The notes under the pieces are model-generated. The model made no database searches, had not been told where the DNA came from, and worked only from the letters and a program-made list of their open reading frames with translations. The position numbers and the translations under genes are program-made. Shown here piece by piece: positions 1 to 64,000 of a stretch of DNA of 64,000 nucleotides. This DNA is from an uncultured Acidimicrobiales bacterium (GTDB lineage Bacteria > Actinomycetota > Acidimicrobiia > Acidimicrobiales > Aldehydirespiratoraceae), in contig CAJQPN010000015.1 of the NCBI GenBank assembly GCA_905480195.1, positions 32,785 to 96,784 of the forward strand, in the 5' to 3' direction. How positions within the stretch are numbered: position 1 is the first letter of the stretch; every line of letters begins with the position of its first letter.

Positions 1-702
1 ATCCTCACCGATGACCTGAAGGCGAAACTCAACGCAGTGGCAACGCCGACCTTGGCGGGTGCGCTTCAGGACCGCGGCATCGAGAACGGCATCCTTGTCG
101 GCCTGAAGCCGACCCGTCCTGATCTGCGTCTGCTCGGCTATGCCCACACCCTTCGCTATGTGCCCAAGGCCCCGGAGTTCAACGCCCGAACCAAGGGCCG
201 CAACATGCAGCGTTTCGCCATCGAGACGATCGAGGCTGACGAGGTGCTGATCATGGAGGCCCGTTACGAGGTCCTCGCCGGCACCATTGGCGACATCTAC
301 TCGATGCGGGTCAAGCAGCGCGGCGGTACCGGTGTGATCACCGACGGCTGCCTGCGCGACACCCCCGGTATCACTGACATCGATCTGCCCGTCTACCACT
401 TCGCCTCACACGGCGCCCGGGTCGGCCGGGTCCACACAGCACTCGACCACCAGGTCCCGATCGTGTGCGCGGGTGTCACCGTCTTTCCCGGCGACATTCT
501 CGTCGGCGATGCCGAAGGGGTCTGTGTGCTCCCGGCCCGCATCGCCGAAGAAATCGCCGATCAGTGCGTCGAGGACGAACTCCGTGAAGAGTGGGGTCTG
601 TGGCGAGTTTCCGAAGGTGAGTCGATCGAAACCACGTTCCCCATGCACGAGAGCCGCCGCGCTGAGTACGAGAACTGGAAACGCAACGTAAAGGGTTGTT
701 AG
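1..702 (+). CDS. RraA-family / 4-hydroxy-4-methyl-2-oxoglutarate aldolase-like protein (5' end probably outside window)
   Basis: Frame 1 is open from base 1 into track ORF 37..702. Translation shows RraA/HMG-aldolase-like blocks (GTIGDIYSMR...GGTGVITDGCLRD...GDILVGDAEGVCVLP). Confidence 0.7.
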   Translation: MLTDDLKAKLNAVATPTLAGALQDRGIENGILVGLKPTRPDLRLLGYAHTLRYVPKAPEFNARTKGRNMQRFAIETIEADEVLIMEARYEVLAGTIGDIYSMRVKQRGGTGVITDGCLRDTPGITDIDLPVYHFASHGARVGRVHTALDHQVPIVCAGVTVFPGDILVGDAEGVCVLPARIAEEIADQCVEDELREEWGLWRVSEGESIETTFPMHESRRAEYENWKRNVKGC

Positions 703-843
703 TCCAAGCCCATCACGAGCTTGGCTGCCGGCGCGGCCAGGGCTGGCTCTGGTCGCCCGCCGCCGATCCGGTGGAAATACCTGCGCTCCTGCGCGCTCCC
801 AAGCACTGACCCACGTGCGCCACTGGCCGCCTAGCATCCGGCC

Positions 844-2004
844 ATGGACTTCTCGCCGAATCCCGACCACGACGTGATCATCGAGGCGGTTGATGCAGTC
901 TGCGCGCAGTACGACGACACCTACTGGGCCGAACGCGACGACAAGCACGAGTTCCCGTGGGCCTTCTACGACGACATGGCAGCCGGTGGTTGGATCGGCA
1001 TCGCGATTCCGGAGGAGTACGGCGGCGGGGGCCAAGGCATCACCGAAGGTGCGTTGGTCCTGAACCGGGTCGCGGCGAGTGGCGCGGCGATGAACGGCTC
1101 GACTGCGCTGCACCTCACGATGTTCGGGCTCAACCCGGTCGTGAAATTCGGCAACGATCGCCTCAAGGAGACGTTCCTTCCTCGCGCCGCAGCGGGTGAT
1201 TTACACGTGGCTTTCGGTGTGACCGAACCCGATGCCGGCACTGACACGAGCCGGATCGTGACCCGTGCGGTCGAAGACGGCATGGGTGGCTGGATCGTCA
1301 ACGGTCGCAAGATCTGGACGAGCAAGGCACTCGAATCCGAGGTCTGCCTCCTCCTTGCTCGCACCGACGGCGAACCCGGTTCCTTCAACGGGCTCACTCT
1401 CTTTCTGGTCGACCTCGACCCCGCCCACTGTGACATCGCGCCGATCCCGAAGGTCGGCCGCAACGCGGTCGCATCGTGCGAGGTCGCCTACGACGACCTT
1501 CCGGTCGAGTCGTGGCGGATGGTCGGTGAGCGGGGCCGAGGGTTCCACCACATCTTGCACGGCCTCAACCCTGAGCGGATCCTGCTCGCCGGCATGGCCT
1601 GCGGTATCGGCGAAGCTGCGCTGCGGCGAGCGACGAACTACGCCATCGAGCGGGAGGTCTTCGGTCGACAGATTGGCGCGAACCAGGCGGTCTCCCACCC
1701 GCTGGCGAAGGCCCATATGGAGCTCAACGCAGCGATGACTCTGATGTGGCGCGCCGCGTGGATGTACGACAATGGGTACGAGTGCGGCGAGCTCGCCAAC
1801 ACGGCGAAGTACCTCGCGGCCGAGGCTTCGTTCTTCGCCGCCGATCAAGCGATGCAGACCCACGGTGGCCTGGGCTACGCCCGCGAGTACCACGTCGAGC
1901 GGTACTGGCGCGAGGCCCGATTGCAGCGGATCGCCCCGGTCAGCCAGGAGATGACGCTGAACTACATCGCCCAGAACGTGATGGGGCTCCCAAGAAGCTA
2001 CTGA
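844..2004 (+). CDS. acyl-CoA dehydrogenase
   Basis: 386-aa ORF with ACAD blocks (GVTEPDAGTD, GRKIWTSKA, C-terminal QTHGGLGYAREYHVERYWREARL). Confidence 0.9.
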   Translation: MDFSPNPDHDVIIEAVDAVCAQYDDTYWAERDDKHEFPWAFYDDMAAGGWIGIAIPEEYGGGGQGITEGALVLNRVAASGAAMNGSTALHLTMFGLNPVVKFGNDRLKETFLPRAAAGDLHVAFGVTEPDAGTDTSRIVTRAVEDGMGGWIVNGRKIWTSKALESEVCLLLARTDGEPGSFNGLTLFLVDLDPAHCDIAPIPKVGRNAVASCEVAYDDLPVESWRMVGERGRGFHHILHGLNPERILLAGMACGIGEAALRRATNYAIEREVFGRQIGANQAVSHPLAKAHMELNAAMTLMWRAAWMYDNGYECGELANTAKYLAAEASFFAADQAMQTHGGLGYAREYHVERYWREARLQRIAPVSQEMTLNYIAQNVMGLPRSY

Positions 2005-3267
2005 TCACCACTCGACGGGTAGACGCTCTAGACCCAACACGAAGTTCCCCGTGCGCTCCGGTCGCTTTGCGTGGGGACCGACGAGGCGGATCTCGGGTAG
2101 TCGGTCGAGGACCTCTTCGAACAGGACCGTGAGTTCGAGCCGGGCCAGGCTTGCTCCGAGGCAGAAGTGGCGCCCGTTCGCGCCGAACGCCTGGTGCTTA
2201 TTCGGCGACCGGGTGATGTCGAACTCGTGCGCGTTCGGGCCGAACTCGGCCTCGTCTCGATTGCCGGAGAGATACAGCAACAGTGTGCGATCGCCGGCCA
2301 GGATCGGTTGACCGCCGACTTCGACGTCGACCGTCGCCGTCCTGCTCATGTTGCGAACCGGTGTGACCCAGCGCAGCATCTCCTCGATCGCTCCTGGCAA
2401 CAGTGAGCGGTCGGCACGCAGCGCTTCGAGTTGCTCGGGATGCAAGAGAAGCGCCTCCAGTCCGCCCGACATCACGTGGCGGGTGGTCTCGTCGCCACCC
2501 ACCAGGATCAGCATCGTCTCGTAGATCAGATCTTCGGCCGACATCGGCTCGTCCCGGATCTCTGCATCGGGGTACATGAGCAGCGAGATCAGGTCTTCGG
2601 CTTCGGAATCGGTGCGAGTTCCCATCTCGGTGACGATGTACTCGACCCACTCCATCACCGCCCCCACGACCTGATCACGGAATTCCTCGTCGACGCCGCC
2701 GGTGGCAAAGAGATCGGACCAATGGAGGAGTTTCGCTTCGTCGGCCAGCGGGAGGCCCATGAGAGTGGCGATCATCCGGAGCGGGATTGGTGTTGCGATG
2801 TCGGTCACGAAGTCGCAGCCACCGTCGTCGATCACACCATCGATCAAGTCGGTGACGGTCGCTCGCAGGAAATCCTCGTGGGCAGCAACCCGTTTCGGCG
2901 TGAACCCTGACGAGACCAACCGACGGCGCCGCGTGTGATCGGGAGGGTCGGTGTTGATCATCGACGGCACCGACGACTCGGGACGCGAGCCCTTGACCGA
3001 ACAGAAGGTGACGTGGTCGGCCTCGACGCGTTGGATGTCGGCGTGGCGGGTGATCGCCCACAGTCCTGTCTCGTCGTCCCAGTAGGCCGGAGCGTGCTCG
3101 CGCATCCACGCCATCCGTTCGAACGGGTCGGCGTGGAAGTCGGTCGACATCACCACGACGTCGTCTCGCGTGGGATGTCCAGGTGTGCGATGGACGATTG
3201 TCGACTGGTCGAAGATGTAGTCGCTCAGCGGATTGTCGGCAGATTCGTCGGCGCGTGCATCAGCCAT
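2005..3267 (-). CDS. cytochrome P450
   Basis: 420-aa ORF with the heme-thiolate loop FGANGRHFCLGASLA and an ExxR region. Its stop abuts the stop of the convergent ACAD. Confidence 0.9.
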   Translation of the reverse strand: MADARADESADNPLSDYIFDQSTIVHRTPGHPTRDDVVVMSTDFHADPFERMAWMREHAPAYWDDETGLWAITRHADIQRVEADHVTFCSVKGSRPESSVPSMINTDPPDHTRRRRLVSSGFTPKRVAAHEDFLRATVTDLIDGVIDDGGCDFVTDIATPIPLRMIATLMGLPLADEAKLLHWSDLFATGGVDEEFRDQVVGAVMEWVEYIVTEMGTRTDSEAEDLISLLMYPDAEIRDEPMSAEDLIYETMLILVGGDETTRHVMSGGLEALLLHPEQLEALRADRSLLPGAIEEMLRWVTPVRNMSRTATVDVEVGGQPILAGDRTLLLYLSGNRDEAEFGPNAHEFDITRSPNKHQAFGANGRHFCLGASLARLELTVLFEEVLDRLPEIRLVGPHAKRPERTGNFVLGLERLPVEW

Positions 3268-3281
3268 GGTCGCCGAGTCTG

Positions 3282-4394
3282 TCAGACACGCGGCTCGCGG
3301 GGCAGTCCGAGCACACGCTCGCCGAGGATGTTCCGCATCACGTTCGACGTTCCACCCATGATCGTGTACGCAGGGTTGTACGCGAACGCATGGGTGGCGA
3401 GGCTGTCAGTAACCGCCTCCATCCCCAGCGTCCTGGCTGCAAAGTTGGCCACCCGCTGCTGATGCTCGGTGCAGAAGCACTTGGTGGCGGCACTGAATCC
3501 GGCCGGTGCCTGCTTGAGCACTTCGCGATACACAAGGATCCGGCCGAGCCGGTAACCCGTCTCGAGTGCTGCGATCTCTTGACGCACGAGTGGATCGTCG
3601 GTGTCGGCCGCGGCGAGCGCGCGCAGATAGAGCGGTTTGTTGGAGACGAGACGATCGATGCCGCCTCGTTCGTGCTCGAGTTGGGTCATGGTCTGCTTGA
3701 ACGCAGCACCCTCATCGCCGACGAGATTTTCGACCGGCACACGGACATCGGTGAAGAAGACCTCGCAGAAGTGCTGGTTCGTCGTCATGTCCTTGATCGG
3801 TCGAACCTCGATCCCGGGAAGATCCATCGGCACGATCACTTCGCTGACACCCTTGTGAGGTGGGCCGTCCGTCGTCGTGCGACAGATCAGGTAGATGTAA
3901 TCGGACGTGGCTGCGAACGACGTCCAAATCTTCTGCCCGTTGACCACGAACACATCGCCGTCACGAATCGCTGACGTTTTGAGATTCGCCAGATCCGAAC
4001 CTGCATCAGGCTCACTCATGCCGATGCACCAGGTGCTTTCACCGCTGAGCATTCCAGGGAGAAACTCCGCCTGCTGATCGGGCGTGCCGTAGTTGATGAG
4101 CGCAGGACCCATCTGCCGATCGGCGAACCAGCTCGCAGCAATGGGGGCGCCCACCGAGATCATCTCCTCGCCCATGATGATTCGTGCGAGGTTCGACTGA
4201 CCGCCACCACCGAACTCGGTCGGCCAGGTCATACCGATCCAGCCTTCGGTGCTCAGCCGTTTGCTGAACTCTTTCGAATAGCCGTTGATCCACGAATCGG
4301 TGTGCGCCCCGAACTCGGCGACACCTTCTGCAGCGAGCGCTCGTGCTCGCTCACGGAGTGCCTGGAGTTCGGTTGGCAGTTCGAAGTCGAGCAT
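3282..4394 (-). CDS. acyl-CoA dehydrogenase
   Basis: ACAD homology starts at MLDFELPTELQALRERA. The ATG at 4394 is preceded by GGAGGAGG. The upstream 93 codons of track ORF 3282..4673 look non-coding. Confidence 0.9.
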   Translation of the reverse strand: MLDFELPTELQALRERARALAAEGVAEFGAHTDSWINGYSKEFSKRLSTEGWIGMTWPTEFGGGGQSNLARIIMGEEMISVGAPIAASWFADRQMGPALINYGTPDQQAEFLPGMLSGESTWCIGMSEPDAGSDLANLKTSAIRDGDVFVVNGQKIWTSFAATSDYIYLICRTTTDGPPHKGVSEVIVPMDLPGIEVRPIKDMTTNQHFCEVFFTDVRVPVENLVGDEGAAFKQTMTQLEHERGGIDRLVSNKPLYLRALAAADTDDPLVRQEIAALETGYRLGRILVYREVLKQAPAGFSAATKCFCTEHQQRVANFAARTLGMEAVTDSLATHAFAYNPAYTIMGGTSNVMRNILGERVLGLPREPRV

Positions 4395-4430
4395 CGACGA
4401 TACCTCCTCCGGCAACGGTAGCTTCGCCCG

Positions 4431-4880
4431 GTGGCCTTCACCCCAGCGGACCCGAACTGGCGAACGCGTATCGATCGGGAGTTCGCGGCGCAGCATTACA
4501 TGCGCACGATCAGCACCACGCTCGGCAGCGTCGCACCCGGAGAGGTCGATGTGGTCGTCGAGAACCACAAGGCGATCGGGCAGCAGTACGGCTACGTGCA
4601 CGGCGGGGTCGTCGGTGCGTTGCTTGACACGGCCTGCGGCTTTTCGACAATGACGTTGTTGCCGAGCGATCACATCGTCTTGACGGTTGAGTACAAGGTG
4701 AACTTCCTTCGCCCCGCAGAGGGCGAGTACTTCATCGCTTCAGGTCGAGTCGTAAAAGCCGGACGCACGATCCTCGTGTGTGAGGCAGCGCTCACCGCCG
4801 ACGGTGATTCCGACCGCCCCCTCGCCACCATGTCCGCCACGATGATGTCGACCCCCGATCGCGGTGTCGCTGCAGGCTGA
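4431..4880 (+). CDS. PaaI-family (hotdog) thioesterase
   Basis: 149-aa ORF with GYVHGGVVGALLDTACG, typical of PaaI/4HBT-type thioesterases. GTG start. Confidence 0.8.
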   Translation: MAFTPADPNWRTRIDREFAAQHYMRTISTTLGSVAPGEVDVVVENHKAIGQQYGYVHGGVVGALLDTACGFSTMTLLPSDHIVLTVEYKVNFLRPAEGEYFIASGRVVKAGRTILVCEAALTADGDSDRPLATMSATMMSTPDRGVAAG

Positions 4881-4882
4881 TC

Positions 4883-5377
4883 TCAGACGAAGTCGCCGGC
4901 CGCCGACCGCAACTCGAGGATGGCCTGGTCTGTCTCTGCCCGGGCGCGTGCGCCCATGCCCGCGACTCCGAACTCAATGTCGGCCAGTGCAGCCGCACCG
5001 CGTTCGGCCCGACTGCGCCCCTTTGCGGTCAGCACGGCCAGCGTCGTCCGGCGATCACTCGGGTGCGGTTCGCGGCGGACATAGCCGTCTGCTTCGAGAC
5101 GGTCGACGGTGTTGGTGACACTCGCCGGATGCACCTGTAGTCGGTCGCCGACCTTGCCCAGCGGCAGCTTCCCTTCTCGCGTGAACGACAAAAGCGCCAA
5201 CACCTCGAAGCGACTGAAGTTGAGGCCGAGCGGCGCAAGGGCGGCGTCGATCCGACCGGAGAGGATCTGATGCGCACGGGTGATCGAGGTGGCGGCGGTC
5301 ATTGCGTCGATCGCGCCCCACCCAGCGGAGCGCCAGTTCGCAGCCGCCTCCTCGATGGGGTCGAACTCGAGCGTCAC
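4883..5377 (-). CDS. MarR-family transcriptional regulator
   Basis: Winged-helix MarR pattern ([10 protein letters not shown]...[40 protein letters not shown]). Start placed at GTG 5377. The longer track ORF overlaps the divergent mutase gene. Confidence 0.8.
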
Positions 5378-5394
5378 GTGCAGTATCCTACGAA

Positions 5395-5420
5395 CAAATA
5401 CTTGGACGTCAAAGTATTTG
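5395..5420. promoter_or_regulatory. 26-bp near-perfect palindrome, candidate MarR operator in the marR/mutase divergent region
   Basis: CAAATACTTGGACGTCAAAGTATTTG: 12 of 13 positions pair. It is AT-rich within GC-rich DNA. It ends at the GGAGGG Shine-Dalgarno sequence 10 nt before the mutase ATG (5431) and lies 18 nt from the marR start. Confidence 0.6.
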
Positions 5421-5430
5421 GAGGGCCGGT

Positions 5431-7056
5431 ATGAGCGAACAACCACGTTGGCAAGAGCACTACGACGCCACCCATCTGCGCGACGTGCCATTCGAGACGA
5501 TGTCGGGGGTGCCGGTCGACCCCGTCCACGGCGACGAGCCACTCCCTGGGCAGTACCCCTTCACCCGCGGTCTCCACGCGGCCGGTTACCGATCGCGCCT
5601 GTGGACAATGCGCATGTTTGCCGGCTTCGGAACCGCAGAAGACACCAACGCCCGCTTCAAGGAGATCCTCCGCAACGGTGGCACCGGACTCTCCACCGCC
5701 TTCGACATGCCCACCTTGATGGGCTACGACTCCGATTCGCCATGGGCGCTGGGTGAGGTCGGCCGAGCCGGCGTTGCGGTCGACACTCTTCGCGACATGG
5801 AAGATCTCTACGCCGACATCGATCTCAGCTCGGTATCGACGTCGATGACCATCAATGGACCCGCCGCTGCCGTGCTTGCGATGTACATCGCCGTCGGCGA
5901 GAAAAGCGGCGTCGCCAGAGCCGACCTGGCGGGCACGATCCAGAACGACATCTTGAAGGAATACCAGGCCCAGAAGGAATACATTTACCCTCCCCGACCG
6001 AGCATGCGGATCGTCACCGACATGATCCACTACACCTCGGCCGAGATGCCGAGGTGGCACCCCGTCTCGATCTCGGGCTACCACATCCGCGAAGCAGGCT
6101 CGACTGCGGCGCAAGAACTCGCCTTCACGCTCGCGAACGGCTTTGCCTACGTCGAAGCTGCACTGGCCGGGGGCCAAGACGTCGATCAGTTCGGCCGACG
6201 TCTCTCCTTCTTCTTCAATGCCCACTCCGATTTCTTCGAGGAGATCGGGAAGTACCGGGCAGCCCGCCGGATCTGGGCCCGCTGGATGAAGGGCCGCTAC
6301 GGGGCCACCGACGAACGGGCGATGATGTGCCGCTTCCACACCCAGACCGCTGGTGTCTCGCTCACTGCGCAACAGCCCGAGAACAACATTGCCCGCGTTG
6401 CGATCCAAGCGCTGTCGGCCGCGCTCGGCGGCACCCAGTCGCTGCACACCGACTCCTTTGACGAGGCCCTCGCCCTCCCCACCGAAAAGGCAGCCCGTAT
6501 CGCACTGCGCACCCAGCAGATCGTCGCTCACGAGACAGGCGTGACAAACGTGGTCGACCCTCTCGGCGGCGCACCCTACGTCGAGTGGATGACTGACGAG
6601 ATGGAACGCCAGGCCGAAGTGATCTTCGCGCATCTCGACGAGTTGGGTAACGGCTCAATCCTCGAAGGCGTCTATGCCGGGATCGACAACGGCTACTTCG
6701 TTGGTGAGATCGCCGACAGCGCGTACCGTTTCGAGCGAGAAGTGAACGCTGGTCGCCGGATCATCGTCGGCGTCAACGATTTCGTCGAAGGCAACGAGGA
6801 CGACCAAACCAACCTGCTTCGCATCGACTCGACCACCGAAGAACTCCAGCGCAAGCGCCTCGAAACCGTCAAGCACGAACGCGACTCCGTTGCGGTCGAG
6901 GCAGCACTCGCTTCCTTGCGACGCGCTGCGGAAGACGCTTCGGTCAACCTCATGCCACCCCTCATCGATGCGGTCAAGACCTACGCAACCGAGGAAGAGA
7001 TCAGCAACGCCATGCGCGACGTGTTTGGCACCTACGTGGAACAGGCGATCGTGTGA
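5431..7056 (+). CDS. B12-dependent acyl-CoA mutase large (substrate-binding) subunit, isobutyryl-CoA-mutase-like signature
   Basis: Strong methylmalonyl-CoA mutase family similarity ([51 protein letters not shown]). ATG 5431 follows GGAGGG. Phe and Gln occupy the positions of MCM Tyr89/Arg207. Confidence 0.9.
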
Positions 7057-7451
7057 GCGCCGAACCCGTCATCCGGATCGTCCTCGCCAAACTCGGCCTC
7101 GACGGCCACGACCGTGGCATCAAGGTCGTCGCTCGAATCCTGCGCGACGCCGGCATGGAAGTGATCTACCTCGGTCTCCGCCAGACCACCGCATCGATCA
7201 TCGCGGCAGCTGAGGAGGAGGACGCCGATGCCATCGGGTTATCGATGCACAACGCCGGGCACCTCGCCCTCGCTCCGGCGATGCTTGCTGCGCTCGACGA
7301 AGCCGACCTCGACATTCCGCTGATCATCGGCGGCATCGTTCCCGACCAAGACGTCCCGATCCTCGAGGCGGCTGGTGTCGCTGCGATCCTCGGCCCGGGC
7401 GCTCCCGCCGAAGAGGTCGTGGCCGCCGTCCGCAACGCCGTTTCCGCGTGA
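7053..7451 (+). CDS. acyl-CoA mutase small subunit (cobalamin-binding domain)
   Basis: 132 aa with the DxHxxG motif ([11 protein letters not shown]). GTG overlaps the upstream stop (GTGTGA). Confidence 0.9.
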
Positions 7452-7470
7452 CCGGCAGCAGCGACTCGGC

Positions 7471-8415
7471 GTGAGCGTCAGGGAGCTTTCCTCCGCCGAC
7501 TTGGTCGAGCGCGCCATCGACGGCAACCGTCGAGCGATCGGCCGAACCCTCACGCTGGTTGAACGGGGCGGTGAGATCGCCGACCAGATCACCGAACTGA
7601 CCCACCCGGCGGCCAAGGGGTCGCACGTGGTCGGCATCACTGGCGCACCCGGGGCTGGCAAGTCGACGTTGACCGGGCAATTGATCCGCCATCTCCCGAC
7701 GCTCGGCTTGCGACCGGCCGTTCTGGCCGTCGATCCATCGTCGCCGCTCACCGGTGGCGCCATCCTCGGTGACCGGGTTCGCATGGACGATGTAGCGGGT
7801 GACGGCGGGTTCATCCGTTCGGTTGCGACCCGCGGCCATGCGGGTGGGCTCGCCCTGTCTGTACCGGGCTCGGTGCGCGCCTTCGATGCATGTGGGTTCG
7901 ACCCAGTTTTGATCGAAACGGTCGGCGTCGGTCAGGTCGAGGTCGATGTTGCTGGAGCCGCCGACACCACCGTCGTCGTGGTCAACCCGGGGTGGGGCGA
8001 TGCCGTCCAGGCGAACAAGGCCGGTTTGCTTGAGGTCGCCGACGTGTTCGTCATCAACAAGGCCGACCGCGACGGCGCCAACGACACTCGTCGCGACCTG
8101 GAACTCATGCTCGATCTCAGCCATGTCAGCGGTCACGAAGACGAAACGGGCTATCGGCCGCCCATCATCATGACGACGGCAACCGCTGGCGACGGTGTTC
8201 AAGCACTGTGGGACGCCGTCACCGCCCACCGCACCCATCTCGAGGCCACCGGCCAGCTCGAACATCGTCGAGCAGCCCGCTTCCGCTACGAAGTCCGCAG
8301 CCGACTCGGCACACGGTTCGAGGCCTCGATCATCGCGGCCACGGCCGATCTCGAACCTGACGGTCGCTCACCTGCCGCAGTAGCGGTCGAACTGGCTGGT
8401 CATCTTCTGGCCTGA
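7471..8415 (+). CDS. meaB: MeaB/ArgK-type G-protein chaperone for B12 mutases
   Basis: P-loop GITGAPGAGKST and NKADR motif. Start placed at GTG 7471 just after the small-subunit stop. Confidence 0.85.
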   Translation: MSVRELSSADLVERAIDGNRRAIGRTLTLVERGGEIADQITELTHPAAKGSHVVGITGAPGAGKSTLTGQLIRHLPTLGLRPAVLAVDPSSPLTGGAILGDRVRMDDVAGDGGFIRSVATRGHAGGLALSVPGSVRAFDACGFDPVLIETVGVGQVEVDVAGAADTTVVVVNPGWGDAVQANKAGLLEVADVFVINKADRDGANDTRRDLELMLDLSHVSGHEDETGYRPPIIMTTATAGDGVQALWDAVTAHRTHLEATGQLEHRRAARFRYEVRSRLGTRFEASIIAATADLEPDGRSPAAVAVELAGHLLA

Positions 8416-8443
8416 GCCGAGCCTCGGACCTAGGGTCGCGGGC

Positions 8444-9172
8444 ATGGGACGACTCGACGGCAAGCACGTACTGATCACGGGCGGTGCCCGCGGCATGGGA
8501 GCAGCGGAGGCAGCGCTCTTCGTCGGCGAAGGTGCCACCGTGTGCATCGCAGACATCCTCGACGAGGAGGGTGAAGCCACCGCTGATGCGCTCGGTGACG
8601 CCGCCAACTACCACCACCTCGACGTTCGCGACGCTGCCGCCTGGGCGAAGACCGTCGAAGGTTGCCTCGCCTCCTACGGCAAGATCGACTGCCTGGTCAA
8701 CAACGCTGGCGTCTATCGCGAAGGCAACCTTGAGACGACCACAGCGCAGGACTGGGAGTTCCAGATCGGCATCAACCAGACCGGCGTGTTGCTCGGAATG
8801 CAAGCGGTGGCACCGTCAATGCGCGAGAAGCAAGGTGGCAGCATCGTGAACATCTCGTCGATTGCGGGGCTGCGGGGCACGCCGAACTGCATCAGCTACG
8901 GCGCTTCCAAGTGGGCCGTGCGGGGCATGACGAAGAGCGCCGCCAAGGAGCTCGCGCCGTTCAACGTGCGGGTCAACTCGATCCACCCCGGCCTGATCGA
9001 GACCGACATGCTGCCGCTCGTTGGACCACCGGAGATGATGGGCGCAATGGTGCCGCTGGGGCGAACCGCCCACGCCGACGAAGTCGCTGATACGGCGCTC
9101 TTCCTTGCCTCCGACGACTCGAAGTACACGACCGGAACCGAGTTCGTCGTCGACGGTGGCTTCACCGCATGA
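8444..9172 (+). CDS. SDR-family oxidoreductase
   Basis: TGGARGMG cofactor motif and YGASKWAVRG catalytic YxxxK. Confidence 0.9.
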   Translation: MGRLDGKHVLITGGARGMGAAEAALFVGEGATVCIADILDEEGEATADALGDAANYHHLDVRDAAAWAKTVEGCLASYGKIDCLVNNAGVYREGNLETTTAQDWEFQIGINQTGVLLGMQAVAPSMREKQGGSIVNISSIAGLRGTPNCISYGASKWAVRGMTKSAAKELAPFNVRVNSIHPGLIETDMLPLVGPPEMMGAMVPLGRTAHADEVADTALFLASDDSKYTTGTEFVVDGGFTA

Positions 9173-9999
9173 GTGAGTGGACCCGGATCCGGTACGACCA
9201 TCCGGCCGACCGAGTCGCCCGTATCACCCTCGCCCGGCCTGAGACGGCCAATGCACAGGACTACCGCATGTTGTCGGAGCTCAACGAGGCGTTCGACGAG
9301 GCGGCGCGAGATGACGACATCCGCGTCATCGTCCTCGCTGCCGACGGCAACCATTTCTCGTCGGGTCACGATCTGCGTGATGACCCGGACATGGCTGACT
9401 TCGAGCCGGTTGGCACCCAATGTCACTTCGAGGCCGAAGGCGCCGAGGGTTACATGGCTCGTGAGGCCGAGATGTACATCGGGTTGTGCTGGCGGTGGCG
9501 CAACATCCCCAAGCCGACCATCGCGTCGGTCCAGGGCAAGGTCATCGCTGGCGGTCTCATGCTCGTGTGGCCGATGGACATGATCGTGTGCAGCGACGAC
9601 GCCACGTTCTCCGATCCGGTCGTTGCGTTCGGCGTGAACGGCCACGAGTACTTCGTGCATCCCTACGAGGCCGGTCAGCGCCTGGCGAAAGACATGCTCT
9701 TCACCGGCCGGTCGATCAGCGCAAGCGAGGCGCTGCAGCACGGCATGGTCAACCGGGTGGTTGCACGCGACCAACTCGAAACACAGACACTTGCGCTCGC
9801 ATCACACATCGCAAAGCGGCCCATGTTCGGGCTGACCCTCGCCAAGCAGTCGGTCAACAACTCGATGGACGCGATGGGCATGTACACGTCGATTCAATCT
9901 GCGTTCGGGCTGCACCACGTCGGCCACAACCACAACCGTCTCGTGCACGGTGCTCTCGTCGACCCCGAAGGCGTTCAGGTCATTCGCAGCGAGGCATAG
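9169..9999 (+). CDS. enoyl-CoA hydratase/isomerase (crotonase) family protein
   Basis: Crotonase fold blocks (VIVLAADGNHFSSGHDL, GKVIAGGLMLVWPMDMIV). ATGA overlap with the SDR stop. Confidence 0.9.
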   Translation: MSEWTRIRYDHPADRVARITLARPETANAQDYRMLSELNEAFDEAARDDDIRVIVLAADGNHFSSGHDLRDDPDMADFEPVGTQCHFEAEGAEGYMAREAEMYIGLCWRWRNIPKPTIASVQGKVIAGGLMLVWPMDMIVCSDDATFSDPVVAFGVNGHEYFVHPYEAGQRLAKDMLFTGRSISASEALQHGMVNRVVARDQLETQTLALASHIAKRPMFGLTLAKQSVNNSMDAMGMYTSIQSAFGLHHVGHNHNRLVHGALVDPEGVQVIRSEA

Positions 10000-10065
10000 A
10001 CGTCGCCCACCCTGGTTGCAAGCTCGCAGCGAACCCGGACAGGGACACGGTCGGCGTATGGCGCG

Positions 10066-10953
10066 CTAGTGCTTCCGAGTCGGCGCGTCGAGTGGCTGCA
10101 CGTATTGCCAGCCAAACCGGCCCTTGATGCAGAGCATGCCGCTGGTGACCGAGTGGTCGGCCGGCGAGGTGACTTTCACGATCTTGTCGTCCTGGGTGTG
10201 CAGCTCAAGGTTGCAGCCCACACCGCAGTACGAGCACACCGTGCGGGTGACCTCCTGCTCGTCGGGACGCCAGTTGTCGGCCCCGCGAAGGTCGTACTCG
10301 GTCTTGAACTGGATGGCCCCGGTGGGGCAGACAGCGATGCAATTGCCGCAGTAGACGCAAGCCGAGTCGGGCAACGTCACGTCGAACTCGGTGGAGATCC
10401 GCGCGTCGAAGCCCCGACCGCTGACGGCGATCGCATAGGTGTGCTGGGCATCGTCACCACACGCCTCGACACACTTGTAGCAAAGCACGCAGCGGTCGTA
10501 GTCGCGGATGTAGAGGTTGTCCTGGATTTTCGGCGCCTCGCCCATCTTCAATGCGGGCAGCTCGTACTGGTCGTAGCGGCTTGTGTCGGATCCGTAGTGC
10601 TCCATCCACTTCTGGAGCTCGGGTGCCTGGTCGAGGTCGACGCCCGACCCGAGGAACTCGAGCACCATCTTTCGGCTATGCCTCACCCGATCGGAGTCGG
10701 TCTCGACGACCATGTCTTCTTCGGCCGCACGAGCACAGGACGGTGCGAGCGCACGCTGGCCCTCGACCTCCACGACGCATACGCGACACACGCTGACCGG
10801 GGTGAGATTCTCGGCCCAGCACAAGGTCGGCGTGTCGATCCCGGCCGACTCACAGGCCTTGTGGATCGAAGTGCCGGCTGGGACCTCGACGATCTTGCCG
10901 TCGATGGTGAGCGACACGGTGGTCTCGATCGGGGTCTCGAAGGTCGCAGTCAC
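10066..10953 (-). CDS. formate dehydrogenase alpha-subunit N-terminal Fe-S fragment (NuoG-like 2Fe-2S, 2x 4Fe-4S ferredoxin, MopB-type 4Fe-4S)
   Basis: C-x10-C-x2-C-x13-C (LCWAENLTPVSVCRVC...APSC), CVLCYKCVEAC, CVYCGNCIAVCP, and CSYCGVGCNLELH...LCIKGRFGWQYV, then a stop. GTG 10953 overlaps the upstream stop (GTGA). Confidence 0.85.
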   Translation of the reverse strand: MTATFETPIETTVSLTIDGKIVEVPAGTSIHKACESAGIDTPTLCWAENLTPVSVCRVCVVEVEGQRALAPSCARAAEEDMVVETDSDRVRHSRKMVLEFLGSGVDLDQAPELQKWMEHYGSDTSRYDQYELPALKMGEAPKIQDNLYIRDYDRCVLCYKCVEACGDDAQHTYAIAVSGRGFDARISTEFDVTLPDSACVYCGNCIAVCPTGAIQFKTEYDLRGADNWRPDEQEVTRTVCSYCGVGCNLELHTQDDKIVKVTSPADHSVTSGMLCIKGRFGWQYVQPLDAPTRKH

Positions 10954-12722
10954 GAAGGCACCCCCGGGACGATGCCCAGCTCGATGGCGGAGTTGATGGC
11001 GTTGGTCGCCGTATGACCGAAGCCGCAAATGGAGGCGTCGACCATCACTTGGGAGATGTCGTCAACGAGCTGGCGCCGGTCGGGGGTGAGCGACCCCTTC
11101 TGCTGCAGCACGACCATCGTCTCGTGCTGTCGCACACAGCCGATACGGCAGGGGACACATTGACCACAGGACTCGTCACGAAAGAACTGTGAGATGCGCA
11201 CGAGAATGTCGACCATGTCGATCTCGTCGGTGAACGCCATGACCACACCGGAGCCGAGGGTGGTGCCGCGCTCGCGGGCGTGCTCAAGCGTGATGGGCAT
11301 GTCGAGGTACGAGCCATCGACGAACGAGCCTGCAGCGCCGCCCATCAGCACGGCCCTGAGTTCACCGGAACCGGTAAGACCACCGGCCAGTTCGAGAACC
11401 TCACCGAGTGTGGTCCCGAACTCGACTTCGTAGACGCCAGGCCGAGCAACCCGACCGCTGAGGCACAGGAGTTTGGTACCGGGTGAGCGGTCGGTACCCC
11501 GGCTGCGGTAGCCGTCGGCGCCAATCTGCACGATGTCGAGGACGTTCAGCAATGTTTCTGGGTTGTTGATCGCCGTCGGCTCCTGGAACAGGCCGTGGGT
11601 CGTCGGGAACGGCGGCTTGCTGCGCGGTTCGCCCCGGAAGCCCTCCAGCGACGCGAACAGGGCGGTCTCCTCACCACAGATGTAGGCACCGGCGCCACGA
11701 CGGATCTCGATGGTGAAGCGATGGCCCGAACCAGCTGCATCGTCGCCGAGAAGCCCCGCTTCGAGCGCCTGATTGATCGCGTTCTGCAACCTTGCGGTGG
11801 CCAACGGGTACTCACCACGGATGTAGATCCAGCCGTTCTCGGCGCCGGTTGCGAAACCGGCGATGGTGAGCGCCTCGATGACGGCGAACGGGTCGTTCTC
11901 CATGACGACCCGGTCTTTGAAGGTGCCCGGCTCGGACTCGTCGCAGTTGGCGACGACGTGCTTCGGTCGACCCTGCTCGGCGGCGACGGCGCGCCATTTG
12001 ATCCCGGTGGGGAACGCAGCACCGCCGCGGCCAGACAGACCCGAGTCGGCGACTGCGGTACACACCGCGTCAGCACCCATCGCCATCGCAGCGGTGAGTG
12101 CGTCATAGCCGCCGTGCGCGCGGTACGAGGCGAGTGATGTGGGATCGACCACGCCGATTCTTTTCAGGAGACGGAGTGATTCGTCACCTTTCTGGTGGAA
12201 CAGTTCATAGGGCCGCTCGTCGGCTTCGACCCGGTCGGGCCCTCCGACGCCCTGCACGAACTCGGCAACCTCCCCGGTACTGGCGTTGGCTCGCTCGCAC
12301 TGTCCGAGGCACGGCGACTCGTGGACGTTGATGCTCTGGGCCCGCAGTGCAGCGATCCGCTTGCCCGAGCCGGCGATCTGGCACGCAGCATCGACACATA
12401 CGTGGGTGACATCGCCGGCCTGGGTCGGCTCATCGGTGCGAAACAGGTCGTAAAAGGTGGCGACACCGTAGGCCTCGGCCGGTGGGACCTGCAGCGTCTC
12501 GCACACATGATTGAGGCCACCCGGGCTGATCCAACCCTTTGCGTTCTGCAAGGCGTGGAGGGCAGGCAACAACAGGTGTCGATGGTCGTGACGTTTCGAC
12601 GTGCCGGCTCGTACGAACCGCTCGCTCTCGCGTACGACGACGAAACGGCCCCCCAGGGCAGCGTCGACCGCTGCGATCTCGGCGTCATCCGCCATTTCGT
12701 CGGAGATGTACAGGTCAGCCAT
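10950..12722 (-). CDS. fused NuoE-like/NuoF-like NAD(H)-binding diaphorase subunit of formate dehydrogenase (FdsG-FdsB-like)
   Basis: N-terminal thioredoxin-like 2Fe-2S (CVDAAC...CLGQC). NuoF blocks follow: GRGGAAFPTGIKW, ANCDESEPGTFKDR, ESCGQCVPCR. Confidence 0.9.
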   Translation of the reverse strand: MADLYISDEMADDAEIAAVDAALGGRFVVVRESERFVRAGTSKRHDHRHLLLPALHALQNAKGWISPGGLNHVCETLQVPPAEAYGVATFYDLFRTDEPTQAGDVTHVCVDAACQIAGSGKRIAALRAQSINVHESPCLGQCERANASTGEVAEFVQGVGGPDRVEADERPYELFHQKGDESLRLLKRIGVVDPTSLASYRAHGGYDALTAAMAMGADAVCTAVADSGLSGRGGAAFPTGIKWRAVAAEQGRPKHVVANCDESEPGTFKDRVVMENDPFAVIEALTIAGFATGAENGWIYIRGEYPLATARLQNAINQALEAGLLGDDAAGSGHRFTIEIRRGAGAYICGEETALFASLEGFRGEPRSKPPFPTTHGLFQEPTAINNPETLLNVLDIVQIGADGYRSRGTDRSPGTKLLCLSGRVARPGVYEVEFGTTLGEVLELAGGLTGSGELRAVLMGGAAGSFVDGSYLDMPITLEHARERGTTLGSGVVMAFTDEIDMVDILVRISQFFRDESCGQCVPCRIGCVRQHETMVVLQQKGSLTPDRRQLVDDISQVMVDASICGFGHTATNAINSAIELGIVPGVPS

Positions 12723-12731
12723 CGAGCGACG

Positions 12732-14711
12732 TCACTCCCCACCCGCGACGACGAGCTTCTCGACCCGGATCGCTGCAGCCTTGAACTCGGCGGTGCCGGA
12801 GTCGCGGTCCCACTCGTCGTTGGTAATGGTGTTGATGTCGACCAGGTCCGGGAAGTGGAACGTGGTGAACGTGAGCCCGATTGGGATGTCGGCTTGCACC
12901 CGCACTCCCATCTCAACGGACCCACGAGGCGACGAGACGAGCACCCGTTCGCCATCTTCAATACCGAGGCCGGCGGCGTCGACCGGGTTCATGTCGAGTT
13001 CGTCGCCGGAGCGGATCGGACTCTCGAAACCACCGGACTGCACGCCGGTGTTATACGAGTCGAGCGAACGGCCTGTGGTCAGCCGCAGCGGGAAGTCTTC
13101 GGTGAGGTGTTCCTTCGGACCTTCATGGTGGGTGATCGAGAAGGGTGATGGCTCGCGGCCACCCAAATCGTCTTCCCACAACCAACCATGAAGGTAGGGC
13201 GAGCCGGGATGATCTTCGGCCGGGCAAGGCCACTGCAGGCCACCCTCGGCTTCGAGACGGGCGTAGCTCATACCGCCATGCATGGGCGACAACGATCGCA
13301 GTTCGTCCCACAGCTCCTCGGGCGTGGGGTCGCCCCACTCGACGCCCATGCGCCTCGCAAGGTCGCCGATGATCTCGTGATCGTGACGGCACTCACCCGG
13401 CGGCGTCACCGCAGCGCGCACACGTTGCACGCGGCGTTCCGAGGAGGTGACCGTGCCGTCGCACTCGGCCCAGCCGACCGACGATGGGAGCACGACATCG
13501 GCGAGTTCGGCAGTACGGGTCATGAAAATGTCCTGCACGACGAGCAAGTCGAGACCTTCGAGCAGCGTGCGGGCGTGATCGGAGTCGGCCTCACTGTCGG
13601 CGGGATTTTCGCCAATGCAATACGCGGCCTTGATGGTTCCCTCGGCCATCGCCTCGAACATGAGGGTGAGGTGTCGGCCGTCGACCGGGTTGAGCTCCAT
13701 GCCGTAGGTCGCTTCGAACTTGGCTCGGTGCTCATCGTTGGTGACGTCTTGGAAGCCAGGAAACTTGTTCGGCAGCGCGCCCATGTCACCACCGCCCTGC
13801 ACGTTGTTCTGGCCGCGCAATGGCACGAGACCCGATCCCCATCGCCCGATATGGCCGGTGAGAAGCGCAAGGTTGCAGAGCGACTTGACGTTGTCGACAC
13901 CGTTGTGGTGTTCGGTAATACCAAGCGTCCACAGAATCTGCGCCTTGTCGGCCCTTGCGTAGGCGTGAGCGGCTTCGCGGATCGCCTCGGCGGGGACGCC
14001 GGTGACCGCCTCGGCATACTCGAGCGTGTACGGCTCGACGTGGGCCTTGTACTCCTCGAAACCCTGTGACGAATGGGCGATGAACGCCTTGTTGTGCAGA
14101 TCGGCTGCGATGATCTCGCGCCCCATCGCGTTCGCCATTCCCACGTCGGTGCCGACGTCGAGTCCGAGCCACGCGTCGGCGAACTTGGCCGATGACGTCC
14201 GGCGAGGATCGACGGCATACATGGTGGCGCCGTTGTCGAGTCCCTTCAGGACGTGATGGAAGTAGATGGGGTGCGCTTCACGAGCGTTGGAACCCCACAG
14301 CAAGATGACGTCAGCCTCCTCCACTTCGAGGTACGAGGACGTGCCACCCCCCGCTCCGAACACTGCCGCCAGACCGACGACACTGGGAGCGTGTCAAGTT
14401 CGATTACACGAATCGATGTTGTTCGTGCCGAGCGCCGTGCGCGCAAACTTCTGCGCCGCATAGTTCATCTCGTTGGTGCTCTTCGAGCAGCTGAACACGG
14501 CGAAGCCGTCGGCCCCCGATTCCGCCTTGACCTTGGTGAAACCGTCGACAGCCCTGCTCAGCGCCTCGTCCCAGGTTGCGTTGCGCAGAACACCGTTCTC
14601 GCGCACCATCGGGCTGGTCAATCGGGGCAGAGGGTCACTGAACTTCTTGGCCTTGCGCCGCGCGCTATTTTTGGATCCCACGATCCGGAACGGTACCGGA
14701 TCGTGGAACAT
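12732..14711 (-). CDS. formate dehydrogenase catalytic molybdopterin fragment, selenocysteine-containing (UGA 14396..14394 read as Sec)
   Basis: Track ORFs 14394..14816 and 12732..14363 share one frame and are separated only by TGA plus 10 sense codons. Joined, they read GTNNIDSCNRT-U-HAPSVVGLAAVFGAGGGTSSY, the FdhF/FdhA active-site motif. The rest is a MopB molybdopterin oxidoreductase. The start is uncertain (ATG 14816, 14711 or 14609, or GTG 14681). Confidence 0.85.
14353..14396 (-). promoter_or_regulatory. Sec UGA codon plus candidate bacterial SECIS hairpin
   Basis: mRNA: UGA CAC GCU CCC AGU GUC GUC GGU CUG GCG GCA GUG UUC GGA GC. Upper stem GUCGUC/GGCGGC, apical loop GGUCU, lower stem GCUCC/GGAGC. 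The upper stem begins 12 nt after UGA. GGU CUG sits at the same codon positions as in the E. coli fdhF SECIS. Confidence 0.55.
14675..14709. promoter_or_regulatory. 35-bp four-half-site palindrome (two tandem 17-bp GTTCCAC-N3-GTGGAAC-type boxes) at the 5' end of the fdh operon
   Basis: ATCCCACGATCCGGAAC G GTACCGGATCGTGGAAC. It is 27/35 identical to the site upstream of fhs and shares ATCGTGGAACA with the iclR and fhs sites. Confidence 0.55.
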
Positions 14712-14861
14712 GAAGGAATGGCTTGGGGTTCTTTTTGGTCGCTGGCTAACCTTTGGCGCCGTTACTGGTCGGCACGCAAGAGAACGTCGCAGGACGACGC
14801 TCATCCCAATCACCAAGAAGTCGCCTCGCGGTCACGGGGGTAACCGGTACCGTTGCAGGCC

Positions 14862-16568
14862 ATGCGCTGGTCGAACTTCCACACCCCCACGCTGCGCGAT
14901 GCGCCCGCTGATGCCGAGGCCACCAGCCACAAGCTGCTGGTCCGAGGCGGCTTCATGCGTCAACTCCACGCTGGGCACTATTCGATGCTGCCGCTGGGCT
15001 GGCGAGTGTTCCGCAAGGTCGAGAACATCATCCGAGAAGAGATGGACGCCATCGGCGGTCAAGAGTTTCAGCTGCCAACGCTGCACCCCGCCTCGCTGTG
15101 GGCGAAGTCAGGGCGTCTCGACATCATGGGCGACGAGATGTTCCGCCTCACCGATCGCAAGGGTGCGACGAACGTGCTCGGCGTAACCGAGGAAGAAGTG
15201 TTCGCCCTCCTCGCCTCCGAGATCACGTCGTACAAAGCACTTCCGCAGATCTGGTATCAGATACACACGAAGTTTCGCGACGAGCCCCGGCCCAAGAGCG
15301 GCCTTCTCCGCGTGCGCGAGTTCACCATGAAGGACGCGTACTCGATGGACCTCGATCAGGCCGGCCTCGACGTCGCATTCGACCTTCATCACGCCGCCTA
15401 CATGAAGATCTTCGGCCGGATGGACCTGCCCGCAGTACCGGTCGATGCCAGTTCCGGAGCGATGGGCGGCACCGGCTCGACCGAATTCATGGTCCCGTCG
15501 CCTGCTGGTGAGGACGACGTCGTCATCTGCCCGAACTGCGACTACGCGGCGAACATCGAGCGAGCAACCTCTTCGCTTCCCGACCTCGACGATCGCAACA
15601 TTGCCGACCTTCAACGCTTCCCGACCCCGGGGGTTCGAACGATCAAGGCGCTCGAGGATGCCGAGGGTGGCGCACCGGCGCACCATCAGATCAAGACGAT
15701 GGTGATGATGCTTGACGGCGAGGTCACGCTCGCCCTCGTTCGCGGCGACCATCAGCTCAACCTGCAAAAGCTGCAGGACGCTACCGGGGCCATCGACATC
15801 CGACCGGCCACCCCCGAAGAGGCCAACGACACACTGGGCGCGATGCCGGGTTCACTCGGCGCAGTCGGCGTCGCAGGCTTGCGGATCGTGGCCGACCACG
15901 CACTGCACGGGCGTACCGGACTCGCTACCGGCGCGAACGAAGACGACTGGCATTACACCGGCGTCTCCATCGAGCGCGATATCGGGGTCGACGAGTGGGC
16001 CGACTTGCGTGAGGTGAGCGCGGGCGAAGCATGTCCTTCCTGCGGCAAAGCGATCGACATTGTGCGCTGTATCGAGGCCGGGCACATCTTCAAACTCGGC
16101 ACGAAGTACAGCGAGGCGATGGGTGCAAAAGTGCTCGATCCCGACGGCAACCAGCAGGCAATCGTCATGGGGAGTTACGGGATTGGTGTCGAACGAGCCA
16201 TGGCCACCGTCGTCGAGACGTTCCACGACGAAAACGGCATCATCTGGCCGACATCGATCGCTCCGTTCGAGGTGGTCATCACGATCGTGTCGATCAAGGA
16301 CGATGCCTCGGTCGCCGGTGCGGAAGCCCTCTACGACAACCTCAAGGCCCGGGGCATCGATGTACTGCTCGACGACCGCGATGCTCGCGCCGGCGTCAAG
16401 TTCGCCGATGCCGAGCTCATCGGAATTCCCCATCGGGTCACGTTTGGCCCGAAAGCCTTCGCCGACAGCGAGGTCGAGTACACGCCGCGGGCCACCGGGG
16501 AGACCGAACGAGTATCGGTCGACCTCATTGCCGATCGGTTGGTCGACACCATCAGCACTGCTCGCTGA
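14862..16568 (+). CDS. proS: proline--tRNA ligase (bacterial type)
   Basis: MRWSNFHTPTLRDAPADAEATSHKLLVRGGFMRQ is a typical ProS N-terminus, and class II motifs are present throughout. ATG 14862 is preferred over the track TTG at 14853. Confidence 0.95.
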   Translation: MRWSNFHTPTLRDAPADAEATSHKLLVRGGFMRQLHAGHYSMLPLGWRVFRKVENIIREEMDAIGGQEFQLPTLHPASLWAKSGRLDIMGDEMFRLTDRKGATNVLGVTEEEVFALLASEITSYKALPQIWYQIHTKFRDEPRPKSGLLRVREFTMKDAYSMDLDQAGLDVAFDLHHAAYMKIFGRMDLPAVPVDASSGAMGGTGSTEFMVPSPAGEDDVVICPNCDYAANIERATSSLPDLDDRNIADLQRFPTPGVRTIKALEDAEGGAPAHHQIKTMVMMLDGEVTLALVRGDHQLNLQKLQDATGAIDIRPATPEEANDTLGAMPGSLGAVGVAGLRIVADHALHGRTGLATGANEDDWHYTGVSIERDIGVDEWADLREVSAGEACPSCGKAIDIVRCIEAGHIFKLGTKYSEAMGAKVLDPDGNQQAIVMGSYGIGVERAMATVVETFHDENGIIWPTSIAPFEVVITIVSIKDDASVAGAEALYDNLKARGIDVLLDDRDARAGVKFADAELIGIPHRVTFGPKAFADSEVEYTPRATGETERVSVDLIADRLVDTISTAR

Positions 16569-16625
16569 GCAACTCGGCCAGGGACGCAACCCGCCGGTTC
16601 CGAACAAGTCACCCAGCGTCGAGAA

Positions 16626-16662
16626 CTGTTCCACATCGTGGAACAGCCCCACGATGCCATAG
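16626..16662. promoter_or_regulatory. perfect inverted repeat CTGTTCCAC-ATC-GTGGAACAG plus an adjacent weaker box; candidate IclR autoregulatory operator
   Basis: 9-bp arms with a 3-nt spacer (16626..16646), centred 37 bp upstream of the IclR ATG. The next 17-mer in the same 18-bp register is GCCCCACGATGCCATAG. Confidence 0.6.
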
Positions 16663-16672
16663 TGTGAACTGC

Positions 16673-17416
16673 ATGGCCGTGCAGTCGATCGAGCGTGCGT
16701 TCGCCCTCCTCCGGGCGCTTGCGACCGCACCGTACGGTGTGACCGAACTCGCCGAGCAGGTAGATCTCCCCAAGTCGACGGTCGCACGCCTGCTGGGTGC
16801 TCTCGAGTCCGAGGGTGTCGTCACCCAGGACGAGCTCGGCGGCGAGTACCGCCTCGGGGACGGGCTCCTCGATATCGCCGGCGCAGCGCAACCCGGTAGA
16901 AACCTCATCGCAACCGTCCGTCCCTTCCTGCTCGAATTGAGCGAGGAGATCGGTGAGGCAGCCGGCCTCGGGATCGCTCAGAATCGAGAGGTCTACTACC
17001 TCGACCATGCCGTACCCGAGACCGACGTGATGGTCAGGGACTGGACCGGTGAGTCATTGCCGATGCATTCGGTGCCGTCAGGCATGGCGATCCTCGCACA
17101 CATGTCTGCGGCCGCTCTCGAGGCGTACCTCTCGAGGCCGCCCGAACAGCTCACGCCCTACACACTGATCGACCCGGAGGCCATCCGCGAGCGCATCGAT
17201 GCGATCCGTCAGCTCGGATACGCGTGGGGCTTCGAGGAGGGCGTCGACGGGATCAACTCGCTGGCAGCGCCGATCATCGGTCCCGACGGCCTGGCCATCG
17301 CCGCCATTCATGTCCACGGTCCGGCGTACCGATTCCCCAACCCCGATCGCACCCACGATCTCGGGAGTCGCCTCATCGAAGCTGCAAACGGTGTCGCCGC
17401 CCAGCTGAACGACTGA
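16673..17416 (+). CDS. IclR-family transcriptional regulator
   Basis: MAVQSIERAFALLRAL...VTELAEQVDLPKSTVARLLGALE (HTH) followed by an IclR effector domain. The upstream part of track ORF 16031..17416 overlaps proS and is rejected. Confidence 0.9.
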   Translation: MAVQSIERAFALLRALATAPYGVTELAEQVDLPKSTVARLLGALESEGVVTQDELGGEYRLGDGLLDIAGAAQPGRNLIATVRPFLLELSEEIGEAAGLGIAQNREVYYLDHAVPETDVMVRDWTGESLPMHSVPSGMAILAHMSAAALEAYLSRPPEQLTPYTLIDPEAIRERIDAIRQLGYAWGFEEGVDGINSLAAPIIGPDGLAIAAIHVHGPAYRFPNPDRTHDLGSRLIEAANGVAAQLND

Positions 17417-17426
17417 CGATCACGGA

Positions 17427-17444
17427 CTGACGAACCTGCGTCAG
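17427..17444. terminator. small hairpin between the convergent iclR and ligB-like genes
   Basis: CTGACG-AACCTG-CGTCAG. No obvious U tract. Confidence 0.3.
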
Positions 17445-17486
17445 GCGATCACATCACCCCTCGGCGTGACAAAAACAGGGTATGGA

Positions 17487-18320
17487 TCAAATGTCGAGCA
17501 GCCCGAGGTCATAGCTGGCGATCGTGCAGCTCACGGCGAAGATCGGTATCGGCTCACAAAAGTGCACCGTGCCCTGCGCTCCGCCGGCGGCAGCGCTTAC
17601 GGCAAGGAACGTGCGGATCTCGAACCCACCTTGACCGGCGTCGGCATAGACGGTGAGGTCGTCATAGTTGAGGAGTGCGTCGCGGTCATTACGGCACCAG
17701 CGGTCCATGAAGTCGAGGTCCCAGTCGACATTGATCTTCCCGGAATCGGGGGTGGCCGGCCAGTGCGAGATGCCACCGGTGCCGATGATGGCGAGCCGCT
17801 CCGGCACGGCGTCGGCCGCTCGCCGCAAGGCCTCGCCCAATGTCCAGGCCCGATGCAGCGGTGTAAGCGGTGGTCCCTGACAGTTGATGTTGACCGGAAT
17901 CACCGGCAGATCGAAGCGGGGTGTGAGGAAGTGCAACGGCACGGCGATCCCGTGGTCGAGGAGCCATTCCTCAGCGTAGGCAACGTCGACCGTCTGCATG
18001 ATCTCGGAGATGAGCCGGTGCGACAGTTCTCGGTTCCCAGGTGCCCGGAACTTGTCGATCCCGAGCCAGTCCGAGTCTTCGATCGGACCGTCGTAGAAGT
18101 CGGCCATACCGATGGCGAAGCTCGGCATGTTGTTCATGAAGAAGTTTGCGAAATGCTCTGCAGCGATCACGATCACCGTCTCGGCACCACTCGCCTCGAG
18201 GTCGGCACGCATGTCGTCAAACGCGGCATAGAAGGCGTCGCGGATCCCAGGGTCGGCGAGGTGTTTGCGGCCGGTGATGCCCGGTGCGTGACTGCAGACG
18301 CCGGCGTAGACGAGCGGCAT
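17487..18320 (-). CDS. class III extradiol ring-cleavage dioxygenase, LigB-type catalytic subunit
   Basis: LigB/HpcB-like blocks (CSHAPGI, VIVIAAEHFANFF, LLDHGIAVPLHFL, GTGGISHW). ATG 18320 overlaps the upstream stop (TGATG). Confidence 0.85.
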   Translation of the reverse strand: MPLVYAGVCSHAPGITGRKHLADPGIRDAFYAAFDDMRADLEASGAETVIVIAAEHFANFFMNNMPSFAIGMADFYDGPIEDSDWLGIDKFRAPGNRELSHRLISEIMQTVDVAYAEEWLLDHGIAVPLHFLTPRFDLPVIPVNINCQGPPLTPLHRAWTLGEALRRAADAVPERLAIIGTGGISHWPATPDSGKINVDWDLDFMDRWCRNDRDALLNYDDLTVYADAGQGGFEIRTFLAVSAAAGGAQGTVHFCEPIPIFAVSCTIASYDLGLLDI

Positions 18321-18643
18321 CAGCCGCACTCCCCGGTGCCGACGCGCCCGGTCATGGCATAGACCCCTTCGCGCACAGGACCGTGCTCGTCCACCCCATC
18401 GCGCATGCGTTGGAGGTAGTCATGCCACTCGATCTGGTGAAAGGCTGCGAAGTGCATGAGGATCTGACCGTTCACGCCGAGTACGTAGAGCAAGCCGATA
18501 TCAGGATCGACGAGCGCACCGATCTCCTCGTCGCTGAGCGTGTACCCGTCGAGCACGCTGCGACGATCAGAGACGTACGCGGCCTGGAGATCAGCCGACC
18601 GATTCAGCTCGTAGAGGAACTTCTGCACGTAGTAGAGCGACAT
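18320..18643 (-). CDS. LigA-like small subunit of extradiol dioxygenase
   Basis: 107 aa (MSLYYVQKFLYELNRSADLQAAY...LSDEEIGALV...), resembling the LigA domain. ATG 18643 is preceded by GAGGAGGTG. Confidence 0.7.
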   Translation of the reverse strand: MSLYYVQKFLYELNRSADLQAAYVSDRRSVLDGYTLSDEEIGALVDPDIGLLYVLGVNGQILMHFAAFHQIEWHDYLQRMRDGVDEHGPVREGVYAMTGRVGTGECG

Positions 18644-18700
18644 TTCACCTCCTCGGCCCAGCGACCAAGAACCTCCAAGCGGTGTGGGCAGCATCCATCT

Positions 18701-20230
18701 TCATCCTCCCAGCTTCGGTATCGCGTGGGTGCCGTGGGCAACGGCGATGTTCTTCGTCTCCATGTAGAAGTCGAAGCTCCAGTCTCCCCCGTCGCGACCG
18801 ATTCCGCTGGCCTTCATGCCGCCGAACGGCGTGGGTAGGTGGCGAACGTTTTGGCTGTTGACCCAAATCATCCCCGCCTCGAGTGCCTTTGCGACTCGAT
18901 GGGCGCGGCCGACGTCACCAGTCCAGAGGTATCCGGCGAGGCCGTAGTCGACATCGTTGGCGATCGCAATCGCCTCGGCCTCATCGGAGAACGGGATGGC
19001 GGTGAGGACCGGGCCGAAGATCTCCTCCTGTGCGATCCGCATGTCGTTGCGGGCGTTGGTGAACAACTGCGGAGCGACCCAACAACCACCGACGGGGGCA
19101 TCGGCCCATGCGGATCCTTCGATGACCGTGGCTCCCTCCTCGACCGCGATTTCGCCATAGCTCCGCACCTTTGCGAGGTGGTTCGGATGGATGAGTGGTC
19201 CGATGACGGCCATGGGGTCGAGTGGATGACCGACAGGAATGTTCTTCATCTTCTCGGCGACGCTTGCGACGAACTCGTCGTAGATGGTGTGCTGAACAAG
19301 GAGACGACTCGACGAGGTGCAGCGTTCGCCGTTGAGGCTGTAGATCATGAAGACAGCGGCGTCGGCGGCCCGTTCGAGGTCGGCGTCGTCGAACACGATC
19401 ACCGGGTTCTTGCCCCCCAACTCAAAGTGCACCCGCTTGAGGGTTGGCGCCCCCTGGGCCTGGATGGCCGAACCGGTCGATGACTCGCCGACAAATGCAA
19501 TCGCTTTGATGAGCGGATGCTCGGTGAGTGCCTTGCCTGCGGTTTCGCCCCTACCATGCACGGTGTTGAGCACCCCGGACGGGAGGCCGGCCTCAAGCGC
19601 GATCTCGGCGAGTAGGTGCGCCGAATACGGCGACCACTCGGCCGGTTTGTGCACCACGGTGCAGCCGGCGGCGAGCGCGGGGGCGATCTTCCAGGTACTC
19701 AACATGAATGGCGTGTTCCACGGTGTGATCACACCTACCGGCCCGATCGGACGGCGAGTCGTGTAGTTGACGAAGTCTTCGGCCGGGAGGGACTTACCGT
19801 CGTTGGCGCCCGGGGCTTGATCGGCGAAGAAGCGGAAATTCTCGGCGCCGCGCAGCGCAGCTGCGCTCATGAACCGCATGGTCTGGCCGGTGTCGACACA
19901 CTCGGTCACGGCGATCTCATGCGTGCGCTCGACGATCAGATCGGCGACCACGTGGAGCAGGGCCTTGCGGCGCGCACCCGGCGTGGTCGACCACGAGAGA
20001 AACGCTTCGGCTGCCGCCGTCGCAGCCGCGTCGATGTCAGCAGCGTCGCCGGCGGCAACCTGACCGAGATCGGCTCCGTCGATCGGAGAGGTGTTGGTGA
20101 AGGTGGTGCCCGATGCCCCAGCGGCCCGAGCACCGGCAATCAGGTGGGTCAGTGGCTCACCGGCAAAGCGGGCAAGGGCCTCGTCAGCTGCGACGAGATT
20201 GTCTTCGAAGGTGTGCGTGGACTCGGCCAT
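18701..20230 (-). CDS. NAD-dependent aldehyde dehydrogenase (hydroxymuconic/CHMS semialdehyde dehydrogenase-like)
   Basis: ALDH motifs FELGGKNP and GERCTSSSR. Sits in a meta-cleavage gene context. Confidence 0.9.
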   Translation of the reverse strand: MAESTHTFEDNLVAADEALARFAGEPLTHLIAGARAAGASGTTFTNTSPIDGADLGQVAAGDAADIDAAATAAAEAFLSWSTTPGARRKALLHVVADLIVERTHEIAVTECVDTGQTMRFMSAAALRGAENFRFFADQAPGANDGKSLPAEDFVNYTTRRPIGPVGVITPWNTPFMLSTWKIAPALAAGCTVVHKPAEWSPYSAHLLAEIALEAGLPSGVLNTVHGRGETAGKALTEHPLIKAIAFVGESSTGSAIQAQGAPTLKRVHFELGGKNPVIVFDDADLERAADAAVFMIYSLNGERCTSSSRLLVQHTIYDEFVASVAEKMKNIPVGHPLDPMAVIGPLIHPNHLAKVRSYGEIAVEEGATVIEGSAWADAPVGGCWVAPQLFTNARNDMRIAQEEIFGPVLTAIPFSDEAEAIAIANDVDYGLAGYLWTGDVGRAHRVAKALEAGMIWVNSQNVRHLPTPFGGMKASGIGRDGGDWSFDFYMETKNIAVAHGTHAIPKLGG

Positions 20231-20321
20231 CAGTTCACTTCCGATGCTCTCGGCACCGTCTCATCGTGGACCACTGTGGCCGGTGCGGCGATATCGGCCA
20301 GGCACGCAAAGATGACAGGAG

Positions 20322-20357
20322 ACATGAACGTTGTTTAACATGTGCATTACTTCATGT
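20322..20357. promoter_or_regulatory. AT-rich operator/promoter candidate with ACATGAA...ACATGT...TTCATGT elements
   Basis: 7-bp inverted arms ACATGAA (20322..20328) and TTCATGT (20351..20357) flank a central ACATGT. Lies in the divergent region between the ALDH operon and the HpaR-like gene. Confidence 0.4.
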
Positions 20358-20824
20358 CGATCCCGATCCGTCCCTTCCAGCAGTCACTGCCAATGGCGCT
20401 GCTTGGCGCGCGTGAGGCAACGATGCAGCGGTTCCGGCCGATGCTCGCCGAGTTCGAGCTGACCGAGCAGCAGTGGCGCGTGCTTCGAGCACTCGCCTCG
20501 GCCGACGAGCCGCTCGAGGTGACCGAGGTCGCAGCCCGCACCAAACTGCTGCCACCAAGCGTCTCACGCATCGTTGCGCGCCTCGCCGACCACCACCTGA
20601 TCGAACGCACGACGGTCGAGCACGACCAGCGTCGAGCCACCCTCCGCCTCACCCGCAAGGGCCGAGGCTTGATCACACGGGTGGCACCCCACTCCGAACG
20701 CATCTACGCCGAGATCGAATCGGCCTTTGGGCCAGCGCGACTCTCTCGCCTCCTCGACGAGCTCCAGTACCTCACCGCGATCGCAGGAACCACCGCAGGA
20801 GAACCGGCCGGGGAGGCTTCATGA
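20354..20824 (+). CDS. MarR-family regulator, HpaR-like (homoprotocatechuate degradation repressor)
   Basis: SLPMALLGAREATMQRFRPMLAEFELTEQQWRVLRAL parallels E. coli HpaR (SLTIALLQAREAAMSYFRP...LTEQQWRIVRIL). The start is ATG 20354 or GTG 20342. Confidence 0.85.
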   Translation: MSIPIRPFQQSLPMALLGAREATMQRFRPMLAEFELTEQQWRVLRALASADEPLEVTEVAARTKLLPPSVSRIVARLADHHLIERTTVEHDQRRATLRLTRKGRGLITRVAPHSERIYAEIESAFGPARLSRLLDELQYLTAIAGTTAGEPAGEAS

Positions 20825-21627
20825 CACTGACCGACGACGAGGTCACCGCCGAGGCGCACATCCTCGACGAGGCGGAACGCACCCGCACCCAGGCCCGGCA
20901 GACGACCTCAGTTCATCCCGACATGTCGATGGACGATGCCTACCGGGTGCAAAACGCATGGCTCGGCATCAAGACCGCTCGCGGTGAGGTCGTCGTCGGC
21001 CACAAGATCGGTCTCACATCACGGGCCATGCAAGCGGCGATGCAGATCGATACACCCGACTCCGGCTTCCTCACCGAAGCCATGGTGTTTGCGCCCGATT
21101 CCACCATCGAGGCGGGTCGCTTCACCGATGTGAAGCTCGAGATTGAGCTCGCCTTCGTGCTTGCGACCGACCTCTCCGGAACCGACCTCACCATCGACGA
21201 CGTACTCGACGCCACCGAGTACGTCACACCGTCGATCGAGCTGATCGCGTCGAGAACCTTCCGGATCGATCCACAAACGGGCCGGACCCGCACCGTCATT
21301 GACACGATCGCCGACAATGCGGCCGATGCCGGCATTGTCTGCGGTGGCCGTCCGGTCGGCCCACGCGACGTCGATCTGCGCTGGATCGGGGCGATGGGCA
21401 GCCGCAACGGCGTCATCGAGGAGACCGGGCTCGCCGGTGCGGTGCTCGGCCATCCGGCCAACGGGATCGTCTGGCTCGCTCGCCGCTACGCCGAGCAAGG
21501 ATTGACCCTCGAAGCTGGCCAGACGATCCTGGCTGGGTCATTCACCCGCCCGATCGAGATCGCAGCGGGCGACGAGTTCCACTTCGACTATGGCCTCCTC
21601 GGTCAGTTCGGCCTCCATTTCTCCTGA
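20821..21627 (+). CDS. 2-oxo-hept-3-ene-1,7-dioate / 2-keto-4-pentenoate hydratase family protein
   Basis: MhpD/HpaH-like blocks (AYRVQNAWLGIK...GHKIGLTSRAMQ...ELAFVL). ATGA overlap with the regulator stop. The track ORF N-terminal extension is rejected. Confidence 0.85.
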   Translation: MTLTDDEVTAEAHILDEAERTRTQARQTTSVHPDMSMDDAYRVQNAWLGIKTARGEVVVGHKIGLTSRAMQAAMQIDTPDSGFLTEAMVFAPDSTIEAGRFTDVKLEIELAFVLATDLSGTDLTIDDVLDATEYVTPSIELIASRTFRIDPQTGRTRTVIDTIADNAADAGIVCGGRPVGPRDVDLRWIGAMGSRNGVIEETGLAGAVLGHPANGIVWLARRYAEQGLTLEAGQTILAGSFTRPIEIAAGDEFHFDYGLLGQFGLHFS

Positions 21628-21633
21628 ACCTCC

Positions 21634-22926
21634 ATGACTGACGACAACAAGCGCAGCTATCACGTCGAGCGGGGCGACACACCGCCAGTTCCCCCCGGCT
21701 GTCCGGTGCACCAGAGCTGGAGCCCACTCGACGGCGAGTATCTCGACGACCCGTACCGGATCGCCAAACAGCTCCAGACCGACCATCCGACCTTCTACAG
21801 CGAGCAGCTGCAGTACCTGGTCGTGACCGAGATGGACGAGATCGAGCGGATCTTTGTCGACCACGAGACATTCGCATCGGCCAACGTGCAGGACCCGGTG
21901 TTCCCGCTCGGCGAAGCTGCCCAGGCCATATTCGCCGGCGCGCCCGATTACAACCCGGTCGCCGTGATGTCGAACCGAGCAGAGCCCGACCACGGCCGAC
22001 TTCGGGTCTACACCCGGCAGGGCTTCTCGAGCCGCCGGATCCAAACGCTCGAGCCGTACATCCGCCGGCGAAGCCACGAGTTGATCGACGCGATGCAGGC
22101 AGCGGGCTCACCCGTCGAGTTCGTCGAAGCATTCGGATTCCCGCTCCCGGGCGAGACCGTGTTCCGTTTCATCGGCTTCCCCCAAGCCGATGACGAAATG
22201 CTCAAGAAGTGGTGCGTTGAACGCAAGGCGTTCTCGTGGGGCAACCCAACCGGCGAGCAGCAGGCGAAGATCGCTGAAGACATGGTGTCGTACTGGCGGT
22301 ACTGCCGCGATTTCACCGCGTCGAAGCGCGACGCTCGCGGTGACGATCTGGCCTCCGAACTGATCTCACTTCACGAACAGAACCCAACCGAGCTCTCGTA
22401 CCGGGAAGTCGAGTCGATCGTCTACGGACTCTCGTTCGCCGGCCACGAGGCCGTCACGGCGCTCATCTGCAACACGCTGCAGTGCTTGCTCCCTCGCCGC
22501 GATCAGTGGGACGCAATTTGCGCCAACCCGGACCTTGTTCCGAACGCAATCGACGAGGTGCTCCGGTACGACTCGAGCCAGATCTCGTGGCGCCGAGTGA
22601 CCACCATGGACACGACGGTCGGCGGCTTCGACGTCCCGAAAGGCACCGGCATCTTCCTCAACTTCGCCTCGGCCAACCGCCAGGCCGACATCTGGGACGA
22701 CCCCGACACGTTCGACATCCGCCGCCCCAACGCCAACCGACACATCTCCTTCGGCAAGGGCGTGCACTTTTGTCTGGGAGCCAAGTTCGCCAAGTTCGAG
22801 ACCGGCTTGATGCTGGAGATCCTCGCCGACCGGCTCCCCACACTCCGCCTCGTGGAGCAAGATTTCGACTACTTCCCCAACATCACCTTTCGGGGGCCGT
22901 CGACGATGCACCTAGCCTGGGCCTGA
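21634..22926 (+). CDS. cytochrome P450
   Basis: Heme loop FGKGVHFCLGAKFA and EVLRYD (ExxR). Confidence 0.9.
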   Translation: MTDDNKRSYHVERGDTPPVPPGCPVHQSWSPLDGEYLDDPYRIAKQLQTDHPTFYSEQLQYLVVTEMDEIERIFVDHETFASANVQDPVFPLGEAAQAIFAGAPDYNPVAVMSNRAEPDHGRLRVYTRQGFSSRRIQTLEPYIRRRSHELIDAMQAAGSPVEFVEAFGFPLPGETVFRFIGFPQADDEMLKKWCVERKAFSWGNPTGEQQAKIAEDMVSYWRYCRDFTASKRDARGDDLASELISLHEQNPTELSYREVESIVYGLSFAGHEAVTALICNTLQCLLPRRDQWDAICANPDLVPNAIDEVLRYDSSQISWRRVTTMDTTVGGFDVPKGTGIFLNFASANRQADIWDDPDTFDIRRPNANRHISFGKGVHFCLGAKFAKFETGLMLEILADRLPTLRLVEQDFDYFPNITFRGPSTMHLAWA

Positions 22927-24347
22927 TGTCGCTCCCCAGCTCCGAAGTCATCGACGCCCTCCGGGCAGCGCTCGACGCACGTGCCGTTCTCGTCGGCGAC
23001 GACGCCACCTCCTTTCTGATCGATCCGCGCAACAAGCCCACCGCCGACGAAGCCGTGGTCGTTCGTCCCGCCGACACCGCTGGTGTCGCTGCGACCGTTG
23101 CCATCTGTGCCGAACACCGCGTGGCCGTCGTTCCCCAAGGCGGCAACAGCGGCCTCAGCTATGGCACCCACTCGCCGACCGACCGCCCATCGATCGTGCT
23201 GTCGGTTGCCCGTCTCGACCAGATCATCTCGATCGACCCTGACCGCTGGACGATCACCGCCGAGGCCGGCGTCACCATCGAAGCGGTCCAGCAAGCTGCG
23301 CATGCCGCAGGTCGAAAGTTCGCCCCCGACTGGGGTGCTCGCGGTTCTGCCACTGTCGGCGGTGCGATCGCCACCGATGCAGGCGGCAACAACGTGGTCC
23401 GCTACGGCAACATGCGCGACAACGTGATGGGCATCGAGGCGGTGCTCGCCGATGGCTCGGTCTGGGACGGCCGGCGGGCGCTGGTGAAGGACTCCTCGGG
23501 GTATGACCTCAAGCATCTCTTCATCGGCGGCGAAGGCACGCTCGGCATCGTCACCTCGGCGGTCCTGAAGCTCGTCCCGGCCACGCCACACGAAACCTCG
23601 CTCCTCGCGGCGATCACCGGACTCGACGCACTCCGGCCATTGCTCGAACTAGCCCATGTCCACGCTCCGGGCTTGATCTCCGCCTTCGAACTCCTGCCCG
23701 ACGTTGCGATCGACCGGGTGGTCGAGATCTCCGATGCCACAAAGCCGATCGACGCCGGCACCGAGTACTACGCCCTCATCAAACTGGCCTCGTCGAAGCC
23801 AGTTGACGACGACATCGCTTCGTTCCTCAAAGCCGGGGCTGAGGCGGGTCACATCGTCGACGCGGTGGTTGCCGGAACCCCCGACCAAGAAGCCAACCTG
23901 TGGTTCCTGCGCGACCACGCGCCACCGACGTCGTGCTTCGTCGAGCATCAAGAACACGGCCTCAAGCTCGACACTGCGGTACCGGTCGACCGCATCGAGG
24001 ACTTCGTCCGGTCGGTACTCGACGCCGCCACCGAGATCGCACCGATGGCGCTCGCGTACGGCTTCGGTCACGTCGGCGACGGCAACCTCCACATGATGAT
24101 CCTCCCCACCGCCGACGAGGCAGTCGAGCCGTGGCTCGAGGTACGCGACGCCATGTCGGACCGCATCGACGAGCTCGTCTTCGGCCTCGACGGCACGCTG
24201 TCAGCCGAGCATGGTGTCGGCCTGCTGCTGCGCGATCGGGTCGGCCCGCAGAAGTCCGAACTGGAGTGGCAGATGATGCGTGCCGTGAAGGCAGCGCTCG
24301 ACCCGAGCGACCTGTTCAACCCCGAGAAGATGATTCCGGCAGGCTGA
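22926..24347 (+). CDS. FAD-binding (PCMH/GlcD-type) oxidoreductase
   Basis: FAD_binding_4-like N-terminus (VVRPADTAGVAATVAICAEHRVAVVPQGGNSGL) and a C-terminal FAD-oxidase domain (GTLSAEHGVG). ATG overlaps the P450 stop (TGATG). Confidence 0.85.
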   Translation: MSLPSSEVIDALRAALDARAVLVGDDATSFLIDPRNKPTADEAVVVRPADTAGVAATVAICAEHRVAVVPQGGNSGLSYGTHSPTDRPSIVLSVARLDQIISIDPDRWTITAEAGVTIEAVQQAAHAAGRKFAPDWGARGSATVGGAIATDAGGNNVVRYGNMRDNVMGIEAVLADGSVWDGRRALVKDSSGYDLKHLFIGGEGTLGIVTSAVLKLVPATPHETSLLAAITGLDALRPLLELAHVHAPGLISAFELLPDVAIDRVVEISDATKPIDAGTEYYALIKLASSKPVDDDIASFLKAGAEAGHIVDAVVAGTPDQEANLWFLRDHAPPTSCFVEHQEHGLKLDTAVPVDRIEDFVRSVLDAATEIAPMALAYGFGHVGDGNLHMMILPTADEAVEPWLEVRDAMSDRIDELVFGLDGTLSAEHGVGLLLRDRVGPQKSELEWQMMRAVKAALDPSDLFNPEKMIPAG

Positions 24348-24348
24348 C

Positions 24349-25986
24349 TCAGCCGATGTTGGGGAGTGCGGCGTCGGGGACCTCGGCCTCGTTCCAGTAG
24401 CCGATCAGGACACCGTCGACTGCGTCCTTGCCTTCGTAGCGCGGCACATCACCGTCGCCGGGGCGCCACGTCAGTTCGTGACTCCGGGCCCGATACCACT
24501 CGAAGAGTCGTTCGTGGAGTTCGGCGCGCACCGATGCCAACCCAGGGTCCCCGATCCGATCGGTGAGCTCGGCTGGTTCTTCTCGAAGGTCGTACAGCAG
24601 GTTCGGTCCGGTCTCGCTGAGGATGTATTTGTAGTCGGGGGTGCGCAGCATCGTGGCCCGACGGCTCGCCCGCGGTCCTGGTGGCAGATGGTTCGCCATC
24701 TCCATGAGGCTGAACTCCGACTCGGTCACGGCGACCTGGTCGTGAGCGTCGACGGCTCCGGCGCGGTCGTGGAGGAGTGGCTCCAGCGATTGACCCTCGA
24801 GATGAACGTTGGACCCGGCATCTCCACCGAGCGCATCGACGAAGGTCGGCGCGAGATCGATCATCTCGATGAGGTCGGTGGAAACCGATCCTCGGGTGGC
24901 GTCAGCCCCGGCCCGCGGGTCGGCGACGATCATGGGGATTCGCACGACCTCTTCGTGAAGCCAGTCCTTCTCGCCCATCCAGTGATCGCCCATGTAGTCG
25001 CCGTGGTCGGAGGTCAAGACGATCATCGTGTCGTCGCGACGGCCTAGGTCGTCGAGGGCTCGGAACAGCCGGCCGAGGTGGTCGTCGAGTTGTTTCACCA
25101 AGCCGAGATAGGCGGGGTAGACGGTCGTGCGGACTTCGTCACGCGAGAAGGTCGACCCGATTCGGCTTCGTTGAAACGCAGCGATGACCGGGTGGTCGGT
25201 TTCGAGCTCAGCGTTGGACCGGTTGGGCGACGGCAAATCGTTGCGGTGGACCAGGCGGTGATACGGCTCGGACACGACGTAAGGCCAATGCGGCTTGATG
25301 TATGACAGGTGGATACACCAGCGCTCGTCGCCGGCGTCACGGATGAAGTCGATCGCCCGGTTGGTCATGTAGGCGGTCTCCGACAACTCGTCGGGAACGA
25401 TCGCCGGGTACTGCGAGGCCTCGAGCAGCCAGCCCGACATGCGATCGCCCTCCGGCGTGAGGACCGAGTTGGCGACCGTGTGCCACGGGTTCGGGCCGTC
25501 ATAGCCCTGATCGAGCAGGAATTTGTTGTAGCCCCGCTCGAACAGGGCCGGTGCCGTGTTCGGCACGAGACCATCCTCGCGTTCGATCGGTTCGAATCCG
25601 CACTGGTTGATGATCGTCGTCCACGGGTCGTGGGGGTCGAGCCGCAACCGATCGAGGCCGCTGCGGTCCCGAGCCATGTGCGTCTTCCCGATCAAGACAC
25701 TGCGAACGTCGAGCGGCCGCAGATGATCGCCAATCGTCGGCTCGGCGATCGACAGAGGCACGCTGTTGTAGCGAGAGCCGTGCGATTGGACGTACCGGCC
25801 GGTGTAGGCACTCATCCGCGAAGAGCCACAGACCGAACCCTGTGCGAAGGCACGGTCGAAGCGGACGCCACGCCGTGCCAAGGCATCGAGGTTTGGGGTG
25901 TCGACCAGCCCGCCCGCGCACGACAGAGCGTCGTGGCGAAGCTGGTCACACATGATGAAAAGAACGTTTCGTACCGGCGCGGTCAC
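24349..25986 (-). CDS. sulfatase / alkaline-phosphatase-superfamily hydrolase
   Basis: NVLFIMCDQLRHD...SVCGSSRMSAYTGRY...LTSDHGD. GTG start preceded by AGGGGG. Confidence 0.85.
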   Translation of the reverse strand: MTAPVRNVLFIMCDQLRHDALSCAGGLVDTPNLDALARRGVRFDRAFAQGSVCGSSRMSAYTGRYVQSHGSRYNSVPLSIAEPTIGDHLRPLDVRSVLIGKTHMARDRSGLDRLRLDPHDPWTTIINQCGFEPIEREDGLVPNTAPALFERGYNKFLLDQGYDGPNPWHTVANSVLTPEGDRMSGWLLEASQYPAIVPDELSETAYMTNRAIDFIRDAGDERWCIHLSYIKPHWPYVVSEPYHRLVHRNDLPSPNRSNAELETDHPVIAAFQRSRIGSTFSRDEVRTTVYPAYLGLVKQLDDHLGRLFRALDDLGRRDDTMIVLTSDHGDYMGDHWMGEKDWLHEEVVRIPMIVADPRAGADATRGSVSTDLIEMIDLAPTFVDALGGDAGSNVHLEGQSLEPLLHDRAGAVDAHDQVAVTESEFSLMEMANHLPPGPRASRRATMLRTPDYKYILSETGPNLLYDLREEPAELTDRIGDPGLASVRAELHERLFEWYRARSHELTWRPGDGDVPRYEGKDAVDGVLIGYWNEAEVPDAALPNIG

Positions 25987-25989
25987 CCC

Positions 25990-26006
25990 CTGACGGTAAC
26001 CGTCAG
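25990..26006. repeat. perfect inverted repeat CTGACGG-TAA-CCGTCAG
   Basis: Lies 4 nt upstream of the sulfatase start, where it overlaps the SD, and downstream of the VOC gene stop. Could be a terminator or an operator. Confidence 0.4.
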
Positions 26007-26031
26007 CCTGGGCCGGTGCGTAACGGCCGAG

Positions 26032-26670
26032 TCAGGCGACGAAACCCTCCAACGGCGTCGGCTCCGGTACCTCCCAGTGGAGTGGCATGTGAGAGAAGTC
26101 GAAGAACGGCGCTTCGTCACCCTCCTCGATTGCGGCTTGTACCTGGTCGTAAAAGCCCTTGCCGGTCTCCTCTGCGAACGTGATTGCAACCTCTTCGGCA
26201 GTGTCGGAGCGTGCCGGCCGCTGGCAGTACTCAGGAAATGACGCCTCGCCGGCATCGCCTTCTTCGTAGCCGCGAGCGAACAATTGCTTCAGCATGCCGA
26301 ACCCGTCGTTACGCACGAGCATCTCGCCTCGCGGGTGACCACCGAGGCGCTGCATGTGCTCGATGTACTTCTCGAGATCGTGCGTGTCGAATGCGACGTG
26401 CTGTACGGCGTGGTCTCCGTGGCGATCGGTGAACTTGGTGACCTGGCTCTTCTCGGCCCGATCGATGCCCTCGATCAAGGCGACACCAAAGTCGCCGAAG
26501 TCGATGCACCAGATCTTCATCGACGAACCGGAATCGTCTGGTCGTACATCGTCGATTCGGTTGATGAGGGTGCCTCCCTCGACCTCAATGTGAAACCAGG
26601 CCCACCTCTCGATTTGGCCACTGGCGCACGCATAGGTGATGTGGTCGACCTTCTTGAGATGTGACGGCAT
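26032..26670 (-). CDS. VOC-superfamily protein resembling the C-terminal catalytic half of 4-hydroxyphenylpyruvate dioxygenase
   Basis: VDHITYA..., EKSQVTKF...AVQHVAFDT..., LKQLFARGY...FPEYCQRP...GKGFYDQVQAAIE parallel the HPPD C-domain blocks (H...SQI...QHIA...LLQIFT...FFEiIQR...GNFkaLFesIE). Confidence 0.65.
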   Translation of the reverse strand: MPSHLKKVDHITYACASGQIERWAWFHIEVEGGTLINRIDDVRPDDSGSSMKIWCIDFGDFGVALIEGIDRAEKSQVTKFTDRHGDHAVQHVAFDTHDLEKYIEHMQRLGGHPRGEMLVRNDGFGMLKQLFARGYEEGDAGEASFPEYCQRPARSDTAEEVAITFAEETGKGFYDQVQAAIEEGDEAPFFDFSHMPLHWEVPEPTPLEGFVA

Positions 26671-26709
26671 GCCCTCATAACATCAACATGATCAATGATG
26701 TGCAACACT

Positions 26710-26728
26710 TATGAACACTCTGTTCATA
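26710..26728. promoter_or_regulatory. perfect palindrome TATGAACA-CTC-TGTTCATA in an AT-rich Lrp/VOC divergent region
   Basis: 8-bp arms with a 3-nt spacer, inside the most AT-rich stretch of the window (26671..26774). Confidence 0.45.
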
Positions 26729-26774
26729 TATTTGCAGTTTTGTATCAGAATCGTTCATTCTTCTACCTGGACTG

Positions 26775-27236
26775 ATGGCTTCCACCGAACACCTTGACAC
26801 CACCGACATCACGCTGTTGCAAGCCTTGCGGGCCAATCCGCGAGCGAGCGTCGCCCAGATCGCACGCGACACCGGACTGGCTCGCGGCACCGTCTATACC
26901 CGGATCGACCGACTGGAAGCCGACGGGGTCATCGTGGGCTGGGGTCCCGAACTCGACAGTCGCGCCCTGGGCTTCGGTGTGCTTGCGTTCTGCACGCTGC
27001 AGATTGCGCAGGGCGTCCACGATCCAACCATCAAGGCGTTGGCCGAGATCGCCGAGGTCACAGAGATCCACACCGTCACCGGCGATGGCGATCTACTCGT
27101 TCGCATTGTCGCCCGGTCGAACGACCACTTGCACGAGGTGCTGATGACGGTCACCTCGCTGCCAGCAGTGCGCCACAGCCATACGCAACTCGCGCTCGCA
27201 ACGGGGCACCGCCGCCCTGTCGTCGACGCGCTCTGA
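26775..27236 (+). CDS. Lrp/AsnC-family transcriptional regulator
   Basis: LDTTDITLLQALRANPRASVAQIARDTGLARGTVYTRIDRLEADGVI, followed by a RAM domain. Confidence 0.9.
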   Translation: MASTEHLDTTDITLLQALRANPRASVAQIARDTGLARGTVYTRIDRLEADGVIVGWGPELDSRALGFGVLAFCTLQIAQGVHDPTIKALAEIAEVTEIHTVTGDGDLLVRIVARSNDHLHEVLMTVTSLPAVRHSHTQLALATGHRRPVVDAL

Positions 27237-27311
27237 GCTGCGGGCCGCTGACGACGGTCGAGACAGGGTGTCAGCAGCGTTCCTCGTATCCCGATCCTCG
27301 CGACGCGCCAG

Positions 27312-28145
27312 TCACGCCGCTTCGATCGCTGCGTTGAGAGCCTCGAGACCGGCGGGATCGAGTTCGCCCCGCCACGACCAGACCACCACGTCGACGCCCG
27401 CATCGAAGAAGTCTTGGGCCCGTTCGAGCAGCTCGGCGGGTTCACCATCGGTCCCGAGATGGACCGACCGGGTGATCTCAGCCTGATCACGCCCGACCCG
27501 CTCACAGTGACTTCGCAGCACCTCGTCGAGCTCTTGCCAGTCCGACGGGGTTTCGGGGAAGGTCATGTCCCACTGGTCGGCGAACCTGGCCGCGGTCCGC
27601 AGGGTGCGGACGCGACCCTTGCCGCCGATCACGATCGGTATCGGATCCTGAACCGGTTTCGGTTCACACCACGCGTTCTCGAGCGCGAAGAAGCGACCCG
27701 AGAACGACGTCTCCTTGTTCGCAAGGAGCGACACGATGATCTCCATCCCTTCCTCGAGGCGATCGGAACGGTCACGCAACGGCCCGAGGTCGATGCCGTA
27801 GGCATCGCTCTCCATGAAGTTCCAGCCGGCACCCATACCGAGTTCGAATCGACCACCGGAGATGATGTCGATCGTGGCCGCCATGTTCGCGGTGACCGCA
27901 GGGTGACGATGATGCATACCGTTGACCATCGACCCGACCCGGATCCGCGAGGTCGCCTGCGCAAGCGCGGCCAACATCGTCCAACCCTCGAGATTCGGAC
28001 CGTCGTAGGGCGGCGCCAACGGGTAGAAATGATCCCAGTTCCACGCCGATTCGAACACCGGCATCTCGTCGGCCATCTGCCAGAACCGCAGGAACTCGTC
28101 CCAAGTGGCGTGGTGTGGCGGCGTCTTGATCGCATGGCGTCCCAT
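27312..28145 (-). CDS. LLM-class (luciferase-like) F420-dependent oxidoreductase
   Basis: LLM blocks (GWTMLAALAQATSRIRVGSMV, GGRFELGMGAGW, PIVIGGKG). Confidence 0.8.
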   Translation of the reverse strand: MGRHAIKTPPHHATWDEFLRFWQMADEMPVFESAWNWDHFYPLAPPYDGPNLEGWTMLAALAQATSRIRVGSMVNGMHHRHPAVTANMAATIDIISGGRFELGMGAGWNFMESDAYGIDLGPLRDRSDRLEEGMEIIVSLLANKETSFSGRFFALENAWCEPKPVQDPIPIVIGGKGRVRTLRTAARFADQWDMTFPETPSDWQELDEVLRSHCERVGRDQAEITRSVHLGTDGEPAELLERAQDFFDAGVDVVVWSWRGELDPAGLEALNAAIEAA

Positions 28146-28199
28146 GTACGTGCCCTTTCGACGGCGTGTCGCGACCGTAGTCCGTCGGCGCTACTCGGC

Positions 28200-29390
28200 T
28201 CAGTCGATCGACTGACGGCGCAGCTCACGCCGCGCGATCGCCATCAGGTGAACCTCGTCGGGCCCATCGGCAATGCGAAGCGCTCGCAGGTTCGCATACA
28301 TGCGGGCGAGTGGCGTGTCGTCGCTGACGCCTGCCGCTCCGTGCACCTGGATGGCACGATCGACAACGGTTGTGGCCATCCGCATCACCTGCACCTTGAT
28401 GATCGACATGTGTGGTGCGGCGGCTTTGTCACCTTCGGTGTCCATGAGCGCTGCAACCCGCAGGGTTGCGAGACGGCACGCATCGATGTCGATGCGGGAC
28501 TCGGCGATCCAGTCCATGACGTTGGCCCGGGATGCAACGGCCGCGCCGAACGTCTCGCGCGACTCAGCGCGTCGACACATCAAGGTGAGCGCCAGTTCGG
28601 CCACACCAATCGTGCGCATGCAGTGCTGCACCCGGGCTGGCCCGAGCCGGGCCTGACCGATGGCGAACCCGGTGCCGACATCACCCAGGATCGCGTCGTC
28701 GTCGACCCGCACCCCGTCGAAGCGCAACTCGCAATGGCCGTCACCGTCGGTGTACCCAAACTTGGAGAGGTTCCGGACGACCTCGAGCCCCGGGGTGTTG
28801 CGAGGAACGAGGAAGACGGTGTGCTTGCGGTGACGGGACTCCTCCGAACCCTCCACTCCCACGGTGTTTGCGACTGTCATCAGGTACGCACAGTTGGGGT
28901 GCAAGACACCGGAGATCCACCACTTCGACCCGTCGAGCACCCAGCCGCGACCATCGCGGCGAGCGGCCATCGCCATATTCGACGCGTCCGAAGACGCCAC
29001 ATCGGGCTCGGTCATCGCGAAGGCCGACCGGATCTGTCCGGCGAGCTGTGGTTCGAGCCAACGGGCCTTCTGCTCCGGGCTGCCGAACCGGATCAGGGCG
29101 TCACCATTGATCGAGCTTGGCGCATCGGTGTTGGTTGCCTCCTGAGCCAGGCGGGAAGTGCCGAGCACTTCGGCGAGCGGCGCGTACTCAAGCGACGTCA
29201 GCCCAGGGCCGTAGTCGGGGTCACGGATGTTCAGGTTCCACAATCCATCCGCCTGTGCGCGCCGTTTGAGCAACTCGACGATCTCGCGGTCAGGGTCGGC
29301 GGTGTCGGCAACCGGCTCGACGTGGGCTGCGATGAAGGCCTCGAGCCGAGCCTGATAATCAGCCGACCGTCGACTCTGCGTCAGATCCAT
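28200..29390 (-). CDS. acyl-CoA dehydrogenase
   Basis: ACAD blocks (AFAMTEPDVASSDA, GSKWWISG, QVHGAAGVSDDTPLARMY). Confidence 0.9.
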   Translation of the reverse strand: MDLTQSRRSADYQARLEAFIAAHVEPVADTADPDREIVELLKRRAQADGLWNLNIRDPDYGPGLTSLEYAPLAEVLGTSRLAQEATNTDAPSSINGDALIRFGSPEQKARWLEPQLAGQIRSAFAMTEPDVASSDASNMAMAARRDGRGWVLDGSKWWISGVLHPNCAYLMTVANTVGVEGSEESRHRKHTVFLVPRNTPGLEVVRNLSKFGYTDGDGHCELRFDGVRVDDDAILGDVGTGFAIGQARLGPARVQHCMRTIGVAELALTLMCRRAESRETFGAAVASRANVMDWIAESRIDIDACRLATLRVAALMDTEGDKAAAPHMSIIKVQVMRMATTVVDRAIQVHGAAGVSDDTPLARMYANLRALRIADGPDEVHLMAIARRELRRQSID

Positions 29391-29424
29391 GCTCGACGAC
29401 TGTAGAGCAGGCCCCCAAGCGAGC

Positions 29425-30393
29425 TCAGCCCCTGCGAGCCTTCACTTCCTCGATGATTGCAGGGATCACCTCGTGGAGGTCGCCGATGACGGCCCAATCG
29501 GCCTTCGTGACCATGTTCGCTTCCCGGTCAGTGTTGATCGCCAGAATGTGCTTCGAGGCCATCGCGCCGACCCAGTGCTGAATCGCACCGGAGATGCCCG
29601 ACGCAATGTAGATCTCTGGAGCGATCCGGGTGCCGGTCTGGCCGACTTGGTCGGAGTGGGGACGCCAACCGTTGTTGGTGACCGCGCGCGAGCAGCCGAC
29701 CCGACCGTTGAGCAGGGCGGCAAGTTCTTCGAGCGGAGCAAAGCCGTCGGCTGAACCGACACCACGACCACCGCCGCACACGACCGGCGCAGTCGGCAGG
29801 GTGACCCCTGCTTCGAGCACGACGCGATCCTTCACCATCGTGATGGTGACGCTGTCGTCGAGATCGGCATCGAACGACTCGGCATCGCCGTCACCTGCAC
29901 CGCCGACCTCGGCCGCCACGGCGTGCAGACCACAGGTGAGCAGCGGAACCTCCGCGTCGAGGGCGAGGTCTTCGAGCAGCGAACCGCCCCACTGGACCCG
30001 GGTCATCGACCACGACTCACCGGGGGTGACGTCGACGCAATTGGCCACGAAGGGCACGGCGAGGCGGGCAGCGGCCTGGGCCATGAACTCGTTGCCGCGG
30101 TCAGAACCACAGGCCAGCACCGCAGCCGGTTTGAGTTCTTCGATCATCTGGGCGATCACGGCGCCGTGAGCATCCGGACCGTAGTCCCGGAGAAGGTCGT
30201 GGGTGCAGGTGTGGACGGTGTCGGCGCCGAACTCGCCGGCAGCAGCGACGAGACCGGCATCATCGCTACCGATGAGCGCAGCTTCGAGATCGTCGTCCAT
30301 CTTTTCGGCGAGCACGCGGCCGAAGGTCAACGCCTCCTTGGCTGCTTCGACGAGTTCTCCGTTGTCGTGTTCGACGATGACGAGGAGCATCAA
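29425..30393 (-). CDS. etfA: electron transfer flavoprotein subunit alpha
   Basis: C-terminal FAD-binding block (PEIYIASGISGAIQHWVGM). Overlaps etfB by 4 nt. Confidence 0.9.
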   Translation of the reverse strand: MMLLVIVEHDNGELVEAAKEALTFGRVLAEKMDDDLEAALIGSDDAGLVAAAGEFGADTVHTCTHDLLRDYGPDAHGAVIAQMIEELKPAAVLACGSDRGNEFMAQAAARLAVPFVANCVDVTPGESWSMTRVQWGGSLLEDLALDAEVPLLTCGLHAVAAEVGGAGDGDAESFDADLDDSVTITMVKDRVVLEAGVTLPTAPVVCGGGRGVGSADGFAPLEELAALLNGRVGCSRAVTNNGWRPHSDQVGQTGTRIAPEIYIASGISGAIQHWVGAMASKHILAINTDREANMVTKADWAVIGDLHEVIPAIIEEVKARRG

Positions 30394-31172
30394 AGCACCC
30401 CCAGCTCGTCGAGCACGTCGACCACGGCGGCGGCGGCTTCCGGTCCGGTCCCGAGGATGACCGTCTCCGACAGGGCCTCTTCGGGCCGGTGGAGCCTGAG
30501 CCGGGCCTGACCACCGGCATCGGCAGAAGCCCCGACCGTACCGATCTCGACCTTCTTCGAAGCGAGGCGGCCTTTCATCGTCGGATAGCGAGGAAGGTTC
30601 AGCCCCTCCTTGACGCCGAGCACGGCGGGACGGGGAAGCTCGTAAACCTCGAAGCCCCCGTCAATTTCTCGACGGGCAATGATCGCGTCGTCTCCGATCT
30701 CAATGCCCTTGATGCCCTGAACAATCGGGCGACCCAGCGCATGGGCAACCCGGATACCGACCTGAAACCCGCCGCTGTCGGCCGATTCGTTTCCGAACAG
30801 GATCAGATCGAACGGCTCGGCGGTGCCGTCGCTTCCGTTGGCGGATTCGACATCCTGAATGGCTGCGGTCAGCGCAGCTGCGATCCGTTGCGGATCCCAC
30901 GTGTTGTCGCCGGCATCGACGAGCACCGCGTGATGTGCACCCACGGAAACGGCGTACCGGAGCTGCTCCTCGGCGTCGCTGGTGCCGAGGGTCATGACGG
31001 TGACTTCTCCGCCGTGCTCCTCGATCAATTGCACGGCGCCCTCCACCGCACACTCCTCGTGCGGCGACGTCGTGAACCCGAGATGCGCCGCGTCGACGTC
31101 CTGTCCGTCGGCCGTGATATTGATCTTGGCCCCTGGAGCAGGCACCCGCTTCACGCAGCAGAGAATCTTCAT
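30390..31172 (-). CDS. etfB: electron transfer flavoprotein subunit beta
   Basis: MKILCCVKRVP...TSPHEECAVEGAVQL is a typical EtfB N-terminus. Confidence 0.9.
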   Translation of the reverse strand: MKILCCVKRVPAPGAKINITADGQDVDAAHLGFTTSPHEECAVEGAVQLIEEHGGEVTVMTLGTSDAEEQLRYAVSVGAHHAVLVDAGDNTWDPQRIAAALTAAIQDVESANGSDGTAEPFDLILFGNESADSGGFQVGIRVAHALGRPIVQGIKGIEIGDDAIIARREIDGGFEVYELPRPAVLGVKEGLNLPRYPTMKGRLASKKVEIGTVGASADAGGQARLRLHRPEEALSETVILGTGPEAAAAVVDVLDELGVL

Positions 31173-31179
31173 GCCCCGC

Positions 31180-33753
31180 TCAGGCCTTCATCCGGGAATC
31201 ATCCGGGTCGAACGCAGATCCCGGGCCGACCACCGTGCAGGGATACAGCTCGTTCATGTACATCGACTGCAGCTTGGTGCCGGGCACAGCTAACTCGTTG
31301 GGCAGGTACCCCATGAGGAGGTTCTTGCCGAGCGACGGGCTGTAGCCCGCGGTGGTGACCCGCGAGGCACGGCCGTGTGAATCGACGATGCGTTCCCCGT
31401 CGAGAGTGAGGATCGGTTCGTTGCCGCCTTGCATGTAGCGGGGGTTGCCGTTGCGGTCGGTGTTGTCGTCGACGATGAGGGTCACGCATTGGACCTCGGC
31501 ACCGGCATCGCGGGCAGCCAGGTAGGCCTCTTTGCCGATGAAGTCGGCGGCCTTGACCTTGGGTCGTGCGAGGCCAGCCTCGACCGGGTTGTACTCGCTC
31601 TCGAGTTCGGCGCCCATCAGGCGGTAGCCCTTCTCGATTCGACCGGACAGCGAGTAGACGCCACCACCGGTGATGCGCAGACCGTGATCGGCGCCGGCCT
31701 CCATGATGGCGTCCCAGACGGTCGTGGCGTCGTCCCAGGGGACGTAGATCTCCCAGCCGGCGTCGCCGACGTAGGAGATGCGGAACAGGTGACAGTCAAC
31801 ACCGGCAATGTTCACCGGCAGGTAGGAGCCGTACGGCGAACCTTCCTGGCTGAGGTCGTGGTCGGTGAGCTGGCCGAGGACCGTCGCTGCGTTGGGGCCC
31901 CACAGGCCGAGGGTGCTGATCTGCTTCGTCAGGTTGGTGAAGGTGACCGAGCCGTCGTTGGGCATGTGCTTGCGGACCCAGAACTCGTCGCGCCCACCGT
32001 CGAAGACGCCGGTGACGATGCGGACGCGATCGTCGGCCATCCGCATCATGGTGAGGTCGGAATGGAATCCGCCCTCGTGGTTGAGCCAGGGCGTGTAGAC
32101 CGAGCGGCCGACGGGCACATCGATCTTGTTGACAGCCAAGTAGTCGGCAAACTCGACGGCACCGGGGCCCTCGAGTTCGAAGATCTGGAACGCCGAGAGG
32201 TCGATCATGCCGCAGTGCTCGCGCAGGTTGAGATGCTCACCGACGGTGATGGGGCTCCACCAACGGTTGTCCCACTCGACGGGGCGTTCCTCGAGCCCGT
32301 ACCGCTCGACGAGATCGGCATTCGACGCGTACCACTGCGGTCGCTCCCAGACGCGGGCCTGGAAGAACTCGGCGCCGAGCGCCTCTTGGCGGCTGCGGAA
32401 CGGCGACTCCACGAGGTGGCGGCGGCCGCCCCACTGCTCGGCAGGATGCACAATGCCGTAGGTCTTGATGAACGATTCGTCGGCGCGCGACCAGATGTGC
32501 TCGTCGCTCTTCTCTTCGTCGTAGAACCGGGCGACATCGGCGCCGTGGGCGTCGATCACGCGGGGGTAGCCGTAGTGCATCCACTCGGCAACAACCTGAC
32601 CCATACCCGGGCCTTCCTTGACCCAGACGGCGGCGGCGGACCACAGGTTCTCGACGTCGGGGAGCTCACCCAGGCAGGGCATGCCGTCGGGGGTAAGCGA
32701 GAGCAGGCCGTTGATGGCGTACTTGATCTCGGCGTCGCCGAGGAAGTCCATCAACTCGATAGCGGTCTCCATCTGCGGATCGAAGTCGTCGGGGGTGAAC
32801 GGCATCTCGGTGGGCGAGAGCGCAGCTTCTTCGTTCGACGGGATGTCGTCGGGGTGGTGGAGGATGGCGCGGTGGCCATAGGAGCCGACCTCCATCGAAC
32901 CTGACGATTGACGCTCGTAACAGAACGTGTCCATGTCGCGGACGATCGGGTAGCCGATCTCGTTGCCTGTCTCTGCGAGGATGTCCATTGGTCCGACGTC
33001 GGCCATCTGGTGAACGGCTGGCACCAGCGGGATGTACGTGTCGGCCATGTAGGCGATGCGGTTCGACCAGACGCCGCACGCGATGACGACGTGCTCGGCC
33101 TCGATGGTTCCCTTGTCGGTCTCGACGGCAACGATCTTGCGACGTCCGTTGGGGCGGGGCGTGTCGTCGGTGATGAGATCGAGAACCTCAGTGTTCGCAA
33201 AGACCTGGAGGCCAGCCTTCTCGATGGCCTCCTTTCGCATCACGGTGCCGGTCTCGAGTGAGTCGACCACGGAGACAGTCGGGCAGTAGAAGCCGCCCAT
33301 GATGACCTCTTCGTTGATGAAGGGAACGAGTTCCTTCACCTCGGCGGGCGACAGTAGGTGGGCTTCGATGCCCCATGCGGTGGCCGAGGTCATGCGCCGC
33401 TGGAGTTCGTCCATGCGCTCTTGGGTGCGTGCGACCTCGATACCGCCAGAGTCGACCGACAAGCCGAGGTCGCGGTACTGGTTGGCGGACTGCTCGCCGA
33501 GCAGCGCCATCTCCTTGTTGTGGTCGACCGGAAAGATGAAGTTCGACGCGTGGCCGGTGGAGCCGCCGGGGTTGGGCAGCGGGCCCTTGTCGAGCAGTAC
33601 GAGGTCGGTCCAACCCAGGCGGGCCAGGTGACCGACGACGCAGTTGCCGACGATGCCGGCGCCGATGACCACGCACGTTGCTTTCTCCGGTACTGCGGAG
33701 GTTGGGATGTCGCTCACAGGTGTCCCCTCATTGATGGCTGGCGATTCGGACAA
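31180..33753 (-). CDS. FAD-dependent dimethylglycine/sarcosine dehydrogenase-like oxidoreductase with C-terminal GcvT (folate-binding aminomethyltransferase) domain
   Basis: 857 aa with an N-terminal GAGIVGNCVVGHL dinucleotide fold and a C-terminal GcvT-like region. Located directly upstream of etfBA. Confidence 0.85.
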   Translation of the reverse strand: MSESPAINEGTPVSDIPTSAVPEKATCVVIGAGIVGNCVVGHLARLGWTDLVLLDKGPLPNPGGSTGHASNFIFPVDHNKEMALLGEQSANQYRDLGLSVDSGGIEVARTQERMDELQRRMTSATAWGIEAHLLSPAEVKELVPFINEEVIMGGFYCPTVSVVDSLETGTVMRKEAIEKAGLQVFANTEVLDLITDDTPRPNGRRKIVAVETDKGTIEAEHVVIACGVWSNRIAYMADTYIPLVPAVHQMADVGPMDILAETGNEIGYPIVRDMDTFCYERQSSGSMEVGSYGHRAILHHPDDIPSNEEAALSPTEMPFTPDDFDPQMETAIELMDFLGDAEIKYAINGLLSLTPDGMPCLGELPDVENLWSAAAVWVKEGPGMGQVVAEWMHYGYPRVIDAHGADVARFYDEEKSDEHIWSRADESFIKTYGIVHPAEQWGGRRHLVESPFRSRQEALGAEFFQARVWERPQWYASNADLVERYGLEERPVEWDNRWWSPITVGEHLNLREHCGMIDLSAFQIFELEGPGAVEFADYLAVNKIDVPVGRSVYTPWLNHEGGFHSDLTMMRMADDRVRIVTGVFDGGRDEFWVRKHMPNDGSVTFTNLTKQISTLGLWGPNAATVLGQLTDHDLSQEGSPYGSYLPVNIAGVDCHLFRISYVGDAGWEIYVPWDDATTVWDAIMEAGADHGLRITGGGVYSLSGRIEKGYRLMGAELESEYNPVEAGLARPKVKAADFIGKEAYLAARDAGAEVQCVTLIVDDNTDRNGNPRYMQGGNEPILTLDGERIVDSHGRASRVTTAGYSPSLGKNLLMGYLPNELAVPGTKLQSMYMNELYPCTVVGPGSAFDPDDSRMKA

Positions 33754-33765
33754 CGATTGACGCAG

Positions 33766-33775
33766 TGATATATCA
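33766..33775. promoter_or_regulatory. TGATATATCA palindrome in the DMGDH/GntR divergent region
   Basis: Perfect 10-bp palindrome in an AT-rich patch (cagTGATATATCAgtcgtgtatcatcag). Candidate GntR/FadR-type operator or -10 region. Confidence 0.35.
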
Positions 33776-33879
33776 GTCGTGTATCATCAGAAGGTTAGAG
33801 CGGTCGCACAACGACTGCAACAGGAAAAGGGATCTGCGGCGCCGTCCGCAGCGAAGAATCGTCGGAGCAACCACCGAAC

Positions 33880-34530
33880 ATGCAATCGCTCAGCGCACAG
33901 GCCTACACCGAACTTCGACACCAGATCGTGCGCCTTGAGTTCGCTCCCGGCGACGTGTTGCGAGAAGACGCCCTCCAAGAGCGGCTCGGACTCGGCCGCA
34001 CACCGATCCGAGAGGCACTTCAGCGACTCGCCCGAGAGCACTTCATCACTGTCATCCCGCGCCGCGGCATGTTCGTGAGCGGGATCGACGTGTCGGAACT
34101 CTCGATGCTGTTCGAGACCCGCACAGTCCTCGAGCCCTACGCAGCCCGCCTGGCCGCAGCGCGCGGCACCGACGACCACTGGGCCCGTATGGCGGGCGCC
34201 CTCGAAGGGGTCGCTGACGCCGCCGGCAGCGAAGATCTGATGCAGATCGATCGAATGGGCCACGAGATCATGTGGGAAGCCGCCGGCAACCGGTTCCTGG
34301 TCGACACACTCGACATGCTCTACGCCCAATCCGATCGACTGTGGCATCTCTACCTATCCGACGTCGCCGACATGAGCCACGCAGTCGACGAGCATGGAGA
34401 GATCATGGACGCTCTTCGAACCGGCGACAGCGACCGTGCCGGCGACCTCATGGAGGAGCACATCCGCGCCTTCGACGCCCAGATCCGAGCCGCTGTCACC
34501 GAGCGCCTCGAATCTCCCCTTGCGGGCTGA
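33880..34530 (+). CDS. GntR-family (FadR/FCD subfamily) transcriptional regulator
   Basis: YTELRHQIVRLEFAPGDVLREDALQERLGLGRTPIREALQRLAREHFI, followed by an FCD domain. Confidence 0.9.
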   Translation: MQSLSAQAYTELRHQIVRLEFAPGDVLREDALQERLGLGRTPIREALQRLAREHFITVIPRRGMFVSGIDVSELSMLFETRTVLEPYAARLAAARGTDDHWARMAGALEGVADAAGSEDLMQIDRMGHEIMWEAAGNRFLVDTLDMLYAQSDRLWHLYLSDVADMSHAVDEHGEIMDALRTGDSDRAGDLMEEHIRAFDAQIRAAVTERLESPLAG

Positions 34531-34544
34531 GCGAAACGGCTGCC

Positions 34545-34579
34545 GTTCCACAATGCGGAACCCTTCCGTATCGTGGAAC
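34545..34579. promoter_or_regulatory. 35-bp four-half-site palindrome upstream of fhs
   Basis: GTTCCACAATGCGGAAC C CTTCCGTATCGTGGAAC, centred 85 bp upstream of the fhs ATG. Confidence 0.6.
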
Positions 34580-34646
34580 ACACTGGTACGCTCGGCGTTG
34601 ACGGGCCCTGGGGAGGGCCCACGAGCATGTTTGTGGGGAAAAACCG

Positions 34647-36344
34647 ATGTCCTTCCCATCTGATCTTGAGATCGCCAGTGGCGCGAGCCTCAAGCCGCTG
34701 AGCGAGATTGCCGCTGCTGCTGGCATTCCCGAGGAATGTCTCGAGCCGTACGGAACCGGTGCTGCAAAGATCACCCTCGATGCCATTGAGAAGATGGCTG
34801 ACCGTCCGAAGGCAAAATACGTCGTCGTCTCGGCCATCACCCCCACCCCGCTGGGCGAGGGCAAAACCACGACAACCGTCGGCCTGGGTCAGGCGTTCCA
34901 GTACATCGGGTCGTCGGCCACCATCGCCATCCGTCAGCCCTCGATGGGCCCGACCTTCGGCATCAAGGGCGGGGCTGCCGGCGGCGGCTACAGCCAGGTC
35001 GTGCCGATGGAGCTGTTCAACCTTCACCTCACCGGCGACATGCACGCCGTCACCGCAGCCCACAATCTGTGCGCTGCGATGGTCGACGCGCACCTCTACC
35101 ACGGCAACGAATGTGGCTTCGACATCCACAACATCACGTGGCGTCGCGTTGTCGACATCAATGACCGTGCACTGCGCAACGTCACGATCGGCCTCGGCGG
35201 AAAGATGGACGGCATCCCCCGCGAGACCGGCTTCGACATCACCGCCGCCTCAGAAGTCATGGCCGCGCTGGCGCTCGCGACCGATCTGTTCGACCTGCGA
35301 GCCCGCATGGGCCGCATCGTGCTCGGCTACACAAAGGCCGGTGAGCCCATCACCGCCGAAGACATCGGCGCAGCCGGATCGATGACCGTCATCCTGCGGG
35401 AGGCGATCAAACCAAACCTGATGCAAACGCTCGAGAACACCCCCGCTCTCGTGCACACCGGCCCCTTCGGCAACATTGCCACCGGCAACAGCTCGATCGT
35501 GGCCGACCGAATCGGGATCCACACGAGCGACTTCTTGCTGACCGAGGCCGGCTTCGGCGCCGACATGGGCGCCGAGCGATTCTTCAACATCAAGTGCCGC
35601 TACTCGGGTCTCGCTCCTGACGCGTCGGTGCTCGTGGCGACCGTCCGCGGCCTCAAGGCCCACTCCGGCAACCATCGCATCGTCCCGGGCAAGCCACTGC
35701 CCCCGGCCCTTCTGGAGGCAAACCCCGACGAGGTCCACCAGGGCGGCGACAACCTGCGCAAGCAGCTTGAGAACATGCAGATCCACGGCTGCACTCCGGT
35801 CGTTGCGATCAACGTGTTCCCCGGCGACCACGACGAAGACATCGCCGCCATCCACGAGATCGCGTCGGAATACGGTGCCCGCGCGGCCGTCTCGACGCAC
35901 TTCTCCGACGGTGGCCGAGGCGCGTCGGAGTTGGCCGAGGCGATCAAGGACGCTGCCGACGAACCGTCCGAGTTCCAGGTCCTATACCCCGACGATGCCT
36001 CGCTGAAGGACAAGATCTACGCGGTCGCCACCAGGGTGTACGGCGCCGATGGCGTGGAGTACTCGTCCACCGCCGACAAGCAGATCGCGAACTTCACCCA
36101 ACAGGGCTTCGCTCATCTGCCGGTGTGCATCGCGAAGCAACACCTTTCGCTCAGCCACGACGCCAACCTCAAAGGTGCTCCCACCGGATGGACGCTGCCA
36201 GTTCGCGAAGTACGGGCCTCTGTCGGTGCCGGTTTCGTCTACCCGATCTGCGGCGACATGCGCACCATGCCGGGTCTCGGCACCACGCCCGCTGCCCAAG
36301 CGATCGATATCGACCACAACGGCGACATCGTCAATCTCTCCTAG
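34647..36344 (+). CDS. fhs: formate--tetrahydrofolate ligase
   Basis: 565 aa. SDLEIASGASLKPLSEIA..., TPTPLGEGKTTTTVGL and GFGADMGAERFFNIKCR are canonical Fhs blocks. Confidence 0.95.
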   Translation: MSFPSDLEIASGASLKPLSEIAAAAGIPEECLEPYGTGAAKITLDAIEKMADRPKAKYVVVSAITPTPLGEGKTTTTVGLGQAFQYIGSSATIAIRQPSMGPTFGIKGGAAGGGYSQVVPMELFNLHLTGDMHAVTAAHNLCAAMVDAHLYHGNECGFDIHNITWRRVVDINDRALRNVTIGLGGKMDGIPRETGFDITAASEVMAALALATDLFDLRARMGRIVLGYTKAGEPITAEDIGAAGSMTVILREAIKPNLMQTLENTPALVHTGPFGNIATGNSSIVADRIGIHTSDFLLTEAGFGADMGAERFFNIKCRYSGLAPDASVLVATVRGLKAHSGNHRIVPGKPLPPALLEANPDEVHQGGDNLRKQLENMQIHGCTPVVAINVFPGDHDEDIAAIHEIASEYGARAAVSTHFSDGGRGASELAEAIKDAADEPSEFQVLYPDDASLKDKIYAVATRVYGADGVEYSSTADKQIANFTQQGFAHLPVCIAKQHLSLSHDANLKGAPTGWTLPVREVRASVGAGFVYPICGDMRTMPGLGTTPAAQAIDIDHNGDIVNLS

Positions 36345-36355
36345 GGAGGCTGCCC

Positions 36356-37246
36356 ATGGCTCTTTTCAAGAAGTCCGAGATGCCCGCAATCGTCGAATCC
36401 GACGAGGCAAAGGCACACCGCGAACACCTGACCCGCAGCTACACCATCGAACTCATCCCGATGAAGAGCCTCGAGACAGCGCGCGAACACCTGCCCACCG
36501 GAGCAACCCTCTCGATCACCGCTTCACCGGTGAAGGGCCTCGAAGAGACCCAGCGACTCACCGAGGTTTTCCAGGCCGAAGGGTTCGATCCCGTCCCCCA
36601 CATCTCGGCCCGAATGGTGCGAGACAGGGCCCACTGCGCCAGCATCGCCCACTGGCTGCGTGACAACGGCCTGAAGAAGATGTTCCTCGTCGGGGGTGAC
36701 CAGGATCCGCCCGGCGAGTACTTCGACGCCGTGCGCTTCCTGGAAGACTTCCTCGAACAGGACCACGGACTCGACGGTCTCGGAGTGACGTCGTATCCCG
36801 ACCATCACGCCGTCATCTCCGACGAGCAACTGCACGAAGCGCTGCACGCCAAGCAAACGCTGCTCAATGCCGCCGGGCTGCACGGTTGGTGCTCCACGCA
36901 GATGTGCTTCGACGCCACCGTCATCGAGGCCTGGCTGCGAAAAGAGCGGGCCGAAGGCCTGACCTTGCCGGTGCATCTCGGCGTGTCGGGCGTGGTCGAC
37001 AAGGCCAAGCTGATGACAATGGGCGTCCGGATCGGCCTCGGCGCGTCACTCGGGTACCTCAAAAAGAACCGGGCTGCGATCACGAAGATGATGACGTCGA
37101 CCTCGTACGACCCCAACGACCTGCTCATGCCGCTCTCGAGCGCTGCCGTCGAACTCGGCATTGAGGGCGTGCACATGTATACGTTCAACCAGGTCGAAGC
37201 CACCGAACAGTGGCGGGCCGAAGCGCTCGCCGAACTCGCCGGCTGA
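36356..37246 (+). CDS. metF: methylenetetrahydrofolate reductase family protein
   Basis: MTHFR-family blocks (PHISARM, FLVGGD, SYPDHH, STQMCFD). ATG 36356 follows GGGAGG. The upstream part of track ORF 36125.. overlaps fhs. Confidence 0.75.
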   Translation: MALFKKSEMPAIVESDEAKAHREHLTRSYTIELIPMKSLETAREHLPTGATLSITASPVKGLEETQRLTEVFQAEGFDPVPHISARMVRDRAHCASIAHWLRDNGLKKMFLVGGDQDPPGEYFDAVRFLEDFLEQDHGLDGLGVTSYPDHHAVISDEQLHEALHAKQTLLNAAGLHGWCSTQMCFDATVIEAWLRKERAEGLTLPVHLGVSGVVDKAKLMTMGVRIGLGASLGYLKKNRAAITKMMTSTSYDPNDLLMPLSSAAVELGIEGVHMYTFNQVEATEQWRAEALAELAG

Positions 37247-37251
37247 CCGCA

Positions 37252-37272
37252 GCCGACCCGCTCGAGGTCGGC
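37252..37272. terminator. hairpin between the convergent metF-like and folC genes
   Basis: GCCGACC-cgctcga-GGTCGGC. No clear U tract. Confidence 0.35.
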
Positions 37273-37282
37273 CCTGTCAGCC

Positions 37283-38467
37283 TCAGCGTCCCTGGAGGGC
37301 GTCACGCATCGCCGTGAGATGCAAGAACGATCCAGTCACCACCACGGTCACCGGATCGAGCGCCTTTGCAGCTGCGGCTGCTGAGGCCGGATTGGGCGCC
37401 GGCCATGCCGGCACACCGACGCGTTCGAAGGCTGCGGCGACGCTCTCAGCTTCATGGCCCTGGGGGCCGGAACCACCCCCGAACGTCACCGCTACGACCC
37501 GATCCAAGGCCGGGGCGATCGCCGTCGCACATTCGTCGAGTGCCTTGGCCGCACCGATCGCCACGACACCAACCCGGGGACGCGGCTTGTCGGCGAGTGA
37601 CGATGCCAGGGCCCGGAGTTTCATGGGGTTGTGCGCGCCATCGAAGATCCAGCTCGTCGATCCCTCACCATGGTGCTCGAAACGACCTGGTTGCTCGACA
37701 AAACGCACCGCAGGGGCATCGGGTACGAGCTCGGCGACAGCTGCCGTTGCGGTCGCTTCGGCGTCGCGCCTCCAGTCGTGCTCGGGTGCCACCTCGACGA
37801 GCCGCACCCCGGCGGCTGCCGCACACGTCCGCGCAACGGCCACCACGGCATCCGATGGCTGCGGACCCAGGACCGCGACGCATCGACCGGTCACCACGGC
37901 CATCTTCTCCGCGGCAATGGCCTCGACCGTGTCGCCGAGAACGTCGCAGTGATCGAGTCCGATTGCTGTGACAACCGTGACGACGTCGTCACGGTTGAAG
38001 GTGTTGGTCGCATCGACACGGCCGCCGATTCCGGCCTCCACGACAAGCCAGTCGGTTTCGGCACGACGGGCGAGTACGTAGGCCATCGCTGCGGTCACTG
38101 CGAAGAAGGTCGGCCGTTGGTCGAGATGTTCGGTCGCAATACGAACCTCGGCGGCTGCTTCGGCCACCGCCGCCCAGCCTGGGAGATCGTCGGCGACCGT
38201 GAACCGCTCTCGGATGTCGTGCACGTGAGGCGAGAGGTGGAGTCCGACCGTGTCGCCACTGCGTCGAAGCGTGTCGGCAACGAGGCGGGCAGCGGTTCCC
38301 TTGCCTGCGGTGCCTACCACGTGAACAGCTCGGACCCGATCCTGCGGCTCGCCCAGTGCGCTGAACAGCGAAGCTGCTGCGGTGCGCGCGACCTCACCAC
38401 GGGGCGCGTCAGCCCGAACAAACGACGACAGCCATGTCTCGACCGCCTCTGACTCCGAGGCGCTCAC
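37283..38467 (-). CDS. folC: folylpolyglutamate synthase / dihydrofolate synthase
   Basis: Mur-ligase P-loop VVGTAGKGTAARL and FolC-like blocks. Start provisionally placed at GTG 38467; the track ORF extends to 38701 across the serA start. Confidence 0.8.
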   Translation of the reverse strand: MSASESEAVETWLSSFVRADAPRGEVARTAAASLFSALGEPQDRVRAVHVVGTAGKGTAARLVADTLRRSGDTVGLHLSPHVHDIRERFTVADDLPGWAAVAEAAAEVRIATEHLDQRPTFFAVTAAMAYVLARRAETDWLVVEAGIGGRVDATNTFNRDDVVTVVTAIGLDHCDVLGDTVEAIAAEKMAVVTGRCVAVLGPQPSDAVVAVARTCAAAAGVRLVEVAPEHDWRRDAEATATAAVAELVPDAPAVRFVEQPGRFEHHGEGSTSWIFDGAHNPMKLRALASSLADKPRPRVGVVAIGAAKALDECATAIAPALDRVVAVTFGGGSGPQGHEAESVAAAFERVGVPAWPAPNPASAAAAAKALDPVTVVVTGSFLHLTAMRDALQGR

Positions 38468-38501
38468 CGGCTTTCTGCGCCCTTGCCGAGCGATACCATT
38501 T

Positions 38502-38536
38502 GTACCGACATACGGAACTGTTCCACCATACAGAAC
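38502..38536. promoter_or_regulatory. third tandem-box site of the GTTCCAC/GGAAC family, in the folC/serA divergent region
   Basis: GTACCGACATACGGAAC T GTTCCACCATACAGAAC. Same 17+1+17 register, but here the inner half-sites (CGGAAC-T-GTTCCAC) are the best conserved. 20/35 identical to the fhs site. Confidence 0.45.
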
Positions 38537-38585
38537 GCTGACCTGGGCTCGGACGGCCTGGGTCGAACACCGGGAGGAGTCAGCC

Positions 38586-39791
38586 ATGAAGGTGCTACTC
38601 GCCGACGCGCTGCCTGACACAGCCGTCGAGCAGCTCGAGACCGCGGGTGACGAGGTCACCTGTCTCCCCGATCTCACTGCCGAGACCCTCCCCGACGCCA
38701 TCGCCGGCTACGAGGTGCTCGTCGTCAGATCGACGATCGTCACCGCCACTGCCCTCCAGGCCGCGAACAAGCTCGGCCTCATCGTCCGCGCCGGTGCAGG
38801 TACCAACACCATCGACTGCGACCGCGCCGCCGAACTCGGCATCTTCGTCTGCAACGTGCCGGGCAAGAACGCACTCGCAGTCGCCGAACTCACGATGGGT
38901 CTCCTCATCGCCGTCGACCGCCACATCTCGGCCGCCACGGCCGACCTTCGAGCAGGCACCTGGAACAAAAAGGCGTACTCGAACGCCGATGGGCTGTTCG
39001 GTCGCCGGATGGGCATCATCGGTCTCGGCGACATCGGCATCGCCACCGCCGCTCGCGCCTCAGCGTTCGGGATCGACGTCGTCGCCGTCGCCAAACCCGG
39101 CCGCAACCACGCCGCGGTCGCTCGCGCCGAGGCGGCCGGTGTTCGCTGGCTCGACGATCTCGACGAACTGCTCGCCAGCTGTGACATCGTCTCGATCCAC
39201 GTACCTGGTGCTCCCGACACCAAAGGCCTGGTGAACGCAGACTTTCTCGCCACGATGAAGGAGGGGGCAATCCTCCTCAACACCAGTCGCGGTGACGTCG
39301 TCGACGAAGCTGCTCTGATCGATGCACTGAACTCGCGAGGCATTCGCGCCGGTCTCGACGTCTTCGCCAACGAACCCGACAGCGGAACAGGCGATTTCGA
39401 CAGCGCCCTCGCCAAGCACCCTTCTGTCGTCGCCACTCATCACGTGGGTGCGTCGACCGCTCAGGCCCAGAGCGCAATAACCGACGGGACACTCGAGGCG
39501 ATCGACGCCTACCGGGCCGGCTCCCCGATCAACTGTGTAAACCTCAACCCGGTGCCCACCCGCGCCGCCACCCTCACGGTCCGCCACCACGACCGGGTCG
39601 GCGTCCTCGCAAACGTGCTGCAGGCACTTCGCAAAGAGCAACTCAACGTGTCCAACATGCAGAACCGAGTCTTCGCCGGCTCCAAGGCTGCAGTCGCCTC
39701 GATCGACGTCGGCCATCTCCCTTCCCAGGAACTCATCGACGAGGTCATGTCCCTCGACGATGTGATCTACGTATCGGTCACGCCCGCATGA
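38586..39791 (+). CDS. serA: D-3-phosphoglycerate dehydrogenase (with C-terminal ACT domain)
   Basis: 2-hydroxyacid dehydrogenase fold (GIIGLGDIGIATA, RGDVVDEAAL). C-terminal ACT-like region (LTVRHHDRVGVLANVLQAL). Confidence 0.9.
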   Translation: MKVLLADALPDTAVEQLETAGDEVTCLPDLTAETLPDAIAGYEVLVVRSTIVTATALQAANKLGLIVRAGAGTNTIDCDRAAELGIFVCNVPGKNALAVAELTMGLLIAVDRHISAATADLRAGTWNKKAYSNADGLFGRRMGIIGLGDIGIATAARASAFGIDVVAVAKPGRNHAAVARAEAAGVRWLDDLDELLASCDIVSIHVPGAPDTKGLVNADFLATMKEGAILLNTSRGDVVDEAALIDALNSRGIRAGLDVFANEPDSGTGDFDSALAKHPSVVATHHVGASTAQAQSAITDGTLEAIDAYRAGSPINCVNLNPVPTRAATLTVRHHDRVGVLANVLQALRKEQLNVSNMQNRVFAGSKAAVASIDVGHLPSQELIDEVMSLDDVIYVSVTPA

Positions 39792-41032
39792 TCCGCGCGC
39801 CGCTGTTTGCCCCCTTCGCCGGGTGGCTGATCAAACCCGACTGGGCCGCTCGCGTGATCGCAGGTGCCTACGATGCCAAATCGCCCGCCGAGCGCCGCGC
39901 GATCGTCGAGGCCAATCCGTACTCATACCTCGGCGTCACCCGATCAGGCGAGGACCTCGCAGACGGCGACCCGGCAACTGACGAGGACCTGCTCGAGCGG
40001 GGGGCCAGCACGCTGAAAAACATCCTCGACAGCGGTGCCTTCGAGCCAACCGGCCGACCAACGCTGTACGCGTACCGCCTGACCTACGCAGGACACAGCC
40101 AGACCGGCATCGTCGGTGCGTTGCTCGTCGAAGGCTTCCACGACGGTCGGGTGCTCACCCACGAAAACGTTCGTCCGAACCGTGCCCGTCTCCTGGCCCG
40201 TCACCTCCAGTGGGTCGGTGCAACCTCGTCACCGATTGCGCTGACTCACCGTGCCGATCCCGAAATCACCACGGTCCTCGAAGCCGCCGCCGAACGCGAG
40301 CCCGACGTCCACCACGTGGTCGAGGAGGTACTGCACGAGGTCTGGCCGCTCGACGACGACGAGGCCGCCATCGTGGCGGCTGCGCTCGCCGACACGACGG
40401 TGTTCGTGACCGACGGTCACCACCGCTCCGCCGCTGCAATCGCCGGCAAGCAAGACCGCGACGAGCCACAGTTTGCGCGGACCCTCGCAGTGGTCTTTCC
40501 CGACGACGCCCTGCGGGTCGAGGCCTTCCATCGGCGGATTCCCGACCGGTACGGGCGTGGCCCCGACGAACTCGCCGCCGCCCTTGCGACGTTCAGCCCG
40601 GTGACCGAGGTCAGCACGCTGGAAGAGGCGCGGCCCCAACGTCCGCGCGAAGTCGGCATCTACCACCAGGGCCGCTGGTTCCGCTTCGACATTCCCGAGC
40701 CGGACACCGACAGCCCGGTCGGGCTTCTCGACGTCGAGTGTCTGCGAACCGATGTCGTGCTCGCAATCTTGGGCGTTGACGAGCTGCAACCGAATAGCGG
40801 GGCTGATTACGTCCCTGCACCGAACGGCATCGACGAAGTCGTGCGCCGCTGCGACGAGGACGGCCGTGTCGGCTTTCTGCTCCACGCGTCGACCGTCGAG
40901 GACATCATGGCCGTCGCCGAGGCCCGCGAACTCATGCCGCCGAAGTCGAGCTACGTGGCTCCCAAACCACGATCCGGCATCTTCCTTCGGATCTTGGGTA
41001 CCGGTGCCACCAGCCACCTCGACCCGAGCTGA
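39788..41032 (+). CDS. DUF1015-family protein
   Basis: 414 aa whose N-terminus and overall pattern match what I recognise as DUF1015. ATGA overlap with the serA stop. Confidence 0.75.
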   Translation: MIRAPLFAPFAGWLIKPDWAARVIAGAYDAKSPAERRAIVEANPYSYLGVTRSGEDLADGDPATDEDLLERGASTLKNILDSGAFEPTGRPTLYAYRLTYAGHSQTGIVGALLVEGFHDGRVLTHENVRPNRARLLARHLQWVGATSSPIALTHRADPEITTVLEAAAEREPDVHHVVEEVLHEVWPLDDDEAAIVAAALADTTVFVTDGHHRSAAAIAGKQDRDEPQFARTLAVVFPDDALRVEAFHRRIPDRYGRGPDELAAALATFSPVTEVSTLEEARPQRPREVGIYHQGRWFRFDIPEPDTDSPVGLLDVECLRTDVVLAILGVDELQPNSGADYVPAPNGIDEVVRRCDEDGRVGFLLHASTVEDIMAVAEARELMPPKSSYVAPKPRSGIFLRILGTGATSHLDPS

Positions 41033-41065
41033 TCGACTGCGTAGGAACCTTCGCCGCTGGTGCGA

Positions 41066-41953
41066 TCAGTCGGGCAACGCACCGAGCATGCGGGCGGCGT
41101 TGAACGTGTTCTCCATCAGGCAGCCAATGGTCATCGGGCCGGTCCCGCCTGGCATCGGCGTGATGGCCCCGGCGATCGACTCGACCGCATCGAAGTCGAC
41201 ATCACCCTGAATGCCATCGGCAGTGCGGCTGATACCAACGTCGAGAACGGCGGCACCGGGCTTGACGAACTCGGCAGTGACAAGGCCGGCGACGCCGACA
41301 GCGGCCACGATGATGTCGGCGGTTCTGCAGATCGACGCGAGATCACCCGAACGGCTGTGAGCCAGCGTCGGCGTGGCGTCACAGCCCTTGCGGCCGAGGA
41401 GCAGAACCTGGGGCAGACCGACGAGCGTCGAGCGGCCGATCACGACCGCTTTTTTCCCGGTTGTCTCGACGCCGTAGCGCTCCATCAGGCGCATCACCCC
41501 GAGCGGCGTGCACGGCACGTGGCCGTCACGACCGCGCACGAGACGACCCATCGACCGCTCGGTGAGGCCGTCCACGTCCTTTGGTGGCGGGATCAGATCG
41601 AGGACCGGCTCGGCATCGAGCCCGTCGGGCAGCGGAAGCTGCACAAGGATGCCGTGCACGTCGGGGTCGCCGGCGAGAGCTCGGACGACTTCCTCGACCT
41701 CGGCTTGGGTGGCGTCGGTTCCGAGTTCGACATGCCGGGAGACCATGCCGGCTTCTTCGGCCTTCTTGCGCTTGTTGCGGATGTAGATCTGGCTCGGCTT
41801 GTCATCACCGACGAGCACAGTGGCGAGGCACACATGCGGGTTGCCGAGTTCGTTGATGCGCCGGTGCAGGTCCGCCACGAGTTCGTCGCGGAGCCGGTTG
41901 CCGTCCATGAGCACTGCCCCACCGGGAGTGCGCTCGAAGTCGAGATCAGCCAT
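41066..41953 (-). CDS. folD: bifunctional methylenetetrahydrofolate dehydrogenase / methenyltetrahydrofolate cyclohydrolase
   Basis: LATVLVGDDKPSQIYIRNKRK, VIGRSTLVGLP and PGGTGPMTIGCLMENT are canonical FolD blocks. Confidence 0.95.
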   Translation of the reverse strand: MADLDFERTPGGAVLMDGNRLRDELVADLHRRINELGNPHVCLATVLVGDDKPSQIYIRNKRKKAEEAGMVSRHVELGTDATQAEVEEVVRALAGDPDVHGILVQLPLPDGLDAEPVLDLIPPPKDVDGLTERSMGRLVRGRDGHVPCTPLGVMRLMERYGVETTGKKAVVIGRSTLVGLPQVLLLGRKGCDATPTLAHSRSGDLASICRTADIIVAAVGVAGLVTAEFVKPGAAVLDVGISRTADGIQGDVDFDAVESIAGAITPMPGGTGPMTIGCLMENTFNAARMLGALPD

Positions 41954-41991
41954 GGGCCAAATCTATCGGTCGCACATCCCAGCGATCGCTG

Positions 41992-42927
41992 TCAGGCGTC
42001 GCGAAGCGACACAAACAACATGTCGAAGAAATGATCGCTCGGATAGTGCGTGACGATGTCGACGTTGGGTTCGCCACCGATGAAACCCATGCGATCGATC
42101 TCGAGAACCCCCCGCTGGCCGCCATCACCAAACATCACGTTGACGTGCAGTCGGCTCACCTCACTCACAGACGGGTCGATCGCGTGTGCCATGGCGATCG
42201 GATCGGGCAGATCATCACCGTCCATGCCGTGCTCGTCGGCGAACCGCTTGACCGCCTTCGAGACGTCGATTGCAAAGCGCGACAGCGGAGTGTCGATCGC
42301 CTCGAGCGTGGCGTAGCGGTCCGGTGTCTTGATCGCCGACGAGATCGAGATGTCCCAGCCGACAAACTCGAGCGGCATCCCCGACTCGGTCACAAGACTG
42401 GCAGCTTCGGGGTCGGCCCAGAAGTTGTACTCGGCCATCGCCGACACATTGCCGGGTCCGTGGACACCCGTGCCGCCCATGATCACGACCCGCCCGACCG
42501 CATCGGCAATCTCCGGCGCCCGCAGCAATGCCGCTGCGATGTTCGACAACGGGCCGAGGCAGACCAAGGTGATCTCACCCGGCGACCCGAGGATGGTGTC
42601 GACGATTACGTCGACGGCTCGACCTTCGGCAGGCGTCCGCCCGCTGAGCGCAAGGCCGCAGTCACCCATGCCGTCCGCTCCGTGGATGTCGGCCGCGTTC
42701 TCGAGAGGCCGCATGATTGGCTTGTCGAGGCCGCGGTATACCGGTACCGACGCTCCGCAGACCTCGACCGTGTACAGCGCGTTCTGTACCGCTTGGTCAA
42801 GCGCCACATTTCCGGCCACGACCGTCAGAGCCTCGACCTTCACGTCTGGGGCTCGCAGAGCCATCACGATCGCAACGGCGTCGTCGCTCGCCGTGTCGGT
42901 ATCGATGAGAAAGCGGCGCATCGCCAA
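41992..42927 (-). CDS. nucleoside hydrolase (IU-NH family)
   Basis: N-terminal DTDTASDDAVAI (DxDxxxDD) calcium/ribose-binding motif. Confidence 0.85.
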   Translation of the reverse strand: MAMRRFLIDTDTASDDAVAIVMALRAPDVKVEALTVVAGNVALDQAVQNALYTVEVCGASVPVYRGLDKPIMRPLENAADIHGADGMGDCGLALSGRTPAEGRAVDVIVDTILGSPGEITLVCLGPLSNIAAALLRAPEIADAVGRVVIMGGTGVHGPGNVSAMAEYNFWADPEAASLVTESGMPLEFVGWDISISSAIKTPDRYATLEAIDTPLSRFAIDVSKAVKRFADEHGMDGDDLPDPIAMAHAIDPSVSEVSRLHVNVMFGDGGQRGVLEIDRMGFIGGEPNVDIVTHYPSDHFFDMLFVSLRDA

Positions 42928-42989
42928 GACGGTACTCGCCTGGGCAACCCCGTCCGAGCGATCGGGGGTCGCCGGTAGCCTTCACTGCC

Positions 42990-45900
42990 ATGAGCAACGC
43001 CGAGCATTCGGGGCCCGACGCCCCTTACCCGCAGGTCGAGAGTCCGGATCTTCCGGGCATCGAGCGGCGAATTCTGGCGCGGTGGAGCGCCGACGAGACC
43101 TTCGACGCCAGTGTTTCGAACCGTCCACTGGACGACGAGTACGTCTTCTACGACGGTCCTCCCTTCGCCAACGGCCTGCCCCATCACGGGCACCTGCTCA
43201 CCGGCTACGTGAAAGACGTCGTCCCGCGCTACCAGACGATGAAGGGCAAGCGGGTCGAACGCCGCTTCGGCTGGGACTGCCACGGGCTGCCTGCAGAGAT
43301 GGAAGCCGAGAAGGATCTCCCCGTCAGTGGTCGTGCCTCAATCATCGACTACGGCATCGAACGCTTCAACGAGTACTGCCGCACGTCGGTACTCAAATAC
43401 ACCCAGGAGTGGGAGAAGACGGTCACCCGCCAGGCCCGCTGGGTCGATTTCGACAACGACTACAAGACCATGGACCTCGACTACATGGAGTCGGTCATGT
43501 GGGCGTTCAAGCAACTCTGGGACAAGGGGCTGATCTATCAGTCCAACCGTGTGCTGCCCTACAGCTGGGGGGCGGAGACACCGCTGTCGAACCACGAGAT
43601 CCGCCTCGATGACGCCACCCGGCCGCGCCAAGACCCAGCGATCACCGTGGCCTTCGAACTCGACGACGCATCGGGCCTTCCGGGTGACCCATCGACACCG
43701 GTCAAGATCCTTGCCTGGACCACCACCCCGTGGACCTTGCCATCAAACCTCGCCCTCGCCGTCGGCCCCGACCTCGAGTACGCGATCATGGCCGATGCCG
43801 ACGGGAGCAGGTACGTCCTGGGCCAGGCGGTGCTGGGCAAGTACGAAAAGCAACTAGAGAACGCCGAGCAGGTCGGCACCGTCGAGGGCTCCGACCTCGT
43901 CGGCCGCACCTACACGCCGGTGTTTCCGTACTTCGCCGATATGGCCGAGGTCGATCCGTCGAAGCCTCATCACGGCACCGAGCGAGCCTTCCAGGTGCTC
44001 GCCGGCGACTTCATCGACACGTCGGAGGGCACCGGGGTGGTGCACATGGCACCGGGCTTCGGCGAAGACGACCAGCGTGTCGTGGGCGATGCCGGCATTG
44101 GCATGGTCGTACCCGTCGACGACTCGGGCCGCTTTACCGACGACATCGTCGAGTGGGCCGGCGAAAACGTGCTCGAAGCCAACAGCGGAATCATCAAGCA
44201 CTTACGCGAAACGGGCCAACTCGTTCGTCACGACAGCTACACCCACAACTACCCTCACTGCTGGCGGACCGACACGCCGATCATCTACAAGGCGATGCCG
44301 TCCTGGTACGTGAAGGTCACCGATATCCGCGACCGCATGCTCGAGACCAACCAGGAGATCAACTGGGTCCCCGGCCACATCCAGAACGGTCGCTTCGGCC
44401 AGTGGCTCGAAGGAGCCCGTGACTGGTCGATCAGCCGGAACCGCTTCTGGGGTTCGCCAATCCCCGTCTGGGTCAGTGACAACCCCGACTATCCCCGGAT
44501 GGACTGCTACGGAAGCCTCGACGAACTCGAGGCCGACTTCGGGGTGCGCCCCGACAACCTGCATCGTCCCTTCATCGACGAATTGACTCGTCCGAACCCC
44601 GACGATCCCAGCGGCCAGTCGATGATGCGTCGGGTCCCCGAGGTTCTCGACTGTTGGTTCGAGTCGGGCTCGATGCCGTTCGCCCAGGTGCACTATCCGT
44701 TCGAGAACAAGGACTGGTTCGACGAGCACTTCCCCGCCGACTTCATCGTGGAGTACATCAACCAGTCGCGCGGCTGGTTCTACACACTCCACGTGCTCGC
44801 CACGGCGCTGTTCGACCGCCCTGCCTTCCAGAACGTCATCTGCCACGGCATCTTGCTCGCCGACGACGGGGCCAAGCTCTCCAAGAAACTCCGCAACTAC
44901 ACCGAGCCAGACCTGATCTTCGAACACCAGGGATCCGACGCGCTTCGGTGGTACTTCATGTCCACCAACATCGTGCGCGGCGGTGACACCCGGATCTCTG
45001 ATCAGGCGATCGACGACGTCGTCCGCCAGGTGATCCTGCCGATTTGGAACGCGTACTCATTCTTCACGCTCTACGCGAACGTCGAAGGTCACCGGGCACG
45101 CTTCACCCCCGACCCAGGCCCCGATGCCGGCCTCCTCGATCGCTACATTCTCGCCAAGACCCGCGACCTCGTCGCTGCGGTTGAAGCCAGCATGAACGAC
45201 TACGACCTCCCCGGTGCAGCCATGGAGATCCAGTCGTTCATCGACGCACTCAACAACTGGTACATCCGTCGCAGCCGTGACCGTTTCTGGGGGACCGGTG
45301 ACGCGTCGGGCGCCGACCTCGCCGGCCTCGACACGCTCTACACCGTGCTCGTCACACTGGTGCAGGTAGCCGCCCCGTTCCTACCGATGATCACCGAAGA
45401 GATCTGGACCGGTCTCACCGGCGGCGACGACGGGCTCCCTTCCTCGGTGCATCTGTCCGACTGGCCGGACGCGGCCTCGTATCGCTGCGACGACTTCCTC
45501 GTCGGTGCGATGGACCGCCTGCGTGACGTTGCGTCGACCGGTCTGCGACTCCGCGAAGACCAGGGACTGCGGGTACGGCTGCCGTTGGCGTCGATCACGG
45601 TCGCAGGCCGCGATGCCGCAACGCTCGCGCCGTTCGCCGAACTGCTGCGCGATGAGCTCAACGTAAAGGACGTGCTCGTCACCGAGGAGATCGGCGATCT
45701 GGCGACGTTCATTCTCCGACCCGACGGCAAAGCGCTCGGTCCCCGTCTCGGCAAGGACGTCCAGGCCGTGTTCGGCGCAGCTCGAGACGGCGATTGGACG
45801 GCCAACGACGACGGCACTGTCGAGGTCGCAGGCCACCTGCTCCAACCCGACGAGTACGAGTTGGCGCTCGAGTCGCCCGAAGGCGTGGTTGCTGCGGCCC

Positions 45901-46214
45901 TCCGGTCCAACGACGCTGTCGTCACCCTCGACACCGTCGTCACCCCCGAACTCGAAGCCGAAGGCCTGGCCCGCGACATCGTGCGTGAGATCCAGAGCGC
46001 TCGTAGGGCCGAAGACCTCGTCGTCACCGACCGGATCGCCATTTCGATCGAGGTCGCTTCTGACGCAGCAGCGGCCGCGGTTGCTGCCCACGAGAGCTAC
46101 ATCGCAGAGCAGGTCCTCGCCACGTCGATCACCACGGGTGCAGGCGACGGCGCGCGCATCGCCCATGACATCACGGTCGGTGGGGAGCCATTCCGCTTCC
46201 GGATCGATCGGTGA
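42990..46214 (+). CDS. ileS: isoleucine--tRNA ligase (type 2)
   Basis: 1074 aa with HIGH (PHHGHLL) and KMSKS (KLSKKL) motifs and an editing domain. Confidence 0.95.
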   Translation: MSNAEHSGPDAPYPQVESPDLPGIERRILARWSADETFDASVSNRPLDDEYVFYDGPPFANGLPHHGHLLTGYVKDVVPRYQTMKGKRVERRFGWDCHGLPAEMEAEKDLPVSGRASIIDYGIERFNEYCRTSVLKYTQEWEKTVTRQARWVDFDNDYKTMDLDYMESVMWAFKQLWDKGLIYQSNRVLPYSWGAETPLSNHEIRLDDATRPRQDPAITVAFELDDASGLPGDPSTPVKILAWTTTPWTLPSNLALAVGPDLEYAIMADADGSRYVLGQAVLGKYEKQLENAEQVGTVEGSDLVGRTYTPVFPYFADMAEVDPSKPHHGTERAFQVLAGDFIDTSEGTGVVHMAPGFGEDDQRVVGDAGIGMVVPVDDSGRFTDDIVEWAGENVLEANSGIIKHLRETGQLVRHDSYTHNYPHCWRTDTPIIYKAMPSWYVKVTDIRDRMLETNQEINWVPGHIQNGRFGQWLEGARDWSISRNRFWGSPIPVWVSDNPDYPRMDCYGSLDELEADFGVRPDNLHRPFIDELTRPNPDDPSGQSMMRRVPEVLDCWFESGSMPFAQVHYPFENKDWFDEHFPADFIVEYINQSRGWFYTLHVLATALFDRPAFQNVICHGILLADDGAKLSKKLRNYTEPDLIFEHQGSDALRWYFMSTNIVRGGDTRISDQAIDDVVRQVILPIWNAYSFFTLYANVEGHRARFTPDPGPDAGLLDRYILAKTRDLVAAVEASMNDYDLPGAAMEIQSFIDALNNWYIRRSRDRFWGTGDASGADLAGLDTLYTVLVTLVQVAAPFLPMITEEIWTGLTGGDDGLPSSVHLSDWPDAASYRCDDFLVGAMDRLRDVASTGLRLREDQGLRVRLPLASITVAGRDAATLAPFAELLRDELNVKDVLVTEEIGDLATFILRPDGKALGPRLGKDVQAVFGAARDGDWTANDDGTVEVAGHLLQPDEYELALESPEGVVAAALRSNDAVVTLDTVVTPELEAEGLARDIVREIQSARRAEDLVVTDRIAISIEVASDAAAAAVAAHESYIAEQVLATSITTGAGDGARIAHDITVGGEPFRFRIDR

Positions 46215-46221
46215 GCGACGA

Positions 46222-46905
46222 TCAGTTCCGCTTGGTCGGAAGGTTGGCGATCACGTAGTTGACGATGTCGTCGGGATTTCGCGACTGCATCATCAGTTCA
46301 CCCGGGCCGGTGAACACGAACACGAGTCCCTCGCCGGATTTCATCGACTTCCATGCCGAGTCACTCGCCTTGCGCAGTTCCATCGAGACGCTCTCGGCGA
46401 AGGCGACCATGTGGTTGGTGTCGACCACGACCTGCTGGCCGGGCTCGAGGGTGAAACGGTCGAGCGCTCCGTAGGTCGACAGCACGACCTTGCCCTGACC
46501 GCTCGCACGGAGAAGGAAACCCCCCTCGCCGCCGATCAGGTTCTTCATGCCACCCCATTGGGTGTCAATCTCCACGCCTTGCTCGGCACACAGGAACGAG
46601 CCCTTCTGGATCATGAGCGGCTGATCGGGGCTGACGTCGAAGACGGTCACGTCGCCGGGAAGCGACGGTGCGAAGTCGATCCAGCCACCGTGCGGAGCAG
46701 CGGTTGCGGTGGTGATGAAGAGCGACTCGCCGCCGAGCACGCTGCGCTTGAGCCCCTTCATAAGACCGCCCTCGATCTTGGCGTCGAGGCTGGTATCGGC
46801 TGCCATCGCCATCATCGCTCCAGATTCGGCACGGATCGCTTCCGACGGGCCGAGGATCACTCGCGCGACCGAGAAGGATGGGTTGTGACGAAGTTCGATG
46901 TCCAT
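46222..46905 (-). CDS. AIM24/TIGR00266-like family protein
   Basis: 227 aa. The pattern MDIELRHNPSFSVARVIL...ESGAMMAM...GGESLFITT matches my recollection of the AIM24 (DUF124) family. Confidence 0.7.
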   Translation of the reverse strand: MDIELRHNPSFSVARVILGPSEAIRAESGAMMAMAADTSLDAKIEGGLMKGLKRSVLGGESLFITTATAAPHGGWIDFAPSLPGDVTVFDVSPDQPLMIQKGSFLCAEQGVEIDTQWGGMKNLIGGEGGFLLRASGQGKVVLSTYGALDRFTLEPGQQVVVDTNHMVAFAESVSMELRKASDSAWKSMKSGEGLVFVFTGPGELMMQSRNPDDIVNYVIANLPTKRN

Positions 46906-46958
46906 CCGGTCAGGTTAGGTACAAGCACGCTGCCTGCGATCACATAGGGTCTTCGACC

Positions 46959-47702
46959 ATGACCGAACAACGAGTTGCACTGGTCACGGGAGGGGCCCGA
47001 GGGATCGGGGCCGATGTGTGCCGCCGGCTGCACGCCCAGGGCCGTCGCATTGCGATTGCCGACCTCTTGGCCACTGACGCCGAGGCTCTTGCCGAGGAAC
47101 TCGGCGGCAAGGGCTACGCCTGCGACGTCACCGACAGCGAGCGAGTCCGCGACGTCGCCACTGCGATCGAATCGGACTTGGGCCCGATCGACATCCTGGT
47201 GAACTGTGCGGGATTCGATCGGTTCATTCGCTTCGTGGACACCGACGAAGACTTCTGGGACACGATCATCGACATCAACTACAAGGGAACGCTGCGCACC
47301 TGCCACGCCGTGCTGCCCGGAATGATGGAACGGGGTTGGGGTCGCATCGTCAACTTCGCGAGCGATGCCGCACGGGTTGGCAGTTCGCTCGAGTCGGTCT
47401 ACGCCGGTGCGAAGGCTGGGGTGATCGGCTTCACCAAAACGATCGCCCGGGAGTCGGTCAAGCGGGGTGTCACGTGCAACGTGGTCTGCCCCGGCCCGAC
47501 CGACACGACCCTCATCCGCGAGATGGGCGAGCAGGGTGAGCTTCCGGCGAAGATCGTGGCGGGACTCGACCGCGCCATGCCGATCGGCCGTATGGCCCAA
47601 CCCCACGAGATTGCCTACGGCGCCACGGTCTTCACCCACGATGACGCTGCGCTCATCACCGGCCAGACGCTGTCGGTGAGCGGCGGACTCACCATGGCCT
47701 AA
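46959..47702 (+). CDS. SDR-family oxidoreductase (FabG-like)
   Basis: VALVTGGARGIG, NCAG and YAGAKAG motifs. ATG 46959. Confidence 0.9.
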   Translation: MTEQRVALVTGGARGIGADVCRRLHAQGRRIAIADLLATDAEALAEELGGKGYACDVTDSERVRDVATAIESDLGPIDILVNCAGFDRFIRFVDTDEDFWDTIIDINYKGTLRTCHAVLPGMMERGWGRIVNFASDAARVGSSLESVYAGAKAGVIGFTKTIARESVKRGVTCNVVCPGPTDTTLIREMGEQGELPAKIVAGLDRAMPIGRMAQPHEIAYGATVFTHDDAALITGQTLSVSGGLTMA

Positions 47703-47735
47703 AGGACAGCGGACCTCGTCCGCTACGGTCGGGGG

Positions 47736-48533
47736 ATGGCTGACGACTGGTTCGACAAGTACGACGGGTTGCGTTTCGAGCGCCGCGAGCACGGCATCCT
47801 CTGGATGACGATCGACCGCCCCGAGTCGCTCAATGCGACCACGGCGTCGATGCACTATGCGCTCAGCCGAGTGTGGGACGACATCGACGACGACCCTGAA
47901 ACCCGCGTCGTCGTCGTCACCGGCGAGGGCAAGGCCTTCTCCGCCGGCGGCGACATGGCGTGGATCGACAGCTTCCTCGGCGACGCCGCACAGGTGCACG
48001 ATGTGCTGGACGAAGCCGGTGACGTCGTCTACCGCATCCTCCGTTGCCGAAAGATCATCATCTCGGCGATCAACGGTGTGGCGGTCGGTGCAGGTCTGGC
48101 AGTTGCACTCATGGCCGACATCAGCCTCATCGACGAAGACGCCCGATTCACCGACGGCCACCTCAGCATCGGTGTCGGGGCCGGCGACCACGCTGCCATC
48201 TGTTGGCCCTTGCTCTGCGGTCTGGCCAAGGCGAAGTACTACCTGTTGACCGCGGACTTCATCGACGGCAAGACGGCGGACCAGATCGGTCTCGTCAGCA
48301 AGTCCCTTCCGGGAGACGAGCTGCTCGCTGAAGCTGAACGGATCGCAACCAAGCTTGCCACGGGGCCTCAGCGGGCGCTCCGACTGACGAAGCGATCACT
48401 CAACCTCTGGATGCAGCAGGCATCACCGATCTTCGACTCGAGTCTTGCCTTCGAGATGCTCGGCTTCCTCGGCGAAGAAGCAGCCGAGGGGGTTGCGGCG
48501 ATGAAGGAAGGTCGCAAACCGGATTTCGGTTGA
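47736..48533 (+). CDS. enoyl-CoA hydratase/isomerase family protein
   Basis: Crotonase blocks ([35 protein letters not shown]). Confidence 0.9.
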
Positions 48534-48559
48534 TCGACCGTCGACCTAACGTCTCGGAC

Positions 48560-49786
48560 ATGCGACGTCGAGTGCTGATCCCCTTCTTCACCGTTGCGTT
48601 TCTCCCTGCTTCGTGCGGCGGTGGCGTTGCCGAGGTGCCCGAAACAAATGCCACGGCGGCACTCACCACCGCGGCAACCACCGCTTCGACGACAACGACA
48701 TCCACCACCACGACAACGATCGCTGCTGGTGGTGCCGACGATGGCGGTGACGACACCGTTGCAGTCGAAGAAGCTGACGACGAGCCGGAGACGCCACTCG
48801 CCGTGTCGACGCCGGTCCCAGAGATCTTCCTCGCCGACATCCCCGACCTCGTCGCAGCATGGGGCGCAGGAACCGGTGTTCCGCTCGATGTCGCCCGCCA
48901 TATCATCGGTTTCCCACTCGAGATCACCGTTCCCGCCGGCAGCTCGCCCTACAGCGTGCGCGTCGAACTCGACGGTCGCGACGCAGGGGCCGACTGGCGA
49001 TGGGACTGGAGCTACGGCGCAGTGGCTACCACCGGTGTTGGCCAGATCGACGCCGAACTTCCCGAGGGAGGCCCTGGGACGATCGAGGGACGGCTGCACT
49101 TCGATCCCCTCTTTGCCGGCTTTGGATGGAGCAACGTCGCACAGGTGATCAGCGATCCCAGCAGCGGCAGTGGTGGCCCCCAGTCGGTGAATTGGGCGTA
49201 CCGAAAGGACGATCTCGTCTTCGCCATCGGCGAGGTCGCGGCCGAGGCCGTGAGCGCACGCGCCTGGGTCGACGAAGACATCGACTTCCGCGACGGCGAT
49301 GACCGCGCCGGCTACGAAGTCGAGCTCGCGCTTCGGGTGGAGCCGGGCTTCGTTGCGGTGCCGCTGCTCGCAACGCTCCTCGGCGAGACGCCGAACCCTC
49401 CCGGTTCGCGTTTGGTCGAACTTGACTTGGTCTCGTACGACCGCACCGACGAGAGCTTCCTCGCCGACGAGGGCCTGCGTTATCTCGAACTCAGGTTCGT
49501 GTGGGAACTTGCTCCTGGCTCGGCAACGGCTGCAAAGGAGTCCTACTCCAACGGGCTCGATGGCACTGCGTTCCAGATGGGTGAGGAGAGTTTCTTCGAC
49601 GAGGGTTTTGTCCGAGTGGTCGAGGCAACCATCGACAGCAACGGACTGTGGCGCCAGCCCGTGATCTTCTTGGACCGTTACCCCGGATTCATCAGCGTGT
49701 GGCAAGCCGATGACGGCACCGCTATGAGCAGCATCAACGTGACGCTCGAACCGAACCGTGAGATTCTCGAACCACTCCCCGGCTAA
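48560..49786 (+). CDS. putative secreted lipoprotein of unknown function
   Basis: MRRRVLIPFFTVAFLPAS-C-GGG is a signal peptide plus a lipobox-like sequence. A Thr-rich linker and an acidic stretch follow, then about 330 aa with no motif I recognise. Confidence 0.6.
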   Translation: MRRRVLIPFFTVAFLPASCGGGVAEVPETNATAALTTAATTASTTTTSTTTTTIAAGGADDGGDDTVAVEEADDEPETPLAVSTPVPEIFLADIPDLVAAWGAGTGVPLDVARHIIGFPLEITVPAGSSPYSVRVELDGRDAGADWRWDWSYGAVATTGVGQIDAELPEGGPGTIEGRLHFDPLFAGFGWSNVAQVISDPSSGSGGPQSVNWAYRKDDLVFAIGEVAAEAVSARAWVDEDIDFRDGDDRAGYEVELALRVEPGFVAVPLLATLLGETPNPPGSRLVELDLVSYDRTDESFLADEGLRYLELRFVWELAPGSATAAKESYSNGLDGTAFQMGEESFFDEGFVRVVEATIDSNGLWRQPVIFLDRYPGFISVWQADDGTAMSSINVTLEPNREILEPLPG

Positions 49787-49792
49787 GTGCCC

Positions 49793-50773
49793 TCAGTCCG
49801 TCTCGTCGAGTCGGCGACCGGTCTCGGTCAGGTTGATCTCCCACAGCACCTTGTCGAGCGCGTCGCTTGCTGCAATCGATGAGTAGCGAAGCGGGTTGTC
49901 GACGGTGACCGTCGACGCAATTGGCGAGAGGATCGTCCACGGCGTCGGGTGCGCGAACTGGACGACGCTGTAGCGATCGCCTTGCTGACCCTCGCCTGAA
50001 ACGACCCGGTGGATGCCCGACGGGATCATCCCGTTGCTGAGCCGCTCGAGCATCAGCCCGGTGTTGATGATCGCCGAGCCGTCTGGCGGTGCTGCGTCGA
50101 TCCAACCCTCGCCGATCTTGACCTGTAATCCCGCAGCGGTCGCCCGCGGCAACGCGGTGATGAGGTTGATGTCGGCGTGCTCGCCCGCCCAGACATGCTG
50201 GGTACCGGGGGCTTGATCCATCGCCGGATAGTGGATCGCACGGGTGAGTGTTGCGCCGTCAGTCAACATCTCGTCGAAGAAGCTCTCGTGGGCACCGAGG
50301 CCTTCGGCGATGATCCGGAGCACCCGACGCTGCAGGTCAGACACGCATTGGTGGAATGCCATGAGCAGGTCACGGACGCCGGGTAGGTCGTCCTCGGGAA
50401 GGGTCGGGGGCCCGTACCGATGGGGGTACTTGGCGCGAAGCGGGTGGCCCTCACCGAGTGGAGCACCCCAGTTCAACATCTCTTTCCAGTCGGGCACATC
50501 AGCGATCGCTGCCGTCTCGACCAAAAGGCCGGTGTAGCCGGTCTGGCCGTTGCTCCCGGGAACCACGTAGGCGTCCTTGCGCTCCTGCGGCAACGTGAAA
50601 AACGCCTCGAGTTGGGCGTAGGCCTCGTCGATCAGTTCGATTGGAAGGTCGTGTTCGACGTAGACGAACCCGGTGACGAGGCTGCGAGCGACACCATCGA
50701 CGACCGCACGGCGGGCAGCAGCCGAACCAGACTCGAAGGCCAGCAGATCGACATCGAGGATCTCCATCTCCAA
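49793..50773 (-). CDS. 2-oxoglutarate/Fe(II)-dependent oxygenase (isopenicillin-N-synthase-like family)
   Basis: HxD...H facial triad context (GEHADINLITAL ... SGIHRV) and an RxS-like region (RYSVVQF). Confidence 0.8.
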   Translation of the reverse strand: MEMEILDVDLLAFESGSAAARRAVVDGVARSLVTGFVYVEHDLPIELIDEAYAQLEAFFTLPQERKDAYVVPGSNGQTGYTGLLVETAAIADVPDWKEMLNWGAPLGEGHPLRAKYPHRYGPPTLPEDDLPGVRDLLMAFHQCVSDLQRRVLRIIAEGLGAHESFFDEMLTDGATLTRAIHYPAMDQAPGTQHVWAGEHADINLITALPRATAAGLQVKIGEGWIDAAPPDGSAIINTGLMLERLSNGMIPSGIHRVVSGEGQQGDRYSVVQFAHPTPWTILSPIASTVTVDNPLRYSSIAASDALDKVLWEINLTETGRRLDETD

Positions 50774-50827
50774 ACCCTATCCCGACGCCGTTTGCGCTCG
50801 TGTGGGGAGGAGCGTCAGGCTTGCCCC

Positions 50828-51307
50828 ATGGCCGACCAACCGAAGCCTCGCGCCGCCGCCGACGACCGTCTTGCGAAAATGGTCACCACAGACTGGTTTC
50901 GGGCCGTCGCACCGAAGGTGATCCCGCGGATGCACCGTGCGATGCGGATACTGAGCCGAGGCAAGTTCGTGCCCGGCGCCGGACTGATCTTGACGACGGT
51001 TGGTGCCAAGAGTGGCAAACGCCGAGAGACCCCGCTCGAGGCGGTGCCGTGTCCCGACGGAACCTGGGTGATCGTCGGGAGCAACTTCGCCCAAGCCCAC
51101 CACCCAGCCTGGACGACCAACCTGATCGCGAACCCCGACGCCGATGTGTTGATCCGCGGCCGCACGATGCGGGTGCGGGCTGACCTCCTCGCAGGCGACG
51201 AGCGTGCAGAAGCGTGGCAACTGGCGCTCGCCCACTTCGGTGGTTGGCAGGCCTACACCGAGATCACCGATCGAGCATTCCGGATCTTTCGCCTCACCCC
51301 CGCCTGA
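50828..51307 (+). CDS. deazaflavin (F420H2)-dependent nitroreductase/DDN-family protein
   Basis: 159 aa. GLILTTVGAKSGKRRETPL...VIVGSNFAQAHHPAWTTNL is typical of the family. Confidence 0.75.
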   Translation: MADQPKPRAAADDRLAKMVTTDWFRAVAPKVIPRMHRAMRILSRGKFVPGAGLILTTVGAKSGKRRETPLEAVPCPDGTWVIVGSNFAQAHHPAWTTNLIANPDADVLIRGRTMRVRADLLAGDERAEAWQLALAHFGGWQAYTEITDRAFRIFRLTPA

Positions 51308-51320
51308 GGGTGAGCGTGGA

Positions 51321-51782
51321 TCAGTGGTCGGCTTCAAGGGAGTCGGCAAGCCTCGGTAGCACGGCAGCGAGCAACTCGATCTCATCGGCGCTGAGTCGGT
51401 CGACGAACAAGCGCCGAACCTCCGCAACGTGGCCCACAGCCGCATCGCGGAGACATCGGAACCCGGCTTCGGTGAGCACCACCCACCAAACGCGAGCGTC
51501 TGCGTCGCATCGTTCTCGTTCGACGACGCCTGCCCGACTGAGGCGATCGATTCGCTGTGAGATCCGTGACGGTGAGTTGGTGACCGACTCCGCGAGGTCG
51601 GTCATGCGCATGCGCCAGCCGTCGGTCTCGCTGAGCCGAACCAGCACCTCGTAATCGTCGGTGGTGAGACCGCTGTCGGTCTTCAATTGACGATCGGACG
51701 CGGCCAGAATGCGGCGACTGGCGTCGATCCAGCCCCGCCAGGCCTGCTGTTCGCGCTCGCTCAGCCAGTTCGGTTCCGACAT
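51321..51782 (-). CDS. MarR-family transcriptional regulator
   Basis: DDYEVLVRLSETDGWRMRMTDLAESVTNSPSRISQRIDRLSRAGVVERERCDADAR. ATG 51782. Confidence 0.85.
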   Translation of the reverse strand: MSEPNWLSEREQQAWRGWIDASRRILAASDRQLKTDSGLTTDDYEVLVRLSETDGWRMRMTDLAESVTNSPSRISQRIDRLSRAGVVERERCDADARVWWVVLTEAGFRCLRDAAVGHVAEVRRLFVDRLSADEIELLAAVLPRLADSLEADH

Positions 51783-51989
51783 TGCGTCAGATTCTAGGCG
51801 GGCGGCTGCCCTTCCGAATCGCATGTTGTCCACAGCGAGCAGGTTGTTGAACGACAGCAATCTCGGTGCTCGGTGCAAATTACACACATCCTGTGGAAAC
51901 ACTGTTGAGCAATCTGTGGAGGTATGTCGTGGCAGCCGGTCGTCCAATAATCTAGGGTAATAAATCGTTGATTTTTCAGGCTTTCCAGA

Positions 51990-52148
51990 GAAAAGAAGGA
52001 CTCCTCCTTGACGAAGGTGTAATTACGCGGCTGTACTTACATACCCTGCCTTTCTGCGGTAGGTGCGGGCGGGTGGTCTGACCGGGAGCCACCCACGAAG
52101 CTCGCTGGTGATTCCGGTGCGGGAAGAGAACGGGAAGAGGGGCGCCAC
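51990..52148 (+). promoter_or_regulatory. structured 5' leader of nrdAB (possible cobalamin riboswitch, unverified)
   Basis: 366-bp non-coding gap. Contains hairpins AAGGA-CUCC-UCCUU and GGGUGG-N12-CCACCC (52071..52094). Contains elements GAAGGUGUAAUUAC, GCGGCUGUA and GACCGGGAGCCA in the order expected for a B12 element. Also has a CGGGAAGAG tandem repeat next to the SD. Confidence 0.25.
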
Positions 52149-54605
52149 ATGGCGATGATCGAGGATCGGCTCTCAGCAGTCGGTGACGTAGCGACCACGG
52201 TCGAGACCAGCACCAGGATGCGGGTCAAGAAGCGAAACGGGACCCTCGAACCCGTCGATCTGAACAAGATTGTCAATGCGGTCGCTCGGGCCTCCGAGGG
52301 CCTCATCGGCGTCGACCCCATGGTGGTGTCCACTCGAACGATCTCGGCGCTCGCCGACGGCTCGACCACCCAAGAGCTTGACGAACTGTCGATCCGAACC
52401 GCTGCGGGCCTGATCGTCGAAGAGCCCAACTACTCCAAGCTCGCCGCCCGGATGCTGGCCACCTACGTCGACAAAGAGGTCCGCAACCAGAACGTTCCAT
52501 GGTTCTCCGAGTCGGTTGCACTGGGCCACAAGCTCGGCCTGATCGGCGATACCGTCTTCGAGTTCGTCACCACACACGCCCCCGAACTCAACGCCGCCGT
52601 CAACACCCAGCGAGACAAGAACTTCGAGTTCTTCGGTCTGCGCACGGTATATGACCGCTACCTGCTGCGGCATCCCGAAACTCGCAACGTCATCGAGACC
52701 CCGCAGTACTTCTTTCTGCGTGTCGCCTGTGGCCTCGCCACCGACTCCGAAGAGGCGATCAAGTTCTACGACCTCATGTCGTCGCTTGCATACCTTGCCT
52801 CCTCCCCCACACTGTTCAACTCCGGGACCACCCACCCACAGATGTCGAGTTGCTATCTGCTCGACTCGCCCGAAGACTCCCTCGAAGGCATCTACAAGCG
52901 CTACACCGACATCGCCCGGCTCTCGAAGTTCGCCGGCGGCATCGGCGTCGCCTGGCACCGGATCCGCTCCAAGAACAGCCTGATCGTCGGCACCAACGGC
53001 CTCAGCAACGGCATCGTCCCGTGGCTCAAGACCCTCGACGCCTCTGTCTCGGCGGTCAACCAGGGTGGTCGGCGCAAGGGTGCTGCATGCGTGTACCTCG
53101 AGAGCTGGCATGCCGACATCGACCAGTTCCTCGAACTGCGCGACAACACCGGCGACCACGCCCGCCGCACCCACAACATCAACCTCGCCAACTGGATCCC
53201 TGACCTCTTCATGGAGCGTGTCGAAAAGGACTGGCAGTGGAGCCTCTTTGACCCCAAGAAGGTGCCCGAGCTCATCGACACCTACGGGGACGAGTTCCGC
53301 GCCATCTACGAGCAAGCCGAAGCCGACGCTCGCTTCGAAAAGCAGGTGCCGGCCCGGCAGCTCTACCAGCGCATGATGAAGACACTGGCCGAGACCGGCA
53401 ACGGCTGGATGACCTTCAAGGATTCGAGCAACGAGAAGTGCAACCAGACCGGTCCCGGTGCCGGTGGTGGCGCCAACGCCCGAGACCGTGTCGTGCACCT
53501 CTCGAACCTCTGCACCGAGATCCTCGAGGTCACGTCCCAGTCCGAGACAGCCGTGTGCAACCTCGGCTCGATCAACCTCGGCGAGTTCGTCGTTGCGTCA
53601 GACGACGCCATCGGCATCGACTTCCAACGTCTCGGAGAAGTCGTGCGCCAAGTCGTGCCGTTCCTCGACCGAGTGATCGACATCAACTACTACCCGACCG
53701 ACGAGTCCGGCGCGTCCAACGAGCGCTGGCGTCCCGTCGGCCTCGGCCTGATGGGCCTTCAGGACGTCTTCTTCAAGATGGGAGTGCCGTTCGACTCTCC
53801 GACCGCCCGAGAGGTGAGTCGCCGCATCTCCGAAGAGATCTACTTCAATGCGCTGTGGGCGTCGACCGAGCTCGCCGAGGCCAGCGGCCCGCATGCTGCC
53901 TTCAACGAAACTCGTGCAGCGGCCGGCGAACTGCAATTCGATCTGTGGGGGGTCGAACCCGCCGACCAAGAGCGCTGGGGCACGCTGCGCGAGCGCATCA
54001 AGCAGCATGGCCTGCGCAATTCGCTCATGATCGCCATCGCCCCGACCGCCACGATCGCATCGATCGCTGGTTGCTACGAGTGCATCGAGCCGCAGGTCTC
54101 CAACCTTTTCAAGCGCGAGACCCTCTCGGGCGAGTTCATGCAGATCAACCGCTATCTGGTGAAGGAACTTCAGGCGCTTGGTCTGTGGGACGCCCAGATG
54201 ATCGCCGACGTGAAGAAGGCCGAAGGCTCGATCCAAGACATCGATCGCATCCCTGATGACCTGAAGGCGGTCTACCGCACTGCGTGGGAGATCCCGATGA
54301 AGAGTCTCATTGAGATGGCGGCCGAGCGCGGCGCGTTCATTGACCAGAGCCAATCACTCAACCTGTTCATAGAGTCGCCCACCATCGGCAAGCTCTCGTC
54401 GATGTACATGTACGCATGGAAGGCCGGTCTCAAGACCACCTACTACCTGCGTTCCCGTCCAGCGACCCGAATCAACAAGACCACCACCCCCGGTGGTGGT
54501 CCGAACGGCGGCGGCCAGCCGGTACCCGAAAAGACAATGTTCACCGACGAAGAGGCCATCGCCTGTTCGCTGGAGAACCCTGAGGCATGTGAGGCGTGTG
54601 ACTGA
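52149..54605 (+). CDS. nrdA: class Ia ribonucleoside-diphosphate reductase alpha subunit
   Basis: N-terminal ATP-cone (RVKKRNGTLEPVDLNKIVNAV), catalytic blocks (NLCTEI, SCYLL) and a C-terminal CEAC redox tail. Confidence 0.9.
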   Translation: MAMIEDRLSAVGDVATTVETSTRMRVKKRNGTLEPVDLNKIVNAVARASEGLIGVDPMVVSTRTISALADGSTTQELDELSIRTAAGLIVEEPNYSKLAARMLATYVDKEVRNQNVPWFSESVALGHKLGLIGDTVFEFVTTHAPELNAAVNTQRDKNFEFFGLRTVYDRYLLRHPETRNVIETPQYFFLRVACGLATDSEEAIKFYDLMSSLAYLASSPTLFNSGTTHPQMSSCYLLDSPEDSLEGIYKRYTDIARLSKFAGGIGVAWHRIRSKNSLIVGTNGLSNGIVPWLKTLDASVSAVNQGGRRKGAACVYLESWHADIDQFLELRDNTGDHARRTHNINLANWIPDLFMERVEKDWQWSLFDPKKVPELIDTYGDEFRAIYEQAEADARFEKQVPARQLYQRMMKTLAETGNGWMTFKDSSNEKCNQTGPGAGGGANARDRVVHLSNLCTEILEVTSQSETAVCNLGSINLGEFVVASDDAIGIDFQRLGEVVRQVVPFLDRVIDINYYPTDESGASNERWRPVGLGLMGLQDVFFKMGVPFDSPTAREVSRRISEEIYFNALWASTELAEASGPHAAFNETRAAAGELQFDLWGVEPADQERWGTLRERIKQHGLRNSLMIAIAPTATIASIAGCYECIEPQVSNLFKRETLSGEFMQINRYLVKELQALGLWDAQMIADVKKAEGSIQDIDRIPDDLKAVYRTAWEIPMKSLIEMAAERGAFIDQSQSLNLFIESPTIGKLSSMYMYAWKAGLKTTYYLRSRPATRINKTTTPGGGPNGGGQPVPEKTMFTDEEAIACSLENPEACEACD

Positions 54606-55699
54606 TGGCTCTTGCAGAAGATCCCACCTTTGGCGAGGTCGCTGCTACCCCTGCGTACGACGGATCGACACTCGGTCATTCCGCCAAGCGGGGCGCCCAG
54701 ACCAACATCCTCGACCCCGGCTTCGACCTCACGTTGCGGCCGATGCGGTATCCGCAGTTCTTCGAGATGTACAAAGACGCGATCAAGAACACATGGACCG
54801 TCGAAGAGATCGACTTCTCCGACGATCTGACCGACCTCGATCGCAAGCTGATGCCGGCCGAGAAGCACCTGATCAGTCGTCTCGTGGCGTTCTTCGCCAC
54901 CGGCGACTCGATCGTGGCCAACAACTTGGTGCTCAACCTCTACCAGCACATCAACTCGCCCGAAGCCCGGATGTACCTGAGCCGACAGCTCTACGAAGAG
55001 GCGTTGCACGTTCAGTTCTACTTGAACCTTCTCGATAACTACATCCCCGATCACGACGAACGGGCTGAAGCCTTCGCCGCCATCGAGAACATCCCCTCGA
55101 TCCGGACCAAGGCCGAGTTCTGTTTCAAGTGGATGGGCAATGTTCCCGACGGAGCGCTGCAGACCGAAGAGGATCGCAAACGGTTCCTCATGAACCTGAT
55201 CTGCTTCGCCACATGCATTGAGGGTCTGTTCTTCTTCGCCGCCTTCGCCTATGTGTACTTCCTGCGCAGCAAGGGGCTGCTCAACGGTCTCGCTGCAGGA
55301 ACGAACTGGGTCTTCCGCGACGAGTCGATGCACATGAACTTCGCCCTCGAGGTAATCAATACGGTCCGGGCCGAGGAGCCCGAACTGTTCGACGACGATC
55401 TCGGTCAGCGCATCACGTTGATGATCGAAGAAGCGGTCGATGCCGAATTCCATTTCGCCGAGGATCTCCTCGGCGAAGGCGTACCTGGCATGTCAACTGT
55501 CGATACCCGCACCTATCTCGAGTTTGTCGCCGATCAGCGCCTTCAGCAGCTCGGCCTCCCGAAACGCTACGACGCATCGAACCCATTTTCCTTCATGGAA
55601 CTGCAGGACGTGCAAGAGCTCTCGAACTTCTTTGAGCGCACGGTGTCGGCCTACCAGGTCGGGGTCGAAGGCGACGTCGCCTTCGACGAAGACTTCTAA
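54605..55699 (+). CDS. nrdB: class Ia ribonucleoside-diphosphate reductase beta subunit
   Basis: Di-iron ligand blocks (FFATGDSIV, YEEALHVQFY with Tyr at His+4, IEGLFFF, RDESMH). ATG overlaps the nrdA stop (TGATG). Confidence 0.9.
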   Translation: MALAEDPTFGEVAATPAYDGSTLGHSAKRGAQTNILDPGFDLTLRPMRYPQFFEMYKDAIKNTWTVEEIDFSDDLTDLDRKLMPAEKHLISRLVAFFATGDSIVANNLVLNLYQHINSPEARMYLSRQLYEEALHVQFYLNLLDNYIPDHDERAEAFAAIENIPSIRTKAEFCFKWMGNVPDGALQTEEDRKRFLMNLICFATCIEGLFFFAAFAYVYFLRSKGLLNGLAAGTNWVFRDESMHMNFALEVINTVRAEEPELFDDDLGQRITLMIEEAVDAEFHFAEDLLGEGVPGMSTVDTRTYLEFVADQRLQQLGLPKRYDASNPFSFMELQDVQELSNFFERTVSAYQVGVEGDVAFDEDF

Positions 55700-55762
55700 C
55701 CAAGGTCCGGCTTCCCCGAGCCACCACCACACCCGGTTTCACCGACCGGGCCACTACCCCTC

Positions 55763-55795
55763 GACGGCCGCCCTGCACACCACAGGGCGGCCGTC
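55763..55795. terminator. strong bidirectional hairpin between the convergent nrdB and redoxin genes
   Basis: GACGGCCGCCCTG-cacacca-CAGGGCGGCCGTC, a perfect 13-bp GC-rich stem. Confidence 0.6.
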
Positions 55796-55853
55796 CCGCG
55801 TCCGACGACGCTGTGGCTGTGAACGAACGGTGCGGCTCGAGAGAACCGCCAGC

Positions 55854-56855
55854 TCAATACCCAGTGATCCCGTGATACGGGCGACCTGCCGCCCGCGCCT
55901 CTTCATAGAGCGCCATGAACTCTGGACCGAAGGGATCCTCTCCTTGGAGTGGCATTGCGGCCCGCCGGATCGTCCAGTCAAAGGGTGCCAGTTCGCCGGC
56001 GATCGCGTAGTTGCGAGCAGCCCCCGGCTGGTCGTCACGGTGGCGGAGTTCGTTGGCGATCCGGAAGTGCAAACGGGCTCCCTCCTCGTCGGGGGTGAGA
56101 TCGCCGACCGACGCACGGATCTCGTCGTCGGTTAGTTCGGTCGTGTCATCACGGACCCAGGCCCGCACGCGGTCGTGCTGCTTGTCGGAGTCGATGCCCG
56201 TGAAGTCACGGAACGTGTCGGTGCCAAACGCGCTCCAGTTCGGGTGAACGATCCGGTCGTCCTCGTCGATCATCACGACAGTCGGGACGTTGGAGATTGC
56301 GTAGAGCTCGGTGAGGAGGTGGTCGGGATCCATCAAGACCGGGAAGGTGACACCCTTGGCAAAGCTGCGGATGGCATCGATGTTCTCATCGATTGCCACA
56401 GCGATCACCTCGAAGTCGGGGTGACCTGCAGTGTGGAGCTCAGTTCGCAGTGCCTGCCACCCGGGCAGATCGAATGCGCACCCTCACCAACTGGAAAAGG
56501 CGACGAGCAGCCGCTTCTTGCTGCGATGGTCGGATAACGCCGTGAGCCCGCCATCGAGATCGGGCAGCACGAAGTCAGGCGCAACGAGATCGACGAGTGC
56601 CGAACGCCGACGCCCTCGGTCAGCGCCGAGCGCTGCGAGACCCGATTCGGTATCGATGATGACCGGGCGGTCAAGGAGGTCGGCGAGCACAGCGAGGTCG
56701 ATCCCGGCATTGCCGACCAGGGCACTGCGGTCCGAGACCACCACGCAGGTTTCGCCTTGGCAGAGTCCCTCGGACTTGAGTTCCCACCCGAGGTCGGCAA
56801 GCTGCGTTTCGGTGATCGTTCCTATCGATTCGACGATCGCCGTGTCGTTTGCCAT
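55854..56855 (-). CDS. thioredoxin-fold (ResA/TlpA/AhpC-TSA-like) selenoprotein candidate, UGA 56486..56484 read as Sec
   Basis: Track ORFs 56484..57173 (C-terminal part) and 55854..56408 share one frame with no other stop between them. Joined, they read KKRLLVAFSSW-U-GCAFDLPGWQALRTELHTAGHPDFEVIAVAIDEN...ISNVPTVVMIDEDDRIV. UGA falls exactly where the redox Cys of the FWASWCxPC motif sits. ATG 56855 overlaps the MFS stop (TGATG). Confidence 0.65.
56446..56486 (-). promoter_or_regulatory. Sec UGA codon plus candidate SECIS hairpin of the redoxin gene
   Basis: mRNA: UGA GGGUG CGCA UUCGAU CUGCC CGGGU GGCAG GCAC UGCG. Upper stem CUGCC/GGCAG, loop CGGGU, lower stem CGCA/UGCG. The upper stem starts 15 nt after UGA. 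Confidence 0.4.
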
Positions 56856-58129
56856 CACGCAATCGTAGCCAGGTCGTCGTCGGGAGCCGGAGGAGCGGCG
56901 AGGATCCAGAAGACGACACCGAACGCTGCGGCGATACCCAAAATCGTAAAGCCGAGCTGGTAGTCGCCGGTTGAGTCGGCGAGCACACCGGCGAGAACCG
57001 GGCCGGCGATCGATCCCATCGTGACGATGATCTGCGACCAGCCCATGATCGACGCAAAGGCGGTGGAGCCGAAGTAATCGGCGCGGATCGCCTGCATCTG
57101 TGGCCCACGGACACCCCAGGCGATGCCGTGGAGCACCACGAACGCCCCCACTGCAGCAACATGATCGACCCACACCAGGATGATCAGTGCGGCGCCGTGC
57201 ATGAGCATCGCGACGCCCGCGATGAGCCGTTTGTTCATGCGGTCGCCGAGGATGCCGCCAAGACCGGTACCCACGATCTGGAAGAGTGGGACGATGCCGG
57301 CCACGAGGGCGGCGCGCCCCGCTGAGTAGCCGCGGTCTTCGGTCAGATACAGCGCCAGGTGGGCCATGCTTGACGACACCACGAGCAGGGCAGCACCGTG
57401 CCCGAGGGAGATCATCCAGAAGCCCCGAGTGCGCATCGCCTCACTGGCGGTGTAGTGACGGTCGGTGACGCCTTCGGCCTTGGGCGCCACGACGGCCTCG
57501 GCTGCCTGCAGGCCATCCATCGGTTCGCCGTAATCCGCTGGCGTACGGTTTGCGATTGCAGCCGCCCACCAAGCAGAACACGACAGCAGCGACCCGGCGA
57601 TGATGATGGTGGGCCGCCATCCGATGCGATCGAAGCCCAACACCAGGATCGGCGCGCAGAATCCACCGAAGGCGAATCCCATCGTAAGGATCGACATGGC
57701 CCGGGCCCGCCGGCGTTCGAACCAGCGGACCGTCGCCGACGTGATCGTGAGAAATCCGATGAGGCTCATCGCCAAGGCAAGGATCAGCATTGCGACAACG
57801 AACTCGGCTTGCGTGTCGGCCCAGGCGATGGCGAGAAAGCCAATCATCCCCATGACGGCACCCATCCGCATCACCTTCTTGATGCCTTGGGTCCCGATGG
57901 CTCGGCCCTGTATCGGTCCGAAGATCGCCGTCTCGGCTCGGGTGCCTGCATAGACGAACGACAGAAACGACTTCGACCAACCGAACTGATCGCGCAACTC
58001 CACGGCCATGTTTCCGTAGCCCTGCACCCAGATCATCGACTGCAGTGACCACACCACCGAATTGGCGCCGACGATTCTCCAGCCGGTGTAGACACGACGC
58101 TTCGGCTTGGTGTCGGTCAGGTCACTCAC
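56855..58129 (-). CDS. MFS transporter
   Basis: About 12 predicted hydrophobic segments and an MFS-like loop (GPIQGRAIGTQG; GGILGDRMNKR). Start provisionally placed at GTG 58129, just after the Rieske stop. Confidence 0.8.
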   Translation of the reverse strand: MSDLTDTKPKRRVYTGWRIVGANSVVWSLQSMIWVQGYGNMAVELRDQFGWSKSFLSFVYAGTRAETAIFGPIQGRAIGTQGIKKVMRMGAVMGMIGFLAIAWADTQAEFVVAMLILALAMSLIGFLTITSATVRWFERRRARAMSILTMGFAFGGFCAPILVLGFDRIGWRPTIIIAGSLLSCSAWWAAAIANRTPADYGEPMDGLQAAEAVVAPKAEGVTDRHYTASEAMRTRGFWMISLGHGAALLVVSSSMAHLALYLTEDRGYSAGRAALVAGIVPLFQIVGTGLGGILGDRMNKRLIAGVAMLMHGAALIILVWVDHVAAVGAFVVLHGIAWGVRGPQMQAIRADYFGSTAFASIMGWSQIIVTMGSIAGPVLAGVLADSTGDYQLGFTILGIAAAFGVVFWILAAPPAPDDDLATIA

Positions 58130-58139
58130 CGAGGCGACT

Positions 58140-59186
58140 CTACGGAGCCTGATCGAGATACCGGTGGAAGTCTCCGATCGTGCCCTCCCGGTCCTCGTCA
58201 GCGAGGGGACCGGCATAGGCCTGTGCACTCGGTGCACGAAGATTGCGTTGCAGGCGTTCGAGGACAGCCTGATCCTCGCCGTTGATTTCGCGCCAGAGAG
58301 CAATCGTGCCGTCGACGAGTTCGTCGGTGCACTCGCGAAAGGCTGACACGGTCCAACGGATCATGGTGCGATCGACTGCCAACGGCAAGACGAGGAAGGT
58401 GGCACAGAACGTGGCGTTCTGGCATGCGACCTGTGTCGGGAACCGCTGCCACAGAAACGAGCGGCCCCGCTGCTCATCGCTCAGCCCAGGCTCGCCTGGT
58501 GTGGTCGATCGCACACCTGGGGGAAAGGCAGAGTAGTAGCTCGTGAATTCGGGACTCGAAGGGCCTTTCGAGGCGAGCCGCGAGGGGGTGAGTGGGTGCA
58601 ACGTGTTCTGATGAACGACCGAGAGATGCGAGCCCTCCATGAAGTTCTCGACCATCGCCTTCCAGTTGCACGCCCAGATCTCGGTCTCGGCGTGGCGGAA
58701 ACGCATCGCCGCCGTGTTGAACGGTGCGAGCTCGTTGTCGAGTCCTGGAATGGACGGCAGCGGCGCGGGAGCGTCACAGACGGCGACGTGCAAGAAGCCG
58801 TGCTCATCAATCGTGAGCGGCCATGAGGGGAGCCGGCAACCGGTGATCGACTCTGGATCTGTGAAGGGTGCCACCCGCAGTTCCCCATCGGCTGCGTACG
58901 ACCAGGCGTGGTATGGGCATGTGAAGGTGCTCGACGAACCCGTTCCTTCGGCGACCGGCATGCCCCGATGGCGGCAGATGTTCGACAGGGCCCGTAGCTC
59001 GCCATCGTCGCCGCGAACCACCAGCACCGGTTCGTCGAGGATCGTCATGGTCAAGAAGTCGCCTGGCCCGGCAAGTTCATCAGCACGACCGATGCAGTGC
59101 CACGCCGGGCGCAGAATGGATGTGATCTCGGCGTCGAGACGCGCCGGATCGGTGTAGGCCTGAGCCGGAAGTGTCCTCGGCCCCAC
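58140..59186 (-). CDS. Rieske [2Fe-2S] non-heme iron oxygenase alpha subunit
   Basis: Rieske motif CRHRGMPVAEG...FTCPYHAWSY. The catalytic domain has an NWKAMVENFMEGSHLSVVH region. GTG 59186 lies 7 nt after the mmsA stop. Confidence 0.85.
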   Translation of the reverse strand: MGPRTLPAQAYTDPARLDAEITSILRPAWHCIGRADELAGPGDFLTMTILDEPVLVVRGDDGELRALSNICRHRGMPVAEGTGSSSTFTCPYHAWSYAADGELRVAPFTDPESITGCRLPSWPLTIDEHGFLHVAVCDAPAPLPSIPGLDNELAPFNTAAMRFRHAETEIWACNWKAMVENFMEGSHLSVVHQNTLHPLTPSRLASKGPSSPEFTSYYSAFPPGVRSTTPGEPGLSDEQRGRSFLWQRFPTQVACQNATFCATFLVLPLAVDRTMIRWTVSAFRECTDELVDGTIALWREINGEDQAVLERLQRNLRAPSAQAYAGPLADEDREGTIGDFHRYLDQAP

Positions 59187-59193
59187 GGCTTGC

Positions 59194-60690
59194 TCAGTCG
59201 TTGCGGGGGAACCCGAGGTCGACCGTCGAGGTCGAGGGGTCGGGCCAGCGGGTCGTGATGGCCTGGGGTTTGGTGTAGAACCGCACACCTTCGGGGCCGT
59301 ACATGGCGGTGTCGCTGAAGATCGAATCCTTCCACCCTCCGAAGGAGTGGTACGCAACCGGTACAGGGATGGGCACGTTGACTCCCACCATGCCTACCGG
59401 TGCCTCCTCGCAGAACTGGCGAGCCGCTCCGCCGTCGCGCGTGAAGATGGCTGTGCCGTTGCCGTACGGGTTGTCGTCGAGGAGTTTCATGGCGTCGTCG
59501 AACGTCGGCACGCGCACCACGCCGAGGAGGGGACCGAAAACCTCGTCTCGGTACACGCTCATGTCGGGCGTGACGTCGTCGAGCAGCGAACAACCGAGAA
59601 AGTACCCGTCGCCGTCGAACTGTGCGTCGCGGCCGTCGAGTACCACAGTCGCCCCGGCATCTGCTCCGGCAGCGACGTAGGCGGCGACGCGGTCGCGGGC
59701 TTCCCGGGTGACGAGCGGTCCCATCTCCGACGACGGATCCATGCCGTCACCGATGGTGAGCGTGCGTGTTCGTTCGGCGATCGCCTCTACCAACGGATCA
59801 GCGGCGTCACCGACCGCCACGACTACCGAGATCGCCATGCACCGTTCCCCGGCGGAGCCGAAGGCAGCTGACACCGCAGCATCGGCTGCGAGGCCGATAT
59901 CGGCATCGGGTAGCACCAGCATGTGGTTCTTGGCGCCGCCCAGCGCCTGGACCCGTTTGCCGTTCTCGCTCGCTGTGCGGTGGATGTACTGGGCGATCGG
60001 TGTCGACCCGACGAAGCTCACCGCCTTGATGTCGGGGTGATCGAGGATGCGATCGACCGCAGTCTTGTCGCCGTTGACCACGTTGAACACGCCATCGGGA
60101 AACCCTGCCTCGTGGATGAGTTCGGCGAGGAACAGTGCTGAGGTCGGGTCTTTTTCGCTCGGCTTGAGGATGAAGGTGTTCCCACACCCGAGTGCATTCG
60201 GGATCATCCAGAGCGGCACCATCGCCGGGAAGTTGAACGGCGTGATGCCGGCAACCACGCCAAGTGGGCGCCGAACTGTGGTGACGTCGACACCACTCGA
60301 GACCTGGTTCGAGTGCATGCCTTTGAGCATCTCGCCGATGTTGCACGCAAACTCGACGTTCTCGAGGCCGCGAGCGACCTCACCCATCGCGTCGCTGTGG
60401 ACCTTGCCGTGCTCGGCCGTGATCTTGGCGGCCAACTCGCTGGCGTGTCGATCGACGAGGTTGCGAAGGTTGAACATCGCCTTGGTGCGGGCGGCGATCG
60501 ACGAGTGGCGCCATTGCTGCCATGCCGCGTGCGCAGTGGCGACGGCGTGGTCGACCTCATCGACTGACGCCAGCGAAACTGCACCGGTCTGGACGCCGGT
60601 GGAGGGGTTGAAGACGGGTGCAGAGTCCCCTGATGTTCCTGGGACGCTTCGACCCCCGACGAAGTGTCCGAGTTCGATGATCTCGTGCAT
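59194..60690 (-). CDS. mmsA: CoA-acylating methylmalonate-semialdehyde dehydrogenase
   Basis: GITPFNFPAMVPLWMIPNALGCGNTFILKPSEKDP and the overall MmsA pattern. Confidence 0.9.
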   Translation of the reverse strand: MHEIIELGHFVGGRSVPGTSGDSAPVFNPSTGVQTGAVSLASVDEVDHAVATAHAAWQQWRHSSIAARTKAMFNLRNLVDRHASELAAKITAEHGKVHSDAMGEVARGLENVEFACNIGEMLKGMHSNQVSSGVDVTTVRRPLGVVAGITPFNFPAMVPLWMIPNALGCGNTFILKPSEKDPTSALFLAELIHEAGFPDGVFNVVNGDKTAVDRILDHPDIKAVSFVGSTPIAQYIHRTASENGKRVQALGGAKNHMLVLPDADIGLAADAAVSAAFGSAGERCMAISVVVAVGDAADPLVEAIAERTRTLTIGDGMDPSSEMGPLVTREARDRVAAYVAAGADAGATVVLDGRDAQFDGDGYFLGCSLLDDVTPDMSVYRDEVFGPLLGVVRVPTFDDAMKLLDDNPYGNGTAIFTRDGGAARQFCEEAPVGMVGVNVPIPVPVAYHSFGGWKDSIFSDTAMYGPEGVRFYTKPQAITTRWPDPSTSTVDLGFPRND

Positions 60691-60706
60691 GACGATTCTC
60701 CTCAGT

Positions 60707-62014
60707 TCAGCGGCTGGCGTTGATGTCGTCGATAGCGGCGAGCATTGCGTGGACGCCCTCGTTCATCTCAGCCTCGGTGACGTTGAGCATCGGGGCGATC
60801 CGAATCACGTTGCCATACAGGCCGCCCTTGCCGACGAGCAGTCCGTGGGCTCGGCAACGTTCGAGGAATGCACCTGCGGTGCCGGCATCGGCTTCGTTCG
60901 ATCCTTCATGGACGAACTCGATCGCCTGCATAAGGCCCTTGCCACGGAGTTCGGCCATCCATTCGTTGGCAGCGACCGCCGCTTCGAGACCAGTGGTGAG
61001 CTGTTGTCCGCGGGCCAAGGCGTTCGCCTGCATGCCTTCGTCCTCGAGCGCCTGGAGTGTCGCGTTCCCCGCTGCAGCCGAGAGTGGATTGCCACCGAAG
61101 GTCGAGAACGACGTGACCTTGATGGTGTCCATGATCTCTGCTCGAGCGACCACCCCCGCCAGCGCAGCACCGTTGCCGACGCCTTTGGCGAACGTGAGCA
61201 TGTCAGGGACCGTGTCGTGAGCTTCGTAGCCCCAAAAGTGCTCACCGGTGCGTCCCCATCCGGTCTGGACCTCGTCGGAGATCAGCAGAATCCCTCGGGC
61301 GTCGAGTTCCTTTCTGAACGCCCCGAAAAAGCCGTCGGGCGGCGTGGCGAAACCGCCGACACCTTGGATGGGTTCGGCGATCAGACATGCAATGTCGCCG
61401 GCCGACATCATGTCGAGCACTTGGGCGAGGTCGTCGACGCACGCTGCGGTGAACGCGTCATCGTCGAGATTGCGGAACGGGCTGCGCAGCCGGTAGCCGC
61501 CCTGGACGAAGTGAACGTCGAGACCCGAGATCGAGGTGGAGGACCACGAGCTGTGCGAAGTGATCGCCTGCGCAGTGAAGGAGCGGCCGTGGTAACTGTT
61601 TCGCATCGCCAGGACCTGGTTGCTTTTGCGGAAGCTGGTAGCGAGAAGCAGCGCCGTGTCGTTGGCCTCGGTGCCCGAAGAGGTGAAGAAAACCCGGGCG
61701 TCGGGAATTCCTGAAAGTCGGGTGATCCGCTCAGCAAGCTCGATCATTGGCTCGTTGAGGTAGAGCGTCGACGTGTGCATGACCTTCGATGCCTGCTCGG
61801 CAACCGCCGCGCGTACCTTCGGGTGGTTGTGCCCGATCATCGTGGTGAGCACGCCTCCGAAGAAGTCGAGGTAGCGGTCGCCTCCAGCCGAGAAGACGTA
61901 GCTGCCCTCACCGCGATCGATCGAGATCGGCTGTTCGAACATCGGCTTGACGAACGACGGGAGGACGGCCCGATATCGCTCGAGCAGTTGCGCATCGACA
62001 GAAGAGTTCTCCAT
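60707..62014 (-). CDS. class III (omega/beta-alanine-type) PLP aminotransferase
   Basis: SGTEANDTAL, DEVQTGWGRTG and TFAKGVGNG (Lys) blocks. ATG 62014. Confidence 0.9.
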   Translation of the reverse strand: MENSSVDAQLLERYRAVLPSFVKPMFEQPISIDRGEGSYVFSAGGDRYLDFFGGVLTTMIGHNHPKVRAAVAEQASKVMHTSTLYLNEPMIELAERITRLSGIPDARVFFTSSGTEANDTALLLATSFRKSNQVLAMRNSYHGRSFTAQAITSHSSWSSTSISGLDVHFVQGGYRLRSPFRNLDDDAFTAACVDDLAQVLDMMSAGDIACLIAEPIQGVGGFATPPDGFFGAFRKELDARGILLISDEVQTGWGRTGEHFWGYEAHDTVPDMLTFAKGVGNGAALAGVVARAEIMDTIKVTSFSTFGGNPLSAAAGNATLQALEDEGMQANALARGQQLTTGLEAAVAANEWMAELRGKGLMQAIEFVHEGSNEADAGTAGAFLERCRAHGLLVGKGGLYGNVIRIAPMLNVTEAEMNEGVHAMLAAIDDINASR

Positions 62015-62034
62015 CAGCGAATCATCTCCCGAAT

Positions 62035-62062
62035 TTTTGTTGCGCACAACCAAGGTTTTGTT
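62035..62062. promoter_or_regulatory. direct repeat TTTTGTT x2 spaced 21 bp apart; candidate MocR operator
   Basis: aaTTTTTGTTgcgcacaaccaaggTTTTGTTc, in the 59-bp divergent region between the aminotransferase and the MocR-type regulator. Confidence 0.35.
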
Positions 62063-62073
62063 CTATACAAAGA

Positions 62074-63432
62074 TTGGTGACCTTGAACGCCCACACGATC
62101 GCCTCCCGAATCGACGGTCGGACGGCTGCGGAGATCGCAACATCGATCGCTCAGGCGATCCGCGCCGGAGAATTCGCGGCAGGCAGCACGCTCCCGACGA
62201 TTCGCGGCCTCGCAAACGCCCTCCACACCAGCCCAAGCACCGTGTCCGACGCGTGGCGCACACTCCGCCACCACGGATTGATCGAAACCGATCGACGTCG
62301 AGGCACCACAGTGCGAGCCGACTGGCCGTTCGGCAGCGAGCGCTGGTGGCACGTCCCCGTCGCCTCGGGAACACTCGAACTCGACCTCAGTACCGGCACA
62401 CCCGATCCGACCCTGCTCCCCGACCTCGGTGCAGCGCTCGCCCGAGTCCGACTCGATCACCAGGTGACGAGTTATCTCGATCGGCCGTTGCTCCCTGCGC
62501 TCGAGGAAGAACTCCGGAGTCGCTGGCCCTTCGATGCGGCGGCGATCACGATGCTCGACGGCGCCCAGGACGCCCTCGACCGCATCATCACCCTCACGAT
62601 CGGGTTGGGTGACCGAGTCGTCGTCGAGACCCCGACCTTCCCCCCGCTGCTCGACATGCTCGAGTTGGCGGGGGCCGAGATCATCGGAGTCCCCGTCGAC
62701 GCCCAAGGCCTCGATCCTGATGGCCTCGCCGCCGCCTTGGCCGAGCCGATCCGGGCGATCTTTCTGCAACCCCGGGCCCACAATCCGACCGGTGCAGCGA
62801 TCACGACCGCCAGAGCCGCCACCATCGCCGAACTGCTTGAGCCGACCGCAACACTGATCGTCGAGGACGACCACTCCGGTGACGTCGCAGGTGTCCCGCT
62901 CGTGAGCCTCGGCCAATGGCTGCCGGATCGCACGATCCACATCCACAGTTTCTCGAAGAGCCACGGCCCTGATCTTCGCCTCGCAGCAGTCGGGGGTGCG
63001 GCCGGCCCGATCAGCGCCATCGTGCGACGCCGACAACTCGGACCGTCGTGGACCAGCCGCCTGCTCCAGCAGGTCCTCCTCGCCTTACTGACCGATCGGG
63101 ACGCTCAGGTGGCCGTGGCGACGGCGGCCGAGCTCTACCTCGAGCGCCGCCGAGCGCTCGGGGCTGCACTGGAGCAGCGTGGACTGAGAATCAACCCACT
63201 CGGGACCGGACTCAACCTCTGGGTTCCGGTTGCCGACGAGCAGTCCACCGTCGTCGCCCTTGCTGCGCTCGGAGTCGGCGTCGCACCGGGCAGGCCCTTC
63301 GAAGTCACACCGTCGGTCATCGGCCATGTCCGGGTAACCGTCTCGACCCTCGATGAGCCGACCCAACTCGCCGATGCGATCGTCGCTGCGGCAAGCACCG
63401 ATGCCGGGTATGCCTCCACGAGTGCTCGCTAG
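62074..63432 (+). CDS. MocR/GabR-type regulator (GntR HTH fused to an aminotransferase-like domain)
   Basis: N-terminal GntR wHTH (LPTIRGLANALHTSPSTVSDAWRTLRHHGLIE). Fold-type I aminotransferase domain with FSKSHGPDLR. Confidence 0.9.
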   Translation: MVTLNAHTIASRIDGRTAAEIATSIAQAIRAGEFAAGSTLPTIRGLANALHTSPSTVSDAWRTLRHHGLIETDRRRGTTVRADWPFGSERWWHVPVASGTLELDLSTGTPDPTLLPDLGAALARVRLDHQVTSYLDRPLLPALEEELRSRWPFDAAAITMLDGAQDALDRIITLTIGLGDRVVVETPTFPPLLDMLELAGAEIIGVPVDAQGLDPDGLAAALAEPIRAIFLQPRAHNPTGAAITTARAATIAELLEPTATLIVEDDHSGDVAGVPLVSLGQWLPDRTIHIHSFSKSHGPDLRLAAVGGAAGPISAIVRRRQLGPSWTSRLLQQVLLALLTDRDAQVAVATAAELYLERRRALGAALEQRGLRINPLGTGLNLWVPVADEQSTVVALAALGVGVAPGRPFEVTPSVIGHVRVTVSTLDEPTQLADAIVAAASTDAGYASTSAR

Positions 63433-63519
63433 CGGCGGTCGAGGAACGCAGCCATCTGCGACCGGGCGACCGAGGGGCTTGTCGTCACCGACCAGTCGGC
63501 CCGTTCCGCAACGTGCTCG

Positions 63520-64000
63520 CTACCAGCTTGCCGCGATGTACTGGGTCTCGCAGAATTCGAAGATCCCCTCGTGTGCGCCCTCACGACCCAAACCCGACTG
63601 TTTCATCCCGCCGAACGGTGCCGCCGGATCAGACATCGCACCGCGGTTGATCCCAACCATGCCGGCATGGATCCGCTCCCCCACACCCATGGCTCGGGCG
63701 ACATCACCGGAGTACACGTAGGCAGCAAGACCCATCTCGGTGTCATTCGCCCATTCGATCACCTGATCGGTGTCGGTGAACGGGATGACCGGAGCAACCG
63801 GACCGAAGATCTCCTCGCGGGTGATGGGCGAATCCATCGTGACATCGCCCAACACGGTTGGGGCATAGAAGAAACCCGGGCCGTCGATGGGGCCCCCACC
63901 GACGGCGGCGGTGGCGCCAGCAGCGAGGGCACCCTGGACCAGATCGTCGATCGTCTCGATCGCACCGGCGTTGATCATCGGGCCGCACGTGACGCCGTCG
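63520..64000 (-). CDS. aldehyde dehydrogenase, succinate-semialdehyde-dehydrogenase-like (C-terminal part; continues beyond the window)
   Basis: EEIFGPVAPVIPF and NRGAMSDPAAPFGGMKQSGLGREG are C-terminal ALDH blocks. The frame is open to the window edge. Confidence 0.85.
   Translation of the reverse strand, partial: DGVTCGPMINAGAIETIDDLVQGALAAGATAAVGGGPIDGPGFFYAPTVLGDVTMDSPITREEIFGPVAPVIPFTDTDQVIEWANDTEMGLAAYVYSGDVARAMGVGERIHAGMVGINRGAMSDPAAPFGGMKQSGLGREGAHEGIFEFCETQYIAASW

Follow-up and report, generated by a model that had tools for sequence, protein, structure and literature searches.

The window, the whole 64-kb stretch of DNA analysed here, comes from an Acidimicrobiia-like genome and carries on its minus strand three co-directional, intact open reading frames of a predicted formate dehydrogenase (FDH). 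Their order, catalytic subunit, diaphorase and Fe-S subunit, had been proposed in the initial annotation and was confirmed by the open reading frames and Pfam domains. The features of the locus are listed below.

12732..14711, minus strand: catalytic molybdopterin gene (ORF; start ATG 14711 or GTG 14681), an FdhA3-like subunit with MopB domains II-IV and a predicted selenocysteine (Sec), without FS0 (Pfam, TIGR01591)
14394..14396, minus strand: in-frame TGA, read as active-site selenocysteine (SCNRT-TGA-HAPSV; translation, alignment of relatives)
14353..14390, minus strand: SECIS-like hairpin 3' of the TGA (RNAalifold on 32 sequences)
14365..14381, minus strand: inner stem-loop GUCGUC-GGUCU-GGCGGC with a 6-bp inner stem
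12723..12731, minus strand: 9-nt spacer from the catalytic-gene stop TGA to the diaphorase ATG (read from the sequence)
10950..12722, minus strand: NuoE/NuoF fusion gene (diaphorase, FdhB3-like)
10950..10953, minus strand: GTGA overlap of the diaphorase stop codon and the GTG start codon of the Fe-S subunit (read from the sequence)
10066..10953, minus strand: Fe-S protein gene, 295 aa (FdhC3-like)
10693..10923, minus strand: 2Fe-2S domain, residues 11-87, Cys45, 56, 59, 73 (PF13510, Fer2_4)
10309..10503, minus strand: two ferredoxin-type 4Fe-4S motifs (CxxCxxCxxxC twice), residues 151-215 (PF12838, PF22117)
10096..10254, minus strand: FS0 (MopB-type proximal 4Fe-4S), residues 234-286, Cys240, 243, 247, 275 (PF04879, Molybdop_Fe4S4, E 4e-21)

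The proteins have about 650, 590 and 295 aa (catalytic, diaphorase, Fe-S). The spacing of the genes is tight, and both junctions were found as described earlier, with a 9-nt gap at 12723-12731 and a GTGA overlap of 4 nt at 10950-10953. A Shine-Dalgarno-like GGGGAG lies shortly 5' of the diaphorase ATG, inside the end of the catalytic gene, and translation appears to be coupled across the junctions. Promoter and terminator scans of positions 9900-15000 gave nothing beyond the shuffled expectation. Neither FdhD, MobA nor paralogues of the three FDH genes were found within the 64-kb window, and a tRNA scan of the same stretch gave no tRNA-Sec gene. It suggests that maturation and Sec decoding must be encoded elsewhere.

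Modules of the subunits and the break point of the alpha subunit

Pfam supported the earlier description of the Fe-S fragment as a NuoG-type 2Fe-2S domain, two CxxCxxCxxxC motifs and a MopB 4Fe-4S domain followed by a stop. Between the FS0 domain and the stop codon lies a tail of 9 residues, and the piece stops 13 residues past GRFGW. The Cys residues of the 2Fe-2S and ferredoxin-type motifs are invariant in the alignments of relatives, and at least 120 clusters of Fe-S homologues, 268-312 aa long with one 392-aa outlier, all end in PF04879. The NuoG-like Fe-S module is present, but on its own chain rather than fused in one alpha chain. In FdsA of R. capsulatus (RcFdsA), the His/Cys3 cluster A4 (H117, C121, C124, C130) is off-pathway and lies at the dimer interface (PMC7171172). 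This motif is deleted in the window protein, which has GVDLDQAP where RcFdsA has HPLDCLTCAANGDC, and the consensus of the relatives has no Cys at the site.

The Pfam content of the catalytic piece is PF00384 (Molybdopterin, E 1.6e-69) and PF01568 (Molydop_binding), with nothing else. No Cys motif lies N-terminal to the in-frame TGA, in agreement with the initial annotation, which had noted a catalytic fragment without its own Cys cluster before the Sec motif. The piece alone scores 628.7 bits against NCBIfam TIGR01591 (Fdh-alpha) at profile positions 51-672, the cut-off of 666 being set for the whole protein. The active-site motifs SCNRT-U-HAPSV and VPLRGQNNVQG are found in the translation, and both align to the same motifs of 7qv7_S. 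An active site of the C/U-H ... R-G-Q form is class I (PMC8808070), and the catalytic piece carries this predicted pattern (Sec/Cys-His plus conserved Arg), with a His adjoining the predicted Sec and the later Arg of PLRGQNN. The catalytic genes of the relatives begin 3-20 residues ahead of the RLTxP motif. A hidden Fe-S domain 5' of the catalytic gene was ruled out; in 66 sequences (65 loci and the window), no Fe-S motif was found in frame, and what lies upstream in frame is short and basic and has no Cys motif.

The two alpha pieces abut exactly on TIGR01591, with the Fe-S piece covering positions 1-50 and the catalytic piece 51-672. On RcFdsA (6tg9_A), they align to residues 24-305 and 303-931, respectively, and on 7qv7_S, the catalytic piece aligns from residue 60. 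A split between FS0 and the remaining MopB fold, as originally proposed, was upheld by both the profile and the FdsA alignments. Judged from these, the cut is in the loop between the FS0 GRFGW strand and the RLTxP motif opening MopB domain II, and FS0 is not on the catalytic chain, as the chain starts at profile position 51 and PF04879 is on the separate Fe-S chain. All matched solved FDH chains keep about 58-63 N-terminal residues that are absent from the catalytic piece, so the claim that the break point is unlike that of FdhF-type partners also stood.

Among solved structures, the FdhF-type enzymes (E. coli FdhH, 1aa6; T. kivui HDCR FdhF, 7qv7; F420-dependent FdhA, 7bkb) come closest to the catalytic piece, with 444-533 bits. 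They have the Sec/Cys-His and RGQ motifs in common with the window, and in both the partner Fe-S proteins and the catalytic subunit are different chains; however, in the FdhF-type enzymes FS0 makes up about the first 58-63 residues of the catalytic chain, whereas in the window it is on the partner. Formylmethanofuran dehydrogenase FwdB/FwdD is another natural two-polypeptide split of a MopB-family catalytic subunit, but it parts off the C-terminal domain IV and not the N-terminal FS0. The FdsABG(D) enzymes of R. capsulatus and C. necator (6tg9, 6vw7) and M. extorquens FDH1 (7e5z) have the same modules as the window locus: NuoE, NuoF, NuoG-like Fe-S, FS0 and MopB. These enzymes use Cys and have an alpha subunit made of a single chain of 958-995 aa, whereas the window has two chains encoded on either side of the diaphorase gene and the split family uses predicted Sec. 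No FdsD-like gene was seen.

The diaphorase carries PF01257, PF01512, PF10531 and PF10589, a NuoE-like 2Fe-2S domain fused to a NuoF-like FMN/NAD(H)/4Fe-4S part. M. extorquens FDH1 beta is also a NuoE/NuoF fusion, and the diaphorase is collinear with it (7e5z_B, 45-557) over the whole length; against C. necator FdsB (6vw7_B), it scores 349 bits. It ends at residue 590, about 10 residues beyond the end of its match to the NuoF 4Fe-4S domain (581), and solved HydB chains run about 80 residues beyond their match to the diaphorase. The diaphorase therefore lacks the extra C-terminal part of bifurcating HydB-type subunits.

Predicted selenocysteine codon and SECIS-like hairpin

All 66 motif-carrying sequences (65 loci and the window) have TGA at the active-site position. 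Among the 66 aligned related loci, 65 have a stop codon there, and L003 has Gly. The pairing of the split with Sec is apparently obligate in that TGA is found in every motif-bearing relative examined, and the family appears to be strictly selenium-dependent. Gene callers break the catalytic gene in two at this codon; in L002, for example, the pieces are 93 and 542 aa long.

A candidate SECIS hairpin has its core 15-32 nt 3' of the TGA. In the RNAalifold alignment, the GGTCT loop is identical in 31 of the 32 sequences; one pair shows a C-G to G-C compensation in 4 sequences, and several wobble changes are found. Only this one pair is clearly compensatory, as the hairpin sits in a strongly conserved coding sequence. 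The Rfam search gave a sub-threshold SECIS_3 match (15.4 bits, E 0.85, against a gathering score of 63).

Spread of the split arrangement and its relation to FDH3

The survey covered the 80 best-matching species genomes with over ten phylum-level labels, and 87 related loci were fetched in all. The order of catalytic, diaphorase and Fe-S genes was found in about 60 of about 62 GTDB species loci with enough upstream flank, and also in L001-L004. Records with this order are labelled, among others, Acidimicrobiia, Pseudonocardiaceae, Acidobacteriota, Eremiobacterota, Chloroflexota, Planctomycetota, Verrucomicrobiota, Gemmatimonadota and Bacillota. The family is spread over many taxa, and most of its labelled hosts belong to soil, freshwater and marine lineages. 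Two loci (L044, L074) have the diaphorase and Fe-S genes with no catalytic gene within 3.6-5 kb upstream. An FdhD sulfurtransferase gene adjoins the operon in 25 of the 87 related loci, a MobA-like gene in 5 and a formate-THF ligase gene in 8. Some related loci adjoin both formate-THF ligase and FolD.

The three split-FDH genes are under purifying selection, with dN/dS of 0.12-0.44 for all of them in five comparisons. On the surface, a gene that is split, reordered and has an internal TGA looks broken, and gene callers do cut there. The arrangement could be read as a misassembly, or as an FDH pseudogene that is rearranged and decaying and occurs in the source genome alone. We give this reading practically no credence. 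The order and the break point recur in related species genomes, including Mb-scale contigs and records titled chromosomes (L008, L031); L002 is part of a contig of 3.17 Mb called ptg000052c, a name that points to a circular long-read assembly. The three ORFs are intact with the low dN/dS given above, the TGA and hairpin are conserved across the relatives, and orthologous proteins were detected by proteomics (PMC7176365). On these grounds of conservation, selection and proteomics, both artefact and pseudogene are ruled out.

Rohwerder et al. 2020 described the same gene set as FDH3 of Actinomycetospora chiangmaiensis DSM 45062 (PMC7176365). FdhA3 (640 aa) is a Sec metallopterin subunit with U80, FdhB3 (614 aa) is a NuoE/F fusion, and FdhC3 (316 aa) is an Fe-S protein "separate but homologous" to the N-terminal Fe-S domain of the AM1/H16 alpha subunits (PMC7176365). 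All three subunits were detected by proteomics, 2-3-fold higher on 2-HIBA, and formate removal by A. chiangmaiensis was selenium-dependent (PMC7176365). The accessions are WP_084681743.1, WP_018332443.1 and WP_018332444.1, those of B3 and C3 being consecutive (PMC7176365). The window has the same three-gene content, with proteins of about 650/590/295 aa vs 640/614/316 aa. Its proteins, encoded in an Acidimicrobiia-like genome, are about 56-62% identical to those of A. rhizophila L054, an Actinomycetospora relative that has the gene order of the window and its Sec also at residue 80. The link to FDH3 is drawn through this same-genus relative, the sizes, U80 and the domain description. The gene order is kept in the Actinomycetospora and Pseudonocardia loci L054, L061, L064 and L080. 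Homologues in isolates of these genera are annotated "NAD-dependent formate dehydrogenase iron-sulfur protein", with 304-408 aa as called and many of 310-320 aa.

The rarity or novelty implied by the initial annotation did not hold, as the split order is common among the 80 best-matching species genomes and was described in 2020 as FDH3. Judged by sequence, the locus is an ordinary member of a common, genomically known FDH type. The 2020 paper (PMC7176365) is silent on FS0 lying on FdhC3, the gene-order permutation, the missing His-ligated cluster and the spread of the type. In the literature searched, it is the only paper describing the type, and no purification or structure was found.

Proposed enzyme, its origin and its meaning

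Taken together, the locus very probably encodes a cytoplasmic three-subunit Sec, Mo/W-bis-pyranopterin FDH, NAD(P)+-linked and of the FdsABG/M. extorquens FDH1 kind, in which the alpha subunit of about 950 aa would be a natural two-chain protein. As the cut lies in the loop between FS0 and MopB domain II, the usual alpha fold should be restored in the complex without a covalent link. We infer assembly in trans, the electron path, the NAD+ acceptor and the direction of formate oxidation from homology; the enzyme is probably NAD-linked. The catalytic chain of 66-70 kDa, which has no Fe-S cluster of its own, would oxidise formate at its Sec-Mo/W centre, and the electrons would cross the subunit interface to FS0, the C-terminal domain of the 295-aa NuoG-like chain. 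From there, they would pass the two ferredoxin-type 4Fe-4S clusters and then the 2Fe-2S cluster of this chain, and finally reach NAD(P)+ through the 4Fe-4S cluster and FMN of the NuoE/NuoF fusion.

A different function, namely a bifurcating (Bfu/HydABC-like), NADP+-specific or CO2-reducing complex with the Fe-S chain as a shared adaptor for other catalytic modules, appears quite improbable to us. The best-scoring solved relatives of the NuoF part do include B subunits of bifurcating hydrogenase and Nfn, and those of the Fe-S chain include HydA1; in L044 and L074, no catalytic gene adjoins, and the formate-THF ligase and FolD neighbours in some loci would fit CO2 reduction or formate assimilation. 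However, the B subunit of Bfu/HydABC has an additional C-terminal 2x[4Fe-4S] ferredoxin domain, which the window diaphorase lacks, and the latter is collinear with the beta subunit of the non-bifurcating M. extorquens FDH1. The absence of the His-ligated cluster from the Fe-S chain also speaks against such a function, as do the hosts, which from their taxon labels we take to be mostly aerobic heterotrophs, and the tie of FDH3 to formate removal in Actinomycetospora (PMC7176365).

How the permuted order arose can be considered in the same way. In fdsGBA-type operons, such as fdsGBACD of R. capsulatus, the Fe-S domain comes after the diaphorase, so the catalytic part alone has moved. It was proposed earlier that tandem duplication of a (diaphorase)(Fe-S-catalytic) unit and loss of both outer ends gave the present order; we regard this as possible but rather doubtful. 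The two halves are about equally far from contiguous relatives (Fe-S 35-42%, catalytic 29-43%), which fits one ancient event in a single lineage. On the other hand, tandem, partly deleted or split-but-unpermuted forms were found neither among the 80 loci nor among 150 representatives, and the same end state would be given by fission and relocation of the catalytic gene or by recruitment of an FdhF-like catalytic module that had lost FS0. The catalytic piece scores 533 bits against T. kivui HDCR FdhF and 418 against FdsA, a difference that speaks slightly for module exchange, though rates of evolution alone may account for it. No close contiguous sister was seen; the contiguous representatives are all about equally distant. 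L088, the nearest of the contiguous Sec-type forms examined, lacks a diaphorase gene next to it, and L090 was too short to be used.

The split suggests that a molybdopterin enzyme can function with its FS0 domain on a different chain, which may be of use in engineering modular CO2/formate catalysts and in understanding enzyme assembly and cofactor loading. A wider reading joins three ideas: this widespread family is the first natural case recognised of a pterin-proximal 4Fe-4S cluster supplied in trans in the Mo/W-bisPGD superfamily, the split is adaptive, and the order and Sec pairing reflect ordered assembly. As a whole, we hold it to be unlikely. If true, the catalytic chain, which is made slowly and loaded with Sec and pterin, would be completed before the Fe-S chain clamps it, and failed UGA decoding would yield a harmless peptide of about 105 aa instead of an Fe-S fragment of about 400 aa able to poison the diaphorase.

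The annotations of the relatives are inconsistent, including HndD, YjgC, NADH dehydrogenase and 2Fe-2S protein, and the catalytic gene is cut at the TGA. It suggests that the formate oxidation potential and selenium demand of the host groups are probably under-counted.

Three genes and a break within the alpha subunit

The locus at 10066..14816 consists of three tightly packed ORFs on the minus strand, as read from the sequence and its translation. These and related features of the window are as follows.

14711 (ATG) or 14681 (GTG) to the stop at 12732, minus strand: catalytic gene, with only the Molybdopterin and Molydop_binding domains (Pfam)
14394-14396, minus strand: the single in-frame TGA of the catalytic gene, within SCNRT-TGA-HAPSV (translation)
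Starting 15 nt after the TGA, minus strand: hairpin 3' of the TGA, with a 6-bp stem and GGUCU loop (32-sequence alignment)
12723-12731, minus strand: 9-nt spacer, preceded by GGGGAG (read from the sequence)
10950..12722, minus strand: diaphorase gene, in which NuoE-like (2Fe-2S) and NuoF-like (FMN/NADH/4Fe-4S) domains are fused (Pfam)
10950-10953, minus strand: GTGA stop/start overlap (read from the sequence)
10066..10953, minus strand: Fe-S gene (295 aa), with a 2Fe-2S domain, two ferredoxin-type 4Fe-4S motifs and Molybdop_Fe4S4 (Pfam)
Residues 234-286 of the Fe-S protein, minus strand: MopB Molybdop_Fe4S4 domain (Pfam)
14853..16568: apparent proS (ORF translation by eye; proS also lies beside the operon in relatives)

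The initial annotation held that the formate dehydrogenase (FDH) alpha subunit is split and its halves are encoded in permuted order. Pfam domains, the Fdh-alpha profile and the FdsA alignment confirmed this, and the GTGA overlap and 9-nt spacer were both seen in the sequence, so that the observation (ORFs, break point, gene order and junctions) was fully borne out. The break between the two alpha pieces is exact. The Fe-S protein covers positions 1-50 and the catalytic protein positions 51-672 of the NCBIfam Fdh-alpha model, and when aligned to the FdsA chain solved from R. capsulatus (6tg9_A) they cover 24-305 and 303-931, respectively; the pieces thus abut on both.

The Fe-S protein reaches its stop codon 13 residues past GRFGW, and those of relatives end 5-25 residues past GRFG(W/F) with variable tails. 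The relatives' catalytic proteins start 3-20 residues ahead of RLTxP, where there is a short basic stretch. The N-terminus that the split gives the catalytic chain (window 14630..14711 and the 5' ends of all loci) is short, variable and Arg/Lys-rich, for example SARRKAKK, RRRRKGR and KRSKRSGR. Judging from the sequences, these chain ends resemble the two sides of a cut in a surface loop that leads from the FS0 domain, the pterin-proximal 4Fe-4S domain, to MopB domain II. No Cys motif was found in frame upstream of the catalytic gene in the window or in relatives.

Every solved FDH chain matching the catalytic protein has ~58-63 additional N-terminal residues, which form the FS0 domain. E. coli FdhH, T. 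kivui HDCR FdhF and F420-dependent FdhA keep FS0 on the catalytic chain, whereas the window does not. Since the matched chains retain these residues, the break point differs from FdhF-type systems, as had been suggested.

At residues ~99-112 (window 10618..10659; alignment to FdsA), the Fe-S protein has a deletion that removes the His/Cys3 motif of the N5/A4-type 4Fe-4S cluster (H117, C121, C124 and C130 in R. capsulatus FdsA), and relatives have no Cys at this position. The A4 cluster of the R. capsulatus enzyme is off-pathway and lies at the dimer interface (PMC7171172), which suggests that the split family probably lacks both the cluster and any dimer contact through it.

The three chains would, by homology to the R. 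capsulatus enzyme and M. extorquens FDH1, assemble as an FdsABG-like complex. The Sec-Mo/W site would oxidise formate, a direction predicted by homology, and electrons would cross the subunit interface to FS0, putatively assembled in trans. They would then travel along the Fe-S chain through its two 4Fe-4S clusters and its 2Fe-2S cluster, reach the diaphorase 4Fe-4S cluster and FMN, and reduce NAD(P)+, the presumed acceptor. The diaphorase is collinear with FDH1 beta and, unlike bifurcating HydB-type subunits, has no C-terminal ferredoxin domain, which makes a simple, non-bifurcating enzyme more likely.

Distribution and origin of the split family

Used as a query, the Fe-S protein matched at least 120 clusters (72-91% identity), nearly all of 268-312 aa (one of 392 aa) and all ending in the Fe4S4 domain. 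Relatives' contigs carry the order catalytic, diaphorase, Fe-S, as in the window; one of these contigs measures 3.17 Mb and bears a name (ptg000052c) suggestive of a circular long-read assembly, and two come from distant members (47% and ~40% identity). When one genome per GTDB species was scanned and the best 80 loci were kept (56-75% identity), ~60 of the ~62 with enough upstream sequence had this order on one strand, and none had a catalytic gene downstream of the Fe-S gene. The dN/dS values of the three genes were 0.12-0.44 in five pairwise comparisons, with dS near or beyond saturation. The split arrangement is neither an artefact nor rare.

According to record titles, the window's closest relatives are Acidimicrobiia. 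Other hosts are Pseudonocardia, Actinomycetospora and Streptomyces (isolates and MAGs), Thermoleophilia/Gaiellaceae, Bryobacterales and other Acidobacteriota, Eremiobacterota, Chloroflexota, Planctomycetota, Verrucomicrobiota, Gemmatimonadales and Bacillota.

Rohwerder et al. (2020) described FDH3 in Actinomycetospora chiangmaiensis, composed of FdhA3 (640 aa with U80), FdhB3 (a 614-aa NuoE/NuoF fusion) and FdhC3 (316 aa). All three subunits were found by proteomics, 2-3-fold up on 2-hydroxyisobutyrate, and selenite was needed for formate removal (PMC7176365). An Actinomycetospora locus among our relatives (L054) has the gene order of the window and Sec at residue 80, matching U80. In Actinomycetospora and Pseudonocardia isolates, the homologues as called measure 304-408 aa, with many at 310-320 aa, and some are already annotated 'NAD-dependent formate dehydrogenase iron-sulfur protein'. 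Our literature search found no purification or structure of an FDH3-type split enzyme. The locus is a new member of a common, biochemically uncharacterised FDH type that genome and proteome data had already revealed. The anatomy given in the initial annotation (split site and order) stands, while the implied novelty was overestimated, FDH3 having been known since 2020 (PMC7176365). The remaining interest lies in FS0 in trans, strict Sec usage and loss of the His-ligated cluster, apparently undiscussed in the literature searched.

The initial annotation proposed that tandem duplication followed by loss of the outer ends produced the permutation. This is possible, as are gene fission with later relocation of the catalytic gene, and capture of an FdhF-like module whose FS0 domain was lost. 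The catalytic piece matches FdhF with a higher score than it does FdsA. Contiguous relatives exist in Cys and Sec forms (for example L088, 948 aa with U), and their alignments to the two pieces abut as expected. Because all of them are about equally distant (35-42% identity over the Fe-S part and 29-43% over the catalytic part), and no tandem, partly deleted or split-unpermuted intermediates were seen among the best 80 loci and 150 representatives, duplication with permutation is no better supported than the other two routes.

Some loci depart from the common form. The divergent L003 (L003:1599-5820; 47% Fe-S identity) keeps the gene order and reads GAGPGHSPG with Gly replacing Sec/Cys. Its catalytic protein also appears to be missing the C-terminal Molydop_binding domain, and it could be a paralogue that has degenerated or been re-purposed. 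In L044:5064-7828 and L074:3669-6424 (Chloroflexi and Planctomycetota MAGs by title), diaphorase and Fe-S genes are present, but the 3.6-5 kb upstream of them contains unrelated large ORFs and no catalytic gene. In L035:3483-4817, L052:1226-2382 and L053:4128-4979, labelled Chloroflexota (Limnocylindrales, Anaerolineaceae, Chloroflexia), an insertion of 0.9-1.3 kb separates the catalytic gene from the diaphorase gene; the L035 insertion contains a 165-aa ORF with no function assigned. The Fe-S protein is annotated variously as HndD, YjgC, NADH dehydrogenase, formate dehydrogenase subunit alpha or 2Fe-2S cluster-binding protein, often with an over-extended start (380-408 aa), and the catalytic gene is often annotated as two, cut at the TGA.

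Selenocysteine and neighbouring genes

The active-site position is a stop codon in 65 of 66 aligned related loci (Gly in L003), and it is TGA in all 66 motif-carrying sequences (65 loci plus the window), whereas some contiguous relatives use Cys and others Sec. Sec therefore seems obligatory in the split family, where it spans more than 10 phylum-level labels. Many of these lineages are usually regarded as aerobic.

The GGUCU loop of the hairpin, including a GGT glycine codon, is the same in 31 of the 32 aligned sequences, and one stem pair changes from C-G to G-C in four. The hairpin looks like a bacterial SECIS; this evidence is limited because the peptide encoded at the same place, SVVGLA, is itself conserved. 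The Rfam match to SECIS_3 was sub-threshold, and a tRNA scan of the 64-kb window found no tRNA-Sec gene.

In the 87 related loci fetched (L001-L087), the genes most often found beside the operon are FdhD (25 loci), proS (nine loci, with Acidimicrobiales/Acidimicrobiia-type labels), formate-THF ligase (eight) and a MobA-like gene (five); the 64-kb window has no FdhD or MobA homologue and no formate-THF ligase. FolD and a GcvT-like gene are also nearby in L004 (L004:1868-3216), hinting that the operon may be tied to C1/folate metabolism. The window's flanks (7375..9999 and 16031..18329) were judged by eye from ORF translations only, and the immediate surroundings appear unrelated to formate metabolism. 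The convergent downstream flank has an apparent MeaB-like GTPase, short-chain dehydrogenase and enoyl-CoA hydratase, and the upstream flank has the apparent proS, an IclR-like regulator and an extradiol dioxygenase-like ORF.

Follow-up and report, generated by a model that had tools for sequence, protein, structure and literature searches.

Conserved tandem palindromes point to an IclR-family regulon for methyl-group oxidation via tetrahydrofolate in uncultured marine Acidimicrobiales

The DNA analyzed here, called the window throughout, is a stretch of 64,000 nucleotides from an uncultured Acidimicrobiales bacterium. It carries genes for formate, folate and methylamine metabolism together with an IclR-family and a GntR/FCD regulator. 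The proS, etfA, etfB, dmgdh, fhs, MTHFR-like, serA, DUF1015 and folD genes were assigned with Pfam and NCBIfam. The genes referred to below are as follows:

10066 to 14681, minus strand: operon for an unusual split NAD-type formate dehydrogenase (FDH), with a catalytic Mo subunit, a NuoE/F fusion and an FeS/Molybdop_Fe4S4 module; putative target
14853 to 16568, plus strand: proS
16673 to 17416, plus strand: iclR, HTH_IclR and IclR_C domains (Pfam), recognition helix DLPKSTVARLL; proposed binder
17487 to 20230, minus strand: ligB, ligA and an aldehyde dehydrogenase gene (aldh), followed up to about 29390 by more genes of an apparent lineage-specific insertion
29425 to 31172, minus strand: etfA and etfB
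31180 to 33753, minus strand: dmgdh, a dimethylglycine-dehydrogenase-like protein (DAO and GCV_T domains)
33880 to 34530, plus strand: gntR, a GntR/FCD regulator gene lying between dmgdh and fhs
34647 to 37246, plus strand: operon of fhs (34647 to 36344) and an MTHFR-like gene (36356 to 37246); putative target
37283 to 38467, minus strand: folC, folylpolyglutamate synthase (TIGR01499, 208 bits, over the cutoff), with a probable GTG start at 38467; putative divergent target
38586 to 39791, plus strand: serA; putative divergent target
39788 to 41032, plus strand: DUF1015 gene; putative divergent target
41066 to 41953, minus strand: folD

A preliminary description of this DNA had reported a 17-bp box, GTTCCAC-N3-GTGGAAC, at four loci. 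The sequences that it quoted were confirmed at their coordinates for all four, as one single box and three double boxes:

16628 to 16644, no strand assigned: single box before iclR, GTTCCACATCGTGGAAC, with arms reaching 16626 to 16646; a putative autoregulatory operator over the -35 region
14675 to 14709, no strand assigned: double box at the 5' end of the fdh operon (boxes 14675 to 14691 and 14693 to 14709)
34545 to 34579, no strand assigned: double box at fhs (boxes 34545 to 34561 and 34563 to 34579), beginning 15 bp past the gntR stop codon
38502 to 38536, no strand assigned: double box in the folC/serA divergent region (boxes 38502 to 38518 and 38520 to 38536)

The double sites had been described as 35-bp palindromes of four half-sites. 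The 17+1+17 register of that description is correct, but each site consists of just two tandem 17-bp palindromes with one base between them. The iclR site had been called a perfect palindrome, which is true of its 9-bp arms (16626-16634 and 16638-16646) but not of its centre, ATC. The distance of 37 bp given for this site to the IclR ATG is that from the box centre; the end of the box lies 28 bp before the ATG, and a degenerate second box (16646-16662, -11 bits) follows it. Checked by eye, the fhs and fdh sites were identical at 27 of 35 positions, as had been counted before. The 11-mer ATCGTGGAACA, noted earlier as common to the fdh, iclR and fhs sites, occurs exactly three times in the 64 kb, always on the plus strand and only at these sites. 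Non-coding DNA makes up roughly 5% of the window, and all four loci lie in it, in line with their earlier placement in 5' or divergent regions, except that the probable GTG start of the fdh operon falls within its double box.

Allowing up to three mismatches, GTTCCAC-N3-GTGGAAC matched 10 times in the window, compared with 3.3 ± 2.0 matches in shuffled sequence, and none of 100 shuffles reached 10. When a position weight matrix (PWM) was built from the sites of other species only, six of the eight window boxes were the top six matches in the window (27.0, 23.7, 18.9, 18.6, 16.4 and 15.0 bits). By site, these scores include 27.0 and 18.9 bits at fhs, 23.7 bits at iclR, and 16.4 and 18.6 bits at folC/serA. 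The box at 14675 was weak with this matrix, ranking tenth in the window at 9.5 bits. A PWM built from the window boxes gave no other match of comparable score in the window scan, except for one in coding DNA.

Two PWM matches in coding sequence were set aside as chance or coding-constrained. One lies inside dmgdh (32175-32191, 13-16 bits; shuffles give 1.65 matches of at least 12 bits), and the other in fdhCat (12845), where it recurs as a conserved coding motif. No box was found at folD (41066-41953) in the window, and window PWM scans gave zero boxes in the ligAB/aldh region. Control of these adjacent aromatic-cleavage genes by IclR was rejected, as they have no boxes and, as the relatives show, were inserted between iclR and etfA in this lineage.

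Relatives were then compared at 80 loci (1.38 Mb fetched), each from a different Acidimicrobiales species and with an IclR orthologue of 57-94% protein identity. Sites in these relatives were assigned to genes by BLAST against the Pfam-annotated proteins of the window. A box with up to three mismatches was present within 150 nt upstream of the IclR orthologue start in 57 of the 80 species, although this co-localization of box and regulator is partly built in, because the IclR gene served as the anchor for all 80 loci. The core GTTCC-N7-GGAAC, with up to two mismatches, preceded iclR in 60 relatives and in the window, mostly ending 28 nt from the ATG. Exact copies of the core numbered 97 in the 1.38 Mb of relatives' loci, against an expectation of about 1.3 (4^10). 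The preliminary description had suggested comparing PWM hits in intergenic and coding DNA. In the relatives' loci, 155 matches of at least 14 bits were intergenic and 32 nominally coding, and most of the 32 sit at mis-called gene starts.

Conservation at orthologous genes, also raised in the preliminary description, was borne out, with double boxes recurring at fhs, FDH and folC/serA in relatives. At these three targets the box centres are 18 nt apart, both in the window and at the matching targets of relatives. A double box of at least 20 bits lay upstream of 21 of the 27 fhs orthologues analyzed, and at least 15 of these loci had no gntR nearby; the pair of fhs and the MTHFR-like gene adjoining the boxes was kept as well. 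The FDH operon kept its gene order too. Of 52 relatives' loci with an analyzable fdh-proS spacer, about 30 have its double box at the equivalent place. The folC/serA boxes were present in every IclR-anchored locus that reached those genes (L015, L017, L049 and L051) and in 6/6 serA relatives from metagenomes at 79-80% identity (L088-L093), and were absent from serA relatives at 58-60% identity.

Two groups of relatives had a different arrangement around the regulator. In one clade (L067-L086), iclR had no box of its own and was the last gene of a dmgdh-etfB-etfA-iclR operon, with a 17+1+17 double box in the fhs/dmgdh divergent region. In relatives that are sponge symbionts (L059, L061, L062 and L064), the double box headed a longer operon ending in iclR, in the order corrinoid protein, DUF1638, pterin-binding methyltransferase, RACo, MttB, GFA and iclR.

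Palindromes of this kind could act as RNA or DNA hairpins, for example as a gntR terminator, an attenuator or a REP-like repeat, instead of as protein sites. The fhs 35-mer lies directly past the gntR stop codon and, if transcribed, folds at -21.1 kcal/mol (z = -6.1). Good folding would, however, come from any tandem palindrome, and the region 34400-34760 contained no U-tract or terminator-like site. An Rfam scan of the whole window gave zero families at gathering score, with no riboswitch (ZTP, THF) or annotated SECIS at the sites. Among 35 distinct boxes, complementarity at positions 6/12, 7/11 and 8/10 was observed 19, 13 and 9 times, against 21.6, 15.1 and 14.9 expected, and there were no compensatory changes or excess pairing at variable box positions. 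The same sequence, not just the same structure, recurs at orthologous promoters in species without gntR, and the iclR site is a lone 17-bp box with arms of 7 bp (9 bp when extended). We dropped the hairpin explanation as barely credible: the sites fold well, yet their variable positions are without a compensatory pattern.

The boxes have a close match among the operators of IclR-family regulators. The commonest published motif class of this family is the group 1 subgroup GTT-11-AAC, with the consensus GTTYCRYW3RYGRAAC (Suvorova and Gelfand, 2021; PMC8222616). The 34545 box, GTTCCACAATGCGGAAC, agrees with this consensus at every position, and the 16628 box agrees save for one C in the W3 spacer; the box consensus among the relatives was GTTCCGYAWTRCGGAAC. 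Tandem IclR sites 18-22 nt apart have been reported for 94 orthologous groups and ascribed to tetramers (PMC8222616), and the 18-nt tandem spacing of the window boxes is inside this range, at its short end.

The protein encoded at 16673-17416 scored above the Pfam cutoffs for both of its domains (PF09339, 57.6 bits; PF01614, 106.4 bits), and its recognition helix LPKSTVARL was invariant across 27 aligned IclR homologues. Its nearest PDB entries were 3r4k and TtgV (2xrn). Against the NCBIfam equivalogs BhcR, PcaR/PcaU, IclR, KdgR and AllR, all scores were under cutoff, with BhcR the best (147.9 bits vs 350). By these scores the regulator is an ordinary IclR-family member and no equivalog of any named regulator. 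Identical IclR proteins were found on marine metagenome contigs and MAGs.

Helix and operator can be compared with those of CV3919, an unrelated IclR regulator with the helix LPKSTVSRL, for which the site table of PMC8222616 lists the predicted site AGTTCCGCAATGCGGAACT. There, the predicted pairing of an LPKSTV-R helix with a TTCCGC half-site is the same as here. Together, the autoregulatory footprint at iclR, the operon linkage and the helix match point to the protein at 16673-17416 as the binder. We therefore consider it very probable that the boxes are operators of this IclR protein, with one dimer per box and a presumed tetramer on the double boxes, and that it probably represses genes for methyl and formate oxidation. 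This agrees with the preliminary description, which had favored IclR as the likely binder; the conserved box upstream of iclR, the operon linkage and the match to the family motif all argue for it. The autoregulation suggested there is likewise consistent with a box at a fixed distance before the IclR orthologue in 57-60 of the 80 species.

The alternative binder named in the preliminary description was the adjacent GntR/FCD regulator (33880-34530). Its gene is placed between dmgdh and fhs, with the fhs double box just past its stop codon. However, of the 80 relatives' loci only 8 contain gntR, and loci that lack it still have the boxes at fhs, dmgdh and fdh. All nine gntR-bearing loci (8 relatives and the window) carry another conserved element in the dmgdh/gntR spacer, which is the expected place of a GntR autoregulatory operator:

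33766 to 33775 (with -N4-TGTATCA, to 33786), strand not given: TGATATATCA, conserved candidate GntR operator in the dmgdh/gntR spacer

The box, moreover, fits the IclR family consensus and not a GntR consensus. Because of the distribution of gntR and its own candidate motif, binding of the boxes by GntR was rejected as very improbable. The dmgdh gene of the window has no IclR box. In this lineage, GntR has therefore probably taken over dmgdh-etfBA from IclR, which kept fhs.

Another transcription factor, such as an IclR paralogue with its gene at some other genomic site, might instead bind the boxes and control iclR as well. The window covers 64 kb of the genome, and many IclR orthologous groups have this motif class, so sequence alone cannot pick between paralogues. 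Against this stand the fixed distance of the box before this very orthologue in 57-60 species, its position at the head of an operon containing this iclR in the remaining clade, and a recognition helix matching the one in a regulator for which this half-site is predicted. We regard such a factor as improbable and retain the local IclR protein as the candidate binder.

The position of the boxes relative to promoter elements was considered next. The -10 elements were assigned by the loose actinobacterial pattern TANNNT together with its positional conservation; a scan for E. coli-type promoters and terminators around fhs (34400-34760) detected nothing. Two hexamers were assigned on the plus strand:

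16660 to 16665, plus strand: -10-like hexamer TAGTGT, 7 nt before the iclR ATG
34587 to 34592, plus strand: putative -10-like hexamer TACGCT, 7 nt past the fhs double box

At iclR, 44 of the 61 promoters analyzed (60 relatives and the window) have a TANNNT whose first base is at -12 or -13 relative to the start codon. Because this element lies 12-13 nt ahead of the ATG, the iclR mRNA is probably leaderless. With a leaderless start, the box would span -45 to -29, and the second box present in many relatives would span -27 to -11. At fhs, TANNNT was found 7-9 nt after the boxes, an offset of 42-44 from the box start, in 13 promoters including that of the window; the fhs boxes would thus lie over the -35 element and the promoter DNA upstream of it.

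The fdh site is placed differently. The catalytic Mo subunit contains an in-frame TGA, read as selenocysteine, at 14396-14394 on the minus strand (context CNRT-U-HAPS), and the other parts of the operon are the NuoE/F fusion (12722-10950) and the separate FeS/Molybdop_Fe4S4 module (11028-10066). The centre of the fdh double box always reads GGTAC-N-GT (GGTAC-C-GT in the window) and not GGAAC-N-GT, which creates a TANNNT element (TACCGT in the window, 14695-14690, minus strand). An in-frame start codon is conserved inside the distal fdh box, being GTG in most loci and ATG in L032 and L043. The fdh start was therefore placed, as the probable one, at GTG 14681-14679 on the minus strand. The fdh mRNA is probably leaderless as well, in which case the boxes would span about -28 to +7.

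These arrangements suggest how the regulator may act. One IclR dimer would occupy each 17-bp box, GTTCC-R-Y-N3-R-Y-GGAAC, and a 17+1+17 double box, with its centres 18 bp apart, would hold a dimer of dimers; the tetramer is suggested by the site architecture only. The single box over the -35 region of the presumably leaderless iclR promoter would give autorepression. The two fdh boxes would cover both the -10-like TACCGT and the GTG at which translation begins on an mRNA that is probably leaderless, and those at fhs would stop about 7 nt short of the conserved -10-like hexamer. Repression is favored because the placements at iclR, fdh and fhs all overlap the core promoter. IclR would then most likely repress iclR itself, fhs with the MTHFR-like gene, the split selenocysteine FDH operon and folC/serA, and in relatives also dmgdh-etfBA and the corrinoid/MttB demethylation operon. 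Binding of a pathway metabolite to the IclR_C domain would lift the repression.

The same protein could instead bind the boxes and activate some or all of these promoters. Some IclR-family members are activators, and the fhs boxes, lying over and upstream of -35, have a geometry that class II activators use too. The fdh boxes, over a -10-like element and a start codon, and the iclR boxes, over -45 to -11, would by contrast both block RNA polymerase. Activation thus seems rather unlikely to us, and repression is the mode we propose.

The target genes had been read in the preliminary description as a formate/C1 regulon. Cross-species conservation supports this reading and refines it to methyl-group oxidation via tetrahydrofolate (THF) to formate and CO2. 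Among the relatives, dmgdh-etfBA and fhs with the MTHFR-like gene form the core of the regulon, to which FDH and folC/serA are clade-specific additions. The corrinoid/MttB gene set of the sponge symbionts is of the kind that serves corrinoid-dependent demethylation of glycine-betaine-type compounds to CH3-THF. As such demethylation yields CH3-THF, it would explain the presence of an MTHFR-like gene in the regulon.

Several known systems are similar in part. The group 1 operators of PMC8222616 share the consensus, the palindromic sites, the site before the regulator's own gene and the tandem spacing of 18-22 nt. They differ in being dominated by aromatic and sugar-acid regulons, in contrast to the FDH, fhs, MTHFR-like, folC/serA and dmgdh-etfBA targets described here. 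The orthologous group studied here belongs to uncultured marine Acidimicrobiales, and no counterpart was identified in the available part of the PMC8222616 tables. In the portion of Supplementary Table 3 of that paper that was available, consecutive COG rows list MetF, Fhs, FolC, EtfA/B, FolD, PurU, SoxD/G, BetT, ProVX and FdhD. The Fhs, MetF, FolC and Etf rows among these suggest that a related IclR regulog may already be predicted in other taxa.

The published model for tandem IclR sites is a cooperative tetramer on adjacent, promoter-overlapping sites, as in TtgV (PMC8222616). TtgV of Pseudomonas putida (PDB 2xrn/2xro), an IclR-family tetramer with a long operator, was the second-best PDB match (E = 1.6e-23), but it controls an efflux pump, senses aromatics and has an unrelated operator sequence. 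E. coli IclR and AllR and the glyoxylate-linked BhcR, the last being the best NCBIfam match, have the same domain architecture as the protein described here; it is no orthologue of these, because its scores are far under their equivalog cutoffs (350-406). The E. coli IclR box, TGGAAAT-N-ATTTCCA, has a group 2-like half-site arrangement, inverse in orientation to the boxes of the window. In Pseudomonas, the catabolism of glycine betaine, dimethylglycine and sarcosine is under the AraC-family activators GbdR and SouR. These resemble the present case in exerting pathway-specific transcriptional control over methylamine demethylation and linked C1 genes, but differ in protein family, motifs and phylum, and are activators where a repressor is presumed here. 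A literature search on IclR regulators of Acidimicrobiia with a link to dimethylglycine or fhs gave no specific result, and no paper on this regulator or regulon in that class was found.

Motif, tandem boxes and autoregulation all belong to the textbook picture of the IclR family (PMC8222616). As judged from its conservation, the regulon is real and well supported but of an ordinary type, and it does not change existing knowledge of the working principles of IclR-family regulators. A more specific reading, which we offer as speculative, is that this IclR is a dedicated sensor of methyl-group/C1-THF oxidation flux, with formate, a folate derivative or a methylamine (dimethylglycine, for instance) as candidate signals. 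The processes that it would co-ordinate are corrinoid/MttB demethylation, dimethylglycine dehydrogenase with ETF, the MTHFR-like protein and Fhs, the split selenocysteine FDH, and folate polyglutamylation with serine synthesis. Under the same speculative reading, its operators would be fused with the -10 elements and start codons of leaderless mRNAs, and dmgdh of the window would have been ceded to an inserted GntR. If this were true, the setting would be abundant marine and sponge-associated Acidimicrobiales.

The analysis defines a regulator, a candidate operator and a target list for uncultured marine Acidimicrobiales. The conserved boxes aid start-codon annotation, for instance at the split selenocysteine FDH, whose GTG start is put elsewhere by gene callers, and may also flag leaderless promoters in Acidimicrobiia. 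The pair of operator and regulator could become a biosensor scaffold once its effector is identified. For the biology of these bacteria, the regulon bears on how they control the oxidation of methylated osmolytes (glycine betaine, dimethylglycine) to CO2 by way of THF and formate, which in the sea is a carbon and nitrogen flux of quantitative relevance.

The formate dehydrogenase operon of the window (10066-14681, minus strand), which carries a double IclR box (17+1+17 bp) at its 5' end (14675-14709), has a split and permuted gene arrangement, and the order of its parts is kept in the relatives:

Part 1, minus strand: molybdenum catalytic part, with an in-frame TGA at 14396-14394 (context CNRT-U-HAPS)
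Part 2, minus strand: NuoE/F fusion, following the catalytic part
Part 3, minus strand, last: N-terminal 2Fe-2S / 4Fe-4S / Molybdop_Fe4S4 module, as a separate gene of its own

The in-frame TGA probably encodes selenocysteine. A hairpin 3' of the UGA did not fold with significant stability (z = -0.84), and scanning the whole window gave no Rfam match to a SECIS element.

In public gene calls, both for the window and for L001-L006 (loci from other Acidimicrobiales), the N-terminal fragment of the enzyme begins at ATG 14711, which would place the operator within coding sequence. An in-frame GTG/ATG is conserved within the box, and this points to 14681 as the start instead. In another such locus, L026, the fdh operator region has been amplified locally (7355-7475): a 31-bp unit containing a box is present in 2.3 copies, and after it comes a 13-bp unit with one half-site, GGAACAAGTGTGC, in 5.5 copies.

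The PWM scan also returned two sub-threshold matches within coding sequence:

32175-32191: in dmgdh (dimethylglycine-dehydrogenase-like), GTTCGAAGATCTGGAAC
12845-12861: in fdhCat (the catalytic subunit gene), GGTCCGGGAAGTGGAAC

The fdhCat match was found again in relatives as a conserved coding motif, and both matches are probably non-functional.

A hairpin, GGGCCCT-GGGG-AGGGCCC (34603-34620), was observed in the presumed leader of the box target gene fhs, downstream of a -10-like hexamer and upstream of the ATG. The presumed 56-nt leader folds at -21.9 kcal/mol (z = -1.75), and comparable GC hairpins occur in the fhs leaders of some relatives.

In sponge-symbiont relatives, an operon ending in iclR has a double IclR box at its head:

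Double IclR boxes of the demethylation operon
L059: 2427-2461
L061: 3167-3201
L062: 3598-3632
L064: 3210-3244

Its genes encode a corrinoid protein, DUF1638, a 'Virulence_fact' domain protein, a pterin-binding methyltransferase, RACo, MttB, GFA and IclR (domain content determined with Pfam for L061 alone). Together they make up a glycine-betaine-type demethylation module, which the window lacks.

Most relatives have etfAB-dmgdh directly adjoining iclR. The window has a gap of ~12 kb between iclR and etfA (17487-29390), which looks like a lineage-specific insertion; it holds ligB, ligA, aldehyde dehydrogenase, MarR, P450, FAD oxidase, sulfatase, Lrp, luciferase-like and acyl-CoA dehydrogenase genes, and no IclR boxes.

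The divergent spacer between dmgdh and gntR (a GntR/FCD regulator gene) contains the element TGATATATCA-GTCG-TGTATCA (33766-33786), conserved in all nine gntR-bearing loci and a candidate GntR operator. This candidate suggests that control of dmgdh-etfBA was rewired from IclR to GntR in the window's lineage.
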